DNA of 64,000 nt from Oculatellaceae cyanobacterium bins.114 (GTDB taxonomy: Bacteria > Cyanobacteriota > Cyanobacteriia > Elainellales > Elainellaceae). The notes under the pieces were generated by a model. It did no database searches. It was given only the letters and a program-made list of their open reading frames with translations, and was not told the origin of the DNA. Below, one piece after another: positions 1-64,000 of this stretch (positions are counted from its first letter, which is position 1; every line of letters starts with the position of its first letter). Location of the stretch: positions 13,304-77,303 of the forward strand of contig JANRJA010000092.1 of assembly GCA_033764315.1 (NCBI GenBank), written 5' to 3'. Both the position numbers and the translations under genes were made by a program.

Positions 1-209
1 TGAATTCTCTCCTCCGTCGCTTTGTCGTACGTCCTCTGAGTCGCATGGCACAGGTTGCAGAGGTGGTGAGCACAGGAGATATGGGTGCTGAGTTTGAATA
101 TGCAGCAAAAGATGAGGTGGGTGACATTGCCAAAGCCTTTGACCGCATGAAGGTCAGCTTGAGTATGGCAATGCACATGTTAGAACAGCCGCAAAAGTAT
201 AAGGAGTAA
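1..209 (+). CDS. 3' end of a HAMP-domain membrane protein (partial)
   Basis: Frame 3 reads ...RRFVVRPLSRMAQVAEVVSTGDMGAEFEYAAKDEVGDIAKAFDRMKVSL...* (HAMP pattern); stop at 207-209. Confidence 0.75.
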   Translation, partial: NSLLRRFVVRPLSRMAQVAEVVSTGDMGAEFEYAAKDEVGDIAKAFDRMKVSLSMAMHMLEQPQKYKE

Positions 210-229
210 AAGAGCGCAATGTGAAATTC

Positions 230-500
230 AGGGGTTTAGATCCCTGGTTTCTCGGTACAGAGTTGTTGCAAGCGTGTGAGAACCAGGCATTGGGGGAGTC
301 TCCCCCAAACCCCCATTGGGGGACGCCACTGCCTCCCCCAAACCCCCTAGCAGACGGTGTTTCGATTCACCCAAAGACGCGCTTCGCATCGGTGCCAAGT
401 CCGGGTGTTTCGGGTGAGGGCAAGACCCCTGGCAACGGCTCAAAGTCCCCCAAAGTTAGGAGATTTAGGGGGCTAAGAAGACTTGTAAGCAGACAGTAGG
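230..500. repeat. Intergenic REP/MITE-like repeat patch
   Basis: TCCCCCAAACCCC occurs twice, with G/C-run hairpins such as GTCCCCCAAAGTTAGGAGATTTAGGGGGC, between convergent genes. Confidence 0.5.
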
Positions 501-560
501 ATGGCGACAGCCGGGGATGAATTAGAGGCCCCCTCATGTCCAAACTGGTACTACTGCCTC

Positions 561-2348
561 TCAAGGCAACAGTTTGTGGCGAAATTCTTCGGCAGCTTGG
601 GGTGAGGGAATCTTACTGGCAAGCTTAGCGATTAACTGGTCTTGCGAAAGATGGGGTTCCTGGTTTAAGACGTTGTTTACCAACAACCGCGCCATTGGGC
701 CAATGCAACGCGCCAACTCATATTCACAGGATGCCCGAAACTCTGGGCTAATAGTCGCAGCGGACACTGCCTGTGATGGATGCGATGGAGTCGATGGAGA
801 TAGAGTCGCGTGAGCAAAGGCTGGAGAATGGGATTGAGCCGTTGTCGGAAGCAGGGGAGAGCCTGATTGATCGAGCCTGTTAAGGTCAACTAAAACCTCT
901 TGTGCCGACTGATAGCGGTCTTTGGGTTTGTCAGACAACAGGCGATGCAAAATTGCGGCAAGGCGATCGCCCACCTCCACATATTCTTGCCACTTCCATT
1001 CCAGGGTTTGGGCATCCATCAAATTACCAGGCTCTTGCCCGGTCAATAGCACTAGAGCAGTCACTCCCAATGCATAGAGATCACTACAGGGAAAACATTG
1101 CCCCATACTTAACTGTTCACGAGGGGCATATCCCACCTTCCCAGCAAACGATCCCTGACTTTCACGAGTGGCGCGACCAGAGCTGATAGCGTGCAACTTG
1201 GTCATCGTTTGTTTCACCAACCCAAAGTCAATCAGCATGGGTTGAGTCCGCAGAGTGGGCAACATGATGTTGTCCGGTGAAATATCTCGATGAATAATGC
1301 CCTGGTCATGGATATAAGTCAGAACGGGCAACAGATCCTTAAGCCATTGCACAATTTCATCAGGAGTAAACTTTTTCCCTTCTTTTTGACGCTCTCGTAA
1401 GACCTCAGCATACGTCTTGCCGTTGACGTATTCCTGCACTAAAAACAAGCGTCCATTTTCCTCAAACCATGCCGAAAATTTAGGAATTTGGGGGTGATTG
1501 ATTTGATAGAGAATGCCTGCTTCTTTTTGAAAGAGCTCTCGTGCATTACTAGCCGTGTAACCTGCCGTCCAACGGGGCACAAATTCCTTCAACACACACA
1601 ATTCATCAAATCGTTGGGTATCTACTACCAAATAGGTACGCCCAAATCCACCTTCTCCTAAGGTTCGTTGAACTCGGTAACGATTGACGATCAAGCTATC
1701 AGCTGACAGTTCGTGAGTCTTGTGATCGACCGTTGGTGTCGATCTAACTTCGCCAAAGGTAATGCTATAAGCTGGAATGGGGTTCTGAATGTTTTTGAGT
1801 TCAAGTTCACCGAGATACTCTGCGTTCAACGACAGTTGGTTATTAACCACATCAAAGACGGTCTGCGAAATGCAGATGCCTCCTGGTTTTGCACAGGTTT
1901 GCAACCGAGCCGCAATATTGACCCCATTGCCCATCGCATCTTCTTGACGAAAGAAAACATCGCCTAAATGAATGCCAATGCGATGCAACAAGACATCTGA
2001 TGCAGACAGGCGACTACTAGAGTCAGCGATCGCTTTTTGAATCTCTAAAGCACAAGACACCGCTTGCACGGCACTGGAGAAATACATCATCAGTCCGTCT
2101 CCAGTGGATTTGAGCACTTGCCCCGAAAACTGGACACACAAACGACGCATTAAGCTAATGTCACGGTTCATCAAATCTAACGTGTGTTCTTCGGCAGCAG
2201 ACATGCGGGCACTGAAGTTAACGCCATCTGTAAAGACAATAGCGGCTAGTGTGCGCTGACCACGAATGTCAACCGAAGGAGCATCAGAACTCATAGATAC
2301 GCCAGGGTAAGAGAGTAGATCTAGAGGGGGTATTGTCATGGATCTCAT
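561..2348 (-). CDS. Class III adenylate/guanylate cyclase fused to Ser/Thr protein kinase
   Basis: Cyclase motifs IVFTD, KSTGDG, GVNIAARLQ; kinase motifs LGEGGFG, VLKE, HRDISPDN, DFG. Confidence 0.9.
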   Translation of the reverse strand: MRSMTIPPLDLLSYPGVSMSSDAPSVDIRGQRTLAAIVFTDGVNFSARMSAAEEHTLDLMNRDISLMRRLCVQFSGQVLKSTGDGLMMYFSSAVQAVSCALEIQKAIADSSSRLSASDVLLHRIGIHLGDVFFRQEDAMGNGVNIAARLQTCAKPGGICISQTVFDVVNNQLSLNAEYLGELELKNIQNPIPAYSITFGEVRSTPTVDHKTHELSADSLIVNRYRVQRTLGEGGFGRTYLVVDTQRFDELCVLKEFVPRWTAGYTASNARELFQKEAGILYQINHPQIPKFSAWFEENGRLFLVQEYVNGKTYAEVLRERQKEGKKFTPDEIVQWLKDLLPVLTYIHDQGIIHRDISPDNIMLPTLRTQPMLIDFGLVKQTMTKLHAISSGRATRESQGSFAGKVGYAPREQLSMGQCFPCSDLYALGVTALVLLTGQEPGNLMDAQTLEWKWQEYVEVGDRLAAILHRLLSDKPKDRYQSAQEVLVDLNRLDQSGSPLLPTTAQSHSPAFAHATLSPSTPSHPSQAVSAATISPEFRASCEYELARCIGPMARLLVNNVLNQEPHLSQDQLIAKLASKIPSPQAAEEFRHKLLP

Positions 2349-2540
2349 GACTCTAATAACATCTACAACAGTCGTGATAGTGAACCCTGAGACTTCTAGT
2401 ATATACGGAAGTTTATAAAGCAGAGGAATAGAAGCCGTTGCTACTTTAGGGCAACAGAGTTGTTAGAAATACGCCTTGACGAAATTCATCCACTCAGCAA
2501 CACCCAGAAGAATGTTGATTGTTGAACCAATCTTCTCCTG

Positions 2541-3458
2541 CTATGGATTTTCTACAGCTAAAACCGCTGGGATTTCGCGAACATTTGCCTCAATTGGCTC
2601 AACTTTTTGAATAAATTCAATCAGATGAGCATAGCTCGGTGCATCACCTGTAGGGATATAACCCGCATCTGAGGCAATATCAGAGGTGGCTTGACTGAGA
2701 GCCTGACGAATCACCTGTTCTTGATTGCGATCGACCATCGGACTCAACAACACAGCCCCCGGTGGAATGGCACGGCTCTGGTGAATCACCTTTAGCTCGG
2801 CATTGACCTCAAACTCATATTGCTCTAGTTGGGTTTGGGACAAAGCAGCGGCATCAATCTTGCCCTCTGCTAGCCAGGTCAATGCAGTTTTGGGGGTTGG
2901 GGCAAAGCGAATCTCAGCTAGCGTCAGCCCATACAAATCGTAAAGTGGTAAGTAATAGCCAGCGGCTGATCCCTGCTCTCCTAATGCCAGAACTCGATTT
3001 TGCAAATCTTTTAACTGGCTGATGCCACTGTCTGCTCGCACCACCAACACCGACATTTCAGTGCCCTGACTTTCCAGGGGAAGGATGGGAATATATTGCT
3101 CTTGATCGATGGCGATCGCGGCTAAACCGGGAGGGGCAAACACAATCGACCAGGACTGCCGCCGAATCTGCTCTAACGCTTGAATCTCGTTATAGACTGG
3201 CTCTAACTCAATCACGGCCCCAGTTTGTTCACCCAGATATTGCTTAAAGCGATCGTACTTTTCGAGGGATGCACTGCCCTCGCCATAGCTGACGATGCCC
3301 ACGGTAAGTTTGCTGATAGGGGTTTCAGGTTCAGTGGCGCATCCGGTGATTAGCAATGGGACACTCAATACGGTGGAGGTGACGAGTGTGATCAACCCAG
3401 ATAGGATTCCACGCTGAAAACGAAGACGGGTGTTTCTTGAACCCTGGATAGTGCTCAT
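2541..3458 (-). CDS. PhnD/SsuA-type substrate-binding (lipo)protein
   Basis: Signal peptide with lipobox-like ITGC; LALGEQGSAAGYYLP motif of the phosphonate-binding family. Confidence 0.8.
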   Translation of the reverse strand: MSTIQGSRNTRLRFQRGILSGLITLVTSTVLSVPLLITGCATEPETPISKLTVGIVSYGEGSASLEKYDRFKQYLGEQTGAVIELEPVYNEIQALEQIRRQSWSIVFAPPGLAAIAIDQEQYIPILPLESQGTEMSVLVVRADSGISQLKDLQNRVLALGEQGSAAGYYLPLYDLYGLTLAEIRFAPTPKTALTWLAEGKIDAAALSQTQLEQYEFEVNAELKVIHQSRAIPPGAVLLSPMVDRNQEQVIRQALSQATSDIASDAGYIPTGDAPSYAHLIEFIQKVEPIEANVREIPAVLAVENP

Positions 3459-3707
3459 CGGTATTCAATCAACTGAAGATCAACAAATTTGCCCTGGCGA
3501 TGTGACTACTCTATAGCGATCGCCCCTGATCTCTGAAATTCTTTAAGAATCTTCCCAGAACCGGGTTAACCACGCCCTGGTTTTAGACGAAATCAGGGAA
3601 CGAAACTAGAATTTAAGTGCCGTGATTCTTGAGTGGGGTTTGGGAAACTAAACCGCTGGTTGGGAGTGGGGCGATCACCATTGAAATTGTTATGGGGGAG
3701 CTGTTGT

Positions 3708-4061
3708 ATGCATCAAAGTCAACTGGCGGGTCTGATCATTGACTGCCAAACCGATGACCTGGATCAAGCGGCTGAATTTTGGAGTCAAGCCCTTGGTCTT
3801 ACATTGAAACCTTCAATAGACCCCGCAGAAGATCAGTATCGAGCCTTGGCAACAGAACCCAACAAACCCTATATCGAAGTGCAAAAGGTCGAGCATCCCA
3901 GTCGAGTGCACATCGACATCGAAACCAATGATGTGGAGGCAGAGGTGCAGCGACTAGAGGGATTGGGTGCCACTCGTGTGACACACGTGCGAACTTGGTG
4001 GGTGATGGAGGCTCCGACAGGACATCGGTTCTGCGTGGTGCCGATGAAAGCTGATTTGTAG
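3708..4061 (+). CDS. VOC/glyoxalase-like protein
   Basis: IIDC..D...AAEFWSQALG, RVHIDIE, APTGHRFCVV; ATG at 3708. Confidence 0.85.
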   Translation: MHQSQLAGLIIDCQTDDLDQAAEFWSQALGLTLKPSIDPAEDQYRALATEPNKPYIEVQKVEHPSRVHIDIETNDVEAEVQRLEGLGATRVTHVRTWWVMEAPTGHRFCVVPMKADL

Positions 4062-4092
4062 AACCTACCCTTTTTCGCTTGCGATCGCTCCG

Positions 4093-4851
4093 TCACCCAT
4101 CAGACGGATTGTCAAGATGTAATTGGTCTTGCTCCCATAAAAGGGGATTGTTTTGAATGTATTGCCGAATGAATTTCAAGGCTTTTTCATCCCGAATGAT
4201 GCGATCGTAGTAGTCGCGTTGCCACAAGGGAACCCCCCTGATCTGACGCATTTGATTAATCCGTCGTGTTGTAATCGATTTGAAATTGAGAACGATCGCA
4301 CCTATTGATCCTTTTGTTAACCGGGGTGGTAGGGGTGCGGCATTCGGCAATTTGTCTTTGAGTTTGTGCGATCGCCCTTGCCCGAATGCCACACCCGGAT
4401 TGGGCGATCGCTTGGGTTGGGGTGCGGCATTCGGCAATTTGTCTTTGAGTTTGTGCGATCGCCCTTGTCCGAATGCCACACCCGAATTGGGCGATCGGTT
4501 GGGTTGGGGTGTGGCATTGGAATTTAGGTTTTCGGTGAGGGTTGATGAACTGTGATCCAATGCCGCACCCCTACAGGGTGGTTCGGTTATGACCAAAATG
4601 CCGTGAAGATGGTTGGGCATGACCACAAACATGTCTAATTTAAGGTTTGGAAAATGAGATGGTAATCGTTGCCAATGGGCATCCACTAATTTCCCAAATT
4701 CGTTCAATTGCATCTCACCGTTGACAATTTCCCCAAACAAACATTCTCGTTGATGCACACAAAGGGTAATGAAATAGGCTCCGGGCGATGTGTAATCGTG
4801 TCCCTTTAACCGAATCGATCGCCTGTGATGTTTATCTGGGTTATATTTCAC
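4093..4851 (-). mobile_element. REP-associated tyrosine (HUH/Y1) transposase, RAYT
   Basis: HHRRSIRLKGHDY, YFITLC, VMPNHLHGI (HUH), WQRDYYDRIIRDE, YIQNNP. Confidence 0.9.
4329..4574. repeat. In-frame REP array inside the RAYT gene (87-bp period)
   Basis: GGGGTG(C/T)GGCATT units start at 4332, 4419 and 4506, each paired with an inverted AATGCC(A/G)CACCC; outer ends are GTAGGGG...CCCCTAC. Confidence 0.85.
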
Positions 4852-4933
4852 GAAATTCTACCAACGCTTTTAATTTGTAGAATTCCCCGATCACACTGTT
4901 TCTCACATTGATGATGTTTGCAAGAACGGTTTT

Positions 4934-4975
4934 GTAGGGGCGGTTTTGTAAGGGCGGTTCGCGAACCGCCCCTAC
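4934..4975. repeat. REP palindrome upstream of RAYT
   Basis: GTAGGGGCGGTT..GTAAGGGCGGTTCGCGAACCGCCCCTAC. Confidence 0.8.
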
Positions 4976-5045
4976 GGGGTTCCACACCCGATCGCCCCTC
5001 ACCTCCACCTCCCCGGTTGCTCCAAGCGACCGGGGAGGTAAACCC

Positions 5046-7814
5046 CTACTCGCCACACCCGATCGGTGCCCCAATCTCTTCTCGAATCGCCACACACTGC
5101 GCTCGAAACTCCTGCGCTCGATCGGGTTGACCCAACCCCCGATAAACAACACCAAGCCAACCCAGCGTAAACCCCTCACCCAATCGATCGCCCACCTCAC
5201 GACGAATGACAAGTGCCTGTTCTAGATAACTCAATGCCTGCTCATACTGCCTCTGGTCAGCATAAACAGTGCCAATGTTGCTGAGGGTTCTCCCTTCACT
5301 AAGACGATCGCCCACTTCACGAGTAATGGCAAGGGATTGTTGGTAATAATCGAGTGCCTGTGGGTATTGCCTTTGACTCCAATAAATTCCCCCAATGTTA
5401 TTGAGGGTGACTCCTTCTCCAGGGCGATCGCCCACCTCACGAGCAATGGCAAGGGCTTGTTGGTAATAGTCGAGTGCCTGCGGATATTGCCCTTGATTGT
5501 TGTAAACCAGTCCAATGTTGTTGAGGATAACTCCTTCACTAAGGCGACTCTCCTGCGGAAACGCTTCGCGAACGCTCACTTCCTGAGTAATGACAAGGGC
5601 TTGTTGGTAATACTCTAATGCTTGCAGATACTGCCCTTGATTAGCATAAACCAACCCAAGGTCACTGAGGGTAGTGCCTTCTGCCTGACGATTTCCCTGT
5701 GCTTGAAAGCCTTTGAGAGCCTGTTCATAGGTTTCTAATGCTTCGGGGTAACGTCCCCGTGCTAAAAGAGCAACGCCAAGCCCATAGAGGCTCTGAGTTT
5801 CAACCGATTGTTCGCCAATCACGCTTCCAGCAGCATCTAAAAAGCGACGATAGGCATCGTTGATATTGCTAATGTCATCGGTAGAAAACAAATCAGTTCC
5901 AGCACCTCGTAGTCGAGGGATGATGGTGTCAAAGATTTCTCTGCCCTGACTCATGGCGGCGACGGCTTCTCCAGTGCGGCGTTCGGCTTCGTCAGCACGG
6001 GCGGTGACTTCTTCTAGACGCTCGGTAGCTTCATTGGCACGGGCGGTGGTAGTGACTAAACGGTCTTCGGCTTGTCGGGCTTGTGTTTCGATGGTCTGTC
6101 GTTGTCGGTTGGCGTTTGCCAGATCGGTTTTGGTGGCGTTGAGTTGTCGGGTGGTGGCTTGTAGTTGTTGTTGAGCAGTGGTGCGTTCGCGTTCTGCCCG
6201 TGCGGTGATTTGCTCCAATTGGTCTTGGGCTTCTGCGGTTTTTTGTTCAGCGGTTTCTCGCTCTGCGCTGACTCGCTTCAGTTCTGCGACTGCCTCGGCT
6301 TCATTTTGTAGGGCATTTGTGAGTCGGGCTTCGGTGGCATCGGCTTCAGCAGAAAGTTGGGTGGCGCGATTTTCTACAATGTCCAGTTCTCGAAATGACC
6401 AGAGTGCGGCTCCCGCTGCAACCAGGAGTGAGATCGCCAAAATCTCTAAACTAATGCGGTTGCGGCGATTGGCTTTGCGAGTAGCGGCTTCTAAGATCTG
6501 CTTGGCTTCGGTTTCTTGGGCGAGTGCCGCTTCCATGTCGCGGGTGGCGAGTTCTTGGCTGGCTCTCAAGAAGTCGTTGTCGTCCTGGCTCAGGTTTTTG
6601 CCCTGCGACCACTCGACGGCTTCCTGCAATGCCTGTCCGCGCAACAGGCGGGACTCGTCGGTGCGGTCTGAGGCAAGCCAGATGCTAATGGCTTCGGCGT
6701 AGGGGCGCAGTTTTGCCAGTGCCTCTTCGACCCAGGCAGCGTCAAACACGGCGGCATAGATGGGGTTATAGAGCTTGAGGGTTTGCTGCTGTTCGACCAC
6801 CAGACCAGAGAGGCGCAGTTCCATCTGTTCCTCACTGCCATCAGCAGCAATTTCGCCCTGTTGCAAAATCTGCTGATAGAGTCCGAGCAGTTGTCCGGTG
6901 CGTTGTTCGCTGGCACGGAGGCGATCGCGAATGGTTCGCAGATGCACGGGTTCGTCCTGCGATTCCCAGTTGGTGATGAGGCGATCGCGCACGAGTTGAG
7001 CCACAACAGCGGCTTCCTCACCAGGGGGAATGGCATCGGGCAGGGTGAGCACCCGTTGACACAGTTTTTGGGTGAGGAAGGGTTGTCCCCCCGTCCATTC
7101 TAAAATCGCAGCTAATACGGCTTGGGGATTGGTGGTTTTTGTCGTCAGTCCTGCTGCCAGGGGAGCGACTTCGTGGGGTTGAAAGCCGTTGAGGGCGATC
7201 GCTCTGCCAATGTTGAACTGAGTGCGGCTCTTGTCGGCAATCAGATCCGAGGGAGTGGCAACCCCTAAAAGCACAAACGATAGCCGTTGATAACGGGGAT
7301 CATCCACCCGCCGATTATAGAAGGAACGGATCAGAGCAAAGAAATCGTCCTTAAAGTCGAGCTTAAAGATGCTGTCGATCTCGTCAATAAACAGGGCGAT
7401 CGGTTGGGCAATGTCGCCGAGGAGGACGGCATCAATAAACTTGCCAAATTTCTGCACTGGGGAGAGCAACCGTTCCTGCTCCCACCACTCCACCAGGTCG
7501 ATGTGGGTCAGGTGCAGCTTGTGGATCAGCGTATCGATCAACCCGCCATACCACTGCTCGTTAGTGATGTTCTTCGTACCAATTCCCGTAATATCGATGT
7601 CAGCACAAGCAAAGCCCTCTTGCTGCAACCGTCGCATGGTTCGCACCCGCAAGCTCGACTTGCCCATCTGCCGCGAGTTCAACACATAGCAAAATTCTCC
7701 CGCTTTCAGGGCGGTATATAAGTCCTGGTCTGCCTGACGTTCGACATAGCTAGGGGCATCCACGGGCAGACTGCCCCCAACCCGATATTCGTATGGGGTC
7801 GAGTGGTTGTTCAT
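5046..7814 (-). CDS. AAA_35-type NTPase, TM helix, coiled coil and TPR repeats
   Basis: SRQMGKSS Walker A, LFIDEID Walker [23 protein letters not shown]-terminal TPRs; ATG at 7814 overlaps the upstream TGA (ATGA). Confidence 0.85.
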
Positions 7815-9376
7815 GACCGTCCCCCCAATCGTTTGGCAAAATACAGGCGATAGAGGTGACACAGGGCAATCACTTCATCATCCTGCAAGCGTACTAAACC
7901 CATACTGTGCAACCGAAAACCCAGTTTTGGCTCCAGTCCGACGGCTCCCGGTGTGCTCACCACCTGCTTCATGGCCGTTGCCAGTTGCGGGTCGCTGTGC
8001 AGGTTTTCCAGGTGTCGCCGCAGGTGATCCCCATACAGCCCCGCTTCGGTAGGAGCCGTTTGCAAAAAGCGTTCCAGCGTCATGCCTCGTGCCATCTCAT
8101 ACAACGCCTTTCGCACCAGATAGGGATGCCCCGACACCATCTCTAGCAGTTGGGCGATCTGCGGCTCTGACCATCTCAAGCCATGCTGCTGCACCAGATG
8201 GATCACCTGTTGGGAGGTGAACTCTGGCAACTCCGTCGGCAACCCCACGTTAAACGGCGAGTGCTCCACATTCAGGGGAATGTAGACCTCCCTGGAGTGG
8301 GCGATCACCAACCCTAACCGCTGCCAGGTGGGGTCGTTTTTGCTCATCTCGTGCCATGCCCGCAGCAACCCAAAAAAGTCCTGCGCTACATCCAGATGTT
8401 GAAACACCTGATCCACTTCATCCAGTCCCAGGGTCAGGGGTTGCTGAATCGTCGGCAACAGATAGCGTTGAAAGTAGTTGGTGCAGTTGCTCTTGCTGCC
8501 CAACATTGGTTTCCACACTTCGGCGAGACGGTCATCCAGATTTAGCTCGTTGGCGACACTGGCACAGAACCACTGCAACAGGCGATCGATGCTGGTGAGG
8601 GAGTCGCCATCCACCAGTTGCAGATTGAGGCAGACAGTGCGGTGTCCATGCTCGCGCGATCGCTGCAAAATCCGCTGCATCAAGGAGGTCTTGCCCCACT
8701 GTCGGGGAGCTTTGATGCGAATCAGTGCTCCCGGTTTGACAATCTCGGCATAACAGTTGGCCTCAATCGGCGGACGCTCGACGTATAGAGGGGAATTTAA
8801 GCCAACGGAACCCTCTGGCAGGTCGAGGCGATCGGGCGGGATGACAGTGATGGCTTCCGAGAGGTCTAGAGATTGAATTGGCTTTCGTTCAGAGGATGGC
8901 TTTTGCGGTCGGGTAGCAATTGTCTCTGCGGCTTCCCGAATCCCCTTGGCGATGTTGAGAAACGCCTCATCCCGATTGTTCCATTTAGTAACAGGCTTGG
9001 CATCCTTGGGAAACGCCTGTAATTTGGCAAAGGGCGCACTACTCCAGTCCACAGGCTTGAGAATAATCGGAATGACACAGGCTTCGCCTGCTTCGTGCCG
9101 ATCCATTGCCCGTTGCATCTCGATCCCGTAGCAATAGTCCGATGCTAGAAACTGGTCACTGATCAGCAACAGAATGATATCCGCCGAGTTTAGCTTGTCG
9201 TCGATCGCCCCTGCCCACTCGGAGCCTGCCGTAATCTTGCGATCGTGCCACGCCTGAATCACCTCCTGCCGCCGCAACAGCGATAGATGCGAGTCCAATC
9301 TTTCTCGCAACTTTTCATCTCGATGCGAGTAAGAAATAAAAACCTCAACGGGTCTAGCCAGTGAGTTCATAGCCAA
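7811..9376 (-). CDS. TIR domain + AAA_35-type NTPase
   Basis: VFISYSHRD...SDYCYGIEM (TIR with catalytic-position Glu); [16 protein letters not shown]. Confidence 0.9.
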
Positions 9377-10297
9377 TATTTGACAGTCTGTGCTTTCAGA
9401 ATATCAATATTTTGTGGTTGAGGCTATTTTATTGAGGGCGATCGCTCTACCACACTTGACTATGTTGGAGAAATTGAGAAGTGAGCAAAGTCAGCATGAA
9501 CTGTCTGGGGGGTTATCCAGGATAGATCACCCCCTCCAAAAAAGGTCGAGAAAAAGAGACCGTTTAACTTTAACGAATCAGTGGTGCGGAAGTTTAAACC
9601 TTCTTCTTGAGCAACAGCGGTGCCATCAAACCACACCTACACCTGACCGTTATTCCTACCAGGCTCGTTTAAGGTAACTTGTTGCTCAATGTGGTGCCAA
9701 ACTCCGGGTCTAAATTGCCAAGCCCCGCGATCGATCGATGTGCCATGATCCTGGCTAGTTGGCAGATAGGCGTAAATCTCACCCTGTCCGCCAGTTCGCC
9801 ACATATATCGGGTAGAAAACCCATTAGATATTCTGCAATCTGTGGTGACAAGCCCTCCAACACAACCTGTTATCCTAGTGCTGACAACATCTCACCCTGC
9901 ATTGCCCATTGTGATTTAGAATACAGAACTTCCATATCAGGATACGTAATCTACATTTAATTTAATTTTCTAGGCACTAACTCAAGTATTAATTCTCAGG
10001 TTTTATTGATTTAGAGCAATTTTATAGTTTGCTCATTATACGTATTGTTCCTGTTCATCTTCGTGCAGTAACGACAGTTGCTAAAGCTCACTGTTTGTTG
10101 GGTCAACTATTGATTTTGAGTTGTTGAATTGTACTTTTTGGGACGCAGCGTAGTAGCTGCTCTTTTTCCCATTGAGGTCTATTTTTGCGTTCAAGTTTCT
10201 TCTAATTTGCAGTATGCGGTGGGTTAGGCAGAGATGCTGCCTTGTTTATGCTGCAAGCTTTTAGCTGTTTTCTATGTTGATTGCAAAGAGGTAAGTA

Positions 10298-11521
10298 ATG
10301 ACTGAGTTACGAGCAAAGAGTCTCCGTCGGCAGCGGAGAGCCAATTGGCAGTGGATGATGCTCTCTGTATTGGGTGCATTACTTATGGTCGGTGTGTGGG
10401 GAGTGCGATCGCTAGCCCAGGGACCCGTTCCCTCTAATAGTGGAGGAGAATCTTATGTCTTACTGGCGACCCCTGAAACGACTCATTTAGGATTTTTTAG
10501 TGCAGATCTGCCTCCCGTGTTGAGGGTTAACTCTGGTGATACGGTGACGTTTTCAACGTTCCCCAATGTGGGTGAAGAGGCTCGTCCGGGGCGATCGATC
10601 GCAGAGTTAGTTGCCTCTGCGGATGCACTGGCACGCGAAAGAAACTTGATTGGCCCTCACTCTTTAACGGGGCCTGTCTACGTTGAAGGAGCACTCCCAG
10701 GGGATGTTTTAGAAATTAAGGTGCTCGATGTTGTGCCCTCTATTTATGCGGGGCAGATCGTGTTTCCCGGTGAGCGGCGGTTGGGGCTGTTGCCAGAAGA
10801 GTTTCCACAAGGCACGATCAGTCACCTTTATGTGGATATAGCCAACGAGACAACTCAATTTGCCGACAATGTCACCTTGCCAGTTAAACCCTTTATGGGC
10901 ATTATGGGCGTGGCTCCTCCCAAAGATTTTGCGGCAAGCAACTCTGAAGCAGGAGGTGCATGGACGGCTCGCCCTGAGCGAATTGATGACTATGGTGGAG
11001 TGCGCAGAGTCTCTAGTGTGCCCCCTGATCTGTGGGGTGGCAATATGGACAACAAAGAGCTTGTTGCTGGATCGTCTCTGTTTGTCCCGGTGTTTAATCC
11101 TGGTGGGTTATTTTCAACGGGAGATGGTCATGTCAATCAAGCCAACGGAGAAGTTGGGTTGACGGCTTCTGAAACGGCAATGCGGAGTGTGACGGTTCAG
11201 TTTATTGTGCACAAAGATCTGGATTTGATTCGTCCGGTGGTCGAAACTCCAACTCACTTTATGACAATGGGTTTTGATCCAGATGTTGATAAAGCTATGA
11301 AAACAGCAACGCGAGATATGCTCGATTTGCTCACTAAAACAGCGGGGTTGACTCGTTTACAAGCTTATTCGTTGTCAAGTCTGGCAATGGATCTGAACAT
11401 CACACAGGTGGTTGATATTAACCGAGGAGTTCATGCGCTGGTTCCTAAATCTATCTTTAGTGAATACACTCCCATTGCAGAACTCAAAGGCATGATTCAA
11501 ACCGATCGCCCAGCCGCATAA
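10298..11521 (+). CDS. Acetamidase/formamidase family protein with N-terminal signal peptide
   Basis: HSLTGPVYVEGALPGD, GGNMDNK, GDGH..Q.NGE motifs; basic plus hydrophobic N-terminus. Confidence 0.85.
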   Translation: MTELRAKSLRRQRRANWQWMMLSVLGALLMVGVWGVRSLAQGPVPSNSGGESYVLLATPETTHLGFFSADLPPVLRVNSGDTVTFSTFPNVGEEARPGRSIAELVASADALARERNLIGPHSLTGPVYVEGALPGDVLEIKVLDVVPSIYAGQIVFPGERRLGLLPEEFPQGTISHLYVDIANETTQFADNVTLPVKPFMGIMGVAPPKDFAASNSEAGGAWTARPERIDDYGGVRRVSSVPPDLWGGNMDNKELVAGSSLFVPVFNPGGLFSTGDGHVNQANGEVGLTASETAMRSVTVQFIVHKDLDLIRPVVETPTHFMTMGFDPDVDKAMKTATRDMLDLLTKTAGLTRLQAYSLSSLAMDLNITQVVDINRGVHALVPKSIFSEYTPIAELKGMIQTDRPAA

Positions 11522-11726
11522 TCAAGGGCCTTGCCTTGCATCCAGTCCTTGCACCCAGTCCTTGCATCCAGTATTTAGCAGTTTACTCTTGTAGCGTTCG
11601 GCGCAGGCTCACGCCGAAGTCTGTAACTTGAGTCGCCAATGCTGGCTAAATATAGGCTCTAAGACACTCTCTAAAAACATTCATCGTTCAGTTAATCGCT
11701 TCAGACATTCTTTAGGAGAGATTTTC

Positions 11727-12536
11727 ATGAAGGCTTCGTTTCCCTATCTGGCTATTTCCGTTCCAGAGTTTTCGGTTCCCAATATCCGCTTGAGTGTTGT
11801 TGCCCTCGTCACGCTGATTGTCGGCACGTTGATGGCTGGGTTATTGTGGCTCTCCCCTGTGCAATTGTCGCTGCCAACTGGGTTTTTAAATCTGGAGTTG
11901 TTCAATGCTCAAGCGTTGCCTGCCTCTTATTACAAGGCGATGCAACTTCGGCAAAAGGGCGACTTAGTCCATGCGTTACAGCAATTAGAACAGGCCGCGA
12001 TCGCCTCTCCCGAATCGGTTCCCGTGCTGTATGAGTTAGGTCGGGCTGAGTTTCAGCTCAGTCAAATTGATGATGCGATCGCCCACTATCGCACAGCCTT
12101 GGCACAAGATCCCGATCATGCTCCTTCAGCGTATGAACTGGGTGGAATGTTGGTCACATTAGGCCATTTAGATGAGGGAATTGCTCTACTGCAACACTCG
12201 GTTGAGGTGACACCGACCGTTCTCGGCTATTATGATCTAGGGGTTGCTTTGGGGCGTAAGGGCGATCGCTCCGGTGAAATTGCGAGTCTACGTCAGGCGA
12301 TCGCAATGGAACCTAATCATGCAGATGCCCATCTAAACTTAGGGTTGACCTACGCTCGCATGGAGAACATTCCATTGGCAAAACAACACCTACAACAAGC
12401 TAGAGAGTTATATCAGGCTCAAATTGAGGCTCTCGAGGATGCTCACTTGGGACGCAATAGCCTGGATGCGCAAATCATTGACCAGATGATGGTTGCTCTT
12501 GACTCTGGGTGTGGTGTTAAGTGTTGGCAGCGTTAA
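11727..12536 (+). CDS. Membrane-anchored TPR protein
   Basis: AGGAG RBS before ATG 11727; one TM segment followed by TPR repeats. Confidence 0.8.
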   Translation: MKASFPYLAISVPEFSVPNIRLSVVALVTLIVGTLMAGLLWLSPVQLSLPTGFLNLELFNAQALPASYYKAMQLRQKGDLVHALQQLEQAAIASPESVPVLYELGRAEFQLSQIDDAIAHYRTALAQDPDHAPSAYELGGMLVTLGHLDEGIALLQHSVEVTPTVLGYYDLGVALGRKGDRSGEIASLRQAIAMEPNHADAHLNLGLTYARMENIPLAKQHLQQARELYQAQIEALEDAHLGRNSLDAQIIDQMMVALDSGCGVKCWQR

Positions 12537-12574
12537 TCACAAGCTCGTTGGCAAGTTCTTAATAGGTTGATTTC

Positions 12575-13270
12575 ATGGATCGTTGCGATTGTTCTAACTG
12601 CGATGTTCTTCAAGGCAAACTCCCGATCGCTCAGGCATTGCCTGATGCGGCAGCTAAGATGCGGCTGTTGGGAATGGGGTTGCTGTTGACGGGTGGGTTC
12701 TCAGGGTTGGAGTGGGTCGCAGGCTGGTGGAGCAATAGCTTAACCCTTGTCACGGATGCAGGACATATGCTGTCTGATTGTCTAGCACTGGGGCTATCGC
12801 TAGTCGCAACAGGGTTGGCTCAGCTTGCTGTTAACCACAAAGCTACGCTGGGCTATCAAAAAGCTGAACTGCTGGCAGCTTTGGCAAATGGCATCGGTCT
12901 GCTTGTCCTCGCCGTTTGGGTGCTATGGGAAGCGGTTAATCGTTTTCAGAGCAGCCATCAGCCTGTGGTCAGTGAAGTCATGGTCGTGACTGCGATCATT
13001 GGCTTAGCGATGAACATCTTGGCAGCATCTCTACTCCATAATCACAGTCACCATGATCTAAACCTGCGGGGTGCCTTCTTACATGTTCTGGCGGATACCG
13101 TGAGTTCAATAGGTGTGATTTTAGCAGCCGTGTTGATCTGGGTTTTCCACTGGAACTGGGCCGATGAAATCATCAGTCTGCTCATCGCTGGGGTCATTAG
13201 TTTGGGAGCCTTTCCTCTGATTCGAGAGAGCCTCTCTGCTCTATGCAACACCCCAACGGCTAAGAGTTAA
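12575..13270 (+). CDS. Cation diffusion facilitator (CzcD/ZitB-like), lacking the C-terminal cytosolic domain
   Basis: DAGHMLSD, HNHSHHDLNLRGAFLHVLAD. Confidence 0.85.
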   Translation: MDRCDCSNCDVLQGKLPIAQALPDAAAKMRLLGMGLLLTGGFSGLEWVAGWWSNSLTLVTDAGHMLSDCLALGLSLVATGLAQLAVNHKATLGYQKAELLAALANGIGLLVLAVWVLWEAVNRFQSSHQPVVSEVMVVTAIIGLAMNILAASLLHNHSHHDLNLRGAFLHVLADTVSSIGVILAAVLIWVFHWNWADEIISLLIAGVISLGAFPLIRESLSALCNTPTAKS

Positions 13271-13767
13271 GGGGACTCATCCTCTGGTAAGCGGCAACGT
13301 CCTTCGAGGTCACAGGCAAGACGCTGTTGGCGATCGCGCACGATTGCCGCTAAATTTCCTCTTCCGGTCAAAGGCAAACGATAGTCTGCCCATAATTCAT
13401 ACGAGGCATTGGCAATAAACCCAATCACGGGCACTTTGGTAATGGCATAAACCCAACCCATGCCCAACACTTCATATACCTGTCGAAACACTTCCACATT
13501 TTTGATCACTCTGCCGTCTGGTAAAACCGCATGGATGCGTCCCATTGCCGTCTCAAAATCGACGCCCCCGTTGGCGTCAGCAGAATAATTCTCATCTGCA
13601 ACATCCACAAATGCAACTAACCCACGACCTGCATCACGTCGCCTTAAAAAGTTGACCTCTCGCAGACACAGCGGACATGCCCCGTCATACAGCAGCTTGA
13701 TTTTCCAGGTGGGAGTCGAGGCGGTTGGCTGAGAAGCCAGCGTTTGCGAATCGATATGAGCCTTCAT
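13267..13767 (-). CDS. DCC1-like thiol-disulfide oxidoreductase
   Basis: LLYDGACPLC motif. Confidence 0.9.
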   Translation of the reverse strand: MKAHIDSQTLASQPTASTPTWKIKLLYDGACPLCLREVNFLRRRDAGRGLVAFVDVADENYSADANGGVDFETAMGRIHAVLPDGRVIKNVEVFRQVYEVLGMGWVYAITKVPVIGFIANASYELWADYRLPLTGRGNLAAIVRDRQQRLACDLEGRCRLPEDESP

Positions 13768-14029
13768 AGTAATGGTTCAGACAGGGTTTAAGAGAGGGTT
13801 TGAAAGAAAGCCAAGATTTTAGACAAAATGCTACCTCTCTTGGTTAAGGGGCAGATATCTAATTGTGCAGATATCTAATTGTATCTAATTGTAAAGGGCA
13901 AATATCCAAATTAGGCGTTGCTGAGTAATTGCAGGAATTTCGTCAGGGCGTTTCGCGAAACGCTGCCGCTGTCATAGTCAATGAGTATGAACCCCATCCG
14001 TGTCCAACAACACCTATTTCTTTAGGTCA

Positions 14030-14387
14030 TATAGCAGTCCTAAATCATTTGTGAAATTAGGAGGTTGTGAGAGTCGCACCCCTGAGGGGTGCGACTCTCA
14101 CAACCCATTTAGGATTGCTATATCTTGCAGCACATTAACTACTTCGCAGAGATAGCAGTCTTAAATCATGGGTGAGATTGGGAAGTTGTAGGAAGCGCAC
14201 CTGAATGGAGTGCACTTCTTACAACCCATTTGGGATTGCCATAGCAGTCCTATTTGATTCATGAAAAAGCTTAGGAGGTATGGTCACTTGTCAATCATCC
14301 TTAGCTTTGAGTACCTATTACATACCAATAACCAACGATCAATAACCAATGACAGAGCAATTTTACAAATGATTTAGGACTGCTATA
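14030..14387. mobile_element. Cluster of three MITE-like elements with TATAGCAGTCCTAAAT termini
   Basis: Units at 14030-14122, 14152-14242 and 14241-14387; terminal inverted repeats; internal palindrome GTTGTGAGAGTCGCACCCC/GGGGTGCGACTCTCACAAC. Confidence 0.7.
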
Positions 14388-14718
14388 TTTGGGTATCAAA
14401 AAGAGGAGCCTTTACAAGTAAATCGTATAATTTCTTAACTATTTTTGCAATATATAACGTACCCCTTTAGGCAGGTGTTTATAGAGTTATAAGAATTTAT
14501 CCTGAAGATCCTGGAGCAGTATTTGAATATCTTTGTTTAGTTCTCTGATTGTTTTTAATGAATTGTAAAAGCAATCACTGGGCTTGTCGTTGTATTTCAT
14601 ATTCTGCTTGGGTAGTGATTAGTAATTCTCCATAAAATAGCTCATAAACCAGGCTCAATTAACTGATGTCTAATGCTGGGAAACAACCAATCATAGGGGA
14701 TGGGCTATTTAAGGAGTT

Positions 14719-16065
14719 GTGCTTACCTCAGTTGAGTTGTTATTGCCATCAATGTCATATTCACCATTTTTGAATCGATTTAATTTCAAACGACTTAGGC
14801 TGCGATCGCCCAGGCAACTAGGTTTAGCAATTATTTGTTTTCTAGGAACGGTGCTCATCAGTTGGTACGTCATGGCACAACAGCCTGTGACCCTACGCAT
14901 GTTGATGCCTGCTCCCGATGTGCCTCCATTTCGATCATTAGTGGCAGCCTTTGAAAAACAAAATCCAGGTATTCGGGTTGAGCTTGTCGAAGGCCCCAAT
15001 CAAAGCAATCTGGTAGAAGACCTCTACACTTCTGCCTTTTTATTGGGAGATTCGCCCTATGACCTGATCAATATGGATATTGTCTGGACTCCCAAATTTG
15101 CAGCCGCCGGATGGCTGACAGATCTGACAGACAAAGTTAGCAATGAAGATTTAGCCAAATTTTCACCCCTTGATGTCGAGGGCGGACGGTATGAAGATCG
15201 GCTTTATCGCATGCCCGTTCGCTCAGATGTGGGAGTGCTCTACTATCGCAAAGATCTGCTAGAACAGGCAGGATTGCAACCTCCTGAAACGTTTGACGAC
15301 TTGATGCAAGCTTCTAAGCAATTGCAAGAGAGTGGGGCAGTTCCCTGGGGCTATGTCTGGCAGGGGCGGCAATATGAGGGAGTAGTTGCCATGTTTGTCG
15401 AAGTGCTCCAAGGGTTTAACGGTTTTTGGGTCAACCCTGACACCTTAGAAGTAGGACTCGATCGCCCTGAAACCTTGGAAGCCATTAATTTTTTGCGAAA
15501 TACCGTGCAAGAAGGGGTGTCTCCTCCAGGGGTGACGACCTATCAAGAAGAGGACACACGGCGGTTTTTTCAAAGTGGTCAAGCGGCTTTTTTACGGAAT
15601 TGGCCTTATGCTTGGTCTCTCGCGAATGCAGAAGACTCTCAAATTCGGGGCAAGGTTGGTATTCAACCAATGGTTCACGCTCCCAATGCTGAATCGGGGG
15701 AGTGTTTTGGGGGTTGGGGAATTGGGATTTCCAAAACAACACCTCACCCTGAAGAAGCTTTAAAGGCAGTGCAATTCTTCTCAAGCTATGAACCTCAGCG
15801 CGATTTAATTTTGCAAGAAGGCTACTTACCTAGCATCAAATCATTATTTACTGACGCTCAGGTGGTTGCTGAATACAGCCATTTTCCCGTTTTGCAAGAG
15901 GTGGCGACGAATGCCGTTCTGCGTCCCCCGATCGCCCAATATGCTCAAGCATCTGATATTTTGCAACGCTATTTAAGTGCAGCCCTAACGAATCGCATGA
16001 CCCCTGAAGACGCCATGCGATCGGCTGCCGCAGAGACACAACGGTTATTAGACGCGAGGGGTTAG
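14719..16065 (+). CDS. Sugar ABC transporter substrate-binding protein
   Basis: SBP family 1 motifs (LYYRKDLL, FLRNWPY); start codon uncertain. Confidence 0.9.
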   Translation: MLTSVELLLPSMSYSPFLNRFNFKRLRLRSPRQLGLAIICFLGTVLISWYVMAQQPVTLRMLMPAPDVPPFRSLVAAFEKQNPGIRVELVEGPNQSNLVEDLYTSAFLLGDSPYDLINMDIVWTPKFAAAGWLTDLTDKVSNEDLAKFSPLDVEGGRYEDRLYRMPVRSDVGVLYYRKDLLEQAGLQPPETFDDLMQASKQLQESGAVPWGYVWQGRQYEGVVAMFVEVLQGFNGFWVNPDTLEVGLDRPETLEAINFLRNTVQEGVSPPGVTTYQEEDTRRFFQSGQAAFLRNWPYAWSLANAEDSQIRGKVGIQPMVHAPNAESGECFGGWGIGISKTTPHPEEALKAVQFFSSYEPQRDLILQEGYLPSIKSLFTDAQVVAEYSHFPVLQEVATNAVLRPPIAQYAQASDILQRYLSAALTNRMTPEDAMRSAAAETQRLLDARG

Positions 16066-16076
16066 AGAGCTGAGAT

Positions 16077-16988
16077 ATGGTGAAAATGGATGCGATTCAA
16101 GCAAGAGATCAACGCACCGCCTGGACTCTCATGACTCCAGCATTGTTACTGTTGCTGTTTGTGTTTGCTTACCCGATTTTGCGGGCGTTTTGGTTGAGCC
16201 TTTATGCTAAAAACCTGGGAACGCAGTTACAACCTGTTTTTGCAGGACTGGATAACTACGGACGGATGATTGGCGATGGTCGGTTTTGGCAAAGTTTTGG
16301 GACAACGGCTATCTTTACATCTGCATCGGTTGTGTTGGAATTATTGCTTGGGATGGGCATCGCGTTAGTGCTGCACCAAAAGTTTAAGGGGCGATCGCTA
16401 GTTCGCACAGCCGCATTGATTCCGTGGGCATTGCCAACCGCTCTAATTGGCTTAGCTTGGGCGTGGATTTTTAATGACCAGTTTGGCATCGTAAATGACA
16501 TCCTATTGCGATTAGGAATCATTAACACAGGGATCAACTGGCTCGGTGAGCCAACCTTAGCAATGGTAGCTGTTATTGTGGCAGATGTTTGGAAAACAAC
16601 TCCCTTCATTAGCATTCTGCTGCTTGCCGGACTGCAATCAATTCCCGATGACCTCTACGAAGCCCACGCGATCGACGGAGCAAATGCATGGCAAAGCTTT
16701 TGGCACATTACAATTCCTTTATTAATGCCCCAAATTCTAATTGCTGTGTTGTTCCGGTTTGCTCAAGCATTTGGCATCTTTGATTTGATCTCCGTCATGA
16801 CTGGAGGGGGGCCAGGTGGTGCAACTGAAGTGGTATCACTCTACATCTATTCAATGGTGATGCGCTATCTCGACTTTGGCTATGGAGCTGCGCTCGTCGT
16901 TGTCACCTTCCTGTTGTTAGTATTGGCCGTGGCGATCGCCAGTTTCCTACTCAACCGTCTGCGCCACCGTACCACTGGAGCAACGTAA
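16077..16988 (+). CDS. Sugar ABC transporter permease
   Basis: LAGLQSIPDDLYEAHAIDGA (EAA loop). Confidence 0.9.
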   Translation: MVKMDAIQARDQRTAWTLMTPALLLLLFVFAYPILRAFWLSLYAKNLGTQLQPVFAGLDNYGRMIGDGRFWQSFGTTAIFTSASVVLELLLGMGIALVLHQKFKGRSLVRTAALIPWALPTALIGLAWAWIFNDQFGIVNDILLRLGIINTGINWLGEPTLAMVAVIVADVWKTTPFISILLLAGLQSIPDDLYEAHAIDGANAWQSFWHITIPLLMPQILIAVLFRFAQAFGIFDLISVMTGGGPGGATEVVSLYIYSMVMRYLDFGYGAALVVVTFLLLVLAVAIASFLLNRLRHRTTGAT

Positions 16989-17100
16989 AGTTAAGAAAGA
17001 AGAATAAAAAAAGAAGAATGGATTAACTTTTCTTCTTATCTTTTCTTTTTCTCTCTTCTTTTTTCTCTCTCTTCCCTCTTCTCTCTTCTTCTTTTTTTCT

Positions 17101-17994
17101 ATGACTACGCTTCAACAAGACCAAGTCTTAACGGCTCCCCATCCCCCCAGTCGAGAAACCAATTTTACTTGGCTACGACGACTGCTAATGGGATTAGCCA
17201 TCCTAGCCGTCTTACTCATTAGTCTGGCACCAGTTCTTTGGCAACTCCTCACCTCATTTAAGGTGAATGAGGATATTTCTCAAGTACCGACCGTTTATTT
17301 TCCAACTCGCCTGACACTTCAGCACTACACTGAGCTTTTTACTCGTCGTCCGTTTTTTCGATATATTCTGAATAGTGCTTTTGTCTCAATTGTCTCCACT
17401 ACAGTTTGTCTAGCGATTGGCACCCCAGCAGCGTACGCGTTAGCTCGGTTACGACCTGTTGGCGAAAAAATCATTCTTGCAGCCGTTTTAGTTGTTACAC
17501 TGTTTCCTGGAATTTTGCTGTTTTTAGGACTGCTAGAAATCATCCAAGCACTCCATCTAGGCAATAATTATTTAGCCTTAATCATTCCATATACAGCTAT
17601 CAATTTGCCATTAACGATTCTCGTTTTAAGAAGTTTCTTTCAACAGTTACCCAAAGATTTAGAAGATTCTGCCAAAGTTGATGGCTACAACACCTGGCAA
17701 ATGCTGACCAAAATTTTGTTGCCCATGACCGTGCCCGCTCTGGTGACAACCGGGATTTTGACATTCATCTTTGCGTGGAATGAATTCATTTTCGCGTTGA
17801 CGTTCATTACTCGCGAGAATATGAAAACCATTCCAGTTGCAGCGGCTCAATTGGGGGGTGCGTCAGTGTTTGAGATTCCCTATGGACCTATCGCTGCCGC
17901 TACAGTTCTAGGAACACTACCACTCGTGTTGTTAGTCCTCTTCTTCCAACGCAAGATTGTTCAAGGGTTAACCGCTGGTGCTGTAAAGGGATAA
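17101..17994 (+). CDS. Sugar ABC transporter permease
   Basis: FFQQLPKDLEDSAKVDG; FIFAWNEF. Confidence 0.9.
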   Translation: MTTLQQDQVLTAPHPPSRETNFTWLRRLLMGLAILAVLLISLAPVLWQLLTSFKVNEDISQVPTVYFPTRLTLQHYTELFTRRPFFRYILNSAFVSIVSTTVCLAIGTPAAYALARLRPVGEKIILAAVLVVTLFPGILLFLGLLEIIQALHLGNNYLALIIPYTAINLPLTILVLRSFFQQLPKDLEDSAKVDGYNTWQMLTKILLPMTVPALVTTGILTFIFAWNEFIFALTFITRENMKTIPVAAAQLGGASVFEIPYGPIAAATVLGTLPLVLLVLFFQRKIVQGLTAGAVKG

Positions 17995-18089
17995 GGGCTA
18001 AAAGTCAAAAAAACTCATGTTAGATCTTTTCTCTCTTTTCATTGTTCTCTCTTCTCTTTTCTATCTTTTTTCTTTCTCTCCTTACTATC

Positions 18090-19196
18090 ATGGCTAAACT
18101 CGAACTTAAACACCTCAATAAAACCTTTGCTCCTAAAGTGGTTCCGGTTAAAGATGTCAGTTTAACCGTTGACAATGATGAATTTTTGACCCTATTGGGT
18201 CCATCAGGATGTGGTAAGTCAACGGTATTGCGCTTAATTGCTGGATTGGAGCAACCCACGCGGGGTCAAGTAATGATTAGCGATCGCGATGTCACCAATC
18301 GTCGTCCGGGCGATCGCAACATTGCAATGGTATTCCAGAGCTATGCACTTTATCCTCATCTAACGGTATATGACAACCTATGTTCAGGATTGCGCCTCAA
18401 ACACACCCCTGAAGGTGAAATTAAACAACGGGTTGCCGATGCATCGCGGGCATTAGATTTAGAGGGGCTAATGGATCGCAAACCCGGACAACTATCGGGT
18501 GGACAACGCCAGCGGGTCGCCTTAGGACGGGCATTAGTGCGTCGCCCTGATGTATTTTTGTTAGACGAGCCGTTGAGTAACTTAGATGCCTTATTACGAG
18601 AAAAGGTGCGGGCAGAGTTGAAACAACTGTTTGAAACTCAAGGGGTGCCCGTAGTGTATGTCACTCACGATCAAACTGAGGCGATGACTCTCTCTAGCAA
18701 AGTTGCCGTGCTGAATAAAGGATGTGTGCAACAATTAGACACACCTCACCGCATTTATAATCGACCTGCCAATCTCTTTGTAGCTGGGTTTGTGGGTAGC
18801 CCTCAGATGAACTTGGTCACGGTACCCTGTGAAGGTCGCAATGCGATCTTAGGAGAGTTTCGTATTCCTTTGCCAAACAGCACTGTAACTCCACCGCGAT
18901 CGATTATTTTGGGAATTCGTCCTGAGCATATTCAAATTGCTGAACCAGACAATCGCCAAACGATTCGAGGACGAGTTTTTTTAGTGGAAAACTTAGGGAT
19001 GCACAACTTGGTTAGTGTGCGGGTAGAGGGCAGTCAAAACGAACCTATTGTACTCCGTGCTCTATTACCGCCCAGTGACGGTTGGCAAAATCAAATATTG
19101 ACATTAGCACTGTCTGCTGATGCGCTGCATTGGTTTGATGTTGATTCCGGTGAAGCAGTGTTTAGGGGCATCATGGAACGGGTAGCCATGCGATAA
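18090..19196 (+). CDS. Sugar ABC transporter ATP-binding protein (MalK-like)
   Basis: GPSGCGKST, LSGGQRQR, LLDEPLSNLD; ATG at 18090. Confidence 0.92.
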   Translation: MAKLELKHLNKTFAPKVVPVKDVSLTVDNDEFLTLLGPSGCGKSTVLRLIAGLEQPTRGQVMISDRDVTNRRPGDRNIAMVFQSYALYPHLTVYDNLCSGLRLKHTPEGEIKQRVADASRALDLEGLMDRKPGQLSGGQRQRVALGRALVRRPDVFLLDEPLSNLDALLREKVRAELKQLFETQGVPVVYVTHDQTEAMTLSSKVAVLNKGCVQQLDTPHRIYNRPANLFVAGFVGSPQMNLVTVPCEGRNAILGEFRIPLPNSTVTPPRSIILGIRPEHIQIAEPDNRQTIRGRVFLVENLGMHNLVSVRVEGSQNEPIVLRALLPPSDGWQNQILTLALSADALHWFDVDSGEAVFRGIMERVAMR

Positions 19197-19292
19197 CCCA
19201 GCCCCAAAAATTTAATTGACTTCAGGAGGGTGGGCAATATCCATCCTCCAATTTTTTAGAACACTGATTTACCTCATATTTTTGAGCACTTT

Positions 19293-19397
19293 TATAGCCG
19301 TAGCCACATTCGATGGGGCGGAGGCAAGTCAGAAAGCTTTCCCAGCATCAGGATTTGAGCCATTGCCTTTGCCTTAAGCTTTCTGACCAAAGCTATA
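19293..19397. repeat. MITE-like element with TATAGC...GCTATA ends
   Basis: Short terminal inverted repeat of the same type as at 14030 and 24682; intergenic. Confidence 0.4.
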
Positions 19398-19564
19398 TAC
19401 CACCGACCCTTCCCGTCAAGGCCAAGGACATGGGCTGGGCTTAGCCATTACCAAGCGCATATTGAGTCACATCACGGTAGCATTGCAGTTCAAAGTACCT
19501 ATGGCAAAGGGGCAACATTTATCATTTGTCTACCAATCAAATCTGTTGCTTAAATCGGCCACCT

Positions 19565-20491
19565 TCAACCTCGCTCTAGCATATCCCGCCCCCAGTGTGC
19601 CAGGTCAGCGGTTGCCTCATAAGTGCTTTGCAAAAACGCCAATAGCATTGCATCAGGATCACTTGCCTGTCGCACAATATCATAAGGCAGAATAAATTCT
19701 TTCATTTGATCGCTATAAAACGCGGCTTGAGGCTGAATTGGATAATCCTTAAATCCCTCTGGTTCTGGATAGGCGTAGGCATAAAACAGCGGCTCTACTG
19801 ACCCTCCGCCTGCCCAAAACCCACAGCTACTCACCTCATGAGAGTAGGCTTCACGAGTCACCCAATCTGCCATGTTGGGCACTCCACCAGGATGCTCTGG
19901 AGCACGTCGCCCTGAAAACCGAGTCACTGCCAGGTCAAAGCTGCCCCAAAAGAAGTGTACAGGACTCGACTTACCCAGAAACCGGGAGCGAAATATAGTC
20001 ATAACGCGATCGACTTGCACCAAAATTCGCCAAAACCGTTGAGCATACTCTGGGTCATAAGTGGTGTGGGTATAGTCCTGCTCAAAGGGAATGGGTTCTG
20101 CGACTTCTTGTGGCATTGTCCAGATGTGAACTTCGATGCCCATTGCAGTGAGCGCGCTCATCACCTGTTGGTAAAACTCAGCAACCGGACGAGACGTTAA
20201 CGCAACGGTTTGCACCATACCTTCACTAGTTTGAATGTGAAGCTGATGTTCGAGAAAATCAAAACTAATTTGAAAGTTACCTGTTTTGTAAGGAATGGTA
20301 GAGGTAGTGAGACCGCGAGGGGTGACATATAACGTAGATTGCCACCAGTGATTGAGTTGAGGAGACAATGTTAAACGGATCTTGCCCACAATTTGAGTCC
20401 ACATGTGCAGCGTTGCATAAGTGTCTTGCCAAGCATCGATCGGCAAGCTCGTCCAAACATCAGTCATGGTGCTTTGAGTGAAAGCAGTCAT
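19565..20491 (-). CDS. Conserved protein (DUF5996-like)
   Basis: TLHMWTQIVGK, SPVHFFWGSFDLAVTRFSGR, AYSHEVSSCGFW. Confidence 0.75.
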   Translation of the reverse strand: MTAFTQSTMTDVWTSLPIDAWQDTYATLHMWTQIVGKIRLTLSPQLNHWWQSTLYVTPRGLTTSTIPYKTGNFQISFDFLEHQLHIQTSEGMVQTVALTSRPVAEFYQQVMSALTAMGIEVHIWTMPQEVAEPIPFEQDYTHTTYDPEYAQRFWRILVQVDRVMTIFRSRFLGKSSPVHFFWGSFDLAVTRFSGRRAPEHPGGVPNMADWVTREAYSHEVSSCGFWAGGGSVEPLFYAYAYPEPEGFKDYPIQPQAAFYSDQMKEFILPYDIVRQASDPDAMLLAFLQSTYEATADLAHWGRDMLERG

Positions 20492-20515
20492 TCAAAAACT
20501 CCCTATTGATTCAGT

Positions 20516-20932
20516 TCATTCTGATTCACGAGTATTTTGTAACCTGTGAAAACTTAATACTCCCCGCATTCCCTGCCAAAAACAATAAATAAACGGTAAA
20601 AGGAGAGCCAAACTAACAACCAGTTGAGTAACGCTATCTACCCTACTTAAAAAAGGATTTATTCTTGTCGAGATGAATAGGAAAACTTGAATTAAAGCAT
20701 TGATGATCGTCAGCGCAAACATCACGATCGCGGCGGTCGATCGTTTTTGATAAATACCTAGTGTTAGCCCAAATAGCAGAGCTATAAACAAGATCGACGT
20801 GATATCGGTGGGGTTGACGCTTAATAAATAGAGTTCGCTAACGGCAGCAAGAGAGCTATAAATTAAACCGGCAATCCAGGCCATTTTAATTGCCCTTCTC
20901 GCTTGATTCATCTCTGAGAAATAGAAACGCAT
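20516..20932 (-). CDS. Hypothetical membrane protein
   Basis: Four hydrophobic segments. Confidence 0.65.
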   Translation of the reverse strand: MRFYFSEMNQARRAIKMAWIAGLIYSSLAAVSELYLLSVNPTDITSILFIALLFGLTLGIYQKRSTAAIVMFALTIINALIQVFLFISTRINPFLSRVDSVTQLVVSLALLLPFIYCFWQGMRGVLSFHRLQNTRESE

Positions 20933-21033
20933 GTGCAGTTCCTTCGTTAGCCTTTCCCGTTAGTATCAGCTTACTGCAAATTAGTTGTTTAATTACTTGA
21001 CGTAGAAACAACACGATGTGATGTACAGCTTAG

Positions 21034-21133
21034 ACCAATTTGAATTGAAATCAGGATAGATCGTTGTACGGGTTTGGCAGTACCAAACCCCTCCTAAACT
21101 TTGATGTGCCCAAAAGTCTGTTTAAATCGGTAT
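21034..21133 (-). repeat. MITE-like dispersed repeat, copy 1
   Basis: Reverse complement of 31592-31693; partial third copy at 59098-59173. Confidence 0.75.
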
Positions 21134-21450
21134 TAGAACCCATTTTTTTGTTAAAGCTGGCTTAAAGACACCTGGATACCATCACCAAAAACCGGAGATC
21201 TAGAATAGTCACACATAGAGCTAGAAATAGGTCTGAAATAGATTGGTATCAAGCACCCAGATCCCGGTGTATTCTAAGTTAAATTACAGAGAGCGATCGC
21301 GCCTTGATAAAGTGGGAATCTTATAAATTAGATGTATTATGAAGCACACTAGCACTTCAATAATACTTATGAGTCAGGGTGCACAAATGACATTTCCCTT
21401 AGAAGAGGTTATCGTGCGATCAGGAACATCTCTTTTCAGGGAAAATTTCT

Positions 21451-24400
21451 ATGCAGGGTTTCCAGGATGCATTCATCTCTTATGGACGAGCAGATAGCAA
21501 AGCGTTTGCTGCCAAATTGCATCACCGCTTAGTCGAGCGGGGTTTAACCATTTGGTTTGACTTTGATGACATTCCCCTGGGTGTTGATTATCAAAAACAA
21601 ATCGACGATGGCATCAATCGGGCTGATAACTTTATTTTTATAATTTCGCCTCATGCCGTCAATTCACCCTATTGCCGCCTCGAAATTGAGTTAGCCCTGA
21701 AATGGAATAAGCGCATTATTCCCCTGATGCACGTCGGGCAAATTGACCGACACATTTGGCAAGAACGTAACCCCAATGGAACTGATGCCGACTGGGAGAA
21801 CTATCAAGCCCAAGGGTTGCATTCCTGCTTCACTAACATGCATCCCAAAATTGCTAAAATCAACTGGGTTTATTTTCGCGAAGACCAAGATGATTTTGAT
21901 CAATCTCTGGCCGGTTTACTCGATATCTTCGATCGCCATCAAGACTATGTGCATCAGCACACCCTATTTCTTGTCAAAGCCCTAGAGTGGGAAGAAAATC
22001 AGCGGCGATCGCAATATCTGTTAGTCGGTGAAGAACGCCAGCAAGCTGAAACTTGGCTTAAAAAACGCTTTACAGACTCTCAGCCTCCATGCGTCCCTAC
22101 TGAACTGCATTGCGAGTTTATCACCGAAAGTATCAAAAATGGCGAAAACCTGATGACTCAGGTATTTTTGTCCTATGCGACTGAAGATCGAAACGTTGCT
22201 CAAAAGATCCGATCTAGTTTGCTGCGAGAGGCATTTACTGTCTGGATCAACACCACCGATATTCAAACCGGAGTTGACTTTGAAAATGCCATTAAGCAAG
22301 GCATTGAAGAAGCAGATAACATTGTTTATTTACTCTCCACTAACTCCCTTCAGTCGCATTATTGTCAACTTGAAATTGACTACGCCCTCTCTCTCAATAA
22401 ACGGATCGTGCCAATTTTAGTCAGTGCGATCGATACTCAAGAATTACCAGCAGCACTCCGAAATCTACAATACATTGATCTGACCGACAACATCTTAGAA
22501 ACTGACTATCAACAAGACGAAAATCAACTATTACGAGTATTACGGCAGGATGCAACCTATTACCAAGAACACAAGGTCTTATTAACCAAAGCCCTCAAGT
22601 GGGAACGATACAACTACAACCCCACATTTCTATTGCGAGGCTATAACCTACGTCATGCAGAGGCGTGGTTAAAACTAGCCCTACAACATCCGCGATCGCC
22701 CACCACCTCAATCCAAGAGAAGTTTATCGCCGAAAGCCAGCGACAACCGCCTGGAGTTGTAGTCGATGTGTTTATTTCTTACTCCCGCGCCGACTCTGGA
22801 TTTGGTCGCCAGCTAAATGAGGCGTTGCAAATGCAAGGCAAAAACACCTGGTTTGACCAGGAAAGCATTGCCTCTGGAAGCGATTTCCAACAAGAAATTT
22901 ATCGCGGTATTGAAACCGCCAATCACTTTCTATTTGTTCTGTCACCCAGTTCTATCAACTCACCCTACTGTGCCGACGAAGTTGAGTATGCTGCCAAGCT
23001 CAATAAACGGGTTGTGACAGTCTTACATCGACCGATTAATCCAGCTAACCTGCATCCTGAACTAGCAAAAGTGCAGTGGCTTGACTTTAACCAACGGGAT
23101 GGCGATTTTTCATCTAACTTCAAAGATCTACTGCGAATTTTAGATACAGATTCTAACCATTTAAAGGCTCACACCTGGCTCCTAGTCAGGGCGATCGAGT
23201 GGGACAACAAAGGACGCAGTGACAGTTTGTTGCTGCGAGGCGACGACCTAGAAGAAGCCGAGCAGTGGCTAACTCAAAGTCAGACCAAACAACCCGAACC
23301 GACTGAATTGCATCAAAACTATATCAGGAAAAGCCGCGAAGTTGAGGCTGCTAACCAACGTCTGGCACAAGCAGGTGCACGAGCACAGCAAATGGTGCGA
23401 GTAGGGTGGGTCGTTCTCAGTGCGACTGTGGTTGTTGGAGCAACGGTGTGGGTTGGAGCACGACTGGTTGCTCAAAAAATGGTCGATAGTGCCGTCAATT
23501 TGTGGCTCAAGAGCACGGTTCCTGCAATCTCTCGTGAAATTGGCACCCTGTTTAGTCAGGTCGGATCAACCCAACAAATTATCCGAGAAGCATTTACTGA
23601 CAAGTTGATTGATATTAACAACCAGAATGAATTAGAAGTCTTTTATATTACCCTGGCAAAAGCCCATCCAAGTTTAAATTGGATTCAATTTGGCTTCCCT
23701 AATGGAAACTACTTTGGATTACAACACACCCAAGAAGGCAACATTAATATTATTAACCGTGTTTATGATCCTCAGACACAACAAGCAACTCGGACGATTG
23801 AATCTTATCAGCAAGTTAACGACTCTACATTAAAACTAGTCGATACGTTGTCTACGCCAGAAGATTACTATGCCCCTCAACGCCCTTGGTATCGGGGTGC
23901 GGTGGGCAACCCAGGTCGTCAAACCTGGACAGATGTTTATATGTTTGCCTCAACACAAACTCCTGGAATCGACTCATCGATCACGGTGCAGCAGCACGAT
24001 CAACTATTAGGAGTGATTAGTATTGCAATCGAACTCAGACAACTCTCAATGTTGTTAGAAAGATTGCAAGAAGGGCAACCGGGAGCACTATTTATTATCA
24101 CTCCAAAAGGAGAATTGATTGCCTCTAGTGATCTTCGAGATCTAGGTTTCACTTCAACAGAACGCGATGTCCCCGACCTGGTGACACTTGATGAAGTTAA
24201 GAACCCTCTCGCCAAATTTGCTAGCCAAGTGTTTCGAGCTCATCACACTCCTTTAGAAGAAATTAAGACGCAACAGACCTTTGAATATCGAGACCCTGAC
24301 TCTGAGATCAAATATCGCATTGCTATTAATCCCATTCATCATCTCGATTGGAATTTAGTTGTAGTGATGCCAGAGTCAGTATTAACTGAAGAATTTGACT

Positions 24401-24534
24401 CTTACAACCGCGTCACCACTACTGCGATCGTGTTGTTGGCACTCTTAATCATTGCAGCTGTATTTTTGCTCTCTAGGCAACAGCCTAAAGCTACAAAACA
24501 CAAATTGAGTAGTGTTGAGGTTAAACCCCTTTAA
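21451..24534 (+). CDS. Triple-TIR protein with TM-Cache-TM sensor
   Basis: Three TIR starts (AFISYGR, VFLSYAT, VFISYSR), each with a YC..E motif; TM; Cache-like region (YAPQRPWY, WTDVY, GVISIAI); C-terminal TM. Confidence 0.85.
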   Translation: MQGFQDAFISYGRADSKAFAAKLHHRLVERGLTIWFDFDDIPLGVDYQKQIDDGINRADNFIFIISPHAVNSPYCRLEIELALKWNKRIIPLMHVGQIDRHIWQERNPNGTDADWENYQAQGLHSCFTNMHPKIAKINWVYFREDQDDFDQSLAGLLDIFDRHQDYVHQHTLFLVKALEWEENQRRSQYLLVGEERQQAETWLKKRFTDSQPPCVPTELHCEFITESIKNGENLMTQVFLSYATEDRNVAQKIRSSLLREAFTVWINTTDIQTGVDFENAIKQGIEEADNIVYLLSTNSLQSHYCQLEIDYALSLNKRIVPILVSAIDTQELPAALRNLQYIDLTDNILETDYQQDENQLLRVLRQDATYYQEHKVLLTKALKWERYNYNPTFLLRGYNLRHAEAWLKLALQHPRSPTTSIQEKFIAESQRQPPGVVVDVFISYSRADSGFGRQLNEALQMQGKNTWFDQESIASGSDFQQEIYRGIETANHFLFVLSPSSINSPYCADEVEYAAKLNKRVVTVLHRPINPANLHPELAKVQWLDFNQRDGDFSSNFKDLLRILDTDSNHLKAHTWLLVRAIEWDNKGRSDSLLLRGDDLEEAEQWLTQSQTKQPEPTELHQNYIRKSREVEAANQRLAQAGARAQQMVRVGWVVLSATVVVGATVWVGARLVAQKMVDSAVNLWLKSTVPAISREIGTLFSQVGSTQQIIREAFTDKLIDINNQNELEVFYITLAKAHPSLNWIQFGFPNGNYFGLQHTQEGNINIINRVYDPQTQQATRTIESYQQVNDSTLKLVDTLSTPEDYYAPQRPWYRGAVGNPGRQTWTDVYMFASTQTPGIDSSITVQQHDQLLGVISIAIELRQLSMLLERLQEGQPGALFIITPKGELIASSDLRDLGFTSTERDVPDLVTLDEVKNPLAKFASQVFRAHHTPLEEIKTQQTFEYRDPDSEIKYRIAINPIHHLDWNLVVVMPESVLTEEFDSYNRVTTTAIVLLALLIIAAVFLLSRQQPKATKHKLSSVEVKPL

Positions 24535-24681
24535 CACCATTAAATCCATGAAATCAGGACTGGGTGTAGGGTTGGCGCGATCGCACTCCTCTCAACTCCA
24601 ATGCCCTTAGTCCAATTCTGGACGTTATCAGACCCTTCTACCCTCATCCAAAACCTATTCTTTCAATCGCGTCAAAATACT

Positions 24682-24900
24682 TATAGCTACCACCACTTTA
24701 TTTAGGCTAGAGGGGAGTGGGGGGGCTGCGCTCCCAGCCCGCTTTCGACATGAGTGCTCAAGCCGAAGGGAGTTCTACCGTTCGGACTTCGGCATAAGCT
24801 CAGACGTTCGGTGATGCTCAGTCGAGTCGTCGAACCGTCAAACGCTGAACTCACGATGAAGCCCCTGCAGCCCGTTCTAACCCAAGTGACTATGGCTATA
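24682..24900. repeat. MITE-like composite repeat
   Basis: TATAGC...GCTATA ends enclosing GGGGCTGCGC/GCCCCTGC REP-like and nested hairpin sequences. Confidence 0.45.
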
Positions 24901-25199
24901 AATAACAACAGACAGAGGGCGTTCTTCAATAATGCTCTCTATGTAGTTTATGGTGGTTGCAACACGCTGCTATGGTCTTGCTAAGCTATGGAGAGAGTTA
25001 ACTTTAGCTACTTAACCACCCAATTCCTTAACTTTCGCTTAGATTATTAATAGAGTCAGTGTGCTGAGTTACAATTCCAATAGAGTTTTTGTCTGATTCA
25101 TCTGTCTATAGATAAGTGCATGATCAGGAGTACAAATTCTCAAAATTAACTACGGAAATGGCATCGATTCGACCTTTTTTGAGTTGTTTCTGTTAAGTC

Positions 25200-28100
25200 A
25201 TGGCATCAGCACAAAATTCTGACTCAGATCGTTCTTCAAACTCTCCAGACTTAATCGTTACGGCAGAACAGGTTGCCACACTTCAGGCAAAAAATGCTGA
25301 TTTAGAACGACAGGTGCAACAGTTGCAGCAGGCACTTGCTGCCAGTGAAGCGAGCCATCATGCCTCTAAAACAAACTTAAATGGCATTCTCAATAGTGCG
25401 ATCGCCGCTATTGCTAGCTTTCGTGCCTACCAAAACCGAGAGTGGCACTATGAGTATCTCTCTAGTGGATGTGAAGTTGTGTTTGGCTACACTCCAAAGG
25501 AGTTTTTAGCAGACCCCGCTCTTTGGAAATCACGGATATTTCCAGAGGATTTTACGAATGTCATCAGTCCTGCGATCGCTCAAATCTTTGCAGGAAAGCC
25601 TTTTCAAATGGAGTATCGTTTCTATCACAAAGATGGCAGCCTGCGATGGATCTGTGACAGTATAACGTCTGAGCGAGATGAGGTAACCGATAGCTGGCTA
25701 GTAACCACCGTTACCTTAGACGTGAGTGAACGTAAACAAACCGAGGTGGAGTTACAGCGTAACCGTGATTTCATCGAACGTGTCACTGACGGTTCACCGC
25801 AGTTGCTCTACATCTTTGACCTTGTTCAACAACGTAATTTTTATATAAATCGTCAAATCACCGCTATTTTGGGCTATACGCCAGAGGAGATTCAGGCGTG
25901 GGGCAAGCAATTTTTTTTGGACTGTCTTCATCCTGATGATCTGCTGAAAGTTCAACAGGCTCTCCAAGGTTGGGACAGCGTTCCTGATGGAGAATATGTA
26001 GAACTTGACTATCGTCTGCGTCACAAAAATGGCTCCTGGTGCTGGTTACGATCGCGCGATGTGGTGTTTGAACGAGACGAGACTGGGGCACCCACCAAAA
26101 TTCTAGGAACAGCAGTCGATATTAGCGATCGCAAGCAAGTAGAAGAAGCACTGAAATTAAGTGAAGAACAACTGCGTCAAATCGTTGAGAATATTTCCGA
26201 TGCTTTTTTCTTAAAGGACATGGCAAGCGGGCAGTTAATTTACACTAACTCTGCCTATGAAACTATGGTTGGGCGATCGCCCCAAGTATTCTATGACAAC
26301 CCAGATGCTTGGACAGAAACAATTCACCCTGACGATCGAGCCGTTATCATGGCTAAATATCAGCGGGAGAAACAAGGCGTCAGTTTTTTCGATGATGAAT
26401 ACCGCCGGGTTCATGCCGATGGTTCTATTTATTGGGTGCGGGATCGCACTTTCCCCATTCGTGATGAGCACGGCAATATTTATCGTTGTGCTGGGGTCGT
26501 TCGTGACATCACCGAACGCAAACAACTGGAACTAGCCCTTCAAGCCTCTGAAGCCAAGCTCAATGACATCCTTAATAGTGCAACGGCTGCCATTTGCAGC
26601 CTCCGGGTGGATGAAACAGGTAGCTTTGAATATGAGTATATGTCATCGGGTTCTAAAGCCGTCTTTGGTTACACCGCAGATGAATTTGTATCTGATAAGA
26701 CCTTATGGCGATCGCGCGTTTTTCCAGAGGATCTCGGTCGAGTGCTTCCCCCCGATCAAATTACGCAAGAAATCACCGATATCGTACCGTATCGCTTTTA
26801 TCGTAAAGACGGCAGTCTGCGCTGGCTCTCTAACCATATTAAAGTTAGGCGAGATGAAGCGACTCATACCTGGCTGATGACCATCATTGATATCGATATT
26901 CACGATCGCAAGATGGTTGCGATCGCCCTTGAAGAATCAGAGGCAAAACTGAGCGATATTTTGAACAACGCTGGAGCCGCTATTACTCGGTTTCGATTGT
27001 TTACTCATCTCAAGTGGGTCTATGAATTCTATTCCTCCGGCAGTGAGACAATTTTTGGCTATTCAGTAGACGAGTTAATGAACACAGACGGGTTATGGCT
27101 ATCCTGTGTCCATCCAGATGATTTACAACAAGTCCATCTTCCAGCACTTCAAGATTTGTATGCCGAACGTTCTGCCACGATCGAGTTTCGTTTCCGTCAA
27201 AAAGATGGCTCTTGGCGATGGATTTCAGAAACAGCCAGTTCAAAGCGAGACGATGCAGCGGATTGTTGGATTGTCACTTGTGTTGCTACTGACATTAGCG
27301 ATCGCAAACGAGCCGAGGAAGCATTACGACAGAGCGAGCAAATTTTTAGACAAGCATTTGAAACGAGTGCATTTGGCATTAGCCTGCGGTCTCCTGACGG
27401 ACAATATCTGCGGGTCAACCAAACCTTCTGCCAAATTTTAGGGTATACAGAAGCTGAATTGTTGACATTGACCTATCGCGATGTCACTCACCCAGATGAT
27501 CTCGCGATCGCCCCAAACGAGACTCTCCACAAACTTATAGCTGGAGACATTCCCTATTACCATCTTGAAAAACGGTTTTTGCACAAACAAGGCCATATTG
27601 TTTGGGGATTGATCAGCATGTCAGTGGTGCGCGATCTCCAGCAACAACCCCTTTACTTTGTCACTCAAATTCAAGATATTACCGTTCGCAAACAACTAGA
27701 ACTGGCATTACAAGCCTCCGAGACAAAACTCAATAACATTCTCAATAACACGATCGCAGCTATTTCGAGTTTTAGAATCTTGGCTAATTATGATTACAAA
27801 TATGATTATTGGTCTGACGGGTGCGAGGCTATCTATGGTTATAACGCTCAGGAGTTAATGAATGACAAGTATCTCTGGATCTCGCGTGTTCACCCAGACG
27901 ATGTCGAGAGAGTCATTGCAGCAGAACTGGCCGCTATCTTGGCTGAAAGCACTCTGTCCTACGAGTTTCGGTTCTATCACAAAGATGGGTCGTTGCGCTG
28001 GATCTCAGTAGAGTTGCTCTCTAAACGAGACGAAGCCGCAAATTGTTGGGTTGCTAACTGTGTTGACATTGACATCACAGAACGCAAACAAGCTGAAGCA

Positions 28101-29936
28101 GCGTTGCGCTTAAGCGAAGAACAACTTCGTCAAATCATTGAAAATATCCCAGATGTATTCTTCTTAAAAGATGTAGCGACTGGAGGGTTAATATATCTCA
28201 ACTCAGCTTATGAAACGCTGTATGGGCGATCGCGCCAGTCGTTGTATGACAATCCTGATTCCTGGACAGAATCAATTCATCCCGATGACTTTGCCCACAT
28301 TCAGACTAAATATCAAGAGGAATTACAACAGTTCGTTTTCTTTGATGATGAATATCGTCTAACTCGTCCAGATGGCTCCATTCGTTGGATTTGGGATCGT
28401 ACGTTTCCAATTCGCGATGACCAAGGCAAGATTTATCGCTATGCTGGTGTTAATCGTGACATTACCAATCGCAAACAACTAGAGCTAGCACTGCAAGCCT
28501 CTGAAGCCAAGCTTGATGATATTCTCAACAGTGCGATCGCGGCTATCTCTAGTTTTAGAGTATTTGCCAATCGAGATTGGAACTATGAATATTGGTCTCA
28601 TGGTTCCGAAACTATCTATGGATACACTCCTCAAGAATTGATGGCTGATCAGCAACTCTGGGTATCTCGCATTCATCCAGACGATTTAGAAACCATTATC
28701 TTGCCGGGTTATGCCAACATTTTTGCAGCATCCACCTTTTCTTTAGAGTTCCGGTTCTATCACAAAGACGGGACTTTGCGCTGGATTAGTGGAGCATTTA
28801 TCTCTCGTCGAGATGATCACAATAATTGTTGGGTCGTGACCGTAGTTAATATCGACACGACCGATCGCAAACAAGCTGAGATTGCCCTCCGCCATAGTCG
28901 CGAAGAATTGCGCCTGATCACCAATTCGCTGCCTGCCTGCATTGCTTACTTTGACGCTGAACAACGATATCGCTTTGTCAACAACACCTATGAGCAATGG
29001 TTTGGATACCCTACTCAAGCCATTTTGGGTAAACACATCCGAGAAGTGATCGGTGAAAGAGCCTATGCCTTGACCCAGCATCACATTCAACAAGTTCTGA
29101 CTGGACAGACAGTTCAATACGAAATGGAGAAGCCCTATACAAACGGTACCCGATATGTCTCCGCTATGCTCGTTCCTAATATTGATCCCACCACTACAGA
29201 GGTGCAAGGTTGTTATGCGCTGATTACTGACATTAGCGATCGCAAACAATTTGAAAAACAGTTGCAGAAATCACTGCGTGAAAAAGAAATTTTGCTAACT
29301 GAAATTCATCATCGAGTCAAAAACAACTTACAAGTCATCTCTAGTCTGCTCGATTTGCAAGCTAATCGTTCTCAAGATATGCACATCCAAACTGCATTAA
29401 AGATCAGTCAAGACCGTATTTTATCAATGGCGTTAGTGCATGAAGCCCTTTATCGGTTTGAGCAGTTTGCCGAGATGAATTTTGCCACCTATGCAGAAGG
29501 TCTAGTCAATCACTTACTCAGTGGGTATGCGTCGCCAGGGCAAACCGTCATCGTTAACCTTGATATAGATCCAAGCATTACCATCGCGCTAGATCAAGCT
29601 GTGCCCTGTGGTTTAATTCTCAACGAATTGGTGACTAACGTGATGAAATATGGATGTCGGGATGGAGAACCCGGACATTTATATGTCCAGTTAGAACGAG
29701 TCACAGAGTCAAATATTCAACTGACTGTCGGAAATGATGGGGATACGTTGCCTAAAGACTTTAGTATTTCTAAGGATGTGTCAATTGGCTTTACCCTGGT
29801 GCAGGTTTTAACTGATCAACTCAAGGGTAAGTTTGATATTGACCGAGACGACTCCCCCGTTGGAGACACGACTGCCCATCGCACTTTGTTTAAAGTGACA
29901 TTTCCCCACCACCCCACCTCAAATTTAGATCTGTGA
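25200..29936 (+). CDS. Soluble multi-PAS (about 10) sensor histidine kinase, HisKA_2 type
   Basis: Repeated PAS/PAC units ending DI(S/T)(D/E)[14 protein letters not shown]-box; LNELVTN N-box. Confidence 0.92.
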
Positions 29937-29994
29937 ATTTAGCAATGCCGTGAGGCTCCGTTACACTCAAAGGGTTGCCTCTCAAAAATGCATT

Positions 29995-31542
29995 ATGCCA
30001 TCTTCTATTCAGCAGGAACCTGCACTCCAACCCCTAGATGAATACAATCAAACCCTCATGTCTCATGTTCATCCGCCTGATTGGGTTAACCCCAGTCCAG
30101 CGAGTTGTTATGATCTGGTCGTGATTGGGGCTGGCACAGCAGGATTGGTAGTTGCGGCTGGCGCAGCGGGATTGGGGCTAGGTCTCAAAGTTGCCCTGAT
30201 TGAAAAAAGCCTGATGGGTGGCGATTGCCTCAATGTTGGTTGTGTGCCTTCTAAGGCTGTCATTCGTTCGTCGCGAGTTGTGGCTGAGATGCGAGATGCA
30301 GCGCCATTTGGCATCCACCCGCCCGATGCGATCGCCATCGATTTTGCAGCTGTGATGCAGCGGATGCGGCGCATCCGTGCTGAGATTAGCCCCCACGACT
30401 CCGCAGAACGGTTTCGCCAATTGGGGATCGATGTGTTTTTAGGACATGCCCAGTTTGTCAGCAAAGAGGCGATCGCGGTTGGTGAGAGTCAGTTGCGCTT
30501 TAAAAAAGCCGTGATTGCAACAGGGGCTCGTGCGACTCAACCCTCCATTCCAGGTTTGACAGAAGCCGGATATTTGACTAATGAAACCGTTTTTTCGCTC
30601 ACCGAACGCCCCAAACGGTTTGCCGTAATTGGCGGAGGGCCTATCGGCTGTGAATTGGCTCAGGCATTTCAACGACTGGGTAGTGAGGTGACACTGTTTC
30701 ACAAGCATGGGCATGTGCTCGATCGCGAAGAGGCTGAAGCTGCTGATATTATTCAACAGCAATTGATCCGAGAAAAGCTGCAATTGGTGCTCAACAGCAC
30801 GCTAGAAAAAGTGGAAAAAACTGATGCAGGAAAGGTGATCCACTACCAACAACAGGGGGTTGCTAAAACCATCATTGTGGACGAGATTTTGGTGGGGGCA
30901 GGGCGATCGCCCAATGTAGAAGGGTTAAATCTAGAAACCGTGGCCGTTCAATACGATGCCAAACAAGGAGTGATTGTAAATGACTACCTCCAAACTACAA
31001 ATCCTCGCATTTATGCGGCTGGAGATATTTGCATGAACTGGAAATTTACTCACGCTGCTGATGCTGCTGCTCGCATCGTGATTAAAAATACCCTGTTTTC
31101 TCCCTTTGGTTTAGGACGTAGTAAACTCAGCAGTTTGGTTATGCCCTGGGTGACTTACACAGACCCAGAAGTCGCTCACGTTGGGCTATATGAGCAAGAA
31201 GCACAGGCCAAGGGATTAGACACAACCACGATCACTATTCCTTTTTCATCGGTCGATCGAGCCTTGGCAGATGGCGAACCGGAAGGCTTTGTCAAAATTG
31301 TGCATCAACGCGGATCTGACAAAATTTTGGGCGCAACTATCGTGGCACGTCATGCTGGAGAAATGATTAGTGAAATCACATTGGCGATCGCCACTAAACA
31401 AGGACTCAGTGCTCTTTCGGGGGTGATTCACCCCTATCCCACTCAGGCAGAAGCCATCAAAAAAGCAGCCGATGCCTACCGACGAACGTTGCTCACTCCT
31501 CGCACTCAATCGTTGTTAAAGATTTTGACTAAGTTGAGTTAG
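29995..31542 (+). CDS. Pyridine nucleotide-disulfide oxidoreductase (LpdA/MerA-like)
   Basis: GAGTAG, GGDCLNVGCVPSK, GGGPIGCE, HPYPT; no C-terminal Cys pair. Confidence 0.88.
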   Translation: MPSSIQQEPALQPLDEYNQTLMSHVHPPDWVNPSPASCYDLVVIGAGTAGLVVAAGAAGLGLGLKVALIEKSLMGGDCLNVGCVPSKAVIRSSRVVAEMRDAAPFGIHPPDAIAIDFAAVMQRMRRIRAEISPHDSAERFRQLGIDVFLGHAQFVSKEAIAVGESQLRFKKAVIATGARATQPSIPGLTEAGYLTNETVFSLTERPKRFAVIGGGPIGCELAQAFQRLGSEVTLFHKHGHVLDREEAEAADIIQQQLIREKLQLVLNSTLEKVEKTDAGKVIHYQQQGVAKTIIVDEILVGAGRSPNVEGLNLETVAVQYDAKQGVIVNDYLQTTNPRIYAAGDICMNWKFTHAADAAARIVIKNTLFSPFGLGRSKLSSLVMPWVTYTDPEVAHVGLYEQEAQAKGLDTTTITIPFSSVDRALADGEPEGFVKIVHQRGSDKILGATIVARHAGEMISEITLAIATKQGLSALSGVIHPYPTQAEAIKKAADAYRRTLLTPRTQSLLKILTKLS

Positions 31543-31591
31543 AGGGTTAGGTCATTAGTCCATCGTCGATGGGTATCGTCAATGGGTTCTG

Positions 31592-31693
31592 ACACCGATT
31601 TAAACGGATTTTTGGGCAGATCAAAGTTCAGGAGGGGCTTGGCAGTGCCAAGCCCGTACCAGGATCTGTCGTGTTTTCAATTCAAATTGGTAT
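31592..31693 (+). repeat. MITE-like dispersed repeat, copy 2
   Basis: ACCGATTTAAACGG...GGCTTGGCAGTGCCAAGCC...TTCAATTCAAATTGGTAT. Confidence 0.75.
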
Positions 31694-31738
31694 GACACGA
31701 TGGGTCGCTGAGGGATCTACCCTTCACCCTGTTTCTTT

Positions 31739-31943
31739 AGGATGTCTGAGAAATTTTTGATGGTTAAAACCGTGACTACAACAACCAAGTCTGCCGTTGC
31801 GGACTCAAGCCAATCCAGGCTTTTGTCACCTGCGGAGGCAGATTGTGCTCGTGTAGCGTTCGGCTGAGGCTCATGCTGAAGTCTGCAACTTTGGTCGCCA
31901 ATGTTGCCTAAATGTTGCCTAAATTTAGACTTTTAAGACACCC
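31739..31943. repeat. MITE-like repeat with nested insert
   Basis: AGGATGTCT...AGACACCCT ends; its right half is also present at about 11591-11670. Confidence 0.55.
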
Positions 31944-31995
31944 TCTACTATCTAAAATTCTCATTTTGACTGGTTAAGCTGGCATTACACTGGCG

Positions 31996-32841
31996 ATGGA
32001 TACTGGTGATGGATATTGTTTCAAAACAGTTTCAAAACAGCCTATGCACCCCAATCAATGGGTTCAAATCACGACTGACCCTGACCACCATAACGGTTAT
32101 TTTTTCAAGCGGATATCTACCTTAGGAATAGGTGCCATTGTCTGGTTACTGCTTGCGGCTCCGGCTCTGGCTCAAGGAGCACAAAGTTCATCCGGGTTCA
32201 ATCCTCAAGATGTATTGCGGAATGCCTTGCAATGGATTGAAAGCCTGGGTATTGCGGGTGGTATCGCTTTCATTGCCATTTACATCTTGGCAACAATCGC
32301 CTTCTTTCCTGGTTCAATTTTGACACTGGGGGCAGGAGCCGTTTTTGGAGTTGTGCTGGGAGCAATTTATGTTTTCATTGGAGCAACATTGGGGGCGATC
32401 GCTGCCTTTCTCGTGGGTCGCTATATTGCACGGGGATGGGTTAACCGCAAAATTGCAGGCAACCCAAAGTTTGCAGCAATCGATAAAGCGGTTGCCCGTG
32501 AGGGGTTCAAAATTGTCTTATTGACTCGTCTTTCTCCGGTTTTTCCATTCAACTTGCTCAATTATGCATTTGGCATCACAGGCGTTTCGTTGAAAGACTA
32601 TACGCTGGGGGCGATCGGCATGATCCCCGCAACGGTGATGTATGTCTACATCGGTTCGCTGGCAGGCAATCTCGCTCGCATTGGCACTGCCAATCAACCC
32701 ACCAACTCCACGCTACAATGGGCGATTCGGATTGTGGGTTTTGTGGCAACCGTCGCTGTCACTCTCTATGTCACTCGGATTGCCCGCGGAGCACTGGCAG
32801 ACACCGTTGACGAATCGAGCGATCGCCCATCAGTTAAATAA
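31996..32841 (+). CDS. TVP38/TMEM64 (DedA/SNARE-associated) membrane protein
   Basis: PGSILTLGAG, LLTRLSPVFPFNLLNYAFG; start uncertain. Confidence 0.88.
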   Translation: MDTGDGYCFKTVSKQPMHPNQWVQITTDPDHHNGYFFKRISTLGIGAIVWLLLAAPALAQGAQSSSGFNPQDVLRNALQWIESLGIAGGIAFIAIYILATIAFFPGSILTLGAGAVFGVVLGAIYVFIGATLGAIAAFLVGRYIARGWVNRKIAGNPKFAAIDKAVAREGFKIVLLTRLSPVFPFNLLNYAFGITGVSLKDYTLGAIGMIPATVMYVYIGSLAGNLARIGTANQPTNSTLQWAIRIVGFVATVAVTLYVTRIARGALADTVDESSDRPSVK

Positions 32842-32855
32842 GCCAGCTACTTAGG

Positions 32856-33022
32856 TAACCTGAGTTCGGGATAAGGATTTTGGCGGTTGAAACCGCGGTT
32901 ATACGAGCAGAACCAACCTGCCTCTGTTCAGTAAACCTTTAACTTTGCCAGTCCGCGAAGGCGGACTTCGCTCTGGTAGCCGCGAATTTATTCGCTAGGC
33001 TGCTTTAACCTAACTAACGTTA
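32856..33022. repeat. Host MITE-like repeat abutting the att site
   Basis: TAACCTGAGTTCGG...CC(T/G)AACTAACGTTA imperfect terminal IR; internal GTCCGCGAAGGCGGAC hairpin. Confidence 0.55.
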
Positions 33023-33091
33023 GGTACTGTAGATTTTGATATGGGCAGTACTGGACTCGAACCAGTGACATCCTGCTTGTAAGGCAGGCGC
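32999..33091 (-). repeat. att direct repeat (duplicated 3' part of tRNA-Val plus 43 bp flank)
   Basis: 93 bp matching 49892-49984 with 3 mismatches. Confidence 0.95.
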
Positions 33092-33182
33092 ATCCCTATT
33101 CTAAAAGGCTCTGGAGTGCCTATAAAAGCGTATTCCATCCTGTAGGGGTCTATGCTCTGGACTAAACTCTGGACTGGTTACG

Positions 33183-33809
33183 ATGGCTTGTCTGACCCCT
33201 GATCCAACAGACAGGACGATGAAGAAAATAAGAGTCAAAGTCAGTATGACCCCAGAAATTAAAAGGGCACTAGAGGAAGTTTCGGATTATTTAGGATTAC
33301 CTTTGTCCCAACTGCTGTTAGACTCTGCAATTGATCGTTGGCTACACAAACGCCCCCCTATCACTAAAGATCTAGGGCTATTATGCGATCGGCTTAGGTC
33401 GCTAGAGTCAATCCTAAATAAGCTAGACCAGCCCCAAACCTCTAAACCTCAACCCATCTGCAAGCCTAAGAGATCCGCTCTAGACCCCCTCAACCCTGTA
33501 CTGCCTAATCAGTCTCTCTCTGCGCTCACAACGATTGACCAAGCCCTTACAAATGGCAAGCCTTTACACATTGACAACCTTGTGAGCAGGTTTCGAGGTG
33601 ACAAGGTCATGAAAGCTCGGTTAAGTCAGTTGGGTGGAAGGGATGGAAAGCTGTTTGAGGGCAGTCTAAGCCACGCCCAAAAGGTTGAGGAGGTTACAGT
33701 CCGACTAGACCCAGAAGGGTTGTCTTGGATGCCAGTGGACAAAGATCGGCTTTACTGGAAACAGATGATGGCTAACGAGTTTTGTAAGGCTGTATTAACT
33801 AAATCCTAA
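33183..33809 (+). CDS. Hypothetical protein, N-terminal RHH-like segment
   Basis: RVKVSMTPEIKRALEEVSDYLGLPLSQLL resembles a ribbon-helix-helix. Confidence 0.6.
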   Translation: MACLTPDPTDRTMKKIRVKVSMTPEIKRALEEVSDYLGLPLSQLLLDSAIDRWLHKRPPITKDLGLLCDRLRSLESILNKLDQPQTSKPQPICKPKRSALDPLNPVLPNQSLSALTTIDQALTNGKPLHIDNLVSRFRGDKVMKARLSQLGGRDGKLFEGSLSHAQKVEEVTVRLDPEGLSWMPVDKDRLYWKQMMANEFCKAVLTKS

Positions 33810-34316
33810 AGGTCATCAACTTTTTAGGAGGATGCGATTGCGTCAATTTAGGATAATATTTCGGTGGATGTGCACCCTGACCATCGGCAATGAAGCCATG
33901 AACTGTCACACTGAGATGAAAATGCAAACCACTCACTGACGATCGCTTCAGTCCTATTTAGTCCAGTGCTAGTCCAGAGGTATTAACACTAATCCTAGAA
34001 ACTAATCTCAGCAATGATTAGAAACTCATTGATTATTTGCACATCAGGCAGTTAGTCAAGCCAAAAATGGCTGAAACCATTGAAATCTCGTTATTGTGCC
34101 AGTTTGGGCATTAGTCCAGAGTCCTGAGAGCAGTCTTATTGGATTAAACGTCTAGACTGTTCAGTCTAGTTTGCGATCGCAAATCCCTACACACTTCAGA
34201 TTATCTTCCTACATAAGATTTTTACCAAACTAAGCACGATATCTCCGGGATTCTACTAGGAATTTTGTAGGATGCTTCAGATTGTTGCAACCCAGTAACT
34301 CAAGTGAGTCGGAAAT

Positions 34317-34970
34317 ATGGCGAAAGAAGAATACAGGCAACTGATTAAAGCTAAAGGGCACTTACCCACTGGTATTTTGGGTCAAGACTTTCCCGTAGAC
34401 TTCATCGTCAAGTTTTTAGAGGACAATTTAGCCCTTGGCGAGTCTTTGCTCGATGTAGTAGGGGTTAGGTTTCAGGGAAAAAATACATTTTTAGTTCTAA
34501 CATCCAAAAGGCTTATCTGCGTTTCTATAAAACCACACACTATTCTTGGGAAAAACTTTGAACTACCGCTGACCTTAAATTACAACCAAATAGAGAAAAT
34601 TTTTATCGCACCAAAAAGCGGAGTTCTTGTAAAAGGAAAAAGCACTGAGTTTAGTATGTATTTTGTCCAACTCAAGGAAGTGCAAAACTTTTCAGAGCCA
34701 CTTGAAAAATTAGGGATTAAAGTTGAAACACTCACTGCCATTCCTTCAGACAAGCATGAGAAAAGAATAATGCTTCAGGGGACTGCTGTGGTCATAATCA
34801 TAGTAGTTCTATTTGGTAGTTGCATTTATAGATCAATCACCAGTCCTGAACCTGTCAACCCTGGCGCAAGCTCAGAGGAGATTGAAGCGTGTTTAAGGCG
34901 ATATATTCAGGGTAGTACCGTAGAACCTCATGAAATCGAAGAAGGACGTAGAAGGTGTGCCCCTCGTTAG
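34317..34970 (+). CDS. Hypothetical protein, bacterial PH-like domain plus one TM
   Basis: FLVLTSKRLI motif; TM AVVIIIVVLFGSC. Confidence 0.6.
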   Translation: MAKEEYRQLIKAKGHLPTGILGQDFPVDFIVKFLEDNLALGESLLDVVGVRFQGKNTFLVLTSKRLICVSIKPHTILGKNFELPLTLNYNQIEKIFIAPKSGVLVKGKSTEFSMYFVQLKEVQNFSEPLEKLGIKVETLTAIPSDKHEKRIMLQGTAVVIIIVVLFGSCIYRSITSPEPVNPGASSEEIEACLRRYIQGSTVEPHEIEEGRRRCAPR

Positions 34971-35055
34971 CTTTTAGGGTTGAAATTACAAAATTCTTTT
35001 ATCCCTAGATTATTAGTTTGCGTCAGTTTCCTTGCTAACCTCCAAAGCAGCAAAA

Positions 35056-35083
35056 AGGGTGTCTTTACTAGTAAAGACACCCT
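35056..35083. terminator. Hairpin terminator between convergent genes
   Basis: AGGGTGTCTTTAC-TA-GTAAAGACACCCT preceded by an A-run. Confidence 0.65.
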
Positions 35084-35113
35084 CTGATGATTAGAGTCAC
35101 TAGTTAGCCAGCT

Positions 35114-35473
35114 TTAGCAGTTCTCAATTAAAAACCAGTTCAGTACTGCGCTTTGCTGATCTTCGGAAACGAAGCTAATCAATCCCTTCAATGCTAAGAC
35201 TTCAGCGGCTTCAATATCCTGTTCTCCAAATGTGATTAAAGAGAACTTGTCGTAGCCAGATCCAGGATCAACCATAAAGCCCTCGCAAGACACTGTAAGC
35301 AACCCATTCAAAAGTTCATGCCCTTCTAGGGAGAGGTTAAAGCGATCGCAGATTCCCTGAGCTAGCTTATTGACATAAAGCTGCATCATTTTTCCACGTT
35401 CCTGTCTCAACTTCACAGTAAAGTGACTGGGGTGTTGACAACAGGCTTCAGATTTAGAATTATTTCGAGACAT
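35114..35473 (-). CDS. Hypothetical protein
   Basis: ORF in a co-oriented cluster. Confidence 0.55.
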   Translation of the reverse strand: MSRNNSKSEACCQHPSHFTVKLRQERGKMMQLYVNKLAQGICDRFNLSLEGHELLNGLLTVSCEGFMVDPGSGYDKFSLITFGEQDIEAAEVLALKGLISFVSEDQQSAVLNWFLIENC

Positions 35474-35490
35474 ACTTGGTAATCCTTGAT

Positions 35491-35811
35491 TTAAGCGGCA
35501 ATTACTTCTTGTAACTTAGCGGACTTTTTACGCGCCTCAACATATCGCCATGTACCGCTTGGGAAGTGAAGATTGAGGATGTTCAGGACAACGGCAAAGC
35601 CACCGTTACCAGGACAAAGCAGGTCAATCACCAGACCTTCACCAGTGATCCGGTTCTCAATAATCACCAGTAGTTCGCAGTACCCATAGGCGTATCGCTG
35701 GGTTTGATCAGCAATGAGATTGAAGCCGTTGATTTCAACTGTGCGATCGCCTTTGAAAATAGTCTTTTCAGCAGGTATCACGGGCTTTTTGAGAGCAATT
35801 TGAGTGGTCAT
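35491..35811 (-). CDS. Hypothetical protein
   Basis: GGAG RBS; ORF track. Confidence 0.6.
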   Translation of the reverse strand: MTTQIALKKPVIPAEKTIFKGDRTVEINGFNLIADQTQRYAYGYCELLVIIENRITGEGLVIDLLCPGNGGFAVVLNILNLHFPSGTWRYVEARKKSAKLQEVIAA

Positions 35812-35875
35812 CGGGTAAACTCCAGATAGGTCATTAATTTGGTCTGGGGAGGTGTTACAGCACCTCCCTTTTTCA

Positions 35876-36097
35876 TCACTCAGTCAAGTAGGGACGGTCT
35901 GAAACGAATTGTTTATATTCCTTCCAGAATTGATCCCAATCTTTGGGAATCTCGGACTGATCACCGTTGTCGGTAATCTTTACCCCTGTCATTTCTTCGA
36001 GTTGAGCAATTACCGCGTCAACCTCTGCATCTAGGGAGTCGAAGTCAGTAGGGAAATCCTCAACCTCCACAAACCCGTCAGGAATCAAGTAATCCAT
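35876..36097 (-). CDS. Small acidic hypothetical protein
   Basis: Strong AGGAGG RBS; very acidic sequence. Confidence 0.6.
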   Translation of the reverse strand: MDYLIPDGFVEVEDFPTDFDSLDAEVDAVIAQLEEMTGVKITDNGDQSEIPKDWDQFWKEYKQFVSDRPYLTE

Positions 36098-36218
36098 CGG
36101 TCAAACCTCCTTTGCTAAACGGTTTCATTGAATTTGGGCTTTGTCCTCAGTCGCAGATCCCAACCTGCCGGGGAACCCTTTTAGTGGGTAGGTGCAACCC
36201 TCGTGTCTTAATAGTAAT

Positions 36219-36330
36219 CCCGGTATACCGGGAATGACAAGAGTTTTTATATTAGTATTTCCCGGTATACCGGGAAACTTGCATAAACAGAACTCATTAA
36301 TTGAATTACTGTAATCCCTGGTATACCGGG
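36219..36330. promoter_or_regulatory. Three palindromic operator-like sites CCCGGTATACCGGG
   Basis: Copies at 36219-36232, 36261-36274 and 36317-36330 (one mismatch) between divergent genes. Confidence 0.75.
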
Positions 36331-36363
36331 ATATAATTAGACTGATTACAACGTGACATATAC

Positions 36364-36600
36364 TTGAGGAGAAAACCTATTGTGCTGACAGTGGCGAATC
36401 AAGATCCCGTACTCTCTGACGAGTTCAAAAAAGCTCAAATCCCCAAGGATCAGCGGTTTGAGCTATCAAAAAAGCCGTATTGTTTGAAGCTTCCGATCAA
36501 CATTGATCAATGGTTGCGATCGCATCCCAACGGTGTAGAGATTGCCAGGAATGCCCTCATTCAGGCAGTTAACGAGCATCAACAATCTGGTGAAGAGTGA
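36364..36600 (+). CDS. Small putative DNA-binding protein
   Basis: KPYCLKLPINIDQWLRS...IARNALIQAV is RHH-like; start uncertain. Confidence 0.55.
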   Translation: MRRKPIVLTVANQDPVLSDEFKKAQIPKDQRFELSKKPYCLKLPINIDQWLRSHPNGVEIARNALIQAVNEHQQSGEE

Positions 36601-36609
36601 GGCAACGCC

Positions 36610-36858
36610 ATGAGTAAACCGTCCCTGACCCAATTGGTTGATGTTTTCTGTAGGACTGAGGAGGATGATTTTGACTTAGCCTACAGTTCAATTCGAGAAC
36701 TTCTTTCACGGCACTCAGCAGCAGTAATTCTAAAAACTGTCGCATCTGCACTGTTAGATGAATTACAAGAGGAAACAACCCTTGCAAACAAAGATGATTT
36801 GTCTATGTACGGTAATGCTTTAGATGATCTGGTAGAACGACTGTATAAAGGTTCGTAA
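36610..36858 (+). CDS. Hypothetical protein
   Basis: GAGG RBS; followed by a hairpin at about 36886-36917. Confidence 0.55.
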   Translation: MSKPSLTQLVDVFCRTEEDDFDLAYSSIRELLSRHSAAVILKTVASALLDELQEETTLANKDDLSMYGNALDDLVERLYKGS

Positions 36859-36940
36859 CTCTTGACCCTCTGTTACCCATAAAACAACCCTCAGAGTAAT
36901 CACCACACTGAGGGTTTTCGCTTGTTATAGGGCAGTTCCA

Positions 36941-38188
36941 TCACTTGCAACTTGAACCATCAAACCCTTTGAAGTCGAGGTAATTTATGGGATTCTCAGG
37001 CGTTCCATTGCGGTGAATTTCCAGGTGGAGGTGTGAGCCTGTTGAGAGTCCAGTAGTTCCCATTAGGGCGATAACTTGACCCTGAGAAACGCGATCGCCC
37101 TGCTTCACCATTAGTTGCTGACTGTGGGCGTAAAGGCTTTCCAGTCCATCACCGTGGTCAATCACAACCTTATACCCAAAACCATCACCAGCATCACCAG
37201 CCGTCACCACAGTGCCAGATGCGATCGCCCTGATTGGGGTTCCTGTTGCTCCTGATAGGTCAATCCCTAAATGAGGTCTTACCACCTTAAGAACCGGATG
37301 CAAGCGATCAGGGTCAAAGCAGGATGAAACAGTAGCCTCGTTGGGTGAGAGTGGTAGAGCAAGCGTGGTAGTCGTTGCACCTCTGGCAGAGAGAACAGAG
37401 GCGATCGCCTTCATCCGTCTGCTCTGGTCGTGCTCAATCGTCACACCTACAGCAGCAAGACCAGGGGCATCGCCTTCAAAACTTGCGATTCTGGCACATA
37501 GGATTAAGTCATCCCCAACCTTGCCTGAGTCTTGGCATCGCTTAAGGTACTCAGCAAAGCTTGCTCCGGCACGTGGGCTTTGATTGGTTAAGTCTGCCAA
37601 GTTGAGAATAGTGGCTGTATCGGGTGTGATGCCTAACTGCTCCAACTCCAACAACTCAGGCTCAATTTGGCTTTTGAGTCGTCGGATCTGCACCTTATCG
37701 GCTTCCTGTGGTGAGGATGCACCATGAATGTAACTGAACGTCCCCAGGTTTAGATAACCGCTGTCATAGTGCCCATTAAATGCGGATGTAGTCCCTCCAT
37801 CAGCGGTTCTCGTTCCTTCTGAAACACCAATGGCGATCGCTGCTAGGGAATCAGAGCCACCATCAAAGTGAGACTCCCATGAAACATTCTCAGTCGTGGC
37901 ACCATCGCAAATCTCAAAGGGCATAGCCGCTCTACCCCAAGCAGGCAGGAGAGAGCAGCTATTATTCACGATCCAATCGAGTGAGGCTACTGTGAAACAA
38001 GTAGTCGCACAGACAAAGCAAAGGATCGCATCATTCCACAAAGCCTGCCAGGTCACAGCATCTTCTACAGCGCCGACCTGCTTGCTGATCCGCTTGTTGG
38101 ACTTGGCGATCGCTCCCTGTTGCCGTTCGATTCGTTCGAGTCGGTCTGAGATGGTGTTGAGTTGTTTGGCAATGTCGGTGGATTCCAT
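36941..38188 (-). CDS. Peptidoglycan hydrolase: lysozyme-like domain + M23 metallopeptidase
   Basis: M23 motifs HLGID, YAH and STGSHLHLEI; central AIGVSEGTRT..G resembles the Glu motif of lambda-type lysozymes (inferred). Confidence 0.85.
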   Translation of the reverse strand: MESTDIAKQLNTISDRLERIERQQGAIAKSNKRISKQVGAVEDAVTWQALWNDAILCFVCATTCFTVASLDWIVNNSCSLLPAWGRAAMPFEICDGATTENVSWESHFDGGSDSLAAIAIGVSEGTRTADGGTTSAFNGHYDSGYLNLGTFSYIHGASSPQEADKVQIRRLKSQIEPELLELEQLGITPDTATILNLADLTNQSPRAGASFAEYLKRCQDSGKVGDDLILCARIASFEGDAPGLAAVGVTIEHDQSRRMKAIASVLSARGATTTTLALPLSPNEATVSSCFDPDRLHPVLKVVRPHLGIDLSGATGTPIRAIASGTVVTAGDAGDGFGYKVVIDHGDGLESLYAHSQQLMVKQGDRVSQGQVIALMGTTGLSTGSHLHLEIHRNGTPENPINYLDFKGFDGSSCK

Positions 38189-38280
38189 CGTTCTACCTGA
38201 TCGGGTAATGCTACGCGAATGACAACGAAAACAGTCAGCCCTAAGAGGGTCAATCTCAAGCTGTTAATCAATGCCGTCAT
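38065..38280 (-). CDS. Small single-TM protein, or frameshifted N-terminus of the M23 gene
   Basis: ATGA-coupled to the upstream ORF; TM LTLLGLTVFVVI; overlaps the M23 ORF out of frame. Confidence 0.45.
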   Translation of the reverse strand: MTALINSLRLTLLGLTVFVVIRVALPDQVERWNPPTLPNNSTPSQTDSNESNGNRERSPSPTSGSASRSAL

Positions 38281-38495
38281 AGGTCATTCCCTCCCTGATC
38301 AGAAGGCGTCGGATCTGCATCCTGACGTGTTTCTGGCGATTCCCATGAAGCAGGCTGACGCGTGATAATCTCTTGCACAGTTCCAACAACGTTCAGCACA
38401 ATCCCGTTAATGTTGATAGAGCCATCAGCTAGACACCGCAATAGAACAGGGATACCGACGATTACAATCGCGATCGCACCGATTAGATTTTTCAT
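38277..38495 (-). CDS. Small single-TM protein
   Basis: N-terminal hydrophobic helix; GGAG RBS. Confidence 0.6.
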   Translation of the reverse strand: MKNLIGAIAIVIVGIPVLLRCLADGSININGIVLNVVGTVQEIITRQPASWESPETRQDADPTPSDQGGNDL

Positions 38496-38553
38496 TTTTT
38501 GAGTTCTCCAGAGTCAGTTTCAGTAACCAAAAATTGCCGCAAAAAGTCGTCGC

Positions 38554-39999
38554 CTAAGCCGTCTCAGGGTAGACAAAAGGGTTTTCAAACGATTCTTCAA
38601 ACCCAGTCGTATCAGTTGCCGTAGCCATTCCCTCTGTCTCCCCTCGTCTCCCATCGCCCAATTTCACCGAATTTTCAGGGTTAGGAACCCCTGATCCAAG
38701 GGCTTCAATTTTTGACTTGAACAACAGGTATTTTTGGTTAGTAGCCTTCATCTCTTTTCGGCTTTGACCTGCCACTGTTACCCAAAACTCAGTAATGGCG
38801 ATCGCCTGTTTCCCCTCGCTGACACGCTCCAACATCCGCTTGAGAATCTTGGCTTCAAGTTCAGACGTCCAGAGTTGGTTAAACCACTCCTGATCGGGAT
38901 CTGTAACCGCTTCATCTGCCTCATCAACAAACTCAACTTGTTCAATATGGAGGGCTGGCAGTGCCTTGACTGAAAGAGCCTTATCAGTGAACACAACGCA
39001 CGGTCTAAGGTCTTTAACGACCTTGGGCACGTTGCCCATCTGCCTGATCACCTCATCCACTTGGTTTGTGTCGAGGTTGTCATAGTTGCGTTTGCTCTGG
39101 GATGCGCGATACAAGAGCAGCACTTCGAGCAGTTTGAGCAAGGCTCTAGGGATGCCAGAGCTGCCAACACTCAAGTCATGTAAGCCAAGTAGGAAGGTGA
39201 CATTACCTTGCTTGATACCCCTGTTGCAGATGTTTCTAAGTGACTTAATGATTTCCTCTAAAGCCTTCTCCTCAAGAGAGTCTTTGAAGCTGATCCACTC
39301 ATCAACCAAAAGCAGGATGGGCTTAAACTGCGGTTTGGATCTGCCCTGTTTGATGGCATCGGCTGTTTTTCTGGCACGGGTCGCAACCTCACCAGCAACC
39401 ATATGGATCACAGCCTCGATGTCGGTCATCTCAATGAAAACGACCTTTCCCACTGGCAGGTTAAACCAGGTGTTTGGATCAGCGCCCTCGTGAGATGAAC
39501 CGTAATCCGGGTCAGCGATGTAAATTTCCGCATCCGGATGCTGTTGCAGAAACCGTTGCACTCTCCACAAAAGCAGATGAGTCTTACCATCCTTGCTCTC
39601 ACCGCAGACAATAGCCGATCGCTTCTCAAAGCCCTTAAACCAGTCAGTTTCTAGACCTTGTTTGGCGATGAACTGATCCGCTAACTTTTCACCCATTGGC
39701 ATCTGTTTCAGGGCACTAATCACCAGGCGTTGCTTGCCTTGGGCGATCGCTTGACTGGCAGGTAAAGCAACCTCATTCAGATCACCGATCGCCTCTTGCA
39801 AATATTGGGATGAACCCCTGAAGACATCGACATATTCAAGTTTGCGACGGCTTCTAAGAGCCTCACCCACACCCCACATACTGAATCCGCCTAACCAGTG
39901 ATAGGCACTGCTAGCGGTCACACACATCGTGAAGCTGGCAGCGAATAGACTACCAATCACCAGCTTTTCAGCGTTGCTGACACCGTTAGTAGTCTGCAT
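38554..39999 (-). CDS. Membrane-anchored P-loop ATPase, FtsK/HerA-like
   Basis: N-terminal hydrophobic segments; Walker A GESKDGKT; Walker B ILLLVDE. Confidence 0.75.
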   Translation of the reverse strand: MQTTNGVSNAEKLVIGSLFAASFTMCVTASSAYHWLGGFSMWGVGEALRSRRKLEYVDVFRGSSQYLQEAIGDLNEVALPASQAIAQGKQRLVISALKQMPMGEKLADQFIAKQGLETDWFKGFEKRSAIVCGESKDGKTHLLLWRVQRFLQQHPDAEIYIADPDYGSSHEGADPNTWFNLPVGKVVFIEMTDIEAVIHMVAGEVATRARKTADAIKQGRSKPQFKPILLLVDEWISFKDSLEEKALEEIIKSLRNICNRGIKQGNVTFLLGLHDLSVGSSGIPRALLKLLEVLLLYRASQSKRNYDNLDTNQVDEVIRQMGNVPKVVKDLRPCVVFTDKALSVKALPALHIEQVEFVDEADEAVTDPDQEWFNQLWTSELEAKILKRMLERVSEGKQAIAITEFWVTVAGQSRKEMKATNQKYLLFKSKIEALGSGVPNPENSVKLGDGRRGETEGMATATDTTGFEESFENPFVYPETA

Positions 40000-40495
40000 T
40001 GCCTAAGACCTCCTCAAAAGCTTGGATGAGTGCTGATGGGTTAACCGTGGTTTGGTCGGATGCAACACCACCATTGACAACCCAGTGGTAGGCAACGAGA
40101 CATGCTGACAGTTCAGCAGTCCGGTTGAGCAATTCACCATACTGGACGGCTTCACCCGTCACAGTGCCGTATTGCTGTCTTAGCGAGGCGATGTCACCAG
40201 CAACATCGCGGCAAAGTTTGTCAGTCCATGCGATCGCGTCACCCGATTCTTGAGCCTTGGTGAATAGCTCGACGGCACGAGCATTAATCACCGATCGGAT
40301 CGATTGCGAGTAGATATCTCTTGCCAGTTGTAGATAGGGTGAATTGGCTGAAACAGCGTCACCACTTGAAGGCGACGTTCCAGGGTTGCTTATGGCGATT
40401 GCTGGCTCTTGCCTTGAGGGAGGTGCCGATAGACCCCTGACAATCAGGACAGTCACCAGGGCAACGACAGGAACAGAAATGAACTTGCTAATCAT
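39986..40495 (-). CDS. Hypothetical membrane-anchored/secreted protein
   Basis: N-terminal hydrophobic helix; overlaps both neighbours. Confidence 0.65.
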   Translation of the reverse strand: MISKFISVPVVALVTVLIVRGLSAPPSRQEPAIAISNPGTSPSSGDAVSANSPYLQLARDIYSQSIRSVINARAVELFTKAQESGDAIAWTDKLCRDVAGDIASLRQQYGTVTGEAVQYGELLNRTAELSACLVAYHWVVNGGVASDQTTVNPSALIQAFEEVLGNADY

Positions 40496-40853
40496 GGTGT
40501 TTCACCTCTTCCATGAGTCGTGACCACATTTCAAGCTCTTGCTCACTGAGGAGAGGTTGAGACAGCTTGCTACGGGCAATACGACGCAATGCAGCGCGAT
40601 CGCTTTGGTCAGGTGCAATCACCACACTGAGAGCATAGAAAACCAATGTGGTAATGAGGATGGATGGCAGCAATGCCCACACATCACCTTGGAATCTTCC
40701 CCATTCCTCCAATGGCACCTCGTAATCAGCCGAAATTTTGTGGTAAAGGTCATTCAACCCGTACAGCATCCCCAGGATCACGCCTCCACTGGTGAGCGAG
40801 AATCCAAGGATGCTACCAGGCGTTAAGAGTCGATTGAATCGTTGATGGGTCAT
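40488..40853 (-). CDS. Hypothetical two-TM protein
   Basis: ATG 40853 overlaps the upstream TGA; two hydrophobic segments. Confidence 0.65.
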   Translation of the reverse strand: MTHQRFNRLLTPGSILGFSLTSGGVILGMLYGLNDLYHKISADYEVPLEEWGRFQGDVWALLPSILITTLVFYALSVVIAPDQSDRAALRRIARSKLSQPLLSEQELEMWSRLMEEVKHHD

Positions 40854-41059
40854 GGCTTCATGCCTCCTTTGGTGGGCACAATTAGCCCACAAGCTTTAAG
40901 AGTCCTGATGGCAGTGGCGATCGCTGTCTTCGGTCTGTCAGTGAACTGCTGGATGCGTTCAGGTGTGGCTACTGCATCACAGGCATTAATCGCGGCAATC
41001 GCACCCCAAACGTCTGTCTCTGCGTCCGTGAACGGTCGGATTTGATAGGCAGTTGGCAT
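40850..41059 (-). CDS. Small winged-helix-like protein
   Basis: TPERIQQFTDRPKTAIATAIRTLKACGLI resembles a wHTH; GAGGAGG RBS. Confidence 0.55.
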   Translation of the reverse strand: MPTAYQIRPFTDAETDVWGAIAAINACDAVATPERIQQFTDRPKTAIATAIRTLKACGLIVPTKGGMKP

Positions 41060-41072
41060 TGTTCAACCCTCC

Positions 41073-41258
41073 TCAAACCAGAGCTAAGAAGTGAACGCAG
41101 AGATTCACCAGGTGTTGTTGTCCCTGGTTTGGTGCAATGCCAAAAATCCGCCATCGAGCGAGAGCAATGGCAGCGATCGCGGCTGCATCGATGGGGATTC
41201 CTACAGAAGTAAAGCTTTGAAAGATTTCTCGTCGAAGTTGTTTGAAATCGGCATTCAT
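41073..41258 (-). CDS. Hypothetical protein
   Basis: GGAG RBS; lies in the operon. Confidence 0.5.
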   Translation of the reverse strand: MNADFKQLRREIFQSFTSVGIPIDAAAIAAIALARWRIFGIAPNQGQQHLVNLCVHFLALV

Positions 41259-41337
41259 AATGGTCGTATCTCCATTTTTGAAAGGGTGGGGATGGGCTAC
41301 TGCTGAACTTGTCGAGGGTCACAGCAGTAGCTTTCGA

Positions 41338-41616
41338 TTACGCTGCATCGGATTGAAACGAGCGAATCCACTGCAAGATGCGATCGCGGTTGTTGTCGGT
41401 AATCTGCTCATCACCTTTGATAAGGTCTGCACAGCTTGCGATTCGATAGAGGCAGTCATCAGCGTCGTATTTGCCGCTGTTGAGGCGTTGAATCTGGGTT
41501 GTGATGTAGTCGCGATCGGAGCCTGAAAGACTTGTCAGGAGGTTTGGCGATACTTGAGCAGGTTTTAAGGTTGGATCGTGCTCCATTAGCCATTTACGAA
41601 AGCTTTTGAGAATCAT
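41338..41616 (-). CDS. Hypothetical protein
   Basis: AGGAG RBS; lies in the operon. Confidence 0.6.
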   Translation of the reverse strand: MILKSFRKWLMEHDPTLKPAQVSPNLLTSLSGSDRDYITTQIQRLNSGKYDADDCLYRIASCADLIKGDEQITDNNRDRILQWIRSFQSDAA

Positions 41617-41660
41617 GTGTGGTGTCTCCTGTGGTGAATCCGTGGTGTTTTCGCTGCCGA

Positions 41661-41915
41661 TTAAAAACCCTGAATGGGATCTGAGAACTTGAAATCGGGT
41701 TCAACTTGTGACGATGACGATGGACTGTAATAGTTGGCAGGGTTGGGATCGGCGTATCGGGTCGGGTCTAATTCCCAGGTTTCAAGTAAATGGCGTCCAT
41801 ACCTGCTCACCATTAGGGCGATCGCTGCACTAGGTGATGTGGTTCGTGTTTTTGCTTGAATCTGGTCAACCACATTTCTGATGTCAGGATCTAGAACAAT
41901 GCGACTCTGACTCAT
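41661..41915 (-). CDS. Putative ParR-like adaptor (84 aa)
   Basis: ATGA-coupled to the ParM-like gene; N-terminal strand-helix-helix pattern and acidic/Pro tail. Function inferred from position. Confidence 0.55.
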   Translation of the reverse strand: MSQSRIVLDPDIRNVVDQIQAKTRTTSPSAAIALMVSRYGRHLLETWELDPTRYADPNPANYYSPSSSSQVEPDFKFSDPIQGF

Positions 41916-42916
41916 AGACCCAACATCCCCACAATCGAGATAGTCTGAGGGTTTGGGGCAATCTTGAAACGTCCTTTGGTTGCTTCTTGCAATGGAGCGG
42001 CGATCGGGGCAGAGCCACCAATGATTAGCACTTCTCCTAAGTTGGCAAGCCACTGCCCCCAACGGGTTTTGATTTGACCTCTGATGTCTTCTAACCACTG
42101 CTCACGTGCTGACTCAAAGGCGGCATGGAAGCAATAGCCAGTAGTGCCCAACATGAAATCTCCTGCCTCAATGCCATCCATAATCAGCGACAGGTCAGGA
42201 CTGGCAGATAAGTCACGAGTGATCCGGGCGGCAATGCGTCGGGCTAAGTCAAACGTGCCAGGAAGGATCAGATCGGCTTCCCGCATGAGGGAGCCTGAGA
42301 CGCTGTAAAGCCTGAGAATGCTTGTCCCCCCTCCCAGATCTAGAACTCCGTTGGTATTGCGTTTGCTGAGGAACAGACCTTGCTGAGTGGCGTAACGGTA
42401 TGCTGCAACCGTTTCATCAACTGGCTCAACCTTGCGAACAGTGGCAATGATGGTTTGACCATTGCGGGTGAATTCGTGTGTACCTTCGATCGCTTTCAAC
42501 GATTCAACATCGGCATCATTGCGAGAGTTGGGAAGGGCGATCGCCAGTCGTTCGACTCTCACGGCATCAGCCCCCGGCATTGGTTCCAATGCTGTCAGCA
42601 CCAATAGACGAGCCAGTTTAACCTTGTCCTTCTCAAACACTGGACTGCCTGACAGGTCTTTAGCAACTTGACCCACGACAAAAGTAGAGCCTTCAAACTC
42701 AATCACCATAGAGTTTTCATCAGGGCTGACATCTTCCCATGTGGGATCGATCGGCTTGATAAAACTGGGGATGGTATGAACGTTGCTGAGTGGGTCAACC
42801 CATTGGATCGTGCGATTGCCACCGTCGAAGGCAACGAGGGGACGGATCAGATTCTTTGTATCCGTTAAAGGTTCGTTACTTGTCCGTCTTTCGGACTTAG
42901 CTAGAGCGGTACTCAT
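41912..42916 (-). CDS. parM: ParM/StbA-family actin-like ATPase
   Basis: AFDGGNRTIQ (phosphate 1), VLDLGGGT (phosphate 2), IIGGSA (adenosine); AGGAG RBS before ATG 42916. Confidence 0.85.
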   Translation of the reverse strand: MSTALAKSERRTSNEPLTDTKNLIRPLVAFDGGNRTIQWVDPLSNVHTIPSFIKPIDPTWEDVSPDENSMVIEFEGSTFVVGQVAKDLSGSPVFEKDKVKLARLLVLTALEPMPGADAVRVERLAIALPNSRNDADVESLKAIEGTHEFTRNGQTIIATVRKVEPVDETVAAYRYATQQGLFLSKRNTNGVLDLGGGTSILRLYSVSGSLMREADLILPGTFDLARRIAARITRDLSASPDLSLIMDGIEAGDFMLGTTGYCFHAAFESAREQWLEDIRGQIKTRWGQWLANLGEVLIIGGSAPIAAPLQEATKGRFKIAPNPQTISIVGMLGL

Positions 42917-43115
42917 TGCGGGTGAATTCTCCTGAAACGTATTAGCTGTAAAGATTTGAAGCATTTCTGGAAGACAGGTAAGCACTTTTTTACTGTTCGT
43001 TGCCTATCCGTTTCGTGTCCCTTGCTTGTACAAATAGTATCACACCAAAGTACAAGAGTGTGCTACTTTATTACTGTAATCTCGTAACCCGCTAAGATCG
43101 AGGAGTTGAAAGAAC

Positions 43116-43361
43116 GTGAATCTTTTAGTGCCTACGCAGAAGCCCCGAATTGTCTCCTATTGCGACGAAGAAACCCATGAAATCCTCAAAGCAATTGCTG
43201 TAGAGGAGGATCGGAGCCTATCGAAATTGGTTGATATGCTATTGGCAGAGTTAGCGCAGCTAAAACCAGTTTTGGATGCTTATCGAAGTGATGCGGCATG
43301 GAAGGGACTTCCCTATGCCCAGAAAATTAAAATTCTGATCGAAGAAACAACCAAGAAATAA
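43116..43361 (+). CDS. Ribbon-helix-helix regulator
   Basis: IVSYCDEETHEILKAIAVEEDRSLSKLVDMLL. Confidence 0.75.
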   Translation: MNLLVPTQKPRIVSYCDEETHEILKAIAVEEDRSLSKLVDMLLAELAQLKPVLDAYRSDAAWKGLPYAQKIKILIEETTKK

Positions 43362-43705
43362 GAGATTTGAAGGTATCGACACGTGACTATGCCAACCACC
43401 CTTAAGGATTGGCAATTGTTTGCTGTAATTTTGTGGAAAACTTGCCAACACAGAGGAGCTTAGTCTTACCCCTAGTTCGTAATGTTAAACATGACAGTTT
43501 CTAACAACTGAAAACTACTTTGTAATGCTTTTAATGACAGATCTATTGCAAACGATAGAGTTAAATATTGATAGCTATTAGACCTTTAACCCTATCGTTA
43601 CGCGGGTTTTCGAGATATACATAAGTTTTTTGTATGCTCTTTTTTTGGTACAAGCAACTTATAAAAAAATTTGTGGGGTATACAATATTAATAGGAGGAA
43701 GAGCA

Positions 43706-43855
43706 ATGAAAAAACACGACATCTTAACAGCAAGAGTTGAAAAGAATCTCGTTAAACCGTTTGAAGCGATCGCCAAGGAACAAGGGCTAACAAAGTCATC
43801 CTTACTCAATCAGTTGGTTAAAGAGTTAGTTGAATCTCGACTTGCTAAGTCCTGA
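43706..43855 (+). CDS. CopG-like RHH protein (49 aa)
   Basis: AGGAGG RBS; LTARVEKNLVKPFEAIAKEQGLTKSSLLNQLV. Confidence 0.7.
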   Translation: MKKHDILTARVEKNLVKPFEAIAKEQGLTKSSLLNQLVKELVESRLAKS

Positions 43856-43917
43856 TAAAAATCAAAAACCCCTAGTGTTTCAGCACTAGAGGTTCAAGGT
43901 TTTTATCAAACGTTTAT

Positions 43918-44376
43918 TTGACCACCCGTGTAGCAGAGAAAGTTTGGTCGCTAAGACTGCTCTACGGTATTCGCCCAAAGGAAAGGCACACCTTTATCCA
44001 TATGAATTGTAATGTTAAACCGCACAAACCCGCAAGTGTATCAAGTCAGTCTCATAGCAAGACTGTTAAGTCCAATTTTTCCTATCCTGTCTCTTTCAAT
44101 TCTACAAAAAACCGTGTTAAAAGTCAGCATCGTCAGGTTAGTCTTTTCGACCTGATTGACACTGGTGAGGCTTCACCTAAATCAGAAGAGACTTGGGGAG
44201 ATTTAGAGGAATCCCTTGAAACACTAGCCGCTATGCCGTTTCTTCAGCAGTTTTTTGGTGTCGTTCAAGCCGCAAAATTTCACAGGATTGAGTTCAAGGT
44301 TTTTCGGTCGCTTTTCTATGAGTGGCAGGAGTGTCGGAATAATTTTCAGCTAGAAAAAGGGAGTGCAGACCTATGA
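43918..44376 (+). CDS. Hypothetical protein upstream of rep
   Basis: Stop overlaps the rep start (ATGA); true start may be ATG 44002. Confidence 0.5.
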   Translation: MTTRVAEKVWSLRLLYGIRPKERHTFIHMNCNVKPHKPASVSSQSHSKTVKSNFSYPVSFNSTKNRVKSQHRQVSLFDLIDTGEASPKSEETWGDLEESLETLAAMPFLQQFFGVVQAAKFHRIEFKVFRSLFYEWQECRNNFQLEKGSADL

Positions 44377-45158
44377 ACGCTCCTTTTCTAGAAGAGTTTC
44401 AAAAAAGCGCAATTCCTGATCATTTGAGCCTTATCAACGTGCGGTGGATTAAAGGCGATGAAGCTATTCAAATTTTGGCAGAAGAGGCAATTTCCAAAGC
44501 TCAAAAGGTTGAAAGTTTTGTAACCAAATCTGCTTCCAAAATCCTCAACAAATATGCTTTTGCAGCAGCAGGTGGGTGGGTTGCCTATGGTTGCGATGCT
44601 GACGGTAAGCTTTCAGGCACAGTGCCATTATTCAAGCCTCTAGAGCCTCGTAAAGAGCTGGAAAATGGGAGGCTGAAAACAATCAAATATGAAACCCCCC
44701 AGGGGTATCAGGCTACCCCTATCCTGCCGTGGGTTGACGAGTTGACAGCGGCAGCAATTTACAAATGGTACGGCGTGACCCCATTAGAGGGTGAAACGTT
44801 CTGGCAGGTAGTTTGGCGTTGTGGACTGCCGATCGCCATCACTGAGGGACTGAAGAAGGCTCTATCACTAATCGCTCACGGTTTACCTGCGATCGCACTG
44901 CGAGGTGTTGCCTGTTGGCATCTGAAAGGATCTGACAAGCTACATGAATCGATTTCTCACTTTGTCACGCCAGTGCGATCGATTTATATCGTCTTCGATC
45001 AGGACGAAAAATTGAGGACTCAGCGCGATGTGAGAAACCAGATCCTTAAGTTGGGTTCATCCCTTGAACAGAAGGGATGCAAAGTATTTGCACCAACTTG
45101 GGATAGAAAACTTGGCAAGGGAATTGATGACGTTTTATGGGGGTTGAGCAATGAATAA
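44373..45158 (+). CDS. TOPRIM primase-like domain (DUF3854 type), N-terminal part of CyRepA1-like replicase
   Basis: IKYETP, ITEGLKKALSL, IVFDQD, KGIDD. Confidence 0.85.
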   Translation: MNAPFLEEFQKSAIPDHLSLINVRWIKGDEAIQILAEEAISKAQKVESFVTKSASKILNKYAFAAAGGWVAYGCDADGKLSGTVPLFKPLEPRKELENGRLKTIKYETPQGYQATPILPWVDELTAAAIYKWYGVTPLEGETFWQVVWRCGLPIAITEGLKKALSLIAHGLPAIALRGVACWHLKGSDKLHESISHFVTPVRSIYIVFDQDEKLRTQRDVRNQILKLGSSLEQKGCKVFAPTWDRKLGKGIDDVLWGLSNE

Positions 45159-47529
45159 ATCCCATAAGTGGCTCGACGATCTAATCAAGAATGCTCCAAC
45201 CCTAAAGGATTACAAAAGACACGGACGCATTCAGGGAGCTTTAGAGGCGATCGCACGGTTAAATCAGCTTTCCTACCCAGTTGAGCGTGAAACGACAGGT
45301 GAGTATTTGCCACCATTGCCAGAGTTGACCATCGGTTCAATTCACGTTCTTACTGCTGGCATGAACGCGGGTAAGACAACCCGGATCGGCGTTGATTTGG
45401 TGCAATGGGCAAAGGTACGAGAATGGAACGTTTTAGTTATTTCTCCTCTCAACTCACTAGGACAACAAACCGCTAAAGACTGGGAACTATCCCACATCCA
45501 CGATTTTGGCTTATCTAAAGCCGAGCAGGAGGGACTATGGGCAAGTGTTAGCGCATCTCATGGCGTGGTGATGTGTCCTGATTCGTTGCATCGTATTCCC
45601 CAATGGTTTTGGTCACGTCCAACCCTACTAATTCTCGACGAAGCTAACCAAGTGATTGACCACATCACACAGGGTAATACACTGGGCACTCGATGGGCAG
45701 AAATCCTAGAACTGTTCAGTGCGATTGCCTGCCAATCAGCCCAAACTGGGGCAATCGTTTTGAGTGAAGCGGGTATTCCCGATCGAGCAGTGAAGTTTGT
45801 TCAGACCGTTGCAGACTGCGATCGGGTGCGAGTGTTCAAGCACATTAAGCAGGGTAAGCCTTGGAACTGCTCTATTTTCTCAGGTCAAGCCAGTGGGTTT
45901 AGAGCACGGCTGATTCAGTCAATTCAGCAGGGCGATCGCATCTTGATTGTGACCAGCTCTCAGCGCGAAGCGCGACGGCTGCAAAAGGTGATCAGCCAGA
46001 AATTACCCTCAATCAAGGCAGTGAGAGTTGATTCAGAAACCAATCAGCAGGGTGCTTTTAGTAGCTTCTTTGAAAACCCAGATCAGTGGTTAAAAGACAA
46101 TCAGCCAGACGTTTTAATCCTCTCTCCCAGTGCTAAGTCAGGCGTGAGCATTGAGGGCAATGTTCCCGTTGAGAGTGCTTACTTTTCATCGGTTTGGGGT
46201 TACTTTCCAACTCTGGCAACCGACACTCATATGCAACTTTTAGGACGATACCGCCCATCAGTACCACGCTACATCTTTGTACCTCCCTTCATCATGACCG
46301 ATGGGGACGAGTCACTATTTACCCCCAGAGCAGTGAAGCGACGACTAAACACCAATCTGAAGGGCTTTGCAGGTGTTTACGACTTGCACGAATTGATTGA
46401 AGCTGACGATACCCGCGCCGAATCACTGGTGAGAATAGAGACAGCAGTTCTTGATTATCTGGCAGCGTCAAAGACTGTCAGTGGTGCTCAGAAGTCAATT
46501 GCTCATGACGCATTAGCTAAGGAGCTGGAGACAGCAGGGCACACGGTCAAGTGTGTTCAATCTCAAAAGGATGCAACAACAGTTGAGTTGTGGAAGGATA
46601 TCCAGGAGGAGATCTGGCGTGAGGACGCAGCAGCGATCGCCAGTGCGGTAGTCGAGGATCGGCACACTCCAGAGTGGGCACACAGAACCCTAGAATCTCT
46701 CGAAGTCAGTTTAGAAACTCGCATTCTTGCCCAGAAGGTAATCTGGCGTGAGCAATTTCCTGGCATATTGTTTGATGACGCTGAGGAATGCTATCAGACG
46801 CTTTGCAAAGACTACGGAGCTATGCGACGTGGTGTGACGTTGCAGGCTAAAGCAGAGAATCTAGAGGCAGCGAAGGAAGGCGATCGTGCCAGCGTTGAGG
46901 CAATTTTGAAGTCCCGGATCAGAGCAATTCACCACTTGCCTAAAAACTACTTCAAGGCATTGTTAATTGCCAAGACAGGTGTTTTGGAGCTACTGAATGG
47001 TGAATGCTATTCCAATACCCACCCAAAAGCCCTACAGATTAGAAAAGCGGCACTGTACTGGGCTAACGAGATTAGCTACTGGTTGCGTTTACAAATCAAG
47101 CCAGACCAAACTCCAGTCGAAATCTGTAACAAGTTAATCAGGAAGATTGGATTAAATGGTGTTGCAGACAGCAGACCAGGGCAGCGAGGAACGAGTCGCG
47201 ATCGTGTCTACGTAATTGAAGGGATGGAGAATCCTGTCAGGCAGCGGTTATTAGAAGCCCTTCGTCGTAAGACTTCTAGCTCCGTGTCCACCGTTTGTAA
47301 TAAAGATAATTCCTCTATTCAAATCATGGACACCAGTATTCAAGGCGCTTCTACTCTCCCTCCAAAAACAGATTTTTCTCCCCAATCTTTAGTGAAATGG
47401 GGTTCCAGAATTTGTGATTGGGTCATTTTGGAAATAGAAGGTGCGATCGCCAAAGTCAGACAGGTCAATACCCCTCTGTCTAGCGTTGTTTGGGATGCTC
47501 CCATTGATGAGTTGAGGTTAATTGCATGA
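45151..47529 (+). CDS. Helicase-like part of CyRepA1-type plasmid replication protein
   Basis: AGMNAGKT, CPDSL, LILDEANQV, SPSAKSGVSI, QLLGRYR. Confidence 0.85.
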   Translation: MNKSHKWLDDLIKNAPTLKDYKRHGRIQGALEAIARLNQLSYPVERETTGEYLPPLPELTIGSIHVLTAGMNAGKTTRIGVDLVQWAKVREWNVLVISPLNSLGQQTAKDWELSHIHDFGLSKAEQEGLWASVSASHGVVMCPDSLHRIPQWFWSRPTLLILDEANQVIDHITQGNTLGTRWAEILELFSAIACQSAQTGAIVLSEAGIPDRAVKFVQTVADCDRVRVFKHIKQGKPWNCSIFSGQASGFRARLIQSIQQGDRILIVTSSQREARRLQKVISQKLPSIKAVRVDSETNQQGAFSSFFENPDQWLKDNQPDVLILSPSAKSGVSIEGNVPVESAYFSSVWGYFPTLATDTHMQLLGRYRPSVPRYIFVPPFIMTDGDESLFTPRAVKRRLNTNLKGFAGVYDLHELIEADDTRAESLVRIETAVLDYLAASKTVSGAQKSIAHDALAKELETAGHTVKCVQSQKDATTVELWKDIQEEIWREDAAAIASAVVEDRHTPEWAHRTLESLEVSLETRILAQKVIWREQFPGILFDDAEECYQTLCKDYGAMRRGVTLQAKAENLEAAKEGDRASVEAILKSRIRAIHHLPKNYFKALLIAKTGVLELLNGECYSNTHPKALQIRKAALYWANEISYWLRLQIKPDQTPVEICNKLIRKIGLNGVADSRPGQRGTSRDRVYVIEGMENPVRQRLLEALRRKTSSSVSTVCNKDNSSIQIMDTSIQGASTLPPKTDFSPQSLVKWGSRICDWVILEIEGAIAKVRQVNTPLSSVVWDAPIDELRLIA

Positions 47530-47699
47530 GCCAGCAGTCAGGTATTACCACTCGCATCAATGCTGCACTACAGCAAATGACAGAAGGCGATCGCCAGCGA
47601 ATGCTAGATTTTGCTACTTTCATCCTCAATAGTCGTGAAGGTAAACACCGCAAGCGTCAACAAAGTTTCAACCGTAAACCAGAAATCATAGAGGATTAA
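47526..47699 (+). CDS. Small hypothetical protein (57 aa, below ORF-track cutoff)
   Basis: ATGA-coupled to rep; MSQQSGITTRINAALQQMTEGDRQRMLDFATFIL...; stop lies 2 bp before the next ATG. Confidence 0.6.
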   Translation: MSQQSGITTRINAALQQMTEGDRQRMLDFATFILNSREGKHRKRQQSFNRKPEIIED

Positions 47700-47701
47700 T
47701 C

Positions 47702-48241
47702 ATGCCTGAACAGTTACAGCAAATCAAACAAATCAATGCCGAAATTGAAAGCTTAAGGAGTGAGATCGGCGAGAATTTAGCGGCAGCAAAGAACGCCGAA
47801 GAGGAGCTTGCAAGCATTCAAACCAGGATGCATGAGCATAGATCAGCAGCGTCACTTGCCGATGGTCGTTTAGCCAATCTTCAAGAAGAATTGTATCGAC
47901 TCCAGGCAGAGCAGGAGTTAGGCGAGAAGTGCCTTAAATTGCGTGAGATGGCTGATAGTGCCAATGTTTTGTCTGGTCAGCTTTATACCGTCCTAAATGG
48001 GTTCATGCAACTTGCTGACGAGCTTCAAGGGACGATTACACTTGACCATCAGTTTTTGATTGAAAGGGTTCCCGTGATTCAGCATCGAATCGGCTCTAAC
48101 AGCTTCAGGCTTGGCACTCGCCAGGACGCCATGAAAACTCGTTCAAATTCTCTTGACAAGACTTGGGACTGGGATCGGATTTTGCCGGACGGGGCAATTG
48201 AGCAGGTATCAGCAAGGGTTGAGCCTAGCCTTTGGAGCTAG
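47702..48241 (+). CDS. Coiled-coil hypothetical protein
   Basis: Heptad-rich N-terminal half; GAGG RBS. Confidence 0.6.
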   Translation: MPEQLQQIKQINAEIESLRSEIGENLAAAKNAEEELASIQTRMHEHRSAASLADGRLANLQEELYRLQAEQELGEKCLKLREMADSANVLSGQLYTVLNGFMQLADELQGTITLDHQFLIERVPVIQHRIGSNSFRLGTRQDAMKTRSNSLDKTWDWDRILPDGAIEQVSARVEPSLWS

Positions 48242-48309
48242 ATTTTAGGTCTTCTGTTTGTCTACGCTTGTAAATACCCATCTAGCTAAAGAAAACGAAC
48301 TGGTAAGTT

Positions 48310-48819
48310 ATGCCGCGTGAGCGTTTCACAACTGAAGAGTGCCGTCGAGGTGGGCAGCACCCAGCATCAGAATTGCAACGAGCGATCGCCACTCAAACTA
48401 TTCGACGCACAAAACCTTGGGAGCAATCAACAGGTGCCAAGACCATTAAAGGTAAATTTCATAGCTCCCTTAATGCTTATAGCGGATGGCATAAGACTGT
48501 AGAGTCTAGCAGTCTTGATTATGAATCGGAGTGCCAGAAGCTGAGATCAGCAGTTGCAGAGCTACAGAAATTAGCACCAAAGCATTGTTTTAAGGGAGTT
48601 ATCCAGGGTTGTGAGGTTAGCCTAAAAGTTGTCATTCAAGCCAACCTAAAAGACGGTGTTGATGGTCGGGATCACTGGCTAACAGCAAAAGTTAAAGCTC
48701 AAATAAACCTTGCAGTTAGGGGTCATTCTGATAAATTTGAGCTTGCTAAGCCAATTTGCGAGGAAATGAAACGAAAAGCGCATGAGGCGATCGCTACAAT
48801 TTTGGAAAGATTTCAATAG
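48310..48819 (+). CDS. Hypothetical protein with STG.KT..GK..SS.NA motif
   Basis: KPWEQSTGAKTIKGKFHSSLNA. Confidence 0.6.
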   Translation: MPRERFTTEECRRGGQHPASELQRAIATQTIRRTKPWEQSTGAKTIKGKFHSSLNAYSGWHKTVESSSLDYESECQKLRSAVAELQKLAPKHCFKGVIQGCEVSLKVVIQANLKDGVDGRDHWLTAKVKAQINLAVRGHSDKFELAKPICEEMKRKAHEAIATILERFQ

Positions 48820-48839
48820 GAACCTGTCAGCCAAGCTCC

Positions 48840-49061
48840 TTAATTTTCGTTAAGCTCTTTTTGAATCTGTTCATACTTGCCGCAGTCTATTTGATTGCCA
48901 GCATCGCAGGAGGATTTATAGTACTCCATTAATCTAAATTGCGCTTCCCTGGCTTGAATCTCAATCGGACTAAGTGGCGGATTAGTAGCAGCGTTCCAAA
49001 TAGACCCGATCACAAAGAACGCCACCAATCCCGCAATGCTCCATTTAAGCCATTTACTCAT
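48840..49061 (-). CDS. Small single-TM protein
   Basis: TM WSIAGLVAFFVIGSIW; Cys pair in the soluble part. Confidence 0.6.
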   Translation of the reverse strand: MSKWLKWSIAGLVAFFVIGSIWNAATNPPLSPIEIQAREAQFRLMEYYKSSCDAGNQIDCGKYEQIQKELNEN

Positions 49062-49067
49062 AAAGGA

Positions 49068-49601
49068 TTACAACATCCCGTCTATTCCAAAGTTATTGCT
49101 ATTCAGATCTGTACTCTTGGTTTGTCCTTGTTGGACAGTAACAGGCGTCAGCCAGTATCTCTGTAGTTGATCGTCGCCAGAAGCCCAGTTAACACCAAAC
49201 AAAAGATAGTCTCCCGGACTAATTCCTTCTATTGAGTAGTATCCATTTACACTGCTTTGCACTGGCGTTCCACAACTTTGCTTGGCAAAATCTTCCATTT
49301 CGCTTACAGCAGATAAATGCCTCATTTCGTTCACACCTGGAACGTCTGAAATTTCAGAGGAGTTTCTATCTCGAATTTCTTTGAATTGCTGAAAAAGATT
49401 TGACGGACAAGCAAACACGCTCATTCCTCTAATAAGTTCAGAACCTACGTCCGATGCAGAATTTAGATAAACGTAACCATCTAATTTGGCTTGAAGCTGA
49501 GGGCTTTCAGTCGTGGGAGCTGAAGCAGTCGGTAGAGGCTGACTAGTTCCACTGCATCCTGTGATAGCCGCAATGCAAAAAACCAAAGCAATTTTCTTCA
49601 T
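49068..49601 (-). CDS. Putative lipoprotein
   Basis: Lipobox ITGC; NGYYSIEGISPGDY beta-sandwich-like motif. Confidence 0.7.
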   Translation of the reverse strand: MKKIALVFCIAAITGCSGTSQPLPTASAPTTESPQLQAKLDGYVYLNSASDVGSELIRGMSVFACPSNLFQQFKEIRDRNSSEISDVPGVNEMRHLSAVSEMEDFAKQSCGTPVQSSVNGYYSIEGISPGDYLLFGVNWASGDDQLQRYWLTPVTVQQGQTKSTDLNSNNFGIDGML

Positions 49602-49806
49602 AATTAGACCTATCTCTGTTTCTAATATTCCTAAACAGAGATAAAAATCAGCAGTAAAACTGAATCTTTATATTTAGTTTCAAAAGTGTTGTTACTGTTT
49701 GCCTGCTGCCAACTTGAATTTCAGTAGTAGTCACGTTAGGGTTGACCCTCGATATCTGGACTACATATGGACTGTTTTGATAGCCTGTTGTTGTAAACCA
49801 GGGGTC

Positions 49807-49891
49807 AACGACAGTAATTTGTCCTGACGACACTAATTTGACTTCAATGACACCAATTTGTCACCGATGACAAATAATGTGTCACTGTAGA
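49807..49891 (-). mobile_element. Relic Tn7-like/type V-K CAST transposon end (four TnsB-site-like repeats)
   Basis: Minus strand TCTACAGTGACACATTATTTGTCATCGGTGACAAATTGGTGTCATTG...; A(C/T)GACA...TGTC repeats every 19-20 bp. Confidence 0.75.
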
Positions 49892-49934
49892 GCTGCTTTA
49901 ACCGAACTAACGTTAGGTACTGTAGATTTTGAGA

Positions 49935-50007
<73 letters not shown>

Positions 50008-50190
50008 GAATCGGGAAAAACCGCTGATTGGCACGATTAAATATAGTAGCAGATAACTTTCCATTTCAAGTCATCTAATTTCAAAAAAATCATTTGACCC
50101 AACACAGATTGAGGCTGGGTATCCCCAATTCTGCAAATTGGTATTAGGATGCTCTTCAGTAGAGTACTAATGATCTAGTGCCTTGATATC

Positions 50191-50811
50191 ATGCCCTCTG
50201 GTCGAACTCACGATCGCATCACCCTTTGGACACTGCCCCTGACGGGTGGGCTAACCCTTATCACTACCCAAAGCAGCACCTTAACCTTGATAATCTGTAG
50301 TGGGTATTTATTTGGGGGATTAATGTTTGGCCCTGATCTAGATATCCATTCCGTTCATTTCAAACGATGGGGATGGTTCCGTTGGATCTGGATTCCTTAC
50401 CGGGGCAGCATCAAGCACCGATCGCCCTTCTCACACTCCCCCATAACAGGCACCGCTTTACGCATCGTCTACTTGCTTGCTTGGGTTGGGTTGGTGAGCT
50501 TTATTACCCTGGCGTTGATGAATGAGTTGTGGCAACTGGGCTGGACCTGGAGTGACATCATCAGCTTTTTAGGGCGATCGCTTCAACAACGCCAATGGGA
50601 GTGGCTAACCCTTTGTTTAGGATTAGAATTGGGGGCTTTAAGTCATTACATTGCAGATGGCATTCTCTCAACATACAAACGCTTTAAAACAAAAGGCTGG
50701 AAGGCACTACAACCGCCCCCTTTGCGACCCGTCAAACGAAAATCTGCCCCTAAGCGACGCGCTTCCTCAAAGTCGTCTGTGTTGTCTGCCAAACGCCGAC
50801 CCAGACCCTGA
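50191..50811 (+). CDS. Membrane metal-binding protein (DUF2227-like)
   Basis: MPSGRTHD, GPDLDI, HRSPFSH, SHYIAD. Confidence 0.8.
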   Translation: MPSGRTHDRITLWTLPLTGGLTLITTQSSTLTLIICSGYLFGGLMFGPDLDIHSVHFKRWGWFRWIWIPYRGSIKHRSPFSHSPITGTALRIVYLLAWVGLVSFITLALMNELWQLGWTWSDIISFLGRSLQQRQWEWLTLCLGLELGALSHYIADGILSTYKRFKTKGWKALQPPPLRPVKRKSAPKRRASSKSSVLSAKRRPRP

Positions 50812-50976
50812 GCGATCGCCTTAAAGAAAGTGGTGAATGCCACTCTCTGAACCCTTTTTCAGCATTTGAGACAGTCGTTCTATTAAGTTACATAAACTTC
50901 CAATTGCCAGAATCCATGTTAAGCTGAAGGCATCTTGGAAATTATTTTCGGTTGTTTAATTCGTCTTCTTGGCGTT

Positions 50977-51014
50977 TCTCCGAACTTAACTCTCCACATA
51001 TGCTGATTCGGAGA
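50977..51014 (+). promoter_or_regulatory. rbp 5'UTR stem pairing with the RBS
   Basis: TCTCCGAA (50977) is complementary to TTCGGAGA (51007). Confidence 0.6.
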
Positions 51015-51024
51015 TATTTCGACT

Positions 51025-51336
51025 ATGTCAATTTACGTCGGTAACTTGTCCTACGAAGTTACAGAGAGTGACCTAAATCAGGTCTTTGCAGAATACGGTA
51101 CCGTTAAACGCATTCAGTTACCGGCAGATCGCGAAACAGGCCGTATGCGTGGTTTTGGTTTTGTAGAAATGGGAACAGAAGCGGAAGAAACCGCTGCTAT
51201 CGAAGCTCTTGATGGAGCTGAATGGATGGGACGTGACCTGAAAGTTAATAAAGCAAAACCTCGTGAAGAAAGAGGATCTTCAGGCTCTTCTTGGGGTGGT
51301 AACAATCGGAAGAATTCTTCTTCTCGCCGTTACTAA
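51025..51336 (+). CDS. rbp: RRM RNA-binding protein
   Basis: IYVGNL (RNP2), RGFGFVEM (RNP1). Confidence 0.95.
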   Translation: MSIYVGNLSYEVTESDLNQVFAEYGTVKRIQLPADRETGRMRGFGFVEMGTEAEETAAIEALDGAEWMGRDLKVNKAKPREERGSSGSSWGGNNRKNSSSRRY

Positions 51337-51465
51337 AGCTCTAAAGCTAACGTTTGAAATCTGCAATCTTGAGGGTAGGCAGGATGTCTACCCTTTTTGA
51401 TAGTTCCTGTCTGGATTGTTTGCCCTGATCCAGTGATCGTTATAGTCCATTGGAGAGGAGATAGG

Positions 51466-51654
51466 ATGACCCAAGTAATTCTTGGTGAAGATGAAGGGAT
51501 TGAATCAGGACTCCGTCGGTTCAAGCGAAAAGTATCTCAAGCGGGTATCTTTCCTGACATGAGAAAAAATCGCCATTTTGAAACCCCCATTGAGAAGCGT
51601 AAGCGCAAAGCAGTTGCTAGAAGAAAGCAACGTCGGAGACGGACAGCCTACTAG
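51466..51654 (+). CDS. rpsU: 30S ribosomal protein S21
   Basis: [24 protein letters not shown]...[12 protein letters not shown]. Confidence 0.95.
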
Positions 51655-51804
51655 CTTTGAGACTGATTTCTGTGAGACTGGTCGCGTTGACTGACGCCAG
51701 TTGATCGGCTCAACAGAAATCAGCCAAGCAGTCGCTCTTTATATTTTCAAAAAATTAGAGTCACTCATATTCGAGTTCCAGTTCTACACCATTCCAACAC
51801 TGTT

Positions 51805-52113
51805 ATGAAAATTTCAGAGCTTATTAGTCGGTACAGAGCGGGGCAACGAGACTTTAGAAACCTGAATCTGATGGCAGTTAACTTGAGAAATCTCAACCTG
51901 AGTGGTGCAAATTTCAGTGGCGCAAACTTAACGAATGCAAACCTGACCAAAACAAATCTCAGCCAAGTTAATCTCTCAGACGCTATCTTGACTGGGGCAA
52001 AGATGACTGAAACAAAACTAATCATGGCAGACTTAACGAACGCCAATTTGAGTGATGTCGATCTCAGTCAAGCTGATCTGCGGGGTGCTATCTTGCGAGG
52101 AATGGTCAATTAG
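51805..52113 (+). CDS. Pentapeptide repeat protein
   Basis: YRAGQRDF followed by A(N/D)L(S/T)x repeats. Confidence 0.85.
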   Translation: MKISELISRYRAGQRDFRNLNLMAVNLRNLNLSGANFSGANLTNANLTKTNLSQVNLSDAILTGAKMTETKLIMADLTNANLSDVDLSQADLRGAILRGMVN

Positions 52114-52202
52114 GTCTAACACTACGACTCGACTGAGTTCATTCATACGTAATCACAATCACCAAGGAGTGCAAGTATCGTTTCTAAAGAGGTTCAGTTG
52201 TC

Positions 52203-52745
52203 ATGACGCCAGCAGCAATACGCAGAATATCTCAACTCAGGGGAGAATTCTATGAGCTATTTGCTATAGCCATGAAACTATCAGTCCACATTACGAGCGG
52301 ACATGCATCTGCTAGTAATCCTTCGATCGCATCTTGGGTTGATAGCCGACAACGATTGAATTATTTATATGTCTATGCTTTTACAGCACCCGATGATTTA
52401 GTCCCTCAGCGTCCGTTTGTGTTACGAGTCGCAATTAATAAAAGTGCTGGCACTCCTGCAACGGCTAGTCGAGAAAAAGGATGCCGTGGATTTAATCGAA
52501 GTTGGCATTTTGAATTAACTCTGTTACCAGAAGAAATCTTAGATTTTCTTCCTTGGATTGTTAGTTTGATCAAGGCATATGATAGCAATTTTGCGTCTAT
52601 CGTTCCTGATCCACCCCATCCACTCGATTGTCCAACCGCTGATTTAGCCCTGTTTCACAAAGCACGGACTTATACGGCATCTGATCAACTCTTAAAACAT
52701 AATGAAGATGCAGGATGGTCTTTGTTACTGGCTGAACTCTCATAA
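52203..52745 (+). CDS. Hypothetical protein
   Basis: ORF track only. Confidence 0.55.
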   Translation: MTPAAIRRISQLRGEFYELFAIAMKLSVHITSGHASASNPSIASWVDSRQRLNYLYVYAFTAPDDLVPQRPFVLRVAINKSAGTPATASREKGCRGFNRSWHFELTLLPEEILDFLPWIVSLIKAYDSNFASIVPDPPHPLDCPTADLALFHKARTYTASDQLLKHNEDAGWSLLLAELS

Positions 52746-52882
52746 TGAGAGTTACCTAGGACACTGGGCTTTTTTTGGTTGTGCCGTTTGAGTCGAGAAC
52801 GACTTTAAGGCGTTCCATTAATTCATTACTGCGTTACGCTGGTAGTGTTACACTCAACTTTTTTGAATTTAAAGAGGCAACT

Positions 52883-53371
52883 ATTATCGCTACAAAACAA
52901 CTGATTAACCGTCAAATCAGATCCCCTCAGGTTCTTCTCATCGATCATGAGAACAACAACCACGGTTTGACAGACACCCGTGAGGCACTGCAACTTGCTG
53001 TTAATGCAGGACTCGATCTTGTCGTCGTCTCGGAGGGTAAAGATGCTCCGGTGGCTAAGATCTTGGATTATGGAAAGCATCAGTATCAGCAGAAAAAGCG
53101 GCAGCGTCAAAGTGCTCGATCAACCGTCAAAGAAGTCAGACTTCGTCCAAATGTTGGAGAATCTGATTACAAATTACGTATTGACTGGGCGATTGAATGG
53201 TTGAGCAAGGGTGATTCAGTGAAGTTTCAGATCCGATTGCGGGGTCGAGAACATCAAAATCGCGATCGCGCTACAGAATTGCTAGACCGCATTGTTGCAG
53301 ACTTAGGGCAGGCAGGCAAAGTGCAGGCACTCGATAAACGAGCACTGATTGTTCAGCTTACTCCAGGCTAA
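52883..53371 (+). CDS. infC: Translation initiation factor IF-3, probable ATT (or ATC 52886) start
   Basis: INRQIRSPQV, PVAKILDYGK, VKEVRLRP, LRGRE; GAGG upstream of in-frame ATT; no in-frame ATG. Confidence 0.9.
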   Translation: MIATKQLINRQIRSPQVLLIDHENNNHGLTDTREALQLAVNAGLDLVVVSEGKDAPVAKILDYGKHQYQQKKRQRQSARSTVKEVRLRPNVGESDYKLRIDWAIEWLSKGDSVKFQIRLRGREHQNRDRATELLDRIVADLGQAGKVQALDKRALIVQLTPG

Positions 53372-53605
53372 ATTGATTCATACGTTCACTTCAATTTCAT
53401 CGATCTCAGGCGGGATGTATGGCAGTGTCATACATCCCATCATTTTTACGAGCCTTTTTACGAGACTCAGTATTTAGCCCAAGCGTTGGAAGAAAGAGCT
53501 GTAGCCACACGGGTTAAAACGCTAAACTTGCGGGGGGATCTGCTCCTGATCTTGCCCTAACCCATAAAGCTGTTGCCCTAGAGAAATGAGTCGCTTCAGG
53601 AGGTC

Positions 53606-54955
53606 ATGCCAATGGAAACGAACCCGTTAGAGAGCCTTACTGCTCCAGCGAACTATGATCTATTTGTATTCGGAGATAGTTTGTCCGACACAGGTCATAT
53701 TTTTCGACTCAGTGGTGGCTTGTTTCCACCACCTCCCTACTTTAACGGCCGCTTCTCTAACGGAGCAGTTGCGGTAGAATCATTAGCCACATCGCTTGGT
53801 TTAGGCTATCAAACCACTAACTTTGCCTTGGGTGGGGCGCGATCAGGGCGCACCAATCTTTTTGATAACCCTGCGTTTCAGGTGGGTGGCTTGTTAGATC
53901 AGATCGATCGCTTCAAGGCTCAAGCCATCCCATTAGGAGCAGGTGCTGAGGATCTATATTTTATCTGGGTTGGGGCAAACGACTTCTTGGATTCATCCAA
54001 TCCTGACACTACAGCGACTTTGAATACTGCCGTTGCAAACATAGCAACAGCCGTAACCACACTGGCACAATCTGGAGCCAAAAATATTGTGGTGGTGCAA
54101 ACACCAAACTTGGGTAGAACTCCACTGGCTGTAGAACAAGGATTGCTGCAACCCCTGACTCAGGTCAGCCTTGCTTTTAACGCTGCACTGGCATCAACCC
54201 TGACTCCTTTAGAAGCGTCTTTAGGTGGAGCCAATATTATCCTTGCAGATTTGTTTGCGATCGCCGAGAATATTGCTCAAAATCCAGCATCCTTTGGCTT
54301 TACTGATGTCACCACACCTTATGTCAGTACTGTCTTTCCACAAAACCCAACGGCTGATCCCAGCCCATTCTTTTTCTGGGATCGGACGCATCCCACAACA
54401 CGAGGACACGCCCTCTTTGCAAACGTGTTGCGCCGCGATGTGATTGCAGGCATCACTGATAACGTGGTGCGAATCGGGACAGCAGCAGCAGAACGGCTAG
54501 TCGGCTTTAGCGGCAACGACCGTCTGCGTGGCTTAGCAGGGGCAGATGTCTTAGAGGGTAATGCCGGACGAGATGCCCTGTTGGGAGGTGCTGGAACGGA
54601 TGTGATAGTCGGAGGCGGGGGCAACGATCAACTCACCGGAGGGGAAGGGCAAGATACTCTGCGGGGGGGATTAGGAGCCGATCGCTTCATTTATACCGCA
54701 GTTGGCGATCGCAGCGATGTGATTGGTGATTTTCAGTCAGGTCGAGACTTGATTGATCTAAGAGTCGCGTTTAACCAACCGACCTATGCCCAAGGCGATC
54801 GCTTTGCGGCGTATGTAAGGGTAACGCAATTGGGCAGTGATACCATCGTCCGTTTTGACACAAATGGGGATACCTTAGGTGGATTTGCAACTTTGGCACG
54901 CTTATCTAACGTTGTGGCTGGAACTTTAAATGCGTCTAGTTTCTTACTGGGGTAA
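53606..54955 (+). CDS. SGNH/GDSL hydrolase with RTX Ca-binding repeats
   Basis: FGDSLSD, GRFSNG, GAND, WDRTHPT; GGxGxD repeats. Confidence 0.9.
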   Translation: MPMETNPLESLTAPANYDLFVFGDSLSDTGHIFRLSGGLFPPPPYFNGRFSNGAVAVESLATSLGLGYQTTNFALGGARSGRTNLFDNPAFQVGGLLDQIDRFKAQAIPLGAGAEDLYFIWVGANDFLDSSNPDTTATLNTAVANIATAVTTLAQSGAKNIVVVQTPNLGRTPLAVEQGLLQPLTQVSLAFNAALASTLTPLEASLGGANIILADLFAIAENIAQNPASFGFTDVTTPYVSTVFPQNPTADPSPFFFWDRTHPTTRGHALFANVLRRDVIAGITDNVVRIGTAAAERLVGFSGNDRLRGLAGADVLEGNAGRDALLGGAGTDVIVGGGGNDQLTGGEGQDTLRGGLGADRFIYTAVGDRSDVIGDFQSGRDLIDLRVAFNQPTYAQGDRFAAYVRVTQLGSDTIVRFDTNGDTLGGFATLARLSNVVAGTLNASSFLLG

Positions 54956-55184
54956 TAGCATCAGGCATCTTCAGAGCCAAACCTGATTTCCCACCCCCTC
55001 ATGGATAAGCGTGTAGTCACTGAGCGTGTGGTCACTGAGCTGTGTTAAAGTGCCAAACCACTTCCCCTAAACCCAATTTCACAGAACACAGATTGATTTC
55101 CAAATTCTTCCTAATCAGACGCTTTAGGATGGTCTGGATAACTACTGCCCCTAATCATCTATATGACTTGACTGGAGAATTGCT

Positions 55185-55424
55185 GTGTACCAAATTTCAC
55201 GAGAAGAAATTGACCTCCTAAAGAGTGCGCCCCTCGATCATTTAGAAATTTTGCAAGCGGTATCAACCGTGATTACACACGGAGAATCACAAGATTTTTA
55301 TGTGGGGTTTTTGAGTGCTCTCAAGCTTGCAACTGAAATGGCGCGATCGCATGATGTCACTGATAATGCGTTTTATTTATCGATGACTGCACTTGCCCGC
55401 AAAACAGTTGAGTATATTAATTAG
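55185..55424 (+). CDS. Small hypothetical protein
   Basis: GGAG RBS, GTG start. Confidence 0.5.
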   Translation: MYQISREEIDLLKSAPLDHLEILQAVSTVITHGESQDFYVGFLSALKLATEMARSHDVTDNAFYLSMTALARKTVEYIN

Positions 55425-55535
55425 TCAAATAATTGACATGAGGTCGTGCAACACGATACATCATGAGTCATTCAGCACAAACCGTACAACGATGCAAAGT
55501 TTTCTAAATTTTTCATTTTATCTGCACAAGGAGGG

Positions 55536-56510
55536 ATGAGCGTGGATGTCAGTTTAGTTGTGTCCAATATTCTCAATCCACCCATCCTGTTCTTTTTTCT
55601 GGGAATGATAGCTGTTCTGGTTAAATCTGACCTCGAAATTCCCCCACCCGTACCCAAGCTGTTTTCATTGTATTTACTGCTTGCGATCGGCTTTAAAGGC
55701 GGAGTGGAGTTGGTCAAAAGTGGGGTGACTCAAGAAGTTGTTTTTACACTTCTGGCTGCCATTTTGATGGCGTGCTTTGTCCCGTTTTACACCTTTTTTA
55801 TTCTCAAGTTAAAGCTAGACACCTACGATGCAGCGGCGATCGCGGCAACCTATGGCTCTATTAGTGCTGTCACATTCATTACAGCAACAGCTTTTTTGGG
55901 CGAGTTAGGCATTCCAACAGATGGATACATGGTGGCGGCTCTTGCCTTGATGGAGTCCCCCGCAATCATTGTGGGACTCATTCTCGTCAATCTTTTTGCG
56001 GTCGATGAAAAACGTGAGTTCTCTTGGCCTGAGGTGTTGCGTGATGCATTTCTTAACAGTTCAGTTTTCTTACTGGTTGGCAGTCTGGTAATTGGCTTTC
56101 TGACTGGAGAGCACGGCTGGGAAGTATTAGAACCCTTTACTCAAGGCATGTTTTATGGCGTTTTGACCTTCTTTTTGCTGGATATGGGGCTTGTCGCCGC
56201 CAAAAGAATTAAGGACTTGCAAAAAACAGGCATTTTCCTCATCTCATTTGCCATACTGATTCCTATAGTCAACGCAGGCATTGGATTGCTCATTGCTAAG
56301 TTGATCCACATGCCTCAAGGGGATGCACTCTTGTTTGCGGTCTTGTGTGCGAGTGCCTCTTATATCGCTGTTCCAGCAGCTATGCGGTTAACTGTTCCTG
56401 AAGCAAATCCTAGCTTATACGTTTCGACTGCCTTGGCGGTCACATTTCCGTTCAATATCATCGTGGGAATTCCGCTCTATTTATATGGAATTAACCTTCT
56501 GTGGAGGTAA
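55536..56510 (+). CDS. sbtA: Sodium-dependent bicarbonate transporter
   Basis: YLLLAIGFKGG, YGSISAVTF, SASYIAVPAA, TFPFN. Confidence 0.88.
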   Translation: MSVDVSLVVSNILNPPILFFFLGMIAVLVKSDLEIPPPVPKLFSLYLLLAIGFKGGVELVKSGVTQEVVFTLLAAILMACFVPFYTFFILKLKLDTYDAAAIAATYGSISAVTFITATAFLGELGIPTDGYMVAALALMESPAIIVGLILVNLFAVDEKREFSWPEVLRDAFLNSSVFLLVGSLVIGFLTGEHGWEVLEPFTQGMFYGVLTFFLLDMGLVAAKRIKDLQKTGIFLISFAILIPIVNAGIGLLIAKLIHMPQGDALLFAVLCASASYIAVPAAMRLTVPEANPSLYVSTALAVTFPFNIIVGIPLYLYGINLLWR

Positions 56511-56516
56511 CTTAGT

Positions 56517-56825
56517 ATGCATTTGATGAAAAGAATCGAGATCATTGCAAACTCATTTGAGTTAACCAAAATCTTGGAAAGTTTAGATAAATCTGGTGTG
56601 CATGGTCATGCTGTGATTCGCAATGTGGTGGGCAAAGGAATGCGGGGTGAAGAAGACTTAGACATGACCATGCTCGATAATGTCTATATTCTCGCGTTTT
56701 GTCTACCCGACGATATCAAGTCTGTTGTTGAAAACCTGCGACCTTTGCTGAATAAATTTGGAGGAACCTGTTACATCTCAGATGTGATGGAAATCAGTTC
56801 AATGAGATGTGTGGCATCGCTTTAA
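56517..56825 (+). CDS. sbtB: PII-like regulator SbtB
   Basis: KRIEII, VVGKGMRG, C-terminal Cys pair; directly follows sbtA. Confidence 0.85.
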   Translation: MHLMKRIEIIANSFELTKILESLDKSGVHGHAVIRNVVGKGMRGEEDLDMTMLDNVYILAFCLPDDIKSVVENLRPLLNKFGGTCYISDVMEISSMRCVASL

Positions 56826-56882
56826 TCTGCTCTGCAACTGAAAACAGAGACCTCACCAAACAAAGAGCTTAAATAGGAACCA

Positions 56883-57335
56883 ATGACGGATGATCAGGTT
56901 TTTGGATTCATATTTTTGCTAGGCTCACTTTGGTGTGTCTACACTTTTCGGAGCTATTCAAGCCCTTGGAGACAATTAGCTAAGTTTTATAAAACTCGTA
57001 GAACACCCCATCCTCATCCATATTCTTGTATATTTCCATTTCAAAGTATTCAATTTGGATCGAGATACTACAAGAGCGTTATAAACATAGGTATTTCAGA
57101 CAGGGGGCTTTATCTTGCTATACCAATACCCCTCAATCTGCTGGTTCTATTCAATCCACCTTTGTTAATTCCTTGGGCTTCTATTCAAACCATCCGTCAA
57201 ATTGGTGGTTTTCTCTCTGGAGAAAGGTATGAAATATCTGTTAAGTGTGAGGCAAGAAACGAAGATTCTATTGCATTCTTAGTCTCAGGAGATCCGATTA
57301 AACATGCAAAGGCTGTACTGGCGGGTCGTTATTAA
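56883..57335 (+). CDS. Hypothetical membrane protein
   Basis: N-terminal TM; GLYL...FNPPLLIPW. Confidence 0.6.
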   Translation: MTDDQVFGFIFLLGSLWCVYTFRSYSSPWRQLAKFYKTRRTPHPHPYSCIFPFQSIQFGSRYYKSVINIGISDRGLYLAIPIPLNLLVLFNPPLLIPWASIQTIRQIGGFLSGERYEISVKCEARNEDSIAFLVSGDPIKHAKAVLAGRY

Positions 57336-57391
57336 ACGTTAAGGACTAATGTTTTAACTCATTCACCGATTGAACTTACCGATATTGTCTT

Positions 57392-58114
57392 ATGAACTGC
57401 AACAACGATTCTATCCAACGTCGCGATTTTCTCCGCCTTGGAACGGCTGGTGTACTGGGACTTTCTGGGATAGCCAGTGTTTTAGGACAAAGTCAGCCAG
57501 CTCACGCCGCTGATGTGACATCGGATCCCATCCTAGATCCCACAGCGGCACTGCAAAAGTTGCTGGATGGCAATCAACGCTTTGTGCAACATCGACCACA
57601 GTATCCCGATCAGTCTCAAGTCCGCTTACAGGCAGTAGCTCAGGCACAACACCCATTCGCAACGGTTTTGAGTTGCGCTGATTCACGAGTTCCGGTTGAG
57701 CTGATTTTTGATCAGGGCATTGGGGATATTTTTGATGTGCGAATTGCGGGCAATATTTCCACCCCAGAGGCGTTGGGAAGTATTGAATACGCCGCTGTTT
57801 TGTTGGGCACTCCAGTATTGATGGTATTGGGCCACGAACGCTGTGGAGCGGTCACGGCCGCTGTGAAAGGCGAGGCATTGCCCGGTGACATCGGTAGCTT
57901 TGTCAAAGCCATTTTGCCTGCAGTAGAGCGGGTCAAGGGACAATCGGGTGATGCTGTCGAGAATGCAGTCGTTGCAAATGTGCATTATCAAATTGAACAG
58001 TTGAAGCGATCGCCCCTTTTGACTGAGCGGCTAGAGTCTGGTCAGTTAAAGATTGTGGGCGGTCGATATGACCTGGACACGGGCAGTGTCACAGTTGTCA
58101 CTCGCTCATCATAA
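57392..58114 (+). CDS. Beta-class carbonic anhydrase with Tat signal (EcaB-like)
   Basis: QRRDFL Tat motif; CADSR; HERCGA. Confidence 0.9.
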   Translation: MNCNNDSIQRRDFLRLGTAGVLGLSGIASVLGQSQPAHAADVTSDPILDPTAALQKLLDGNQRFVQHRPQYPDQSQVRLQAVAQAQHPFATVLSCADSRVPVELIFDQGIGDIFDVRIAGNISTPEALGSIEYAAVLLGTPVLMVLGHERCGAVTAAVKGEALPGDIGSFVKAILPAVERVKGQSGDAVENAVVANVHYQIEQLKRSPLLTERLESGQLKIVGGRYDLDTGSVTVVTRSS

Positions 58115-58195
58115 ATCCTCTCTTAGGAGAGATAGACAATTACCAGTTGACGATCGACTATCAACAATGGACGATTGACAGCTAGGTAAGAACCT

Positions 58196-59089
58196 GTGAT
58201 TACGCTAGAAAATTCTGAATTGCAATTAATCATTAGACCCGATCTAGGGGGACGCATCGATCAGTTAGTCGATCGCCAGACGAGCCGTTCTTGGCTTTGG
58301 CATCCTCCCGGTTATGATTCCACCCAAACGCGATCGCTCTCAGTCGGTGACTCGTTTGATGAGCATTGGACAGGGGGATGGGATGAGATGTTTCCGAATG
58401 ATGGGGCAGGACAGTTTCAGGGACGCGATCTGGTCGATCATGGGGAGGTGTGGTCTCAGAAGTGGGATGTGATTGAGTCATCCTCTTGCCATGTGAAATT
58501 GGCGTATCAGTGTCATACAGTGCCCGTACGAGTCGAAAAAACGATTCAACTGGATGCCAAACCGCAAGCAACTATTACCTATCAGTTTGAAAACACGTCG
58601 GCTGACCCGATTCCGTTTTTACTCAAACAACACTGCGCGATCGCCATCGAACCCGGAGACGAGATTTTGCTCCCCAACTGTGTGGTTGAGCCTGCCTTTT
58701 TAGACTTCAGCAAAATTATTGGTCGTCAAGCTAAAACTCCTTTTCCTAAAGCATTTGCAGCCGATGGCAGTGAAGTCGATCTTCGCATCACCCCGCCCGC
58801 ATCCTCTCAGTTGCAAGAGTTTTATTACACCTCAGAGTTAGCCGTTGGGGAATGTGGTATTCGCCATGCGCGATCGCACTCCACATTACTCATGCAGTTT
58901 GATCTGACTGACTTTCCTTACGTGTGGGTGTTTCAAAGTTATGGTGGTTGGCGCGATTATTATGTGTTGGTAATGGAACCCTGCACTACCCTGCCCTTTG
59001 ACCTGGCTGAGGCCTATGAAAAGGGCACTACAGCCATTCTCAAACCCCATGAGATACAGCGGCGATCACTAACGGTATCGATTGTTTGA
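58196..59089 (+). CDS. Aldose 1-epimerase/galactose mutarotase-like protein
   Basis: GGWDEMFP, DHGEVW, MEPCT. Confidence 0.7.
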   Translation: MITLENSELQLIIRPDLGGRIDQLVDRQTSRSWLWHPPGYDSTQTRSLSVGDSFDEHWTGGWDEMFPNDGAGQFQGRDLVDHGEVWSQKWDVIESSSCHVKLAYQCHTVPVRVEKTIQLDAKPQATITYQFENTSADPIPFLLKQHCAIAIEPGDEILLPNCVVEPAFLDFSKIIGRQAKTPFPKAFAADGSEVDLRITPPASSQLQEFYYTSELAVGECGIRHARSHSTLLMQFDLTDFPYVWVFQSYGGWRDYYVLVMEPCTTLPFDLAEAYEKGTTAILKPHEIQRRSLTVSIV

Positions 59090-59097
59090 GCGAATTT

Positions 59098-59173
59098 ATA
59101 CCGATTGAAACGGATTATTGGTCAGTGCCAAGCCCGTACAGGGATTTGTCGTGTTTTCAATTCAGATTGGGTA
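59098..59173 (+). repeat. MITE-like dispersed repeat, internally deleted copy 3
   Basis: Matches both ends of 31592-31693. Confidence 0.7.
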
Positions 59174-59393
59174 GTCACAAATAATTAAAGATTTCCGCAG
59201 TGCCCCAGAGGGAAGGATGGTGGGAGAGTGAGAGAGTGCGAAATGCCCACGCTCTCACTCTCGATTTCTTAATCCCTATCCTTACCTAAATAGGACTACC
59301 AAGATTTCATAAATTTTTGGTAAATTTACTGAGAGGTAAGACGAAGTCAGCAGTAGACTGAGCAATATTCTCATATTTTTTCGTGAGGAAAAA

Positions 59394-60137
59394 ATGGAAA
59401 CTTTTTATTCTACTGCTATTAGTACTGTTGCTTTTTTCGCGGTTGTGGGGGCTTCTTTGCCTGCTCACGCGGCTCAACTCTCTGCGACTGTAACCGCTGA
59501 TAATCATTACGGACTCTATCATGGACAAGCAGATGGCTCAGGGTTGTCCTTTGTAGGACGAAACGAGGAAGGTGATGGTCATATCCCTGATGCCAACCCA
59601 CCGATTCCCAATGCAGCTTGTAGTGGAGCGTTTAACTGGCAATGCCCTGAAAGCTGGGCGTTTAGTGTTAACCCAAAGGATCATTTGTATGTCATTGCCT
59701 GGGATGATGGGGGTCCACAAAACTGGATTGGAGACTTTCAACTTCCGGATGGCAGTTTGCTCTTATCCAATACCACAGATTGGGAATACGCGATCGCAAG
59801 TGGCTCTAACCCCTTGAACGGCTCGATTCCCCCTTTGTTAAGTGTAGCGACAGAAATTGCAAGTGCGAGTTGGCAGGCTCCTCAAGCCTCTGCTCCTCAA
59901 GGCACTGCCCCTTGGGGGATCATTCCTAACATCTCTTCGTCAGCTCAATTTATTTGGCATGACACCCTTGCTGATACATCTCTCAGTGATGCAAACTATG
60001 TGATCTTTAGAAGTAAAGCTCCAGTTTTCTCTGCTCCCACTCCTCCTCCTGTTGGTGTTCCCGAACCTACTACTACTGCGGGTTTGGGCTTATTGGGGAT
60101 AGCTTACTTATTGAGTAAAAGGAAAAAGTTTTCCTAA
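59394..60137 (+). CDS. PEP-CTERM protein
   Basis: Signal peptide; VPEPTT + TM + KRKK. Confidence 0.9.
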   Translation: METFYSTAISTVAFFAVVGASLPAHAAQLSATVTADNHYGLYHGQADGSGLSFVGRNEEGDGHIPDANPPIPNAACSGAFNWQCPESWAFSVNPKDHLYVIAWDDGGPQNWIGDFQLPDGSLLLSNTTDWEYAIASGSNPLNGSIPPLLSVATEIASASWQAPQASAPQGTAPWGIIPNISSSAQFIWHDTLADTSLSDANYVIFRSKAPVFSAPTPPPVGVPEPTTTAGLGLLGIAYLLSKRKKFS

Positions 60138-60140
60138 CTC

Positions 60141-61871
60141 TTAAGAACGGGGAGGATTAGACAGAGCATCTTGGCAGCGTTGCAAAAAAAGTTGAGCGGC
60201 TTTGTCATGGGGAGCAATCTCTAATGCCTCTGCAAATGCCCCTATTGCCTGCCTAAACTTGCACTTGAGATAGAGCCTCCGTCCCTCATGATAGTGATCG
60301 ATTAGTTGTTGGCGATCGCGTGAAAGTGGCTCTGAGCGCAGTCCTAATACTTCATATAGCTGAACTGGAGCTCCCGACACTCCTTCAAGTGTGTCTAATT
60401 CTCGCACCCAAATTAAGTCAGCACAGGCATGATAGGTTGCCTCGCTGATCAAAATGTCGGTGCCATAGTCTTGATTGAGATCAGGGAGTTTAGCAGCAAA
60501 GTTGACCCCTGCCCCCGTCACTGTAAAATTCATTCGCTTGCTGGCACCCACATTGCCACTGACAACCCTGTCGGAGTGAATCCCGATTCCCTGTTGGAGG
60601 GCTGATTCTGGAGGGCGTCTGCTGTTGAATTCAATTAACCGTTGGCGCATCTCCAACGCCGTTTGCACTGCCAATCTGGCATGATCATCAACAGGCAGTG
60701 GTGCGCCATACACTGCCATGATGCGATCGCCAATGTACTTATCCAAAACGCCTTCATATAAAAACACAGCTTCCACCATTTCCTCAAAATATTGATTGAG
60801 AAACTCAACGATGGCTTCAGGCTCCATGTCTTGAGTCAATTCGTGGTAGTTGAGAATCGTGGAAAACAACATAGAAACAACTCTGCAACTGCCTCCTAAT
60901 CCAGTAGGGTAGTTCTGTATCACGTGCTCCACTTCGTCTTGCCCTACATAACGCATCAACAGATGCTTGAAGCGTTTTTCATCTGTGACATTTTGAAGAG
61001 TCAGTAGAACTTTAGAGACTCGATCGTTGCTCTCTTGCTCCACAATCGGTTGAACTGATAGATGAATGCTGACTGTTTCAGAACCTTTAAGTTGATAGAG
61101 GCTGTGGTCTGGGTAGTAAGCCTCGGCTGACGATCGCACTGCCTCATTAAACCAATCCGTAAAGTTGCCCGATCGCAATTGAATCAGGTCATAAATTAAA
61201 CACCCATCTATGGCACTGCTTGAGTCTAAGCCCAACAGAGACTTGGCCACTTGATTAACCATCAACACAGTTCCGGCTTGATCGGTGAGAATCACTCCAT
61301 CCAGAAGGAATTGCATGACCGTTTGTGAGAGATGAATCGCATCTGTTGCATCATGCACTGATTGAAGGGGATTCAGAAATGCGGTAATAACCGGAGCGAT
61401 CGCTCTAACAGTCTCTTGATCATTGACCGTAAATCCAGTGAGATCAACTCGTTTAGCCAAGGGCGCATCTGAGTGAGCATTGGGCTTAAGTTTATTGATT
61501 GCATTCACAATAGCCACAACTTCGTGATGGTGATTCACAAGTGGCATAACCAACAGTGTGTATGTTCGATACCCTGTTCTCTGATCTGTCTGTTGGATCA
61601 TGGCAGCACGAGGATCATCGTAACAATCGTAGGGAATCTGGATGATTTGATTTAACGCAACAGCTTCTCCTACAATTCCCTGATTGGCAGGAATGTTGAT
61701 TTGTATCCCTTCTGATTTCAGGGTTGAGGGAATGATAGTCCAGAGCAAATTTTGCTCAGCATTTAACAGAAAAAGTGTAACGCGATCGACATTCAATAAC
61801 TCCTTTAAACCAGCGTGAACTAGATGAAAGAACGAACTCCAAACAGGGTTGGTTTGTTGTGCATCAACCAT
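60141..61871 (-). CDS. GAF-PAS-adenylate cyclase-like protein, catalytically degenerate
   Basis: GAF with NKL motif, PAS, DKYIGD; FSTI in place of FSDI; AAKL in place of SRL; TPR-like tail. Confidence 0.85.
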   Translation of the reverse strand: MVDAQQTNPVWSSFFHLVHAGLKELLNVDRVTLFLLNAEQNLLWTIIPSTLKSEGIQINIPANQGIVGEAVALNQIIQIPYDCYDDPRAAMIQQTDQRTGYRTYTLLVMPLVNHHHEVVAIVNAINKLKPNAHSDAPLAKRVDLTGFTVNDQETVRAIAPVITAFLNPLQSVHDATDAIHLSQTVMQFLLDGVILTDQAGTVLMVNQVAKSLLGLDSSSAIDGCLIYDLIQLRSGNFTDWFNEAVRSSAEAYYPDHSLYQLKGSETVSIHLSVQPIVEQESNDRVSKVLLTLQNVTDEKRFKHLLMRYVGQDEVEHVIQNYPTGLGGSCRVVSMLFSTILNYHELTQDMEPEAIVEFLNQYFEEMVEAVFLYEGVLDKYIGDRIMAVYGAPLPVDDHARLAVQTALEMRQRLIEFNSRRPPESALQQGIGIHSDRVVSGNVGASKRMNFTVTGAGVNFAAKLPDLNQDYGTDILISEATYHACADLIWVRELDTLEGVSGAPVQLYEVLGLRSEPLSRDRQQLIDHYHEGRRLYLKCKFRQAIGAFAEALEIAPHDKAAQLFLQRCQDALSNPPRS

Positions 61872-61988
61872 AGGACAAGCAAGAGGATATCAGAGATGCC
61901 AGAATCTTAGCCGTTCTTTCTAACCATTCCTAATTACCGATACACTATTTTTACGTCCTTTCACACAAGGCTTTGGGTTTCAAGCACA

Positions 61989-62540
61989 ATGCCTGATCAA
62001 GACACGCAACGTCTGCAAATGATTTTGGCTAATTCCCCTGTGGGATTGGTGTTACCTGCGATCGCCCGTCTAGAGTTACCCAACTGGTGGGTAGCAGGAG
62101 GTGCCGTTCGCAATACGGTGTGGCGATCGCTATTGGGTGAAGGTTGCAAACTGGTGATCAAAGACTTTGATATCGCTTTCTTTGACGCTCAGGGCGATCG
62201 TGCTCAAGAACTAGCCGCCAAAGAAGGGTTAACACAGCAGTTTCCCAATCATCAATTTGATGTCAAAAACCAGGCCAGTTTTGCCCGTTGGCGCACTGGA
62301 CGCAGAACCTATAACAGCACTGAAGATGGTATTGCTGATTGGTTACACACAGCAACAGCCGTTGGTGTTCGGTTAGATATACAAGGCAACTGGCAGTTCT
62401 TCATTCCCTACGGCTTGGATGATTTGTTCAATGGAGTGATTCGCCCAACCCCATCTCACTATCAAGATCCAGCAGCGGAACAAAAAGCGGTCTCTTTTTT
62501 GCAACACTGTCCCTGTTTATCCTTAAGTGACGATCCATAA
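61989..62540 (+). CDS. Nucleotidyltransferase family protein (DUF925-like)
   Basis: AGGAVRNTVW, DFDIAFFD, VKNQA, PYGLDDL. Confidence 0.8.
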   Translation: MPDQDTQRLQMILANSPVGLVLPAIARLELPNWWVAGGAVRNTVWRSLLGEGCKLVIKDFDIAFFDAQGDRAQELAAKEGLTQQFPNHQFDVKNQASFARWRTGRRTYNSTEDGIADWLHTATAVGVRLDIQGNWQFFIPYGLDDLFNGVIRPTPSHYQDPAAEQKAVSFLQHCPCLSLSDDP

Positions 62541-62623
62541 TGACTGCATTGGTGGCAGTAAAGCACTCTATCAAATGGCGATCGCACTACACTAAGTTAT
62601 AGAGCTTTGGAGGCGATAACACT

Positions 62624-63553
62624 GTGAACCCTTCAGATTCTATAAATACAGACATAACCGTTGGTAAAGTGCTGTTAATCGGCGTGACCGGGGGAACAGG
62701 TAGCAATGCGGTCAAAGGACTGCTCGAACAAAATGTGACGGATCTGCGGGCAATTACCCGCAAGATAGACCTTGAACGGCCTTCCTTATCCAAACTACAT
62801 GCCAGTGGGGTTGAGCTAGTCGAAGCTAATCTTGATGATGAAGCTTCATTAGCAGCAGCTTTTGCAGGAGTTTCAGCCGTTTACTGTCACGCCACCGCTC
62901 CAGATTCGGTCAAGCCCGATCCACAAGAAATTGTCAGGGCAGAGCGAGTTGCACGAGTAGCTAAACAAGCCAATGTCAGTCACTTTGTCTACAATTCTGC
63001 TGGTGGGAGCGATCGCCAATCTGGCATTCCCCACATTGAGCAAAAACACCAAGTAGAGCAAATTCTAAAGCGAGCAAATTTACCCACGACCATGCTGCGA
63101 GCTTGTCTGTTTATGGAGGAATTCTGGAAGCAATACACCCGACCCTCTATTCTCAAAGGGACTTTTTCCTTTGCCGTTCAACCCGACAGACCCCTTCATC
63201 TAATTACAACAAAAGATATGGGGCGAGTGGCTGCCCATGTGATGAAACATCGTTCTCAATACGTAGGTCAAGCCATTGAGTTGGCTGGAGATGTATTAAC
63301 CCCCAAACAAATGGCAGAGGCGTTTGCTAGAGCACAGAGAAGACTGGTCATCTACCAAGAGATTCCTCCCTGGATTTTCTTGCTGTTGTTTCGCAAGTCG
63401 CTGTTTGATTTAATCCAGTGGTACCGCAAACAAGGCTATCAAGCAGATGTCCCCTACTTGCAAAAGGCGTTTCCCGGACTTCTAACCCCCTTTACCCAAT
63501 TTTTAGAAGAAACTAATTGGGCAAATACAGCCTTGACATATCAAGATTTGTAG
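62624..63553 (+). CDS. NmrA/HSCARG family protein
   Basis: GVTGGTG Rossmann motif; IPHIEQK. Confidence 0.85.
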   Translation: MNPSDSINTDITVGKVLLIGVTGGTGSNAVKGLLEQNVTDLRAITRKIDLERPSLSKLHASGVELVEANLDDEASLAAAFAGVSAVYCHATAPDSVKPDPQEIVRAERVARVAKQANVSHFVYNSAGGSDRQSGIPHIEQKHQVEQILKRANLPTTMLRACLFMEEFWKQYTRPSILKGTFSFAVQPDRPLHLITTKDMGRVAAHVMKHRSQYVGQAIELAGDVLTPKQMAEAFARAQRRLVIYQEIPPWIFLLLFRKSLFDLIQWYRKQGYQADVPYLQKAFPGLLTPFTQFLEETNWANTALTYQDL

Positions 63554-63594
63554 ATTTCTAAAGACCGAATACGATGCGAGCAGACGAGGTGAAA

Positions 63595-63801
63595 CTACAA
63601 AGCTTCAAGATCCGATTCTAGTAATGTAATCGTTGTTTCATGACCAACCCGACCCATGCTAGGTTCAGGTCCCATTGGCATCTCAACGGTATAGGTCCAG
63701 GTTCCTGCATTGGGTTGATATCCTGTAATCGTACCTTCGCCCCCCAAAAACCGAACCGCTTGATTTCTGCAAAATCGAGGAGCCGCCGCTATAAGAGACA
63801 T
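63595..63801 (-). CDS. Small conserved hypothetical protein
   Basis: AAGGA RBS; VRFLGGEG..WTYTVEM..GRVG.ETTI. Confidence 0.55.
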   Translation of the reverse strand: MSLIAAAPRFCRNQAVRFLGGEGTITGYQPNAGTWTYTVEMPMGPEPSMGRVGHETTITLLESDLEAL

Positions 63802-64000
63802 ATTAATATCATTCCTTTCTAAATGTGCTAGGTGTCGCTATCTAGTGATGTAAATCAGTAAACCCACAAACAGCTAACTGATCATTAAACTTAATCGGAA
63901 ATAGCTAGATTAGTAGAAAAAGGTTGAGGGTAAACTGCGGGGCTTAGAATGCTGTCTTACGAGCAAGTTCAAAACAAACCACAAGTACTACAAAGCTTAA

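Follow-up and report, generated by a model that had tools for sequence, protein, structure and literature searches.

A conserved ATPase and wall-hydrolase module on a tRNA-integrated cyanobacterial element as a candidate route for DNA between cells

The contig JANRJA010000092.1 of Oculatellaceae cyanobacterium bins.114 codes on one strand for an actin-like ATPase, a membrane-anchored P-loop ATPase, several small membrane proteins and a wall hydrolase, and the question is what such a set of genes does. The window, that is, the whole stretch of DNA analysed, is 64,000 nt long. A first-pass annotation proposed a relaxase-free operon for DNA transfer or spreading, with about 11 co-oriented and partly overlapping genes. 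This anatomy was confirmed, as 11 minus-strand ORFs occupy 42916 to 36941, and the gene content is also as described, with ALP_N, M23, and Walker motifs found. The ORFs are, in order:

41912..42916, minus: ParM-like actin-family ATPase, 334 aa from ATG (ORF open to GTG at 42985)
41661..41915, minus: 84-aa ORF, ATGA-coupled to parM
41338..41616, minus: 92-aa ORF, GGAG upstream
41073..41258, minus: 61-aa ORF with one TM-like segment; a 117-aa alternative frame (40969-41322) overlaps
40850..41059, minus: 69-aa soluble ORF, joined by ATGA to module gene 1
40488..40853, minus: module gene 1, two TM segments in a TM scan, 121 aa from ATG (134 aa from TTG at 40892)
39986..40495, minus: module gene 2, 169 aa, N-terminal TM
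38554..39999, minus: module gene 3, 481-aa membrane-anchored ATPase, FtsK-HerA superfamily
38277..38495, minus: module gene 4, 72 aa, one TM
38065..38280, minus: module gene 5, 71 aa, one TM
36941..38188, minus: module gene 6, 415-aa peptidoglycan hydrolase, M23 and probable lysozyme-like domain

Three ATGA overlaps (parM/84-aa, 69-/121-aa, and 72-/71-aa) and three longer ones (121-/169-aa, 8 nt; 169-aa/ATPase, 14 nt; 71-aa/hydrolase, 124 nt) join the genes, and the other gaps are 13 to 79 nt. A GGAG-type motif precedes 9 of the 11 starts, as read by eye in the upstream 20-mers. The operon is composed of two units, a ParM/ParR-like partition cassette and a conserved envelope module.

The four small ORFs following parM were called on position, start context, and overlaps only, and none has a homologue in the related loci fetched. 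The 61-aa frame was preferred by judgement, for its upstream GGAG and its distance of 13 nt to the next gene. No family match was obtained for the 84-aa ORF (Pfam and further family searches) or the 92-aa ORF (Pfam, NCBIfam, PHROGs), and the 69-aa ORF has neither a Pfam match nor a significant PDB match (best E 0.24). To the eye only, the 69-aa product is helix-turn-helix-like. By its position alone, the 84-aa product is a putative ParR-like adaptor.

The ParM-like protein passes the Pfam ALP_N cut-off of 26.3 (33.7 bits, E 5e-8) and matches the PHROG 'partition protein' (E 5.9e-19) and the pSK41-type ParM structure 3js6 in PDB (5.4e-4); NCBIfam ParM (1.2e-9) is below cut-off. ParM homologues are encoded upstream of the module in four of seven non-phage loci (the window, L001, L002, and L006), an unrelated 196-aa protein is in this place in L003 and L005, and L004 has no ParM within its short upstream stretch. 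ParM is part of a partition cassette that can be separated from the envelope module, and it is not an obligate partner of the latter. As in ParMRC, a small coupled gene comes after that of the actin-like ATPase, and the cassette would maintain the excised or replicating element through cell division. CorMR and FcmBC, chromosomal cell-shape systems of heterocyst-forming cyanobacteria, are reported derivatives of ParMRC (bioRxiv 10.1101/2025.06.27.661541; PMC12645912). Unlike these, the parM copy in the window is carried by a mobile element; its parC and ParR are putative.

This element is 16.9 kb long, plasmid-like (about 33.09-49.89 kb), and inserted in a tRNA-Val gene, in the 3' half. The borders of the element and its further features are:

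32999..33091, no strand: left direct repeat (att-like), overlapping the tRNA remnant
33042-33110, minus: tRNA remnant (Rfam tRNA 33.3 bits, gathering score 29)
36219..36330, no strand: palindrome CCCGGTATACCGGG present three times (one copy has a mismatch), upstream of a 78-aa ORF (36364-36600, plus)
43116..43361, plus: 81-aa ribbon-helix-helix regulator, divergent from parM (PHROG Arc-like repressor, 2.6e-5)
43918..47529, plus: replication module, made of a 152-aa ORF and the next two genes
44373-45158, plus: DUF3854/Toprim protein (Pfam DUF3854, 5e-32)
45151-47529, plus: CyRepA1-family helicase (NCBIfam CyRepA1, 215.9 bits, cut-off 200)
49892..50007, minus: right direct repeat (49892-49984) and intact tRNA-Val(TAC) (49935-50007)

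In the repeat search, the 93-nt copies flanking the element are 97% identical with sharp boundaries, and the right one spans the 3' 50 nt of tRNA-Val and 43 nt downstream. The intact tRNA-Val(TAC) was called by ARAGORN and has 74.8 bits in Rfam. A homologue of the 81-aa regulator in locus L005 bears Pfam RHH_1. The palindrome has three matches against 0.03 expected, a number reached in 0 of 100 shuffles; it is a putative cis-acting site that could be an operator, centromere, origin, or transfer locus, and no counterpart was found in related loci. Searches of Pfam, NCBIfam, and PHROGs at E<=0.01 gave no family of relaxase, VirB4, capsid, portal, or terminase in the element, in line with the first-pass annotation, which recognised none in the operon. 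Family searches gave no integrase either, so the element may be decaying or unable to move. The element is integrated at a tRNA gene, looks replication-competent, and its layout is like that of actinomycete AICEs.

The envelope module recurs on other replicons with the same gene order: a small 2-TM protein, a 1-TM protein, the ATPase, one or more small TM proteins, and a TM-anchored M23 and muramidase protein. This order was seen in the window, L003, L005, both Oscillatoria plasmids, and ORF129-122 of phage PaV-LD, and persists where ATPase identity falls to about 25%; L004 and L006 are cut short, so it is incomplete there. Gene 1 (family F3) has homologues in L003, L004, L005, and L006 (E 4e-25 to 2e-12), gene 2 (F6) in L003, L004, and L005, gene 4 (F7) in L003 and L005, and gene 5 (F8) in L003. 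Every score of gene 2 in the atlas search was below 0.9. The low-complexity tail of gene 5 overlaps the hydrolase start, with a similar overlap of 121 nt in L003. Three unrelated replicases (CyRepA1/DUF3854, DUF3987, and DUF5906) accompany the module on Leptolyngbya-type contigs and Oscillatoria plasmids, which argues that the module behaves as an accessory function that is self-contained and belongs to mobile DNA. Of the parM-ATPase-M23 synteny expected at first, the stretch from ATPase to hydrolase is thus conserved, and parM is not part of it. Both Oscillatoria plasmids are complete and without virion genes seen; one has a MOBP relaxase about 30 kb from the module, and no relaxase family was found on the other, pOSCIL6304.01. 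The term relaxase-free therefore fits the element in the window but not the family as a whole.

The whole module is also present in PaV-LD, a tailed phage of Planktothrix, whose ATPase and M23 domain are homologous to those in the window (1.8e-13 and 7.2e-22, respectively) and whose ATPase matches the Oscillatoria plasmids at 4e-32. It differs in forming virions and in having M23 and GH108 as separate genes. In seven phages of Nostocales (A-1(L)/N-1 group), the ATPase is encoded in the early or replication region with no adjacent hydrolase, so it can work apart from the hydrolase. The named hosts of the ATPase family members seen are all filamentous in a raw tally: Leptolyngbya, Thermoleptolyngbya, and Oscillatoria, and for the phages Planktothrix, Nostoc, Anabaena, Dolichospermum, and Nodularia. 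The 50,697 phage records searched gave no match in a phage of unicellular cyanobacteria.

The ATPase is anchored by an N-terminal TM hairpin, and its RecA-like core carries Walker A (G133-K139-T140) and Walker B (D233-E234); its conserved C-terminal helical domain (about 368-437) is not identifiable as a DNA-binding fold. Among the 132 family members of 300 aa or longer, a TM-like segment precedes Walker A in 115. The family profile matches EccC/FtsK 4nh0 (3.9e-12), HerA (3.1e-11), FtsK (6.7e-6), TcpA (4.9e-5), and TrwB (1.9e-3) in PDB. With the AF2 model (pLDDT 80), the best Foldseek match is TcpA of pCW3 (6o1w, E 7.3e-7, TM by target 0.44), and the dsDNA-bound FtsK motor 6t8b (2.5e-6), STIV2 B204, and A32-like packaging ATPases are matched also. 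The window's ATPase reaches no Pfam cut-off; FtsK_SpoIIIE is touched at E<=0.01 by only 8 of 88 family members and Pox_A32 by five, and NCBIfam EssC matches at E 8e-4. According to the profiles and the predicted structure, the protein groups with FtsK, TcpA, EccC, and HerA and not with an unrelated family, as was suggested at first, and it is classified as an FtsK-HerA superfamily member.

In the hydrolase, an N-terminal helix on the cytoplasmic side is followed by a TM segment at about 55-73, a lysozyme-like 'AEGT' domain at about 100-270, and Peptidase_M23 at 305-400 (Pfam, E 1.7e-32) with the motifs HLGID and HLH readable in the translation. The M23 part of the first-pass annotation thus stands firmly, and its lysozyme-like part is moderately supported. 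The 'AEGT' domain has no Pfam or PDB sequence match; its confident model (pLDDT about 95) has an invariant Glu, E124 of the motif 'AEGT', at a helix end followed by a beta-hairpin, a single weak Foldseek match (endolysin 8app, E 0.06), and it fills the slot of GH108 or GH24 lysozyme domains in relatives. The muramidase domain differs by locus (unnamed 'AEGT', GH24, GH108), while the TM anchor and the pairing of M23 with a glycosidase are kept, which argues for selection on the pairing.

The best reading of the envelope module, held tentatively and from comparative analysis, is DNA translocation to a neighbouring cell. The core of the six-to-seven-gene module would be the hairpin-anchored FtsK/TcpA-like ATPase, proposed here as a ring at the cytoplasmic membrane that pumps element DNA, double- or single-stranded, outwards. 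The passage through the membrane would be formed or gated by the one- and two-TM proteins, of which several are translationally coupled, and the tethered hydrolase, cutting glycan by 'AEGT' and peptide by M23, would make a local opening in the thick cyanobacterial wall. The DNA would arrive in an adjacent cell, which could be a mating partner or the cell next in the trichome, without the help of a VirB4-type secretion system, as in TraB/Spd of Streptomyces. This reading is favoured by the nearness of the ATPase to TcpA of pCW3 and the FtsK motor, the TM-like segment ahead of Walker A in most of the longer family members, the conserved gene order with three replicases, the kept pairing of M23 with an exchanged glycosidase, the AICE-like layout lacking relaxase, VirB4, and virion genes, and the filamentous hosts. 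It is weakened by the published lysis role of PaV-LD ORF123/ORF124, the ATPase standing without adjacent hydrolase in A-1(L)/N-1 phages, the missed Pfam cut-offs and C-terminal domain of the ATPase, the palindromes and integrase not found in related loci and in the element, respectively, and the relaxase on one related plasmid.

TcpA of the Clostridium perfringens plasmid pCW3, structurally the best match to the ATPase core, has N-terminal TM helices and works alongside the wall hydrolase TcpG. The pCW3 plasmid also needs VirB4-like TcpF, VirB6-like TcpH, and the relaxase TcpM, and these three have no counterpart in the window's element. Streptomyces TraB/Spd systems and AICEs (pSVH1, pSAM2) have a lone membrane-associated FtsK-like ATPase with coupled small membrane proteins and no relaxase or VirB4, on plasmids and tRNA-integrated self-replicating elements of multicellular filamentous hosts (PMC4447253, PMC3429521). 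The window's element resembles them in the FtsK-like ATPase, coupled TM proteins, tRNA site, replicase, and filamentous hosts. Any orthology to TraB is putative, however, Pfam FtsK_SpoIIIE is not reached, and the clt-recognising winged helix was not identified in the ATPase. The replicase is of primase-helicase and not rolling-circle type, no integrase was found, a dedicated bifunctional wall hydrolase is encoded, and the envelope is diderm. ICEth1 of Thermus thermophilus, about 15 kb long, is likewise located in a tRNA gene and flanked by direct repeats, and its TdtA ('transjugation'), a membrane-binding hexameric HerA/FtsK-type ATPase, expels donor DNA without relaxase or T4SS; ICEth1 reportedly undergoes no replication once excised and is taken up by the competence system of the recipient (PMC5365140). 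The two elements are alike in size, site, and type of ATPase, but TdtA fits HerA best, whereas the window's ATPase is nearer TcpA and FtsK, and an equivalent hydrolase and TM gene set is not described for ICEth1 in the available text (PMC5365140).

The main rival, unlikely but real since PaV-LD has the whole module in a non-conjugative setting, is a cassette for lysis or hydrolase export. The small TM proteins would be holins or gatekeepers releasing the tethered M23 and lysozyme enzyme, and the cell would be lysed or its wall opened to release DNA, vesicles, or proteins, with the ATPase separate or regulatory. No lysis cassette is known to need an ATPase, and here the ATPase is tied to membrane genes by overlaps of 8 and 14 nt and conserved with them in every complete locus. 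The hydrolase resembles phage endolysin/peptidase PHROGs (best E 1.6e-29). Expression of PaV-LD ORF123 (M23) and ORF124, in equivalent positions, is reported to harm membranes and inhibit growth, the two acting synergistically in bacteriolysis, and they were interpreted as endopeptidase and holin in host lysis (PMC9096620); holin and endopeptidase secretion systems exist in bacteria (PMC4259817, PMC9527704). Such toxicity in over-expressing E. coli or Synechocystis cells would not separate lysis from a conjugation-type hydrolase, and no paper was found linking the FtsK-like ORF127 to the lysis genes. It also argues against lysis that the module is found on plasmids that are stably maintained and on an element that has partition and replication genes and lacks virion genes.

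Helper mobilisation, in which a relaxase that escaped recognition cuts the DNA, a TcpA-type coupling protein passes it to a T4SS encoded elsewhere and the hydrolase assists, is improbable. It agrees with TcpA as best structural match, the MOBP relaxase of one plasmid, and a NikA-like/RHH match, weak and below cut-off (E 0.004), of the 208-aa protein adjoining the left repeat. Searches of the window's element and pOSCIL6304.01 nevertheless gave no relaxase family. Helper-dependent elements are usually without a wall hydrolase and membrane gene set of their own, and this element has both. Similarly improbable is segregation at septa, where an FtsK/SpoIIIE-like ATPase would move element or phage genome copies across closing septa for inheritance by daughter cells, hormogonia, or akinetes, with the hydrolase module as independent neighbour. 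The FtsK motor fold, the hydrolase-free ATPase of the A-1(L)/N-1 group, the maintenance theme suggested by ParM, and phage FtsK/SpoIIIE genes tied to genome segregation into spores (PMC8597652) are consistent with it, but ParM already serves partition in the element, and the conserved TM proteins and TM-anchored dual hydrolase in six loci are left unexplained.

Very unlikely is type VII-like export of the upstream-encoded small proteins by an EssC-like ATPase with membrane partners and hydrolase: EccC/EssC is among the best PDB profile matches, NCBIfam EssC is touched, and the upstream genes include small soluble ORFs (69 to 92 aa), yet there is one ATPase domain against three, no FHA, WXG100, or EssB/EsaA family in Pfam or NCBIfam, and the soluble ORFs are not conserved in relatives. 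Equally remote is a remnant of a membrane-containing tailless virus, with an A32/PRD1-type ATPase packaging via small membrane proteins and the hydrolase as lysin; the matches to B204, A32-like ATPases, and Pox_A32 point that way, but those ATPases are soluble and about 200-320 aa against 481 aa and a membrane anchor here, and neither capsid families (Pfam, PHROGs) nor virion genes on the complete Oscillatoria plasmids were found.

DNA translocation to a neighbouring cell is thus preferred, and the module may be an undescribed way for cyanobacterial mobile elements to move DNA between cells.

The window is cyanobacterial chromosome-like DNA, with rpsU, infC, sbtA/sbtB, and a carbonic anhydrase gene at 51-58 kb. 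A direct repeat of 93 nt with 3 mismatches is present at 32999-33091 and 49892-49984. The right copy takes in the last 50 nt (3' end) of an intact tRNA-Val(TAC) gene, which extends to 50007, and the 43 nt downstream of it. The left copy belongs to a tRNA remnant (Rfam, 33.3 bits) that extends to 33110, and in both copies the identity begins and ends abruptly. The repeat pair at tRNA-Val is the scar left when a 16.9-kb element integrated site-specifically. Its replication module consists of a DUF3854/Toprim protein and a helicase of the CyRepA1 family (215.9 bits, cut-off 200), a family known from cyanobacterial plasmids. The element also contains the operon described below and a gene for a divergent RHH regulator. 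Just within the right end (49068-49601) lies a gene for a 177-aa protein with a lipoprotein-type signal (Cys after an N-terminal hydrophobic stretch) and no family match.

Outside the element, further genes were noted in the window. Two adjacent AAA_35 NTPase genes on the minus strand (5046-9376) carry an N-terminal TIR fusion (521 aa) and a TPR-repeat fusion (938 aa), and form a STAND-like pair with a possible signaling or defence role. In a 1027-aa protein (21451-24534), Cache/PDC sensor domains come after three TIR domains, and a 1578-aa histidine kinase (25200-29936) combines a HisKA_2/HWE-type kinase core with nine or more PAS domains. In a 252-aa ORF (4093-4851), an IS200-like Y1 transposase domain is represented by its C-terminal part alone (E 5e-5).

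Thirty ORFs of the element were compared with Pfam, NCBIfam, and PHROGs. The element has 108 stop-to-stop frames of 50 aa or more, of which 50 were scanned as well; the other 58 lie within or antisense to parM, the block from o134 to the hydrolase, and the replication genes. No integrase was found in this set. No known relaxase family matched at E<=0.01 (Pfam, NCBIfam, frame scan), VirB4/CagE/AAA_10 gave no match, and no capsid, portal, or terminase family was recognized (Pfam, PHROGs, frame scan). Apart from the replicative helicase, the 481-aa ATPase described below is the sole P-loop protein. The match of one 70-aa frame to Pertussis_S1 (E 0.0059; 16.9 bits, below the cut-off of 21.3) was disregarded as chance. 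The recombinase of the element may act in trans, the element may have lost its own, or it may encode an unrecognized one.

The operon of interest was re-read on the minus strand, and the earlier description of about eleven co-oriented, partly overlapping genes was confirmed. Its features are as follows:

42916-36941, minus strand: operon of 11 co-oriented ORFs, from ORF reading
start at ATG 42916, minus strand: ParM-like protein, 334 aa, first gene of the operon
after parM, minus strand: ORFs of 84, 92, 61, and 69 aa, in that order
start at ATG 40853, minus strand: protein with two transmembrane (TM) segments, 121 aa
after the 2-TM protein gene, minus strand: protein with one TM segment, 169 aa
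after the 169-aa 1-TM protein gene, minus strand: ATPase, 481 aa
between ATPase and hydrolase genes, minus strand: 1-TM proteins of 72 and 71 aa
end of the operon, minus strand: hydrolase, 415 aa, last gene

Genes are joined by three ATGA overlaps and by overlaps of 8 and 14 nt, and a GGAG-type motif precedes nine of the 11 starts when the upstream 20-mers are read by eye. A hydropathy scan located the TM segments that had been claimed for the operon proteins. The genes of the 71-aa TM protein and the hydrolase overlap by 124 nt in different frames (38065-38188), and by 121 nt in the relative from Leptolyngbya sp. FACHB-8 (locus L003, 11786-11906); the shared stretch encodes a low-complexity tail in one frame and a conserved cytoplasmic helix in the other. 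In a scan for promoters and terminators, sites were no commoner than in shuffled sequences. All scores of the 169-aa protein in the Atlas search were below 0.9, and a PDB sequence search with the 69-aa ORF gave nothing significant. The ORFs of 84, 92, 61, and 69 aa have no homologues in the related loci compared, so they are putative genes, read from their context.

The first gene product is an actin-like ParM (Pfam ALP_N 33.7 bits, cut-off 26.3; PHROG partition protein, 5.9e-19). The 84-aa ORF joined to its gene by ATGA is by position a candidate for the ParR of ParMRC systems but has no family match; no clear repeat array resembling parC was seen upstream of parM. The parM gene stands upstream of the conserved genes in the window and in three related loci (L001, L002, and L006), and an unrelated 196-aa protein takes its place in two others (L003 and L005), so ParM/ParR is considered a separable partition cassette outside the core.

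The 481-aa ATPase is a member of the FtsK-HerA superfamily. Its sequence alone remained below every curated cut-off (AAA_22 E 0.006; EssC E 8e-4). A profile of 88 of the 117 homologues given below matched EccC/FtsK (3.9e-12), HerA (3.1e-11), FtsK (6.7e-6), TcpA (4.9e-5), and TrwB (1.9e-3) in the PDB. In the AlphaFold2 model (pLDDT 80), an N-terminal helical hairpin precedes a single ATPase domain with a RecA-like core. The helical domain at the C-terminus is conserved and predicted with confidence (pLDDT about 90), and has no sequence match in the PDB. In Foldseek, TcpA, the coupling protein of pCW3 conjugation, was the best match (7.3e-7), followed by the FtsK motor domain with dsDNA (2.5e-6) and then by EccC/EssC, HerA, and a viral packaging ATPase; a Nodularia phage protein was also among the structural matches. 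The RecA-like core contains a Walker A motif (GxxxxGK[ST]) and a Walker B motif (hhhhDE), whose residues G133, G138, K139, T140, and D233-E234 vary little or not at all across sets of 22 and 88 sequences. The TM hairpin corresponds to residues 9-51 of the model, and of the 132 family members with a length of 300 aa or more, 115 have a TM-like segment before Walker A. Because profile, fold, Walker motifs, and TM segment agree, the first-pass label of a membrane-anchored FtsK/HerA ATPase was right. When 1.84 billion representatives were searched exhaustively with HMMER, 117 homologues were obtained at E<=1e-3. The 21 relatives with 37-62% identity are all about 440-500 aa long, and the few that are named belong to Leptolyngbya or Thermoleptolyngbya; a second homology search with profile A2 added no further named relatives. 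The nearest Atlas clusters are from Cyanobacteriota and Uroviricota.

The hydrolase has an M23 domain at residues 305-400 (Pfam 1.7e-32) with the motifs HLGID and HLH (HxxxD and HxH), and matches M23 proteins of the PDB down to 1.7e-23; Foldseek of the whole model likewise gave mostly M23 matches. Residues of about 100-270 make up a further domain, to which no Pfam family corresponds; it is modelled with a pLDDT of about 95 and has 53 cyanobacterial homologues, some of which have the reversed order with M23 first. An invariant Glu in the motif AEGT is placed in the model at a helix end followed by a beta-hairpin. Profile A4 of this domain had no match in the PDB, and the one structural match, to endolysin 8app, is weak (E 0.06). 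The equivalent slot is occupied by GH108 in two plasmids of Oscillatoria acuminata PCC 6304 and in Planktothrix phage PaV-LD, and by a GH24 phage lysozyme in L005. Of the dual lysozyme-like and M23 hydrolase proposed earlier, the M23 half thus stands, while the lysozyme-like half is probable, not proven. All compared hydrolases have an N-terminal TM segment, in most preceded by a cytoplasmic helix.

The order of these genes recurs. The gene of a small 2-TM protein is followed by that of a 1-TM protein (170-360 aa) and then by the ATPase gene, after which come genes for one to three small TM proteins and, last, for a TM-anchored M23+muramidase. When searched by tblastn, the ATPase was found in 2 of 72,556 plasmid records, both from O. 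acuminata PCC 6304, and a scan of one genome per species gave four more loci. The module is complete in the window, L003, L005, both Oscillatoria plasmids, and PaV-LD (ORF129 to ORF122); the L004 and L006 loci end at contig ends. Of the parM-ATPase-M23 synteny proposed earlier as a check, the part from ATPase to hydrolase was found in plasmids, related loci, and PaV-LD; parM is not part of the core. The replicases beside the module differ, with CyRepA1/DUF3854 in the window and L003, DUF3987 in L005 and L006, and DUF5906 in the Oscillatoria plasmids. One of these plasmids encodes a MOBP relaxase at a distance of about 30 kb from the module, and the other is typed as non-mobilisable. In L006 (1037-2328), a tRNA-Ser gene adjoins a 359-aa ORF with a sub-threshold match to Phage_integrase (E 0.0069). 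The ORF may encode the divergent tyrosine recombinase of a related element, which suggests that integration occurs among the relatives too. In L003 (14487-21320), the module and a fused DUF3854-helicase replicase stand beside a type I CRISPR-Cas system (Cas3, GSU0053, and GSU0054 families), an arrangement that we take to be reminiscent of the Synechocystis defence plasmid pSYSA. In the window, a defence function of the operon was considered and rejected, as PADLOC gave only a match of a 41-residue P-loop (mad8) and one coiled-coil match.

Among phages, tblastn found the ATPase in three records, two of PaV-LD and one of Nostoc phage N1. The PaV-LD protein (ORF127) is nearest to the Oscillatoria plasmid copies (4e-32). 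A distant branch occurs in seven Nostocales phages (N1, A1, A-1(L), Elbi, Dfl-JY23, YongM, and YongM2), all phages of heterocyst-forming cyanobacteria, with 61-72% identity to the N1 protein. Two of its genes are located as follows:

5001-6593, Anabaena phage A-1(L) (L010): distant-branch ATPase
5443-7020, Nostoc phage N1 (L009): distant-branch ATPase

In this branch the gene is in an early or replication region beside helicase and polymerase genes, without a hydrolase. The phage matches perhaps represent three independent lineages. All named hosts of family members are filamentous. Phages of unicellular cyanobacteria are numerous in public collections, and none had an ATPase match in the phage records searched.

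In its overall plan, the element resembles actinomycete AICEs and the TraB/Spd plasmids of Streptomyces, with integration at a tRNA gene, its own replication initiator (CyRepA1 and DUF3854), an FtsK-like ATPase, small membrane proteins, and neither relaxase nor VirB4 (PMC3429521, PMC4447253). Thermus ICEth1 with TdtA is a further parallel (PMC5365140). The likeness of the ATPase to TraB is at the level of the FtsK-HerA superfamily. TraB reads short repeats of a clt locus by a C-terminal winged helix; in the ATPase of the window, this end is formed by the helical domain without a PDB sequence match. Three CCCGGTATACCGGG palindromes, with 0.03 expected by chance, were found at 36219-36330, which is about 600 nt past the hydrolase stop and upstream of a 78-aa ORF. 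They have no counterpart in the related loci, and no repeat is common to the surroundings of the module there. They are candidates for an operator, centromere, origin, or transfer locus, and may simply be an operator. Most AICEs replicate by a rolling-circle Rep (PMC3429521), and CyRepA1 is of a different type. AICEs have an integrase and att sites, the latter often at the 3' end of a tRNA gene; the element has the att-like repeat at tRNA-Val, and an integrase was not found in the 30 ORFs and 50 of 108 frames. Of the parts used in conjugation by type IV secretion, the cyanobacterial MPF-C type included, the element has a coupling-protein-like ATPase but no VirB4 or relaxase family match.

We rate the module as a candidate FtsK-family DNA translocase system of mobile elements, in which neither the ATPase family nor the lysozyme-like domain bears a name so far. 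Most economically, it is read as a single machine that spans the envelope and serves mobile DNA, because the module is conserved as a unit with overlapping genes, travels with unrelated replicons, and pairs a TcpA/FtsK-like membrane ATPase with a tethered wall hydrolase of two activities. Such a pairing is found also in conjugation systems of thick-walled bacteria. That the machine serves DNA transfer or spreading is a tentative view, held at a little under an even chance; the FtsK-like ATPase would pump the DNA of the element into a neighbouring cell, by steps that we infer. Against transfer speak the ATPase genes that can occur without the hydrolase, and the fact that neither an integrase nor a cis site was linked with the system. 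A broader form, regarded as rather unlikely, is a movement apparatus by which plasmids, integrative elements, and tailed phages would push their genomes from cell to cell through the septal wall of the trichome, and possibly into other filaments. They would have in common the membrane-anchored translocase, small membrane proteins, and the tethered dual hydrolase, and would need neither a type IV secretion system nor an extracellular stage. Such an apparatus would be a cyanobacterial counterpart of Spd-mediated spreading in Streptomyces; in the case of the phages, it would correspond to the passage of plant viruses through plasmodesmata.

The module could instead be a cassette for lysis or hydrolase export, which is also considered unlikely. 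A peptidoglycan hydrolase beside small membrane proteins is present in the window as in lysis cassettes, and homologous positions have been studied experimentally: ORF123 (M23 protein) and ORF124 of PaV-LD were reported as endopeptidase and holin that inhibited growth and damaged membranes when expressed in E. coli and Synechocystis (PMC9096620), data that permit this reading. Virion genes are present in PaV-LD, none was found in the element with Pfam, PHROGs, and the frame scan, and capsid, portal, and terminase genes are not annotated on the two Oscillatoria plasmids. No literature linking ORF123/ORF124 to the FtsK-like ORF127 was found. The top Foldseek match to TcpA, the N-terminal TM hairpin, and the FtsK/VirD4-like ATPase domain would suit a coupling protein in helper-dependent mobilisation, to which we give a low probability, and the same low probability is given to a role in segregation at the septum. 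Type VII-like protein export is very improbable, as the ATPase has one ATPase domain, compared with several in EssC/EccC, and no WXG100, FHA, or EssB families were found with Pfam and NCBIfam; a packaging module left from a virus, a reading to which the viral packaging ATPase among the Foldseek matches is relevant, is equally improbable.

No description of the module, or of the function of the FtsK-like genes of cyanophages, was found in a literature search that covered few subscription journals. Of 424 cyanobacterial plasmids surveyed, 6% were predicted as conjugative and 6% as mobilisable (PMC8600333). FtsK-type transfer of DNA independent of a relaxase has been called peculiar to mycelial actinomycetes (PMC3429521), with Thermus as a separate case (PMC5365140). 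Even if the module serves lysis or export, it includes an undescribed ATPase family (117 cluster representatives in 1.84 billion proteins) with fixed partner genes. It also raises doubt whether lysis is the sole role of the PaV-LD 'lysis' genes. Being shared by an integrated element with plasmids and with phages of filamentous cyanobacteria, the conserved module is a concrete and testable candidate for FtsK-type transfer in a second multicellular lineage.

Follow-up and report, generated by a model that had tools for sequence, protein, structure and literature searches.

A probable orphan left end of a type V-K CAST behind tRNA-Val(UAC), joined to an integrated plasmid-like element in a cyanobacterial genome

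In the published description of the end of ShCAST, a type V-K CAST, an 8-bp terminal sequence leads into TnsB sites of 22 bp, neighbouring sites having 1 bp in common (PMC9371665), and a TGT motif at such ends is reported to be conserved and contacted by TnsB (PMC13598128). In the survey of Hsieh & Peters (bioRxiv 10.1101/2021.02.06.429022), a tnsBCQ operon is found nearby for only 152 of 282 cas12k genes; as described, that survey began from cas12k genes, so ends with nothing else left of the element fall outside its scope. V-K elements are reported to transpose replicatively and to form cointegrates, and the handling of plasmid donors in native hosts is a question that the same authors flag (bioRxiv 10.1101/2021.02.06.429022).

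The locus described here lies in a 64-kb stretch of cyanobacterial DNA, all of which was analysed and which we refer to as the window. At 49891..49805 on its minus strand, the 8-bp terminus TCTACAGT leads into four repeats of about 20 bp. The original prediction, made from the bare sequence, was that this is an orphan V-K CAST left end, and our analysis arrives at the same core reading: the stretch aligns with the end of ShCAST and with other cas12k-proximal ends, and the genes, the guide and the partner end are absent from the window. The best explanation, and in our judgement a very probable one, is that the locus is a scar, the decayed left end of a V-K CAST linked to an integrated plasmid-like element. 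Coordinates are collected in Table 1.

Table 1. Features of the remnant end, its attachment site and the island, in window positions.
Feature	Position	Strand	Basis
tRNA-Val(UAC), complete; attachment-site gene	49935..50007	-	ARAGORN tac; Rfam RF00005, 74.8 bits
T-loop GTT, position of GTN PAM	49953..49955	-	direct reading
17-nt presumed protospacer CAAGTCCAGTACTGCCC (T-loop to acceptor 3' strand)	49936..49952	-	T-loop geometry as for L020 and L076 guides
43-nt spacer, tRNA 3' end to transposon terminus	49892..49934	-	direct reading
8-bp terminal sequence TCTACAGT	49884..49891	-	reference ends TGTACAGT in 102/115
TnsB-type site 1	49866..49885	-	weight-matrix score 27.0; alignment A1
TnsB-type site 2	49845..49864	-	weight-matrix score 22.2; consensus search; alignment A1
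TnsB-type site 3 (approximate bounds)	49825..49844	-	consensus match, 2 mismatches; alignment A1
TnsB-type site 4 (approximate bounds)	49805..49824	-	consensus match, 1 mismatch
Possible decayed fifth site (weak)	49785..49804	-	opposite the fifth site of real ends in A1; about half of bases common
Proximal 93-nt copy, occupied att site	49892..49984	.	repeat family D1
Distal 93-nt copy, truncated tRNA' + 43 nt, unoccupied att site	32999..33091	.	repeat search; weak Rfam tRNA match 33042-33110, 33.3 bits
Plasmid-like island between att copies, ~16.7 kb without the end	33092..49804	.	
CyRepA1, 792 aa	45151-47529		NF042913, 215.9 bits (curated cut-off 200)
DUF3854	44373-45158		
ParM-like protein	41912-42985		
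M23 peptidase	36941-38188		

Read on the plus strand, the repeat units begin with ACGACA at 49808 and 49827 and with ATGACA at 49847 and 49867, which gives exactly the four repeats and the 19- to 20-bp spacing (19, 20, 20) first claimed for them, and the units continue into TTGTC, TTGAC, TTGTC or TGTC. On the minus strand the same repeat has the form GTGACA-ATTA-n-TGTC-n, about 20 nt long, and the array reaches approximately 49805; the outermost bases, 49891..49881, read TCTACAGTGAC. This layout agrees with the ShCAST end structure as given in PMC9371665.

A set of reference ends was assembled for comparison. The starting search, in which a 175-nt query covering repeats and spacer was compared by blastn with 72,556 plasmids, returned one relevant match, 35 nt in Crinalium epipsammum pCRI9333.02 beginning TGTACAGTGAC. 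From the bases common to this match and the window we built an IUPAC pattern with 23 specified bases and scanned it against genome contigs, which yielded 115 stretches. Almost all of these come from cyanobacteria by their record titles, the exceptions being one Candidatus Sericytochromatia bin and a few records titled 'uncultured bacterium'. Flanks of up to 8 kb were fetched for 80 of the stretches and of 300 nt for the other 35; the genome from which the window derives is not in the sample.

Several of the reference ends can be tied to Cas12k elements. One of them (L094) is from [Scytonema hofmanni] UTEX 2349, and since both this origin and the match of its flank and terminus to a donor primer printed in PMC9527255 identify it, we take it as the ShCAST left end; it lies 45 nt behind tRNA-Leu(tag). 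Inside many of the ends, 0.5–3.4 kb in and on the reverse strand, is an orf of 630–646 aa, and those of L020, L024, L043 and L030 (about 630–640 aa) score 859–981 bits on the NCBIfam Cas12k model NF038191. In L020 the cas12k gene lies 0.5 kb inside the end. L030 has a compact layout in which orfs of 166, 276 and 580 aa follow behind Cas12k, all reading toward the tRNA. We read these, from size and order only, as TniQ, TnsC and TnsB; the 580-aa orf matches DDE-transposase models weakly, and for the other two there is no family match.

The window end is in register with the reference ends from the very first base, as seen in an alignment (A1) with the ShCAST end and five cas12k-linked ends. Of the 45 terminal bases, 41 are common with L020 and 38 with ShCAST (L094), and the resemblance to the ShCAST left end that had been put forward in the original prediction is thus borne out by a direct alignment. 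Over a longer stretch, 73 of 86 bases are common with L035. An nhmmer profile built from 114 fetched ends, each represented by its first 45 nt, finds the window at 49889-49848 with E=5.6e-14, the best match elsewhere in the 64 kb having E=2.3; blastn against the fetched loci gives 80–86% identity over 49889-49805, the best match again being L035 (85.9% over 85 nt, E=1.5e-21). The proposed check by alignment to TnsB sites and CAST ends therefore gave a significant result. Homology to real ends is detectable down to site 4, and the blastn alignments end at 49805-49810.

The terminus matches reference ends at seven of its eight bases. It reads TCT in the window and TGT in 102 of the 115 reference ends; TG is present in the same 102 and TC in three. 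The window end thus departs from the most conserved motif of the family, which counts against reading it as a CAST end. One of the TC ends, L056, comes from an element whose cas12k is full-length, with a Cas12k alignment of 635 aa, and whose att guide matches perfectly. The change from TG to TC might conceivably be enough to block TnsB catalysis.

In the reference set, 90 of the 115 ends lie at most 50 nt behind a tRNA gene of the same direction, with gaps of 2–46 nt; gaps of 39–46 nt are found behind tRNA-Thr(cgt), tRNA-Thr(tgt) and tRNA-Leu(tag). Guides were sought as 17-nt inverted matches between the 130 nt outside each end and the first 4 kb inside it, for the 77 loci with enough interior. 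Twenty-eight of the 77 have such a match at one mismatch or fewer, and in 23 of these the three bases before the target start with GT. Within the GT-PAM group, 21 of the 23 PAM-to-terminus distances fall at 57–64 nt (six at 60 and five at 61), the two outliers being 48 and 23 nt, and the spacer lies 121–473 nt inside the end, after a unit that ends TTGAAA(G/A) and is mostly GGGTTGAAAG. This arrangement agrees with the description given by Hsieh & Peters (bioRxiv 10.1101/2021.02.06.429022).

The window fits the rule measured in these natural elements in distance, in orientation and in having a T-loop target. Its only tRNA gene is tRNA-Val(tac), and from the T-loop GTT (49955..49953) to the terminus there are 61 nt (49952..49892), exactly the number first counted; the view that this is the canonical tRNA-homing distance, with the left end proximal, is likewise in keeping with the 57–64 nt of nearly all the GT-PAM elements. 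The target begins CAAGTCC, as it does in L020 and L076. None of the 90 tRNA-adjacent reference ends is at tRNA-Val(tac), so the att site has no direct precedent in the sample, and tRNA-Val(UAC), addressed through a T-loop protospacer, is added here to the natural homing sites represented in it. The fetched loci were also searched for tRNA-Val(tac) genes that could supply a native allele, and they contain none; a literature search, mainly of titles and abstracts, gave nothing on V-K elements at tRNA-Val(UAC) or on natural remnants of CAST–plasmid fusions. A second copy of TCTACAGT is present within the spacer, at 49919..49926 (-), and occurs also in the distal copy of the repeat described below, at 33026-33033.

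The remaining parts of a CAST were sought throughout the window. In tblastn with Cas12k from three loci and the presumed TnsB, TnsC and TniQ of L030, the best E-value over the 64 kb is 0.34, and a Pfam scan of the 54 window orfs finds no cas12k, tnsB, tnsC or tniQ family. Searches of the 64 kb by consensus, by terminus and with the 114-end profile find no second (right) end. The statement in the original prediction that the window holds neither a second end nor tns or cas12k genes accordingly holds. At 48787-48802, 16 nt agree exactly with the cas12k of four orthologous loci; with E=2.2 and no collinearity with the weak protein matches, this agreement is regarded as chance.

Inside the end, an att-targeting GGGTTGAAAG unit with its 17 nt, a CRISPR array and a tracrRNA are all absent, and Rfam finds none. 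The 17-nt target itself is matched in the window by the two tRNA copies and by one 17-mer with three mismatches (35135-35151), which has no repeat part and is dismissed as a chance match. Two candidate guide units were examined and set aside: GGGTTGA at 49739-49745, where a guide unit would be expected, is followed by unrelated bases, the first 17 of which have no target in the window, and the 17-mer that follows GGGTTGAAAT at 34977 is also without a target there. No fetched locus has a guide with this 17-nt tRNA-Val spacer, and DNA below 49800 shows no match above chance to the fetched loci. Because nothing inside 49805 resembles CAST DNA, the link to a full element rests on 85–105 nt. With the partner end and the enzymes absent nearby, and with a terminus of TCT where 102 of 115 ends read TGT, the end is probably inert today.

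Leftovers of this kind are frequent in the reference set. Fifty reference ends include 5 kb or more of interior; of these, 11 carry a full-length cas12k, five a fragment and 34 no cas12k at all, and 25 of the 34 are tRNA-adjacent. In many reference ends the sequence breaks off after about 40 nt, and some amount to end-to-end stubs of 72–83 bp. Since such remnants are common in cyanobacteria, the present one is a clean but ordinary scar as far as the end itself is concerned.

What sets the locus apart is the DNA that the end is joined to. A direct repeat of 93 nt, identical at 90 of 93 positions in a repeat search, is present at 32999-33091 and 49892-49984; it comprises the 43-nt spacer together with the 50 nt that extend from the end of the D-arm to the 3' end of the tRNA. 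The boundary of the proximal copy coincides exactly with the transposon terminus, and the distal copy is followed directly by the chromosomal flank, a hairpin and then a VTT-domain gene. Occupied and unoccupied versions of the att site therefore stand 16.8 kb apart in one molecule and diverge at the first base of the element, and because they differ exactly at the transposon terminus, the insertion point can be fixed to the base without a related genome. The CAST end is the innermost feature of the 16.8-kb segment 33092-49891, beside the island-side att copy.

The DNA between the two att copies is plasmid-like. In addition to the proteins listed in Table 1, it encodes a weakly AAA-like protein of 481 aa and small RHH-like proteins. 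Homologues of CyRepA1 were found by tblastn in 160 plasmid records, the best (39–41% identity) in Synechococcus plasmids of 12–13 kb. A V-K CAST end is here physically linked to a chromosome-integrated CyRepA1 plasmid replicon, and it is in loci of this kind that an answer on native plasmid donors could be read. At the nucleotide level, megablast of the 16.9-kb island region against PLSDB plasmids gives no match, and the att repeat region finds generic tRNA-Val genes only. GC content and HIP1 (GCGATCGC) density in the island equal those of the flanking chromosome, and a foreign origin is therefore not visible in composition. In the 22 main island orfs, Pfam, PHROGs and NCBIfam find no integrase or recombinase, and none appears among 31 reading frames, 13 extra stop-to-stop frames included, that were scanned with Pfam at E up to 1.

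Islands and integrative plasmids that insert at tRNA genes and carry a duplicate of the tRNA 3' part form a general class, with pSAM2-type elements as an example, and the DNA lying just downstream of the tRNA rebuilt by such an integration is that of the incoming element. It follows that the spacer and the CAST end are topologically on the island side. The three mismatches of the repeat are all on the 3' side of the anticodon arm, and a crossover would therefore lie in the first 33 nt of the repeat; uninterrupted identity beyond the last mismatch amounts to only these 33 nt, a short length for homologous recombination. DUF3854 or CyRepA1 homologues are found on the outer side of three further CAST ends (L042, L049 and L077), directly beside them, from which we conclude that CAST insertions in such plasmids do occur. 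A similar tRNA' direct repeat was found at none of 57 other CAST loci, searched within 8 kb or less, the repeat in the window spanning 16.9 kb. The suggestion of two element classes at one tRNA site appears broadly sound in a refined form, the second element being a CyRepA1 plasmid-like island flanked by a 93-nt att duplication with the CAST end inside it; the accompanying idea that the two had competed for the site is at most a conjecture.

For the guide-directed origin of the scar, the deletion and the route of integration, we infer the following history. A Cas12k–guide complex would have bound at a tRNA-Val(UAC) sequence, with GTT as its PAM and the 17 nt between T-loop and acceptor end as its target, and TnsB would have joined the left end 61 nt downstream of the PAM, 43 nt behind the tRNA. 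A plasmid-like element with a copy of the tRNA-Val att site would have entered at the chromosomal tRNA-Val through recombination within the duplicated att sequence, by homologous (Campbell-type) exchange or by means of an unseen site-specific recombinase. The CAST may have homed to the now tRNA-proximal att copy either on the plasmid before integration or after integration had taken place. A single deletion could then have removed the rest of the CAST and joined 85–105 nt of its left end to plasmid DNA; the guide unit, CRISPR array, tracrRNA, cas12k, cargo, tniQ-tnsC-tnsB and right end would have been lost, and the 8-bp terminus and four TnsB-type sites left behind. A plain replicative cointegrate was considered and rejected, the distal junction being an empty att copy and not a second copy of the transposon.

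A bolder version of these events, which we regard as doubtful, is that the att copy captured by the plasmid (the tRNA-Val 3' part with its downstream DNA) was itself the landing pad, reached through an ordinary att-targeting guide and not through a plasmid-specific spacer, and that the same 93-nt homology then recombined the plasmid with its CAST end into the chromosomal tRNA-Val. If this were true, mimicry of att sites on plasmids would be a route both for horizontal spread of V-K CASTs and for plasmid–chromosome fusion, and the locus would be a natural trace of the plasmid–chromosome joining expected from replicative V-K transposition, which is undocumented in cyanobacteria.

Several other explanations of the end were weighed. 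The repeats lie within the island of a CyRepA1 replicon and might accordingly be iterons, or the arm sites of a recombinase, with only an incidental likeness to CAST ends, and the Crinalium plasmid pCRI9333.02, which also encodes ParM and a DEAD helicase, has a related 40-nt stretch far from any tRNA. That plasmid is, however, the one relevant record among 72,556, against 160 records with homologues of the replication protein, and its stretch starts with the transposon terminus TGTACAGT, so that we take it for another CAST end fragment. The window repeats align with cas12k-linked ends from the very first base, terminus to terminus, and stand at a 61-nt PAM distance. Iterons conserved in island homologues far from tRNAs had been named at the outset as a finding that would overturn the CAST reading; the plasmid search and the alignment both speak against them, and we consider this explanation scarcely credible. 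It is also highly improbable that the end is not an orphan but belongs to a very large or one-ended element, such as a protelomerase-associated transposon, whose genes or partner end lie outside the window. Our view is limited to 64 kb, and one-ended relatives of V-K CASTs are described from cyanobacteria (bioRxiv 10.1101/2024.11.13.623437), but in all 11 reference elements with a full-length cas12k this gene is 0.5–3.4 kb from the end, and there is none here. Moreover, the unoccupied att copy is joined to ordinary chromosomal genes 16.8 kb inside, the Pfam scan of 54 orfs contains no protelomerase or TnsBCQ, and no sequence terminus is close to the end, whose spacing from the tRNA is the homing distance typical of Cas12k guidance.

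The attribution to type V-K, as opposed to another tRNA-targeting Tn7-like family of cyanobacteria (TnsAB-fusion, type I-B or type I-D CASTs), draws on the interiors of the reference ends. Such tRNA-targeting families are reported (bioRxiv 10.1101/2021.02.06.429022; PMC9881144), and cas12k, the CAST gene looked for in these interiors, is missing from 34 of the 50 ends that include 5 kb or more; yet every interior that can be typed carries cas12k (11 full-length and five partial of 50), the nearest ends to that of the window over the first 45 nt are the ShCAST-like L020 and L094, and the GTN PAM spacing of the window end matches the Cas12k rule measured here. A visibly different type of end is nested in L051, L088 and L105, and the window end is unlike it. 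An origin in one of these other families therefore has very little likelihood. A further alternative accepts the end as a V-K scar and supposes that it has been kept for a function, its four TnsB sites conferring on the tRNA-Val site, or formerly on the plasmid, target immunity against new V-K CASTs. Judged from their sequence, the four sites are still well enough preserved to be scored as TnsB sites, the other att copy, at a distance of 16.8 kb, is empty, and target immunity through binding of transposase to the ends is described for Tn7-family elements (PMC13598128). Against this, orphan ends of all lengths are common and resemble the products of neutral decay, and we think a retained function very unlikely. 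The reading that we prefer remains that of a V-K CAST left end that has decayed and is joined to an integrated plasmid-like element.

The closest counterparts of the window end are those of ShCAST (L094) and L020, which share with it the 8-bp terminus and the overlapping TnsB sites of about 20–22 bp in the same register, a tRNA of the same direction at a gap of 41–45 nt, and a T-loop GTT followed by a 17-nt target beginning CAAGTCC. They differ from it in ending with TGT where the window has TCT and in using tRNA-Leu(UAG) in place of tRNA-Val(UAC), and the window has no guide unit, cas12k or other element DNA behind its end. The degraded Cas12k elements reported by Hsieh & Peters (bioRxiv 10.1101/2021.02.06.429022) are similar examples of V-K CAST decay in place at tRNA att sites, whereas the end in the window is enclosed in a duplicated att site together with a plasmid replicon. 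Protelomerase-associated transposons are relatives of V-K CASTs for which likewise only one end is found (bioRxiv 10.1101/2024.11.13.623437); as described there, they are situated at telomeres and carry tnsBCQ and usually a protelomerase, in contrast to the window, which has no such genes, an internal position and tRNA-homing geometry.

The island has its own relatives. With CyRepA1 plasmids, such as small plasmids of Synechococcus elongatus and Synechocystis NC_020290.1, it shares the CyRepA1 protein, an upstream DUF3854 gene and a ParM-like gene, but here the replicon is integrated in the chromosome between two att copies. As in the class of tRNA-integrating islands, the complete tRNA marks one boundary, and the opposite boundary has a direct repeat of its 3' part, counted from the anticodon arm; the island differs from that class in that no integrase or excisionase is detected and in that the repeat extends 43 nt past the tRNA into non-coding DNA.

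On the inner side of the V-K left end behind tRNA-Val(UAC), the heptamer GGGTTGA at window 49739-49745 (+) comprises the first seven of the ten bases of GGGTTGAAAG, which precedes natural att guides, and it lies on the correct strand and approximately 126-150 nt inside the end, the place expected for a guide unit. It is followed by ccc and then a 17-mer, for which there is no target within the window.

The original prediction held that the terminal TC of this end should block TnsB cleavage. A TCTACAGT terminus like that of the window end is also present at reference end L056 (on a contig of the Nostoc sp. CreGUA01 MAG), where the element aligns with Cas12k over 635 aa and has an att guide that matches tRNA-Val(gac) perfectly. 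A TC terminus on a cas12k-bearing element bears on the question of whether such ends are dead.

A variety of derived arrangements are observed among the reference ends, including four miniature derivatives of V-K CASTs (listed in the table). In four other loci a different Tn7-like end type, with TTGTCACTGTTAACAGATTAAT-type repeats and a TGTACATT- or TGTAGATT-like terminus, starts 35-40 nt inside the V-K left end. In three of these (L051, L088 and L105) the V-K left end lies behind tRNA-Val(gac), and the fourth (L005) is without an adjacent tRNA; the nested ends look like one element inserted in another's end at a common tRNA site.

V-K ends are also found in association with plasmid replicons. 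The Crinalium epipsammum plasmid pCRI9333.02 (53 kb), which also encodes ParM and a DEAD-box helicase, carries at approximately 11999-12040 an orphan V-K-type terminus (L001) with two TnsB sites only, and neither a tRNA nor tns genes are present near it. Homologues of the DUF3854 and CyRepA1 proteins of the plasmid-like island lie in the outer flanks of three other V-K ends (L042, L049 and L077), 1-8 kb from the end, and CAST insertions beside this type of replicon therefore recur.

Several other features of the window were recorded. The three CCCGGTATACCGGGA-type copies in the island are spaced by 42 and 56 nt and could be operator or origin-like repeats. The hairpin beyond the distal att copy matches CRISPR-DR28 below threshold (26.7 bits, E=0.53; gathering score 35) and is probably a terminator-like stem. 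Two stretches of the chromosomal part of the window contain genes of a defence-like signalling kind.

Coordinates of additional window features and of miniature and tandem V-K derivatives.
Sequence	Coordinates	Feature	Context	Search
Window	36213-36331	15-nt palindrome-containing unit (CCCGGTATACCGGGA type), 3 copies	Island intergenic stretch	Repeat search
Window	32949-32972 (-)	Hairpin	Just past distal att copy	Rfam
Window	within 5046-9376 and 21451-24534	TIR + AAA_35 protein; AAA_35 + TPR protein; 1027-aa protein (three TIR domains, Cache-type sensor)	Chromosomal part	
Window	4093-4851 (-)	ORF, weak match to IS200-like Y1 transposase C-terminal part		
L028	7962-8033	72-bp stub	Left end straight into inverted terminus	
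L018		~71-bp stub	Left end straight into inverted terminus	
L055	4391-6768	2.4-kb element	Two ends inverted	
L045	7999 and 8776	Tandem pair of ends		

The 43-nt spacer between the tRNA and the transposon terminus contains a second terminus-like sequence, TCTACAGT, at window 49919-49926, which is an exact match to the end's own 8-bp terminal sequence and, like it, has TC rather than TG. It is present in both copies of the 93-nt repeat, including the unoccupied one (33026-33033). Only two of the 115 reference ends (L026 and L069) have an 8-mer of this kind in the 70 nt beyond the terminus, and in both it abuts the end. A possible reading of the spacer copy is an earlier scar that has almost disappeared. 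It lies behind both the tRNA, 8 nt away, and a GTA at tRNA positions 19-21, 60 nt away, and this geometry is the same as that of the tRNA-Val(gac) CASTs.
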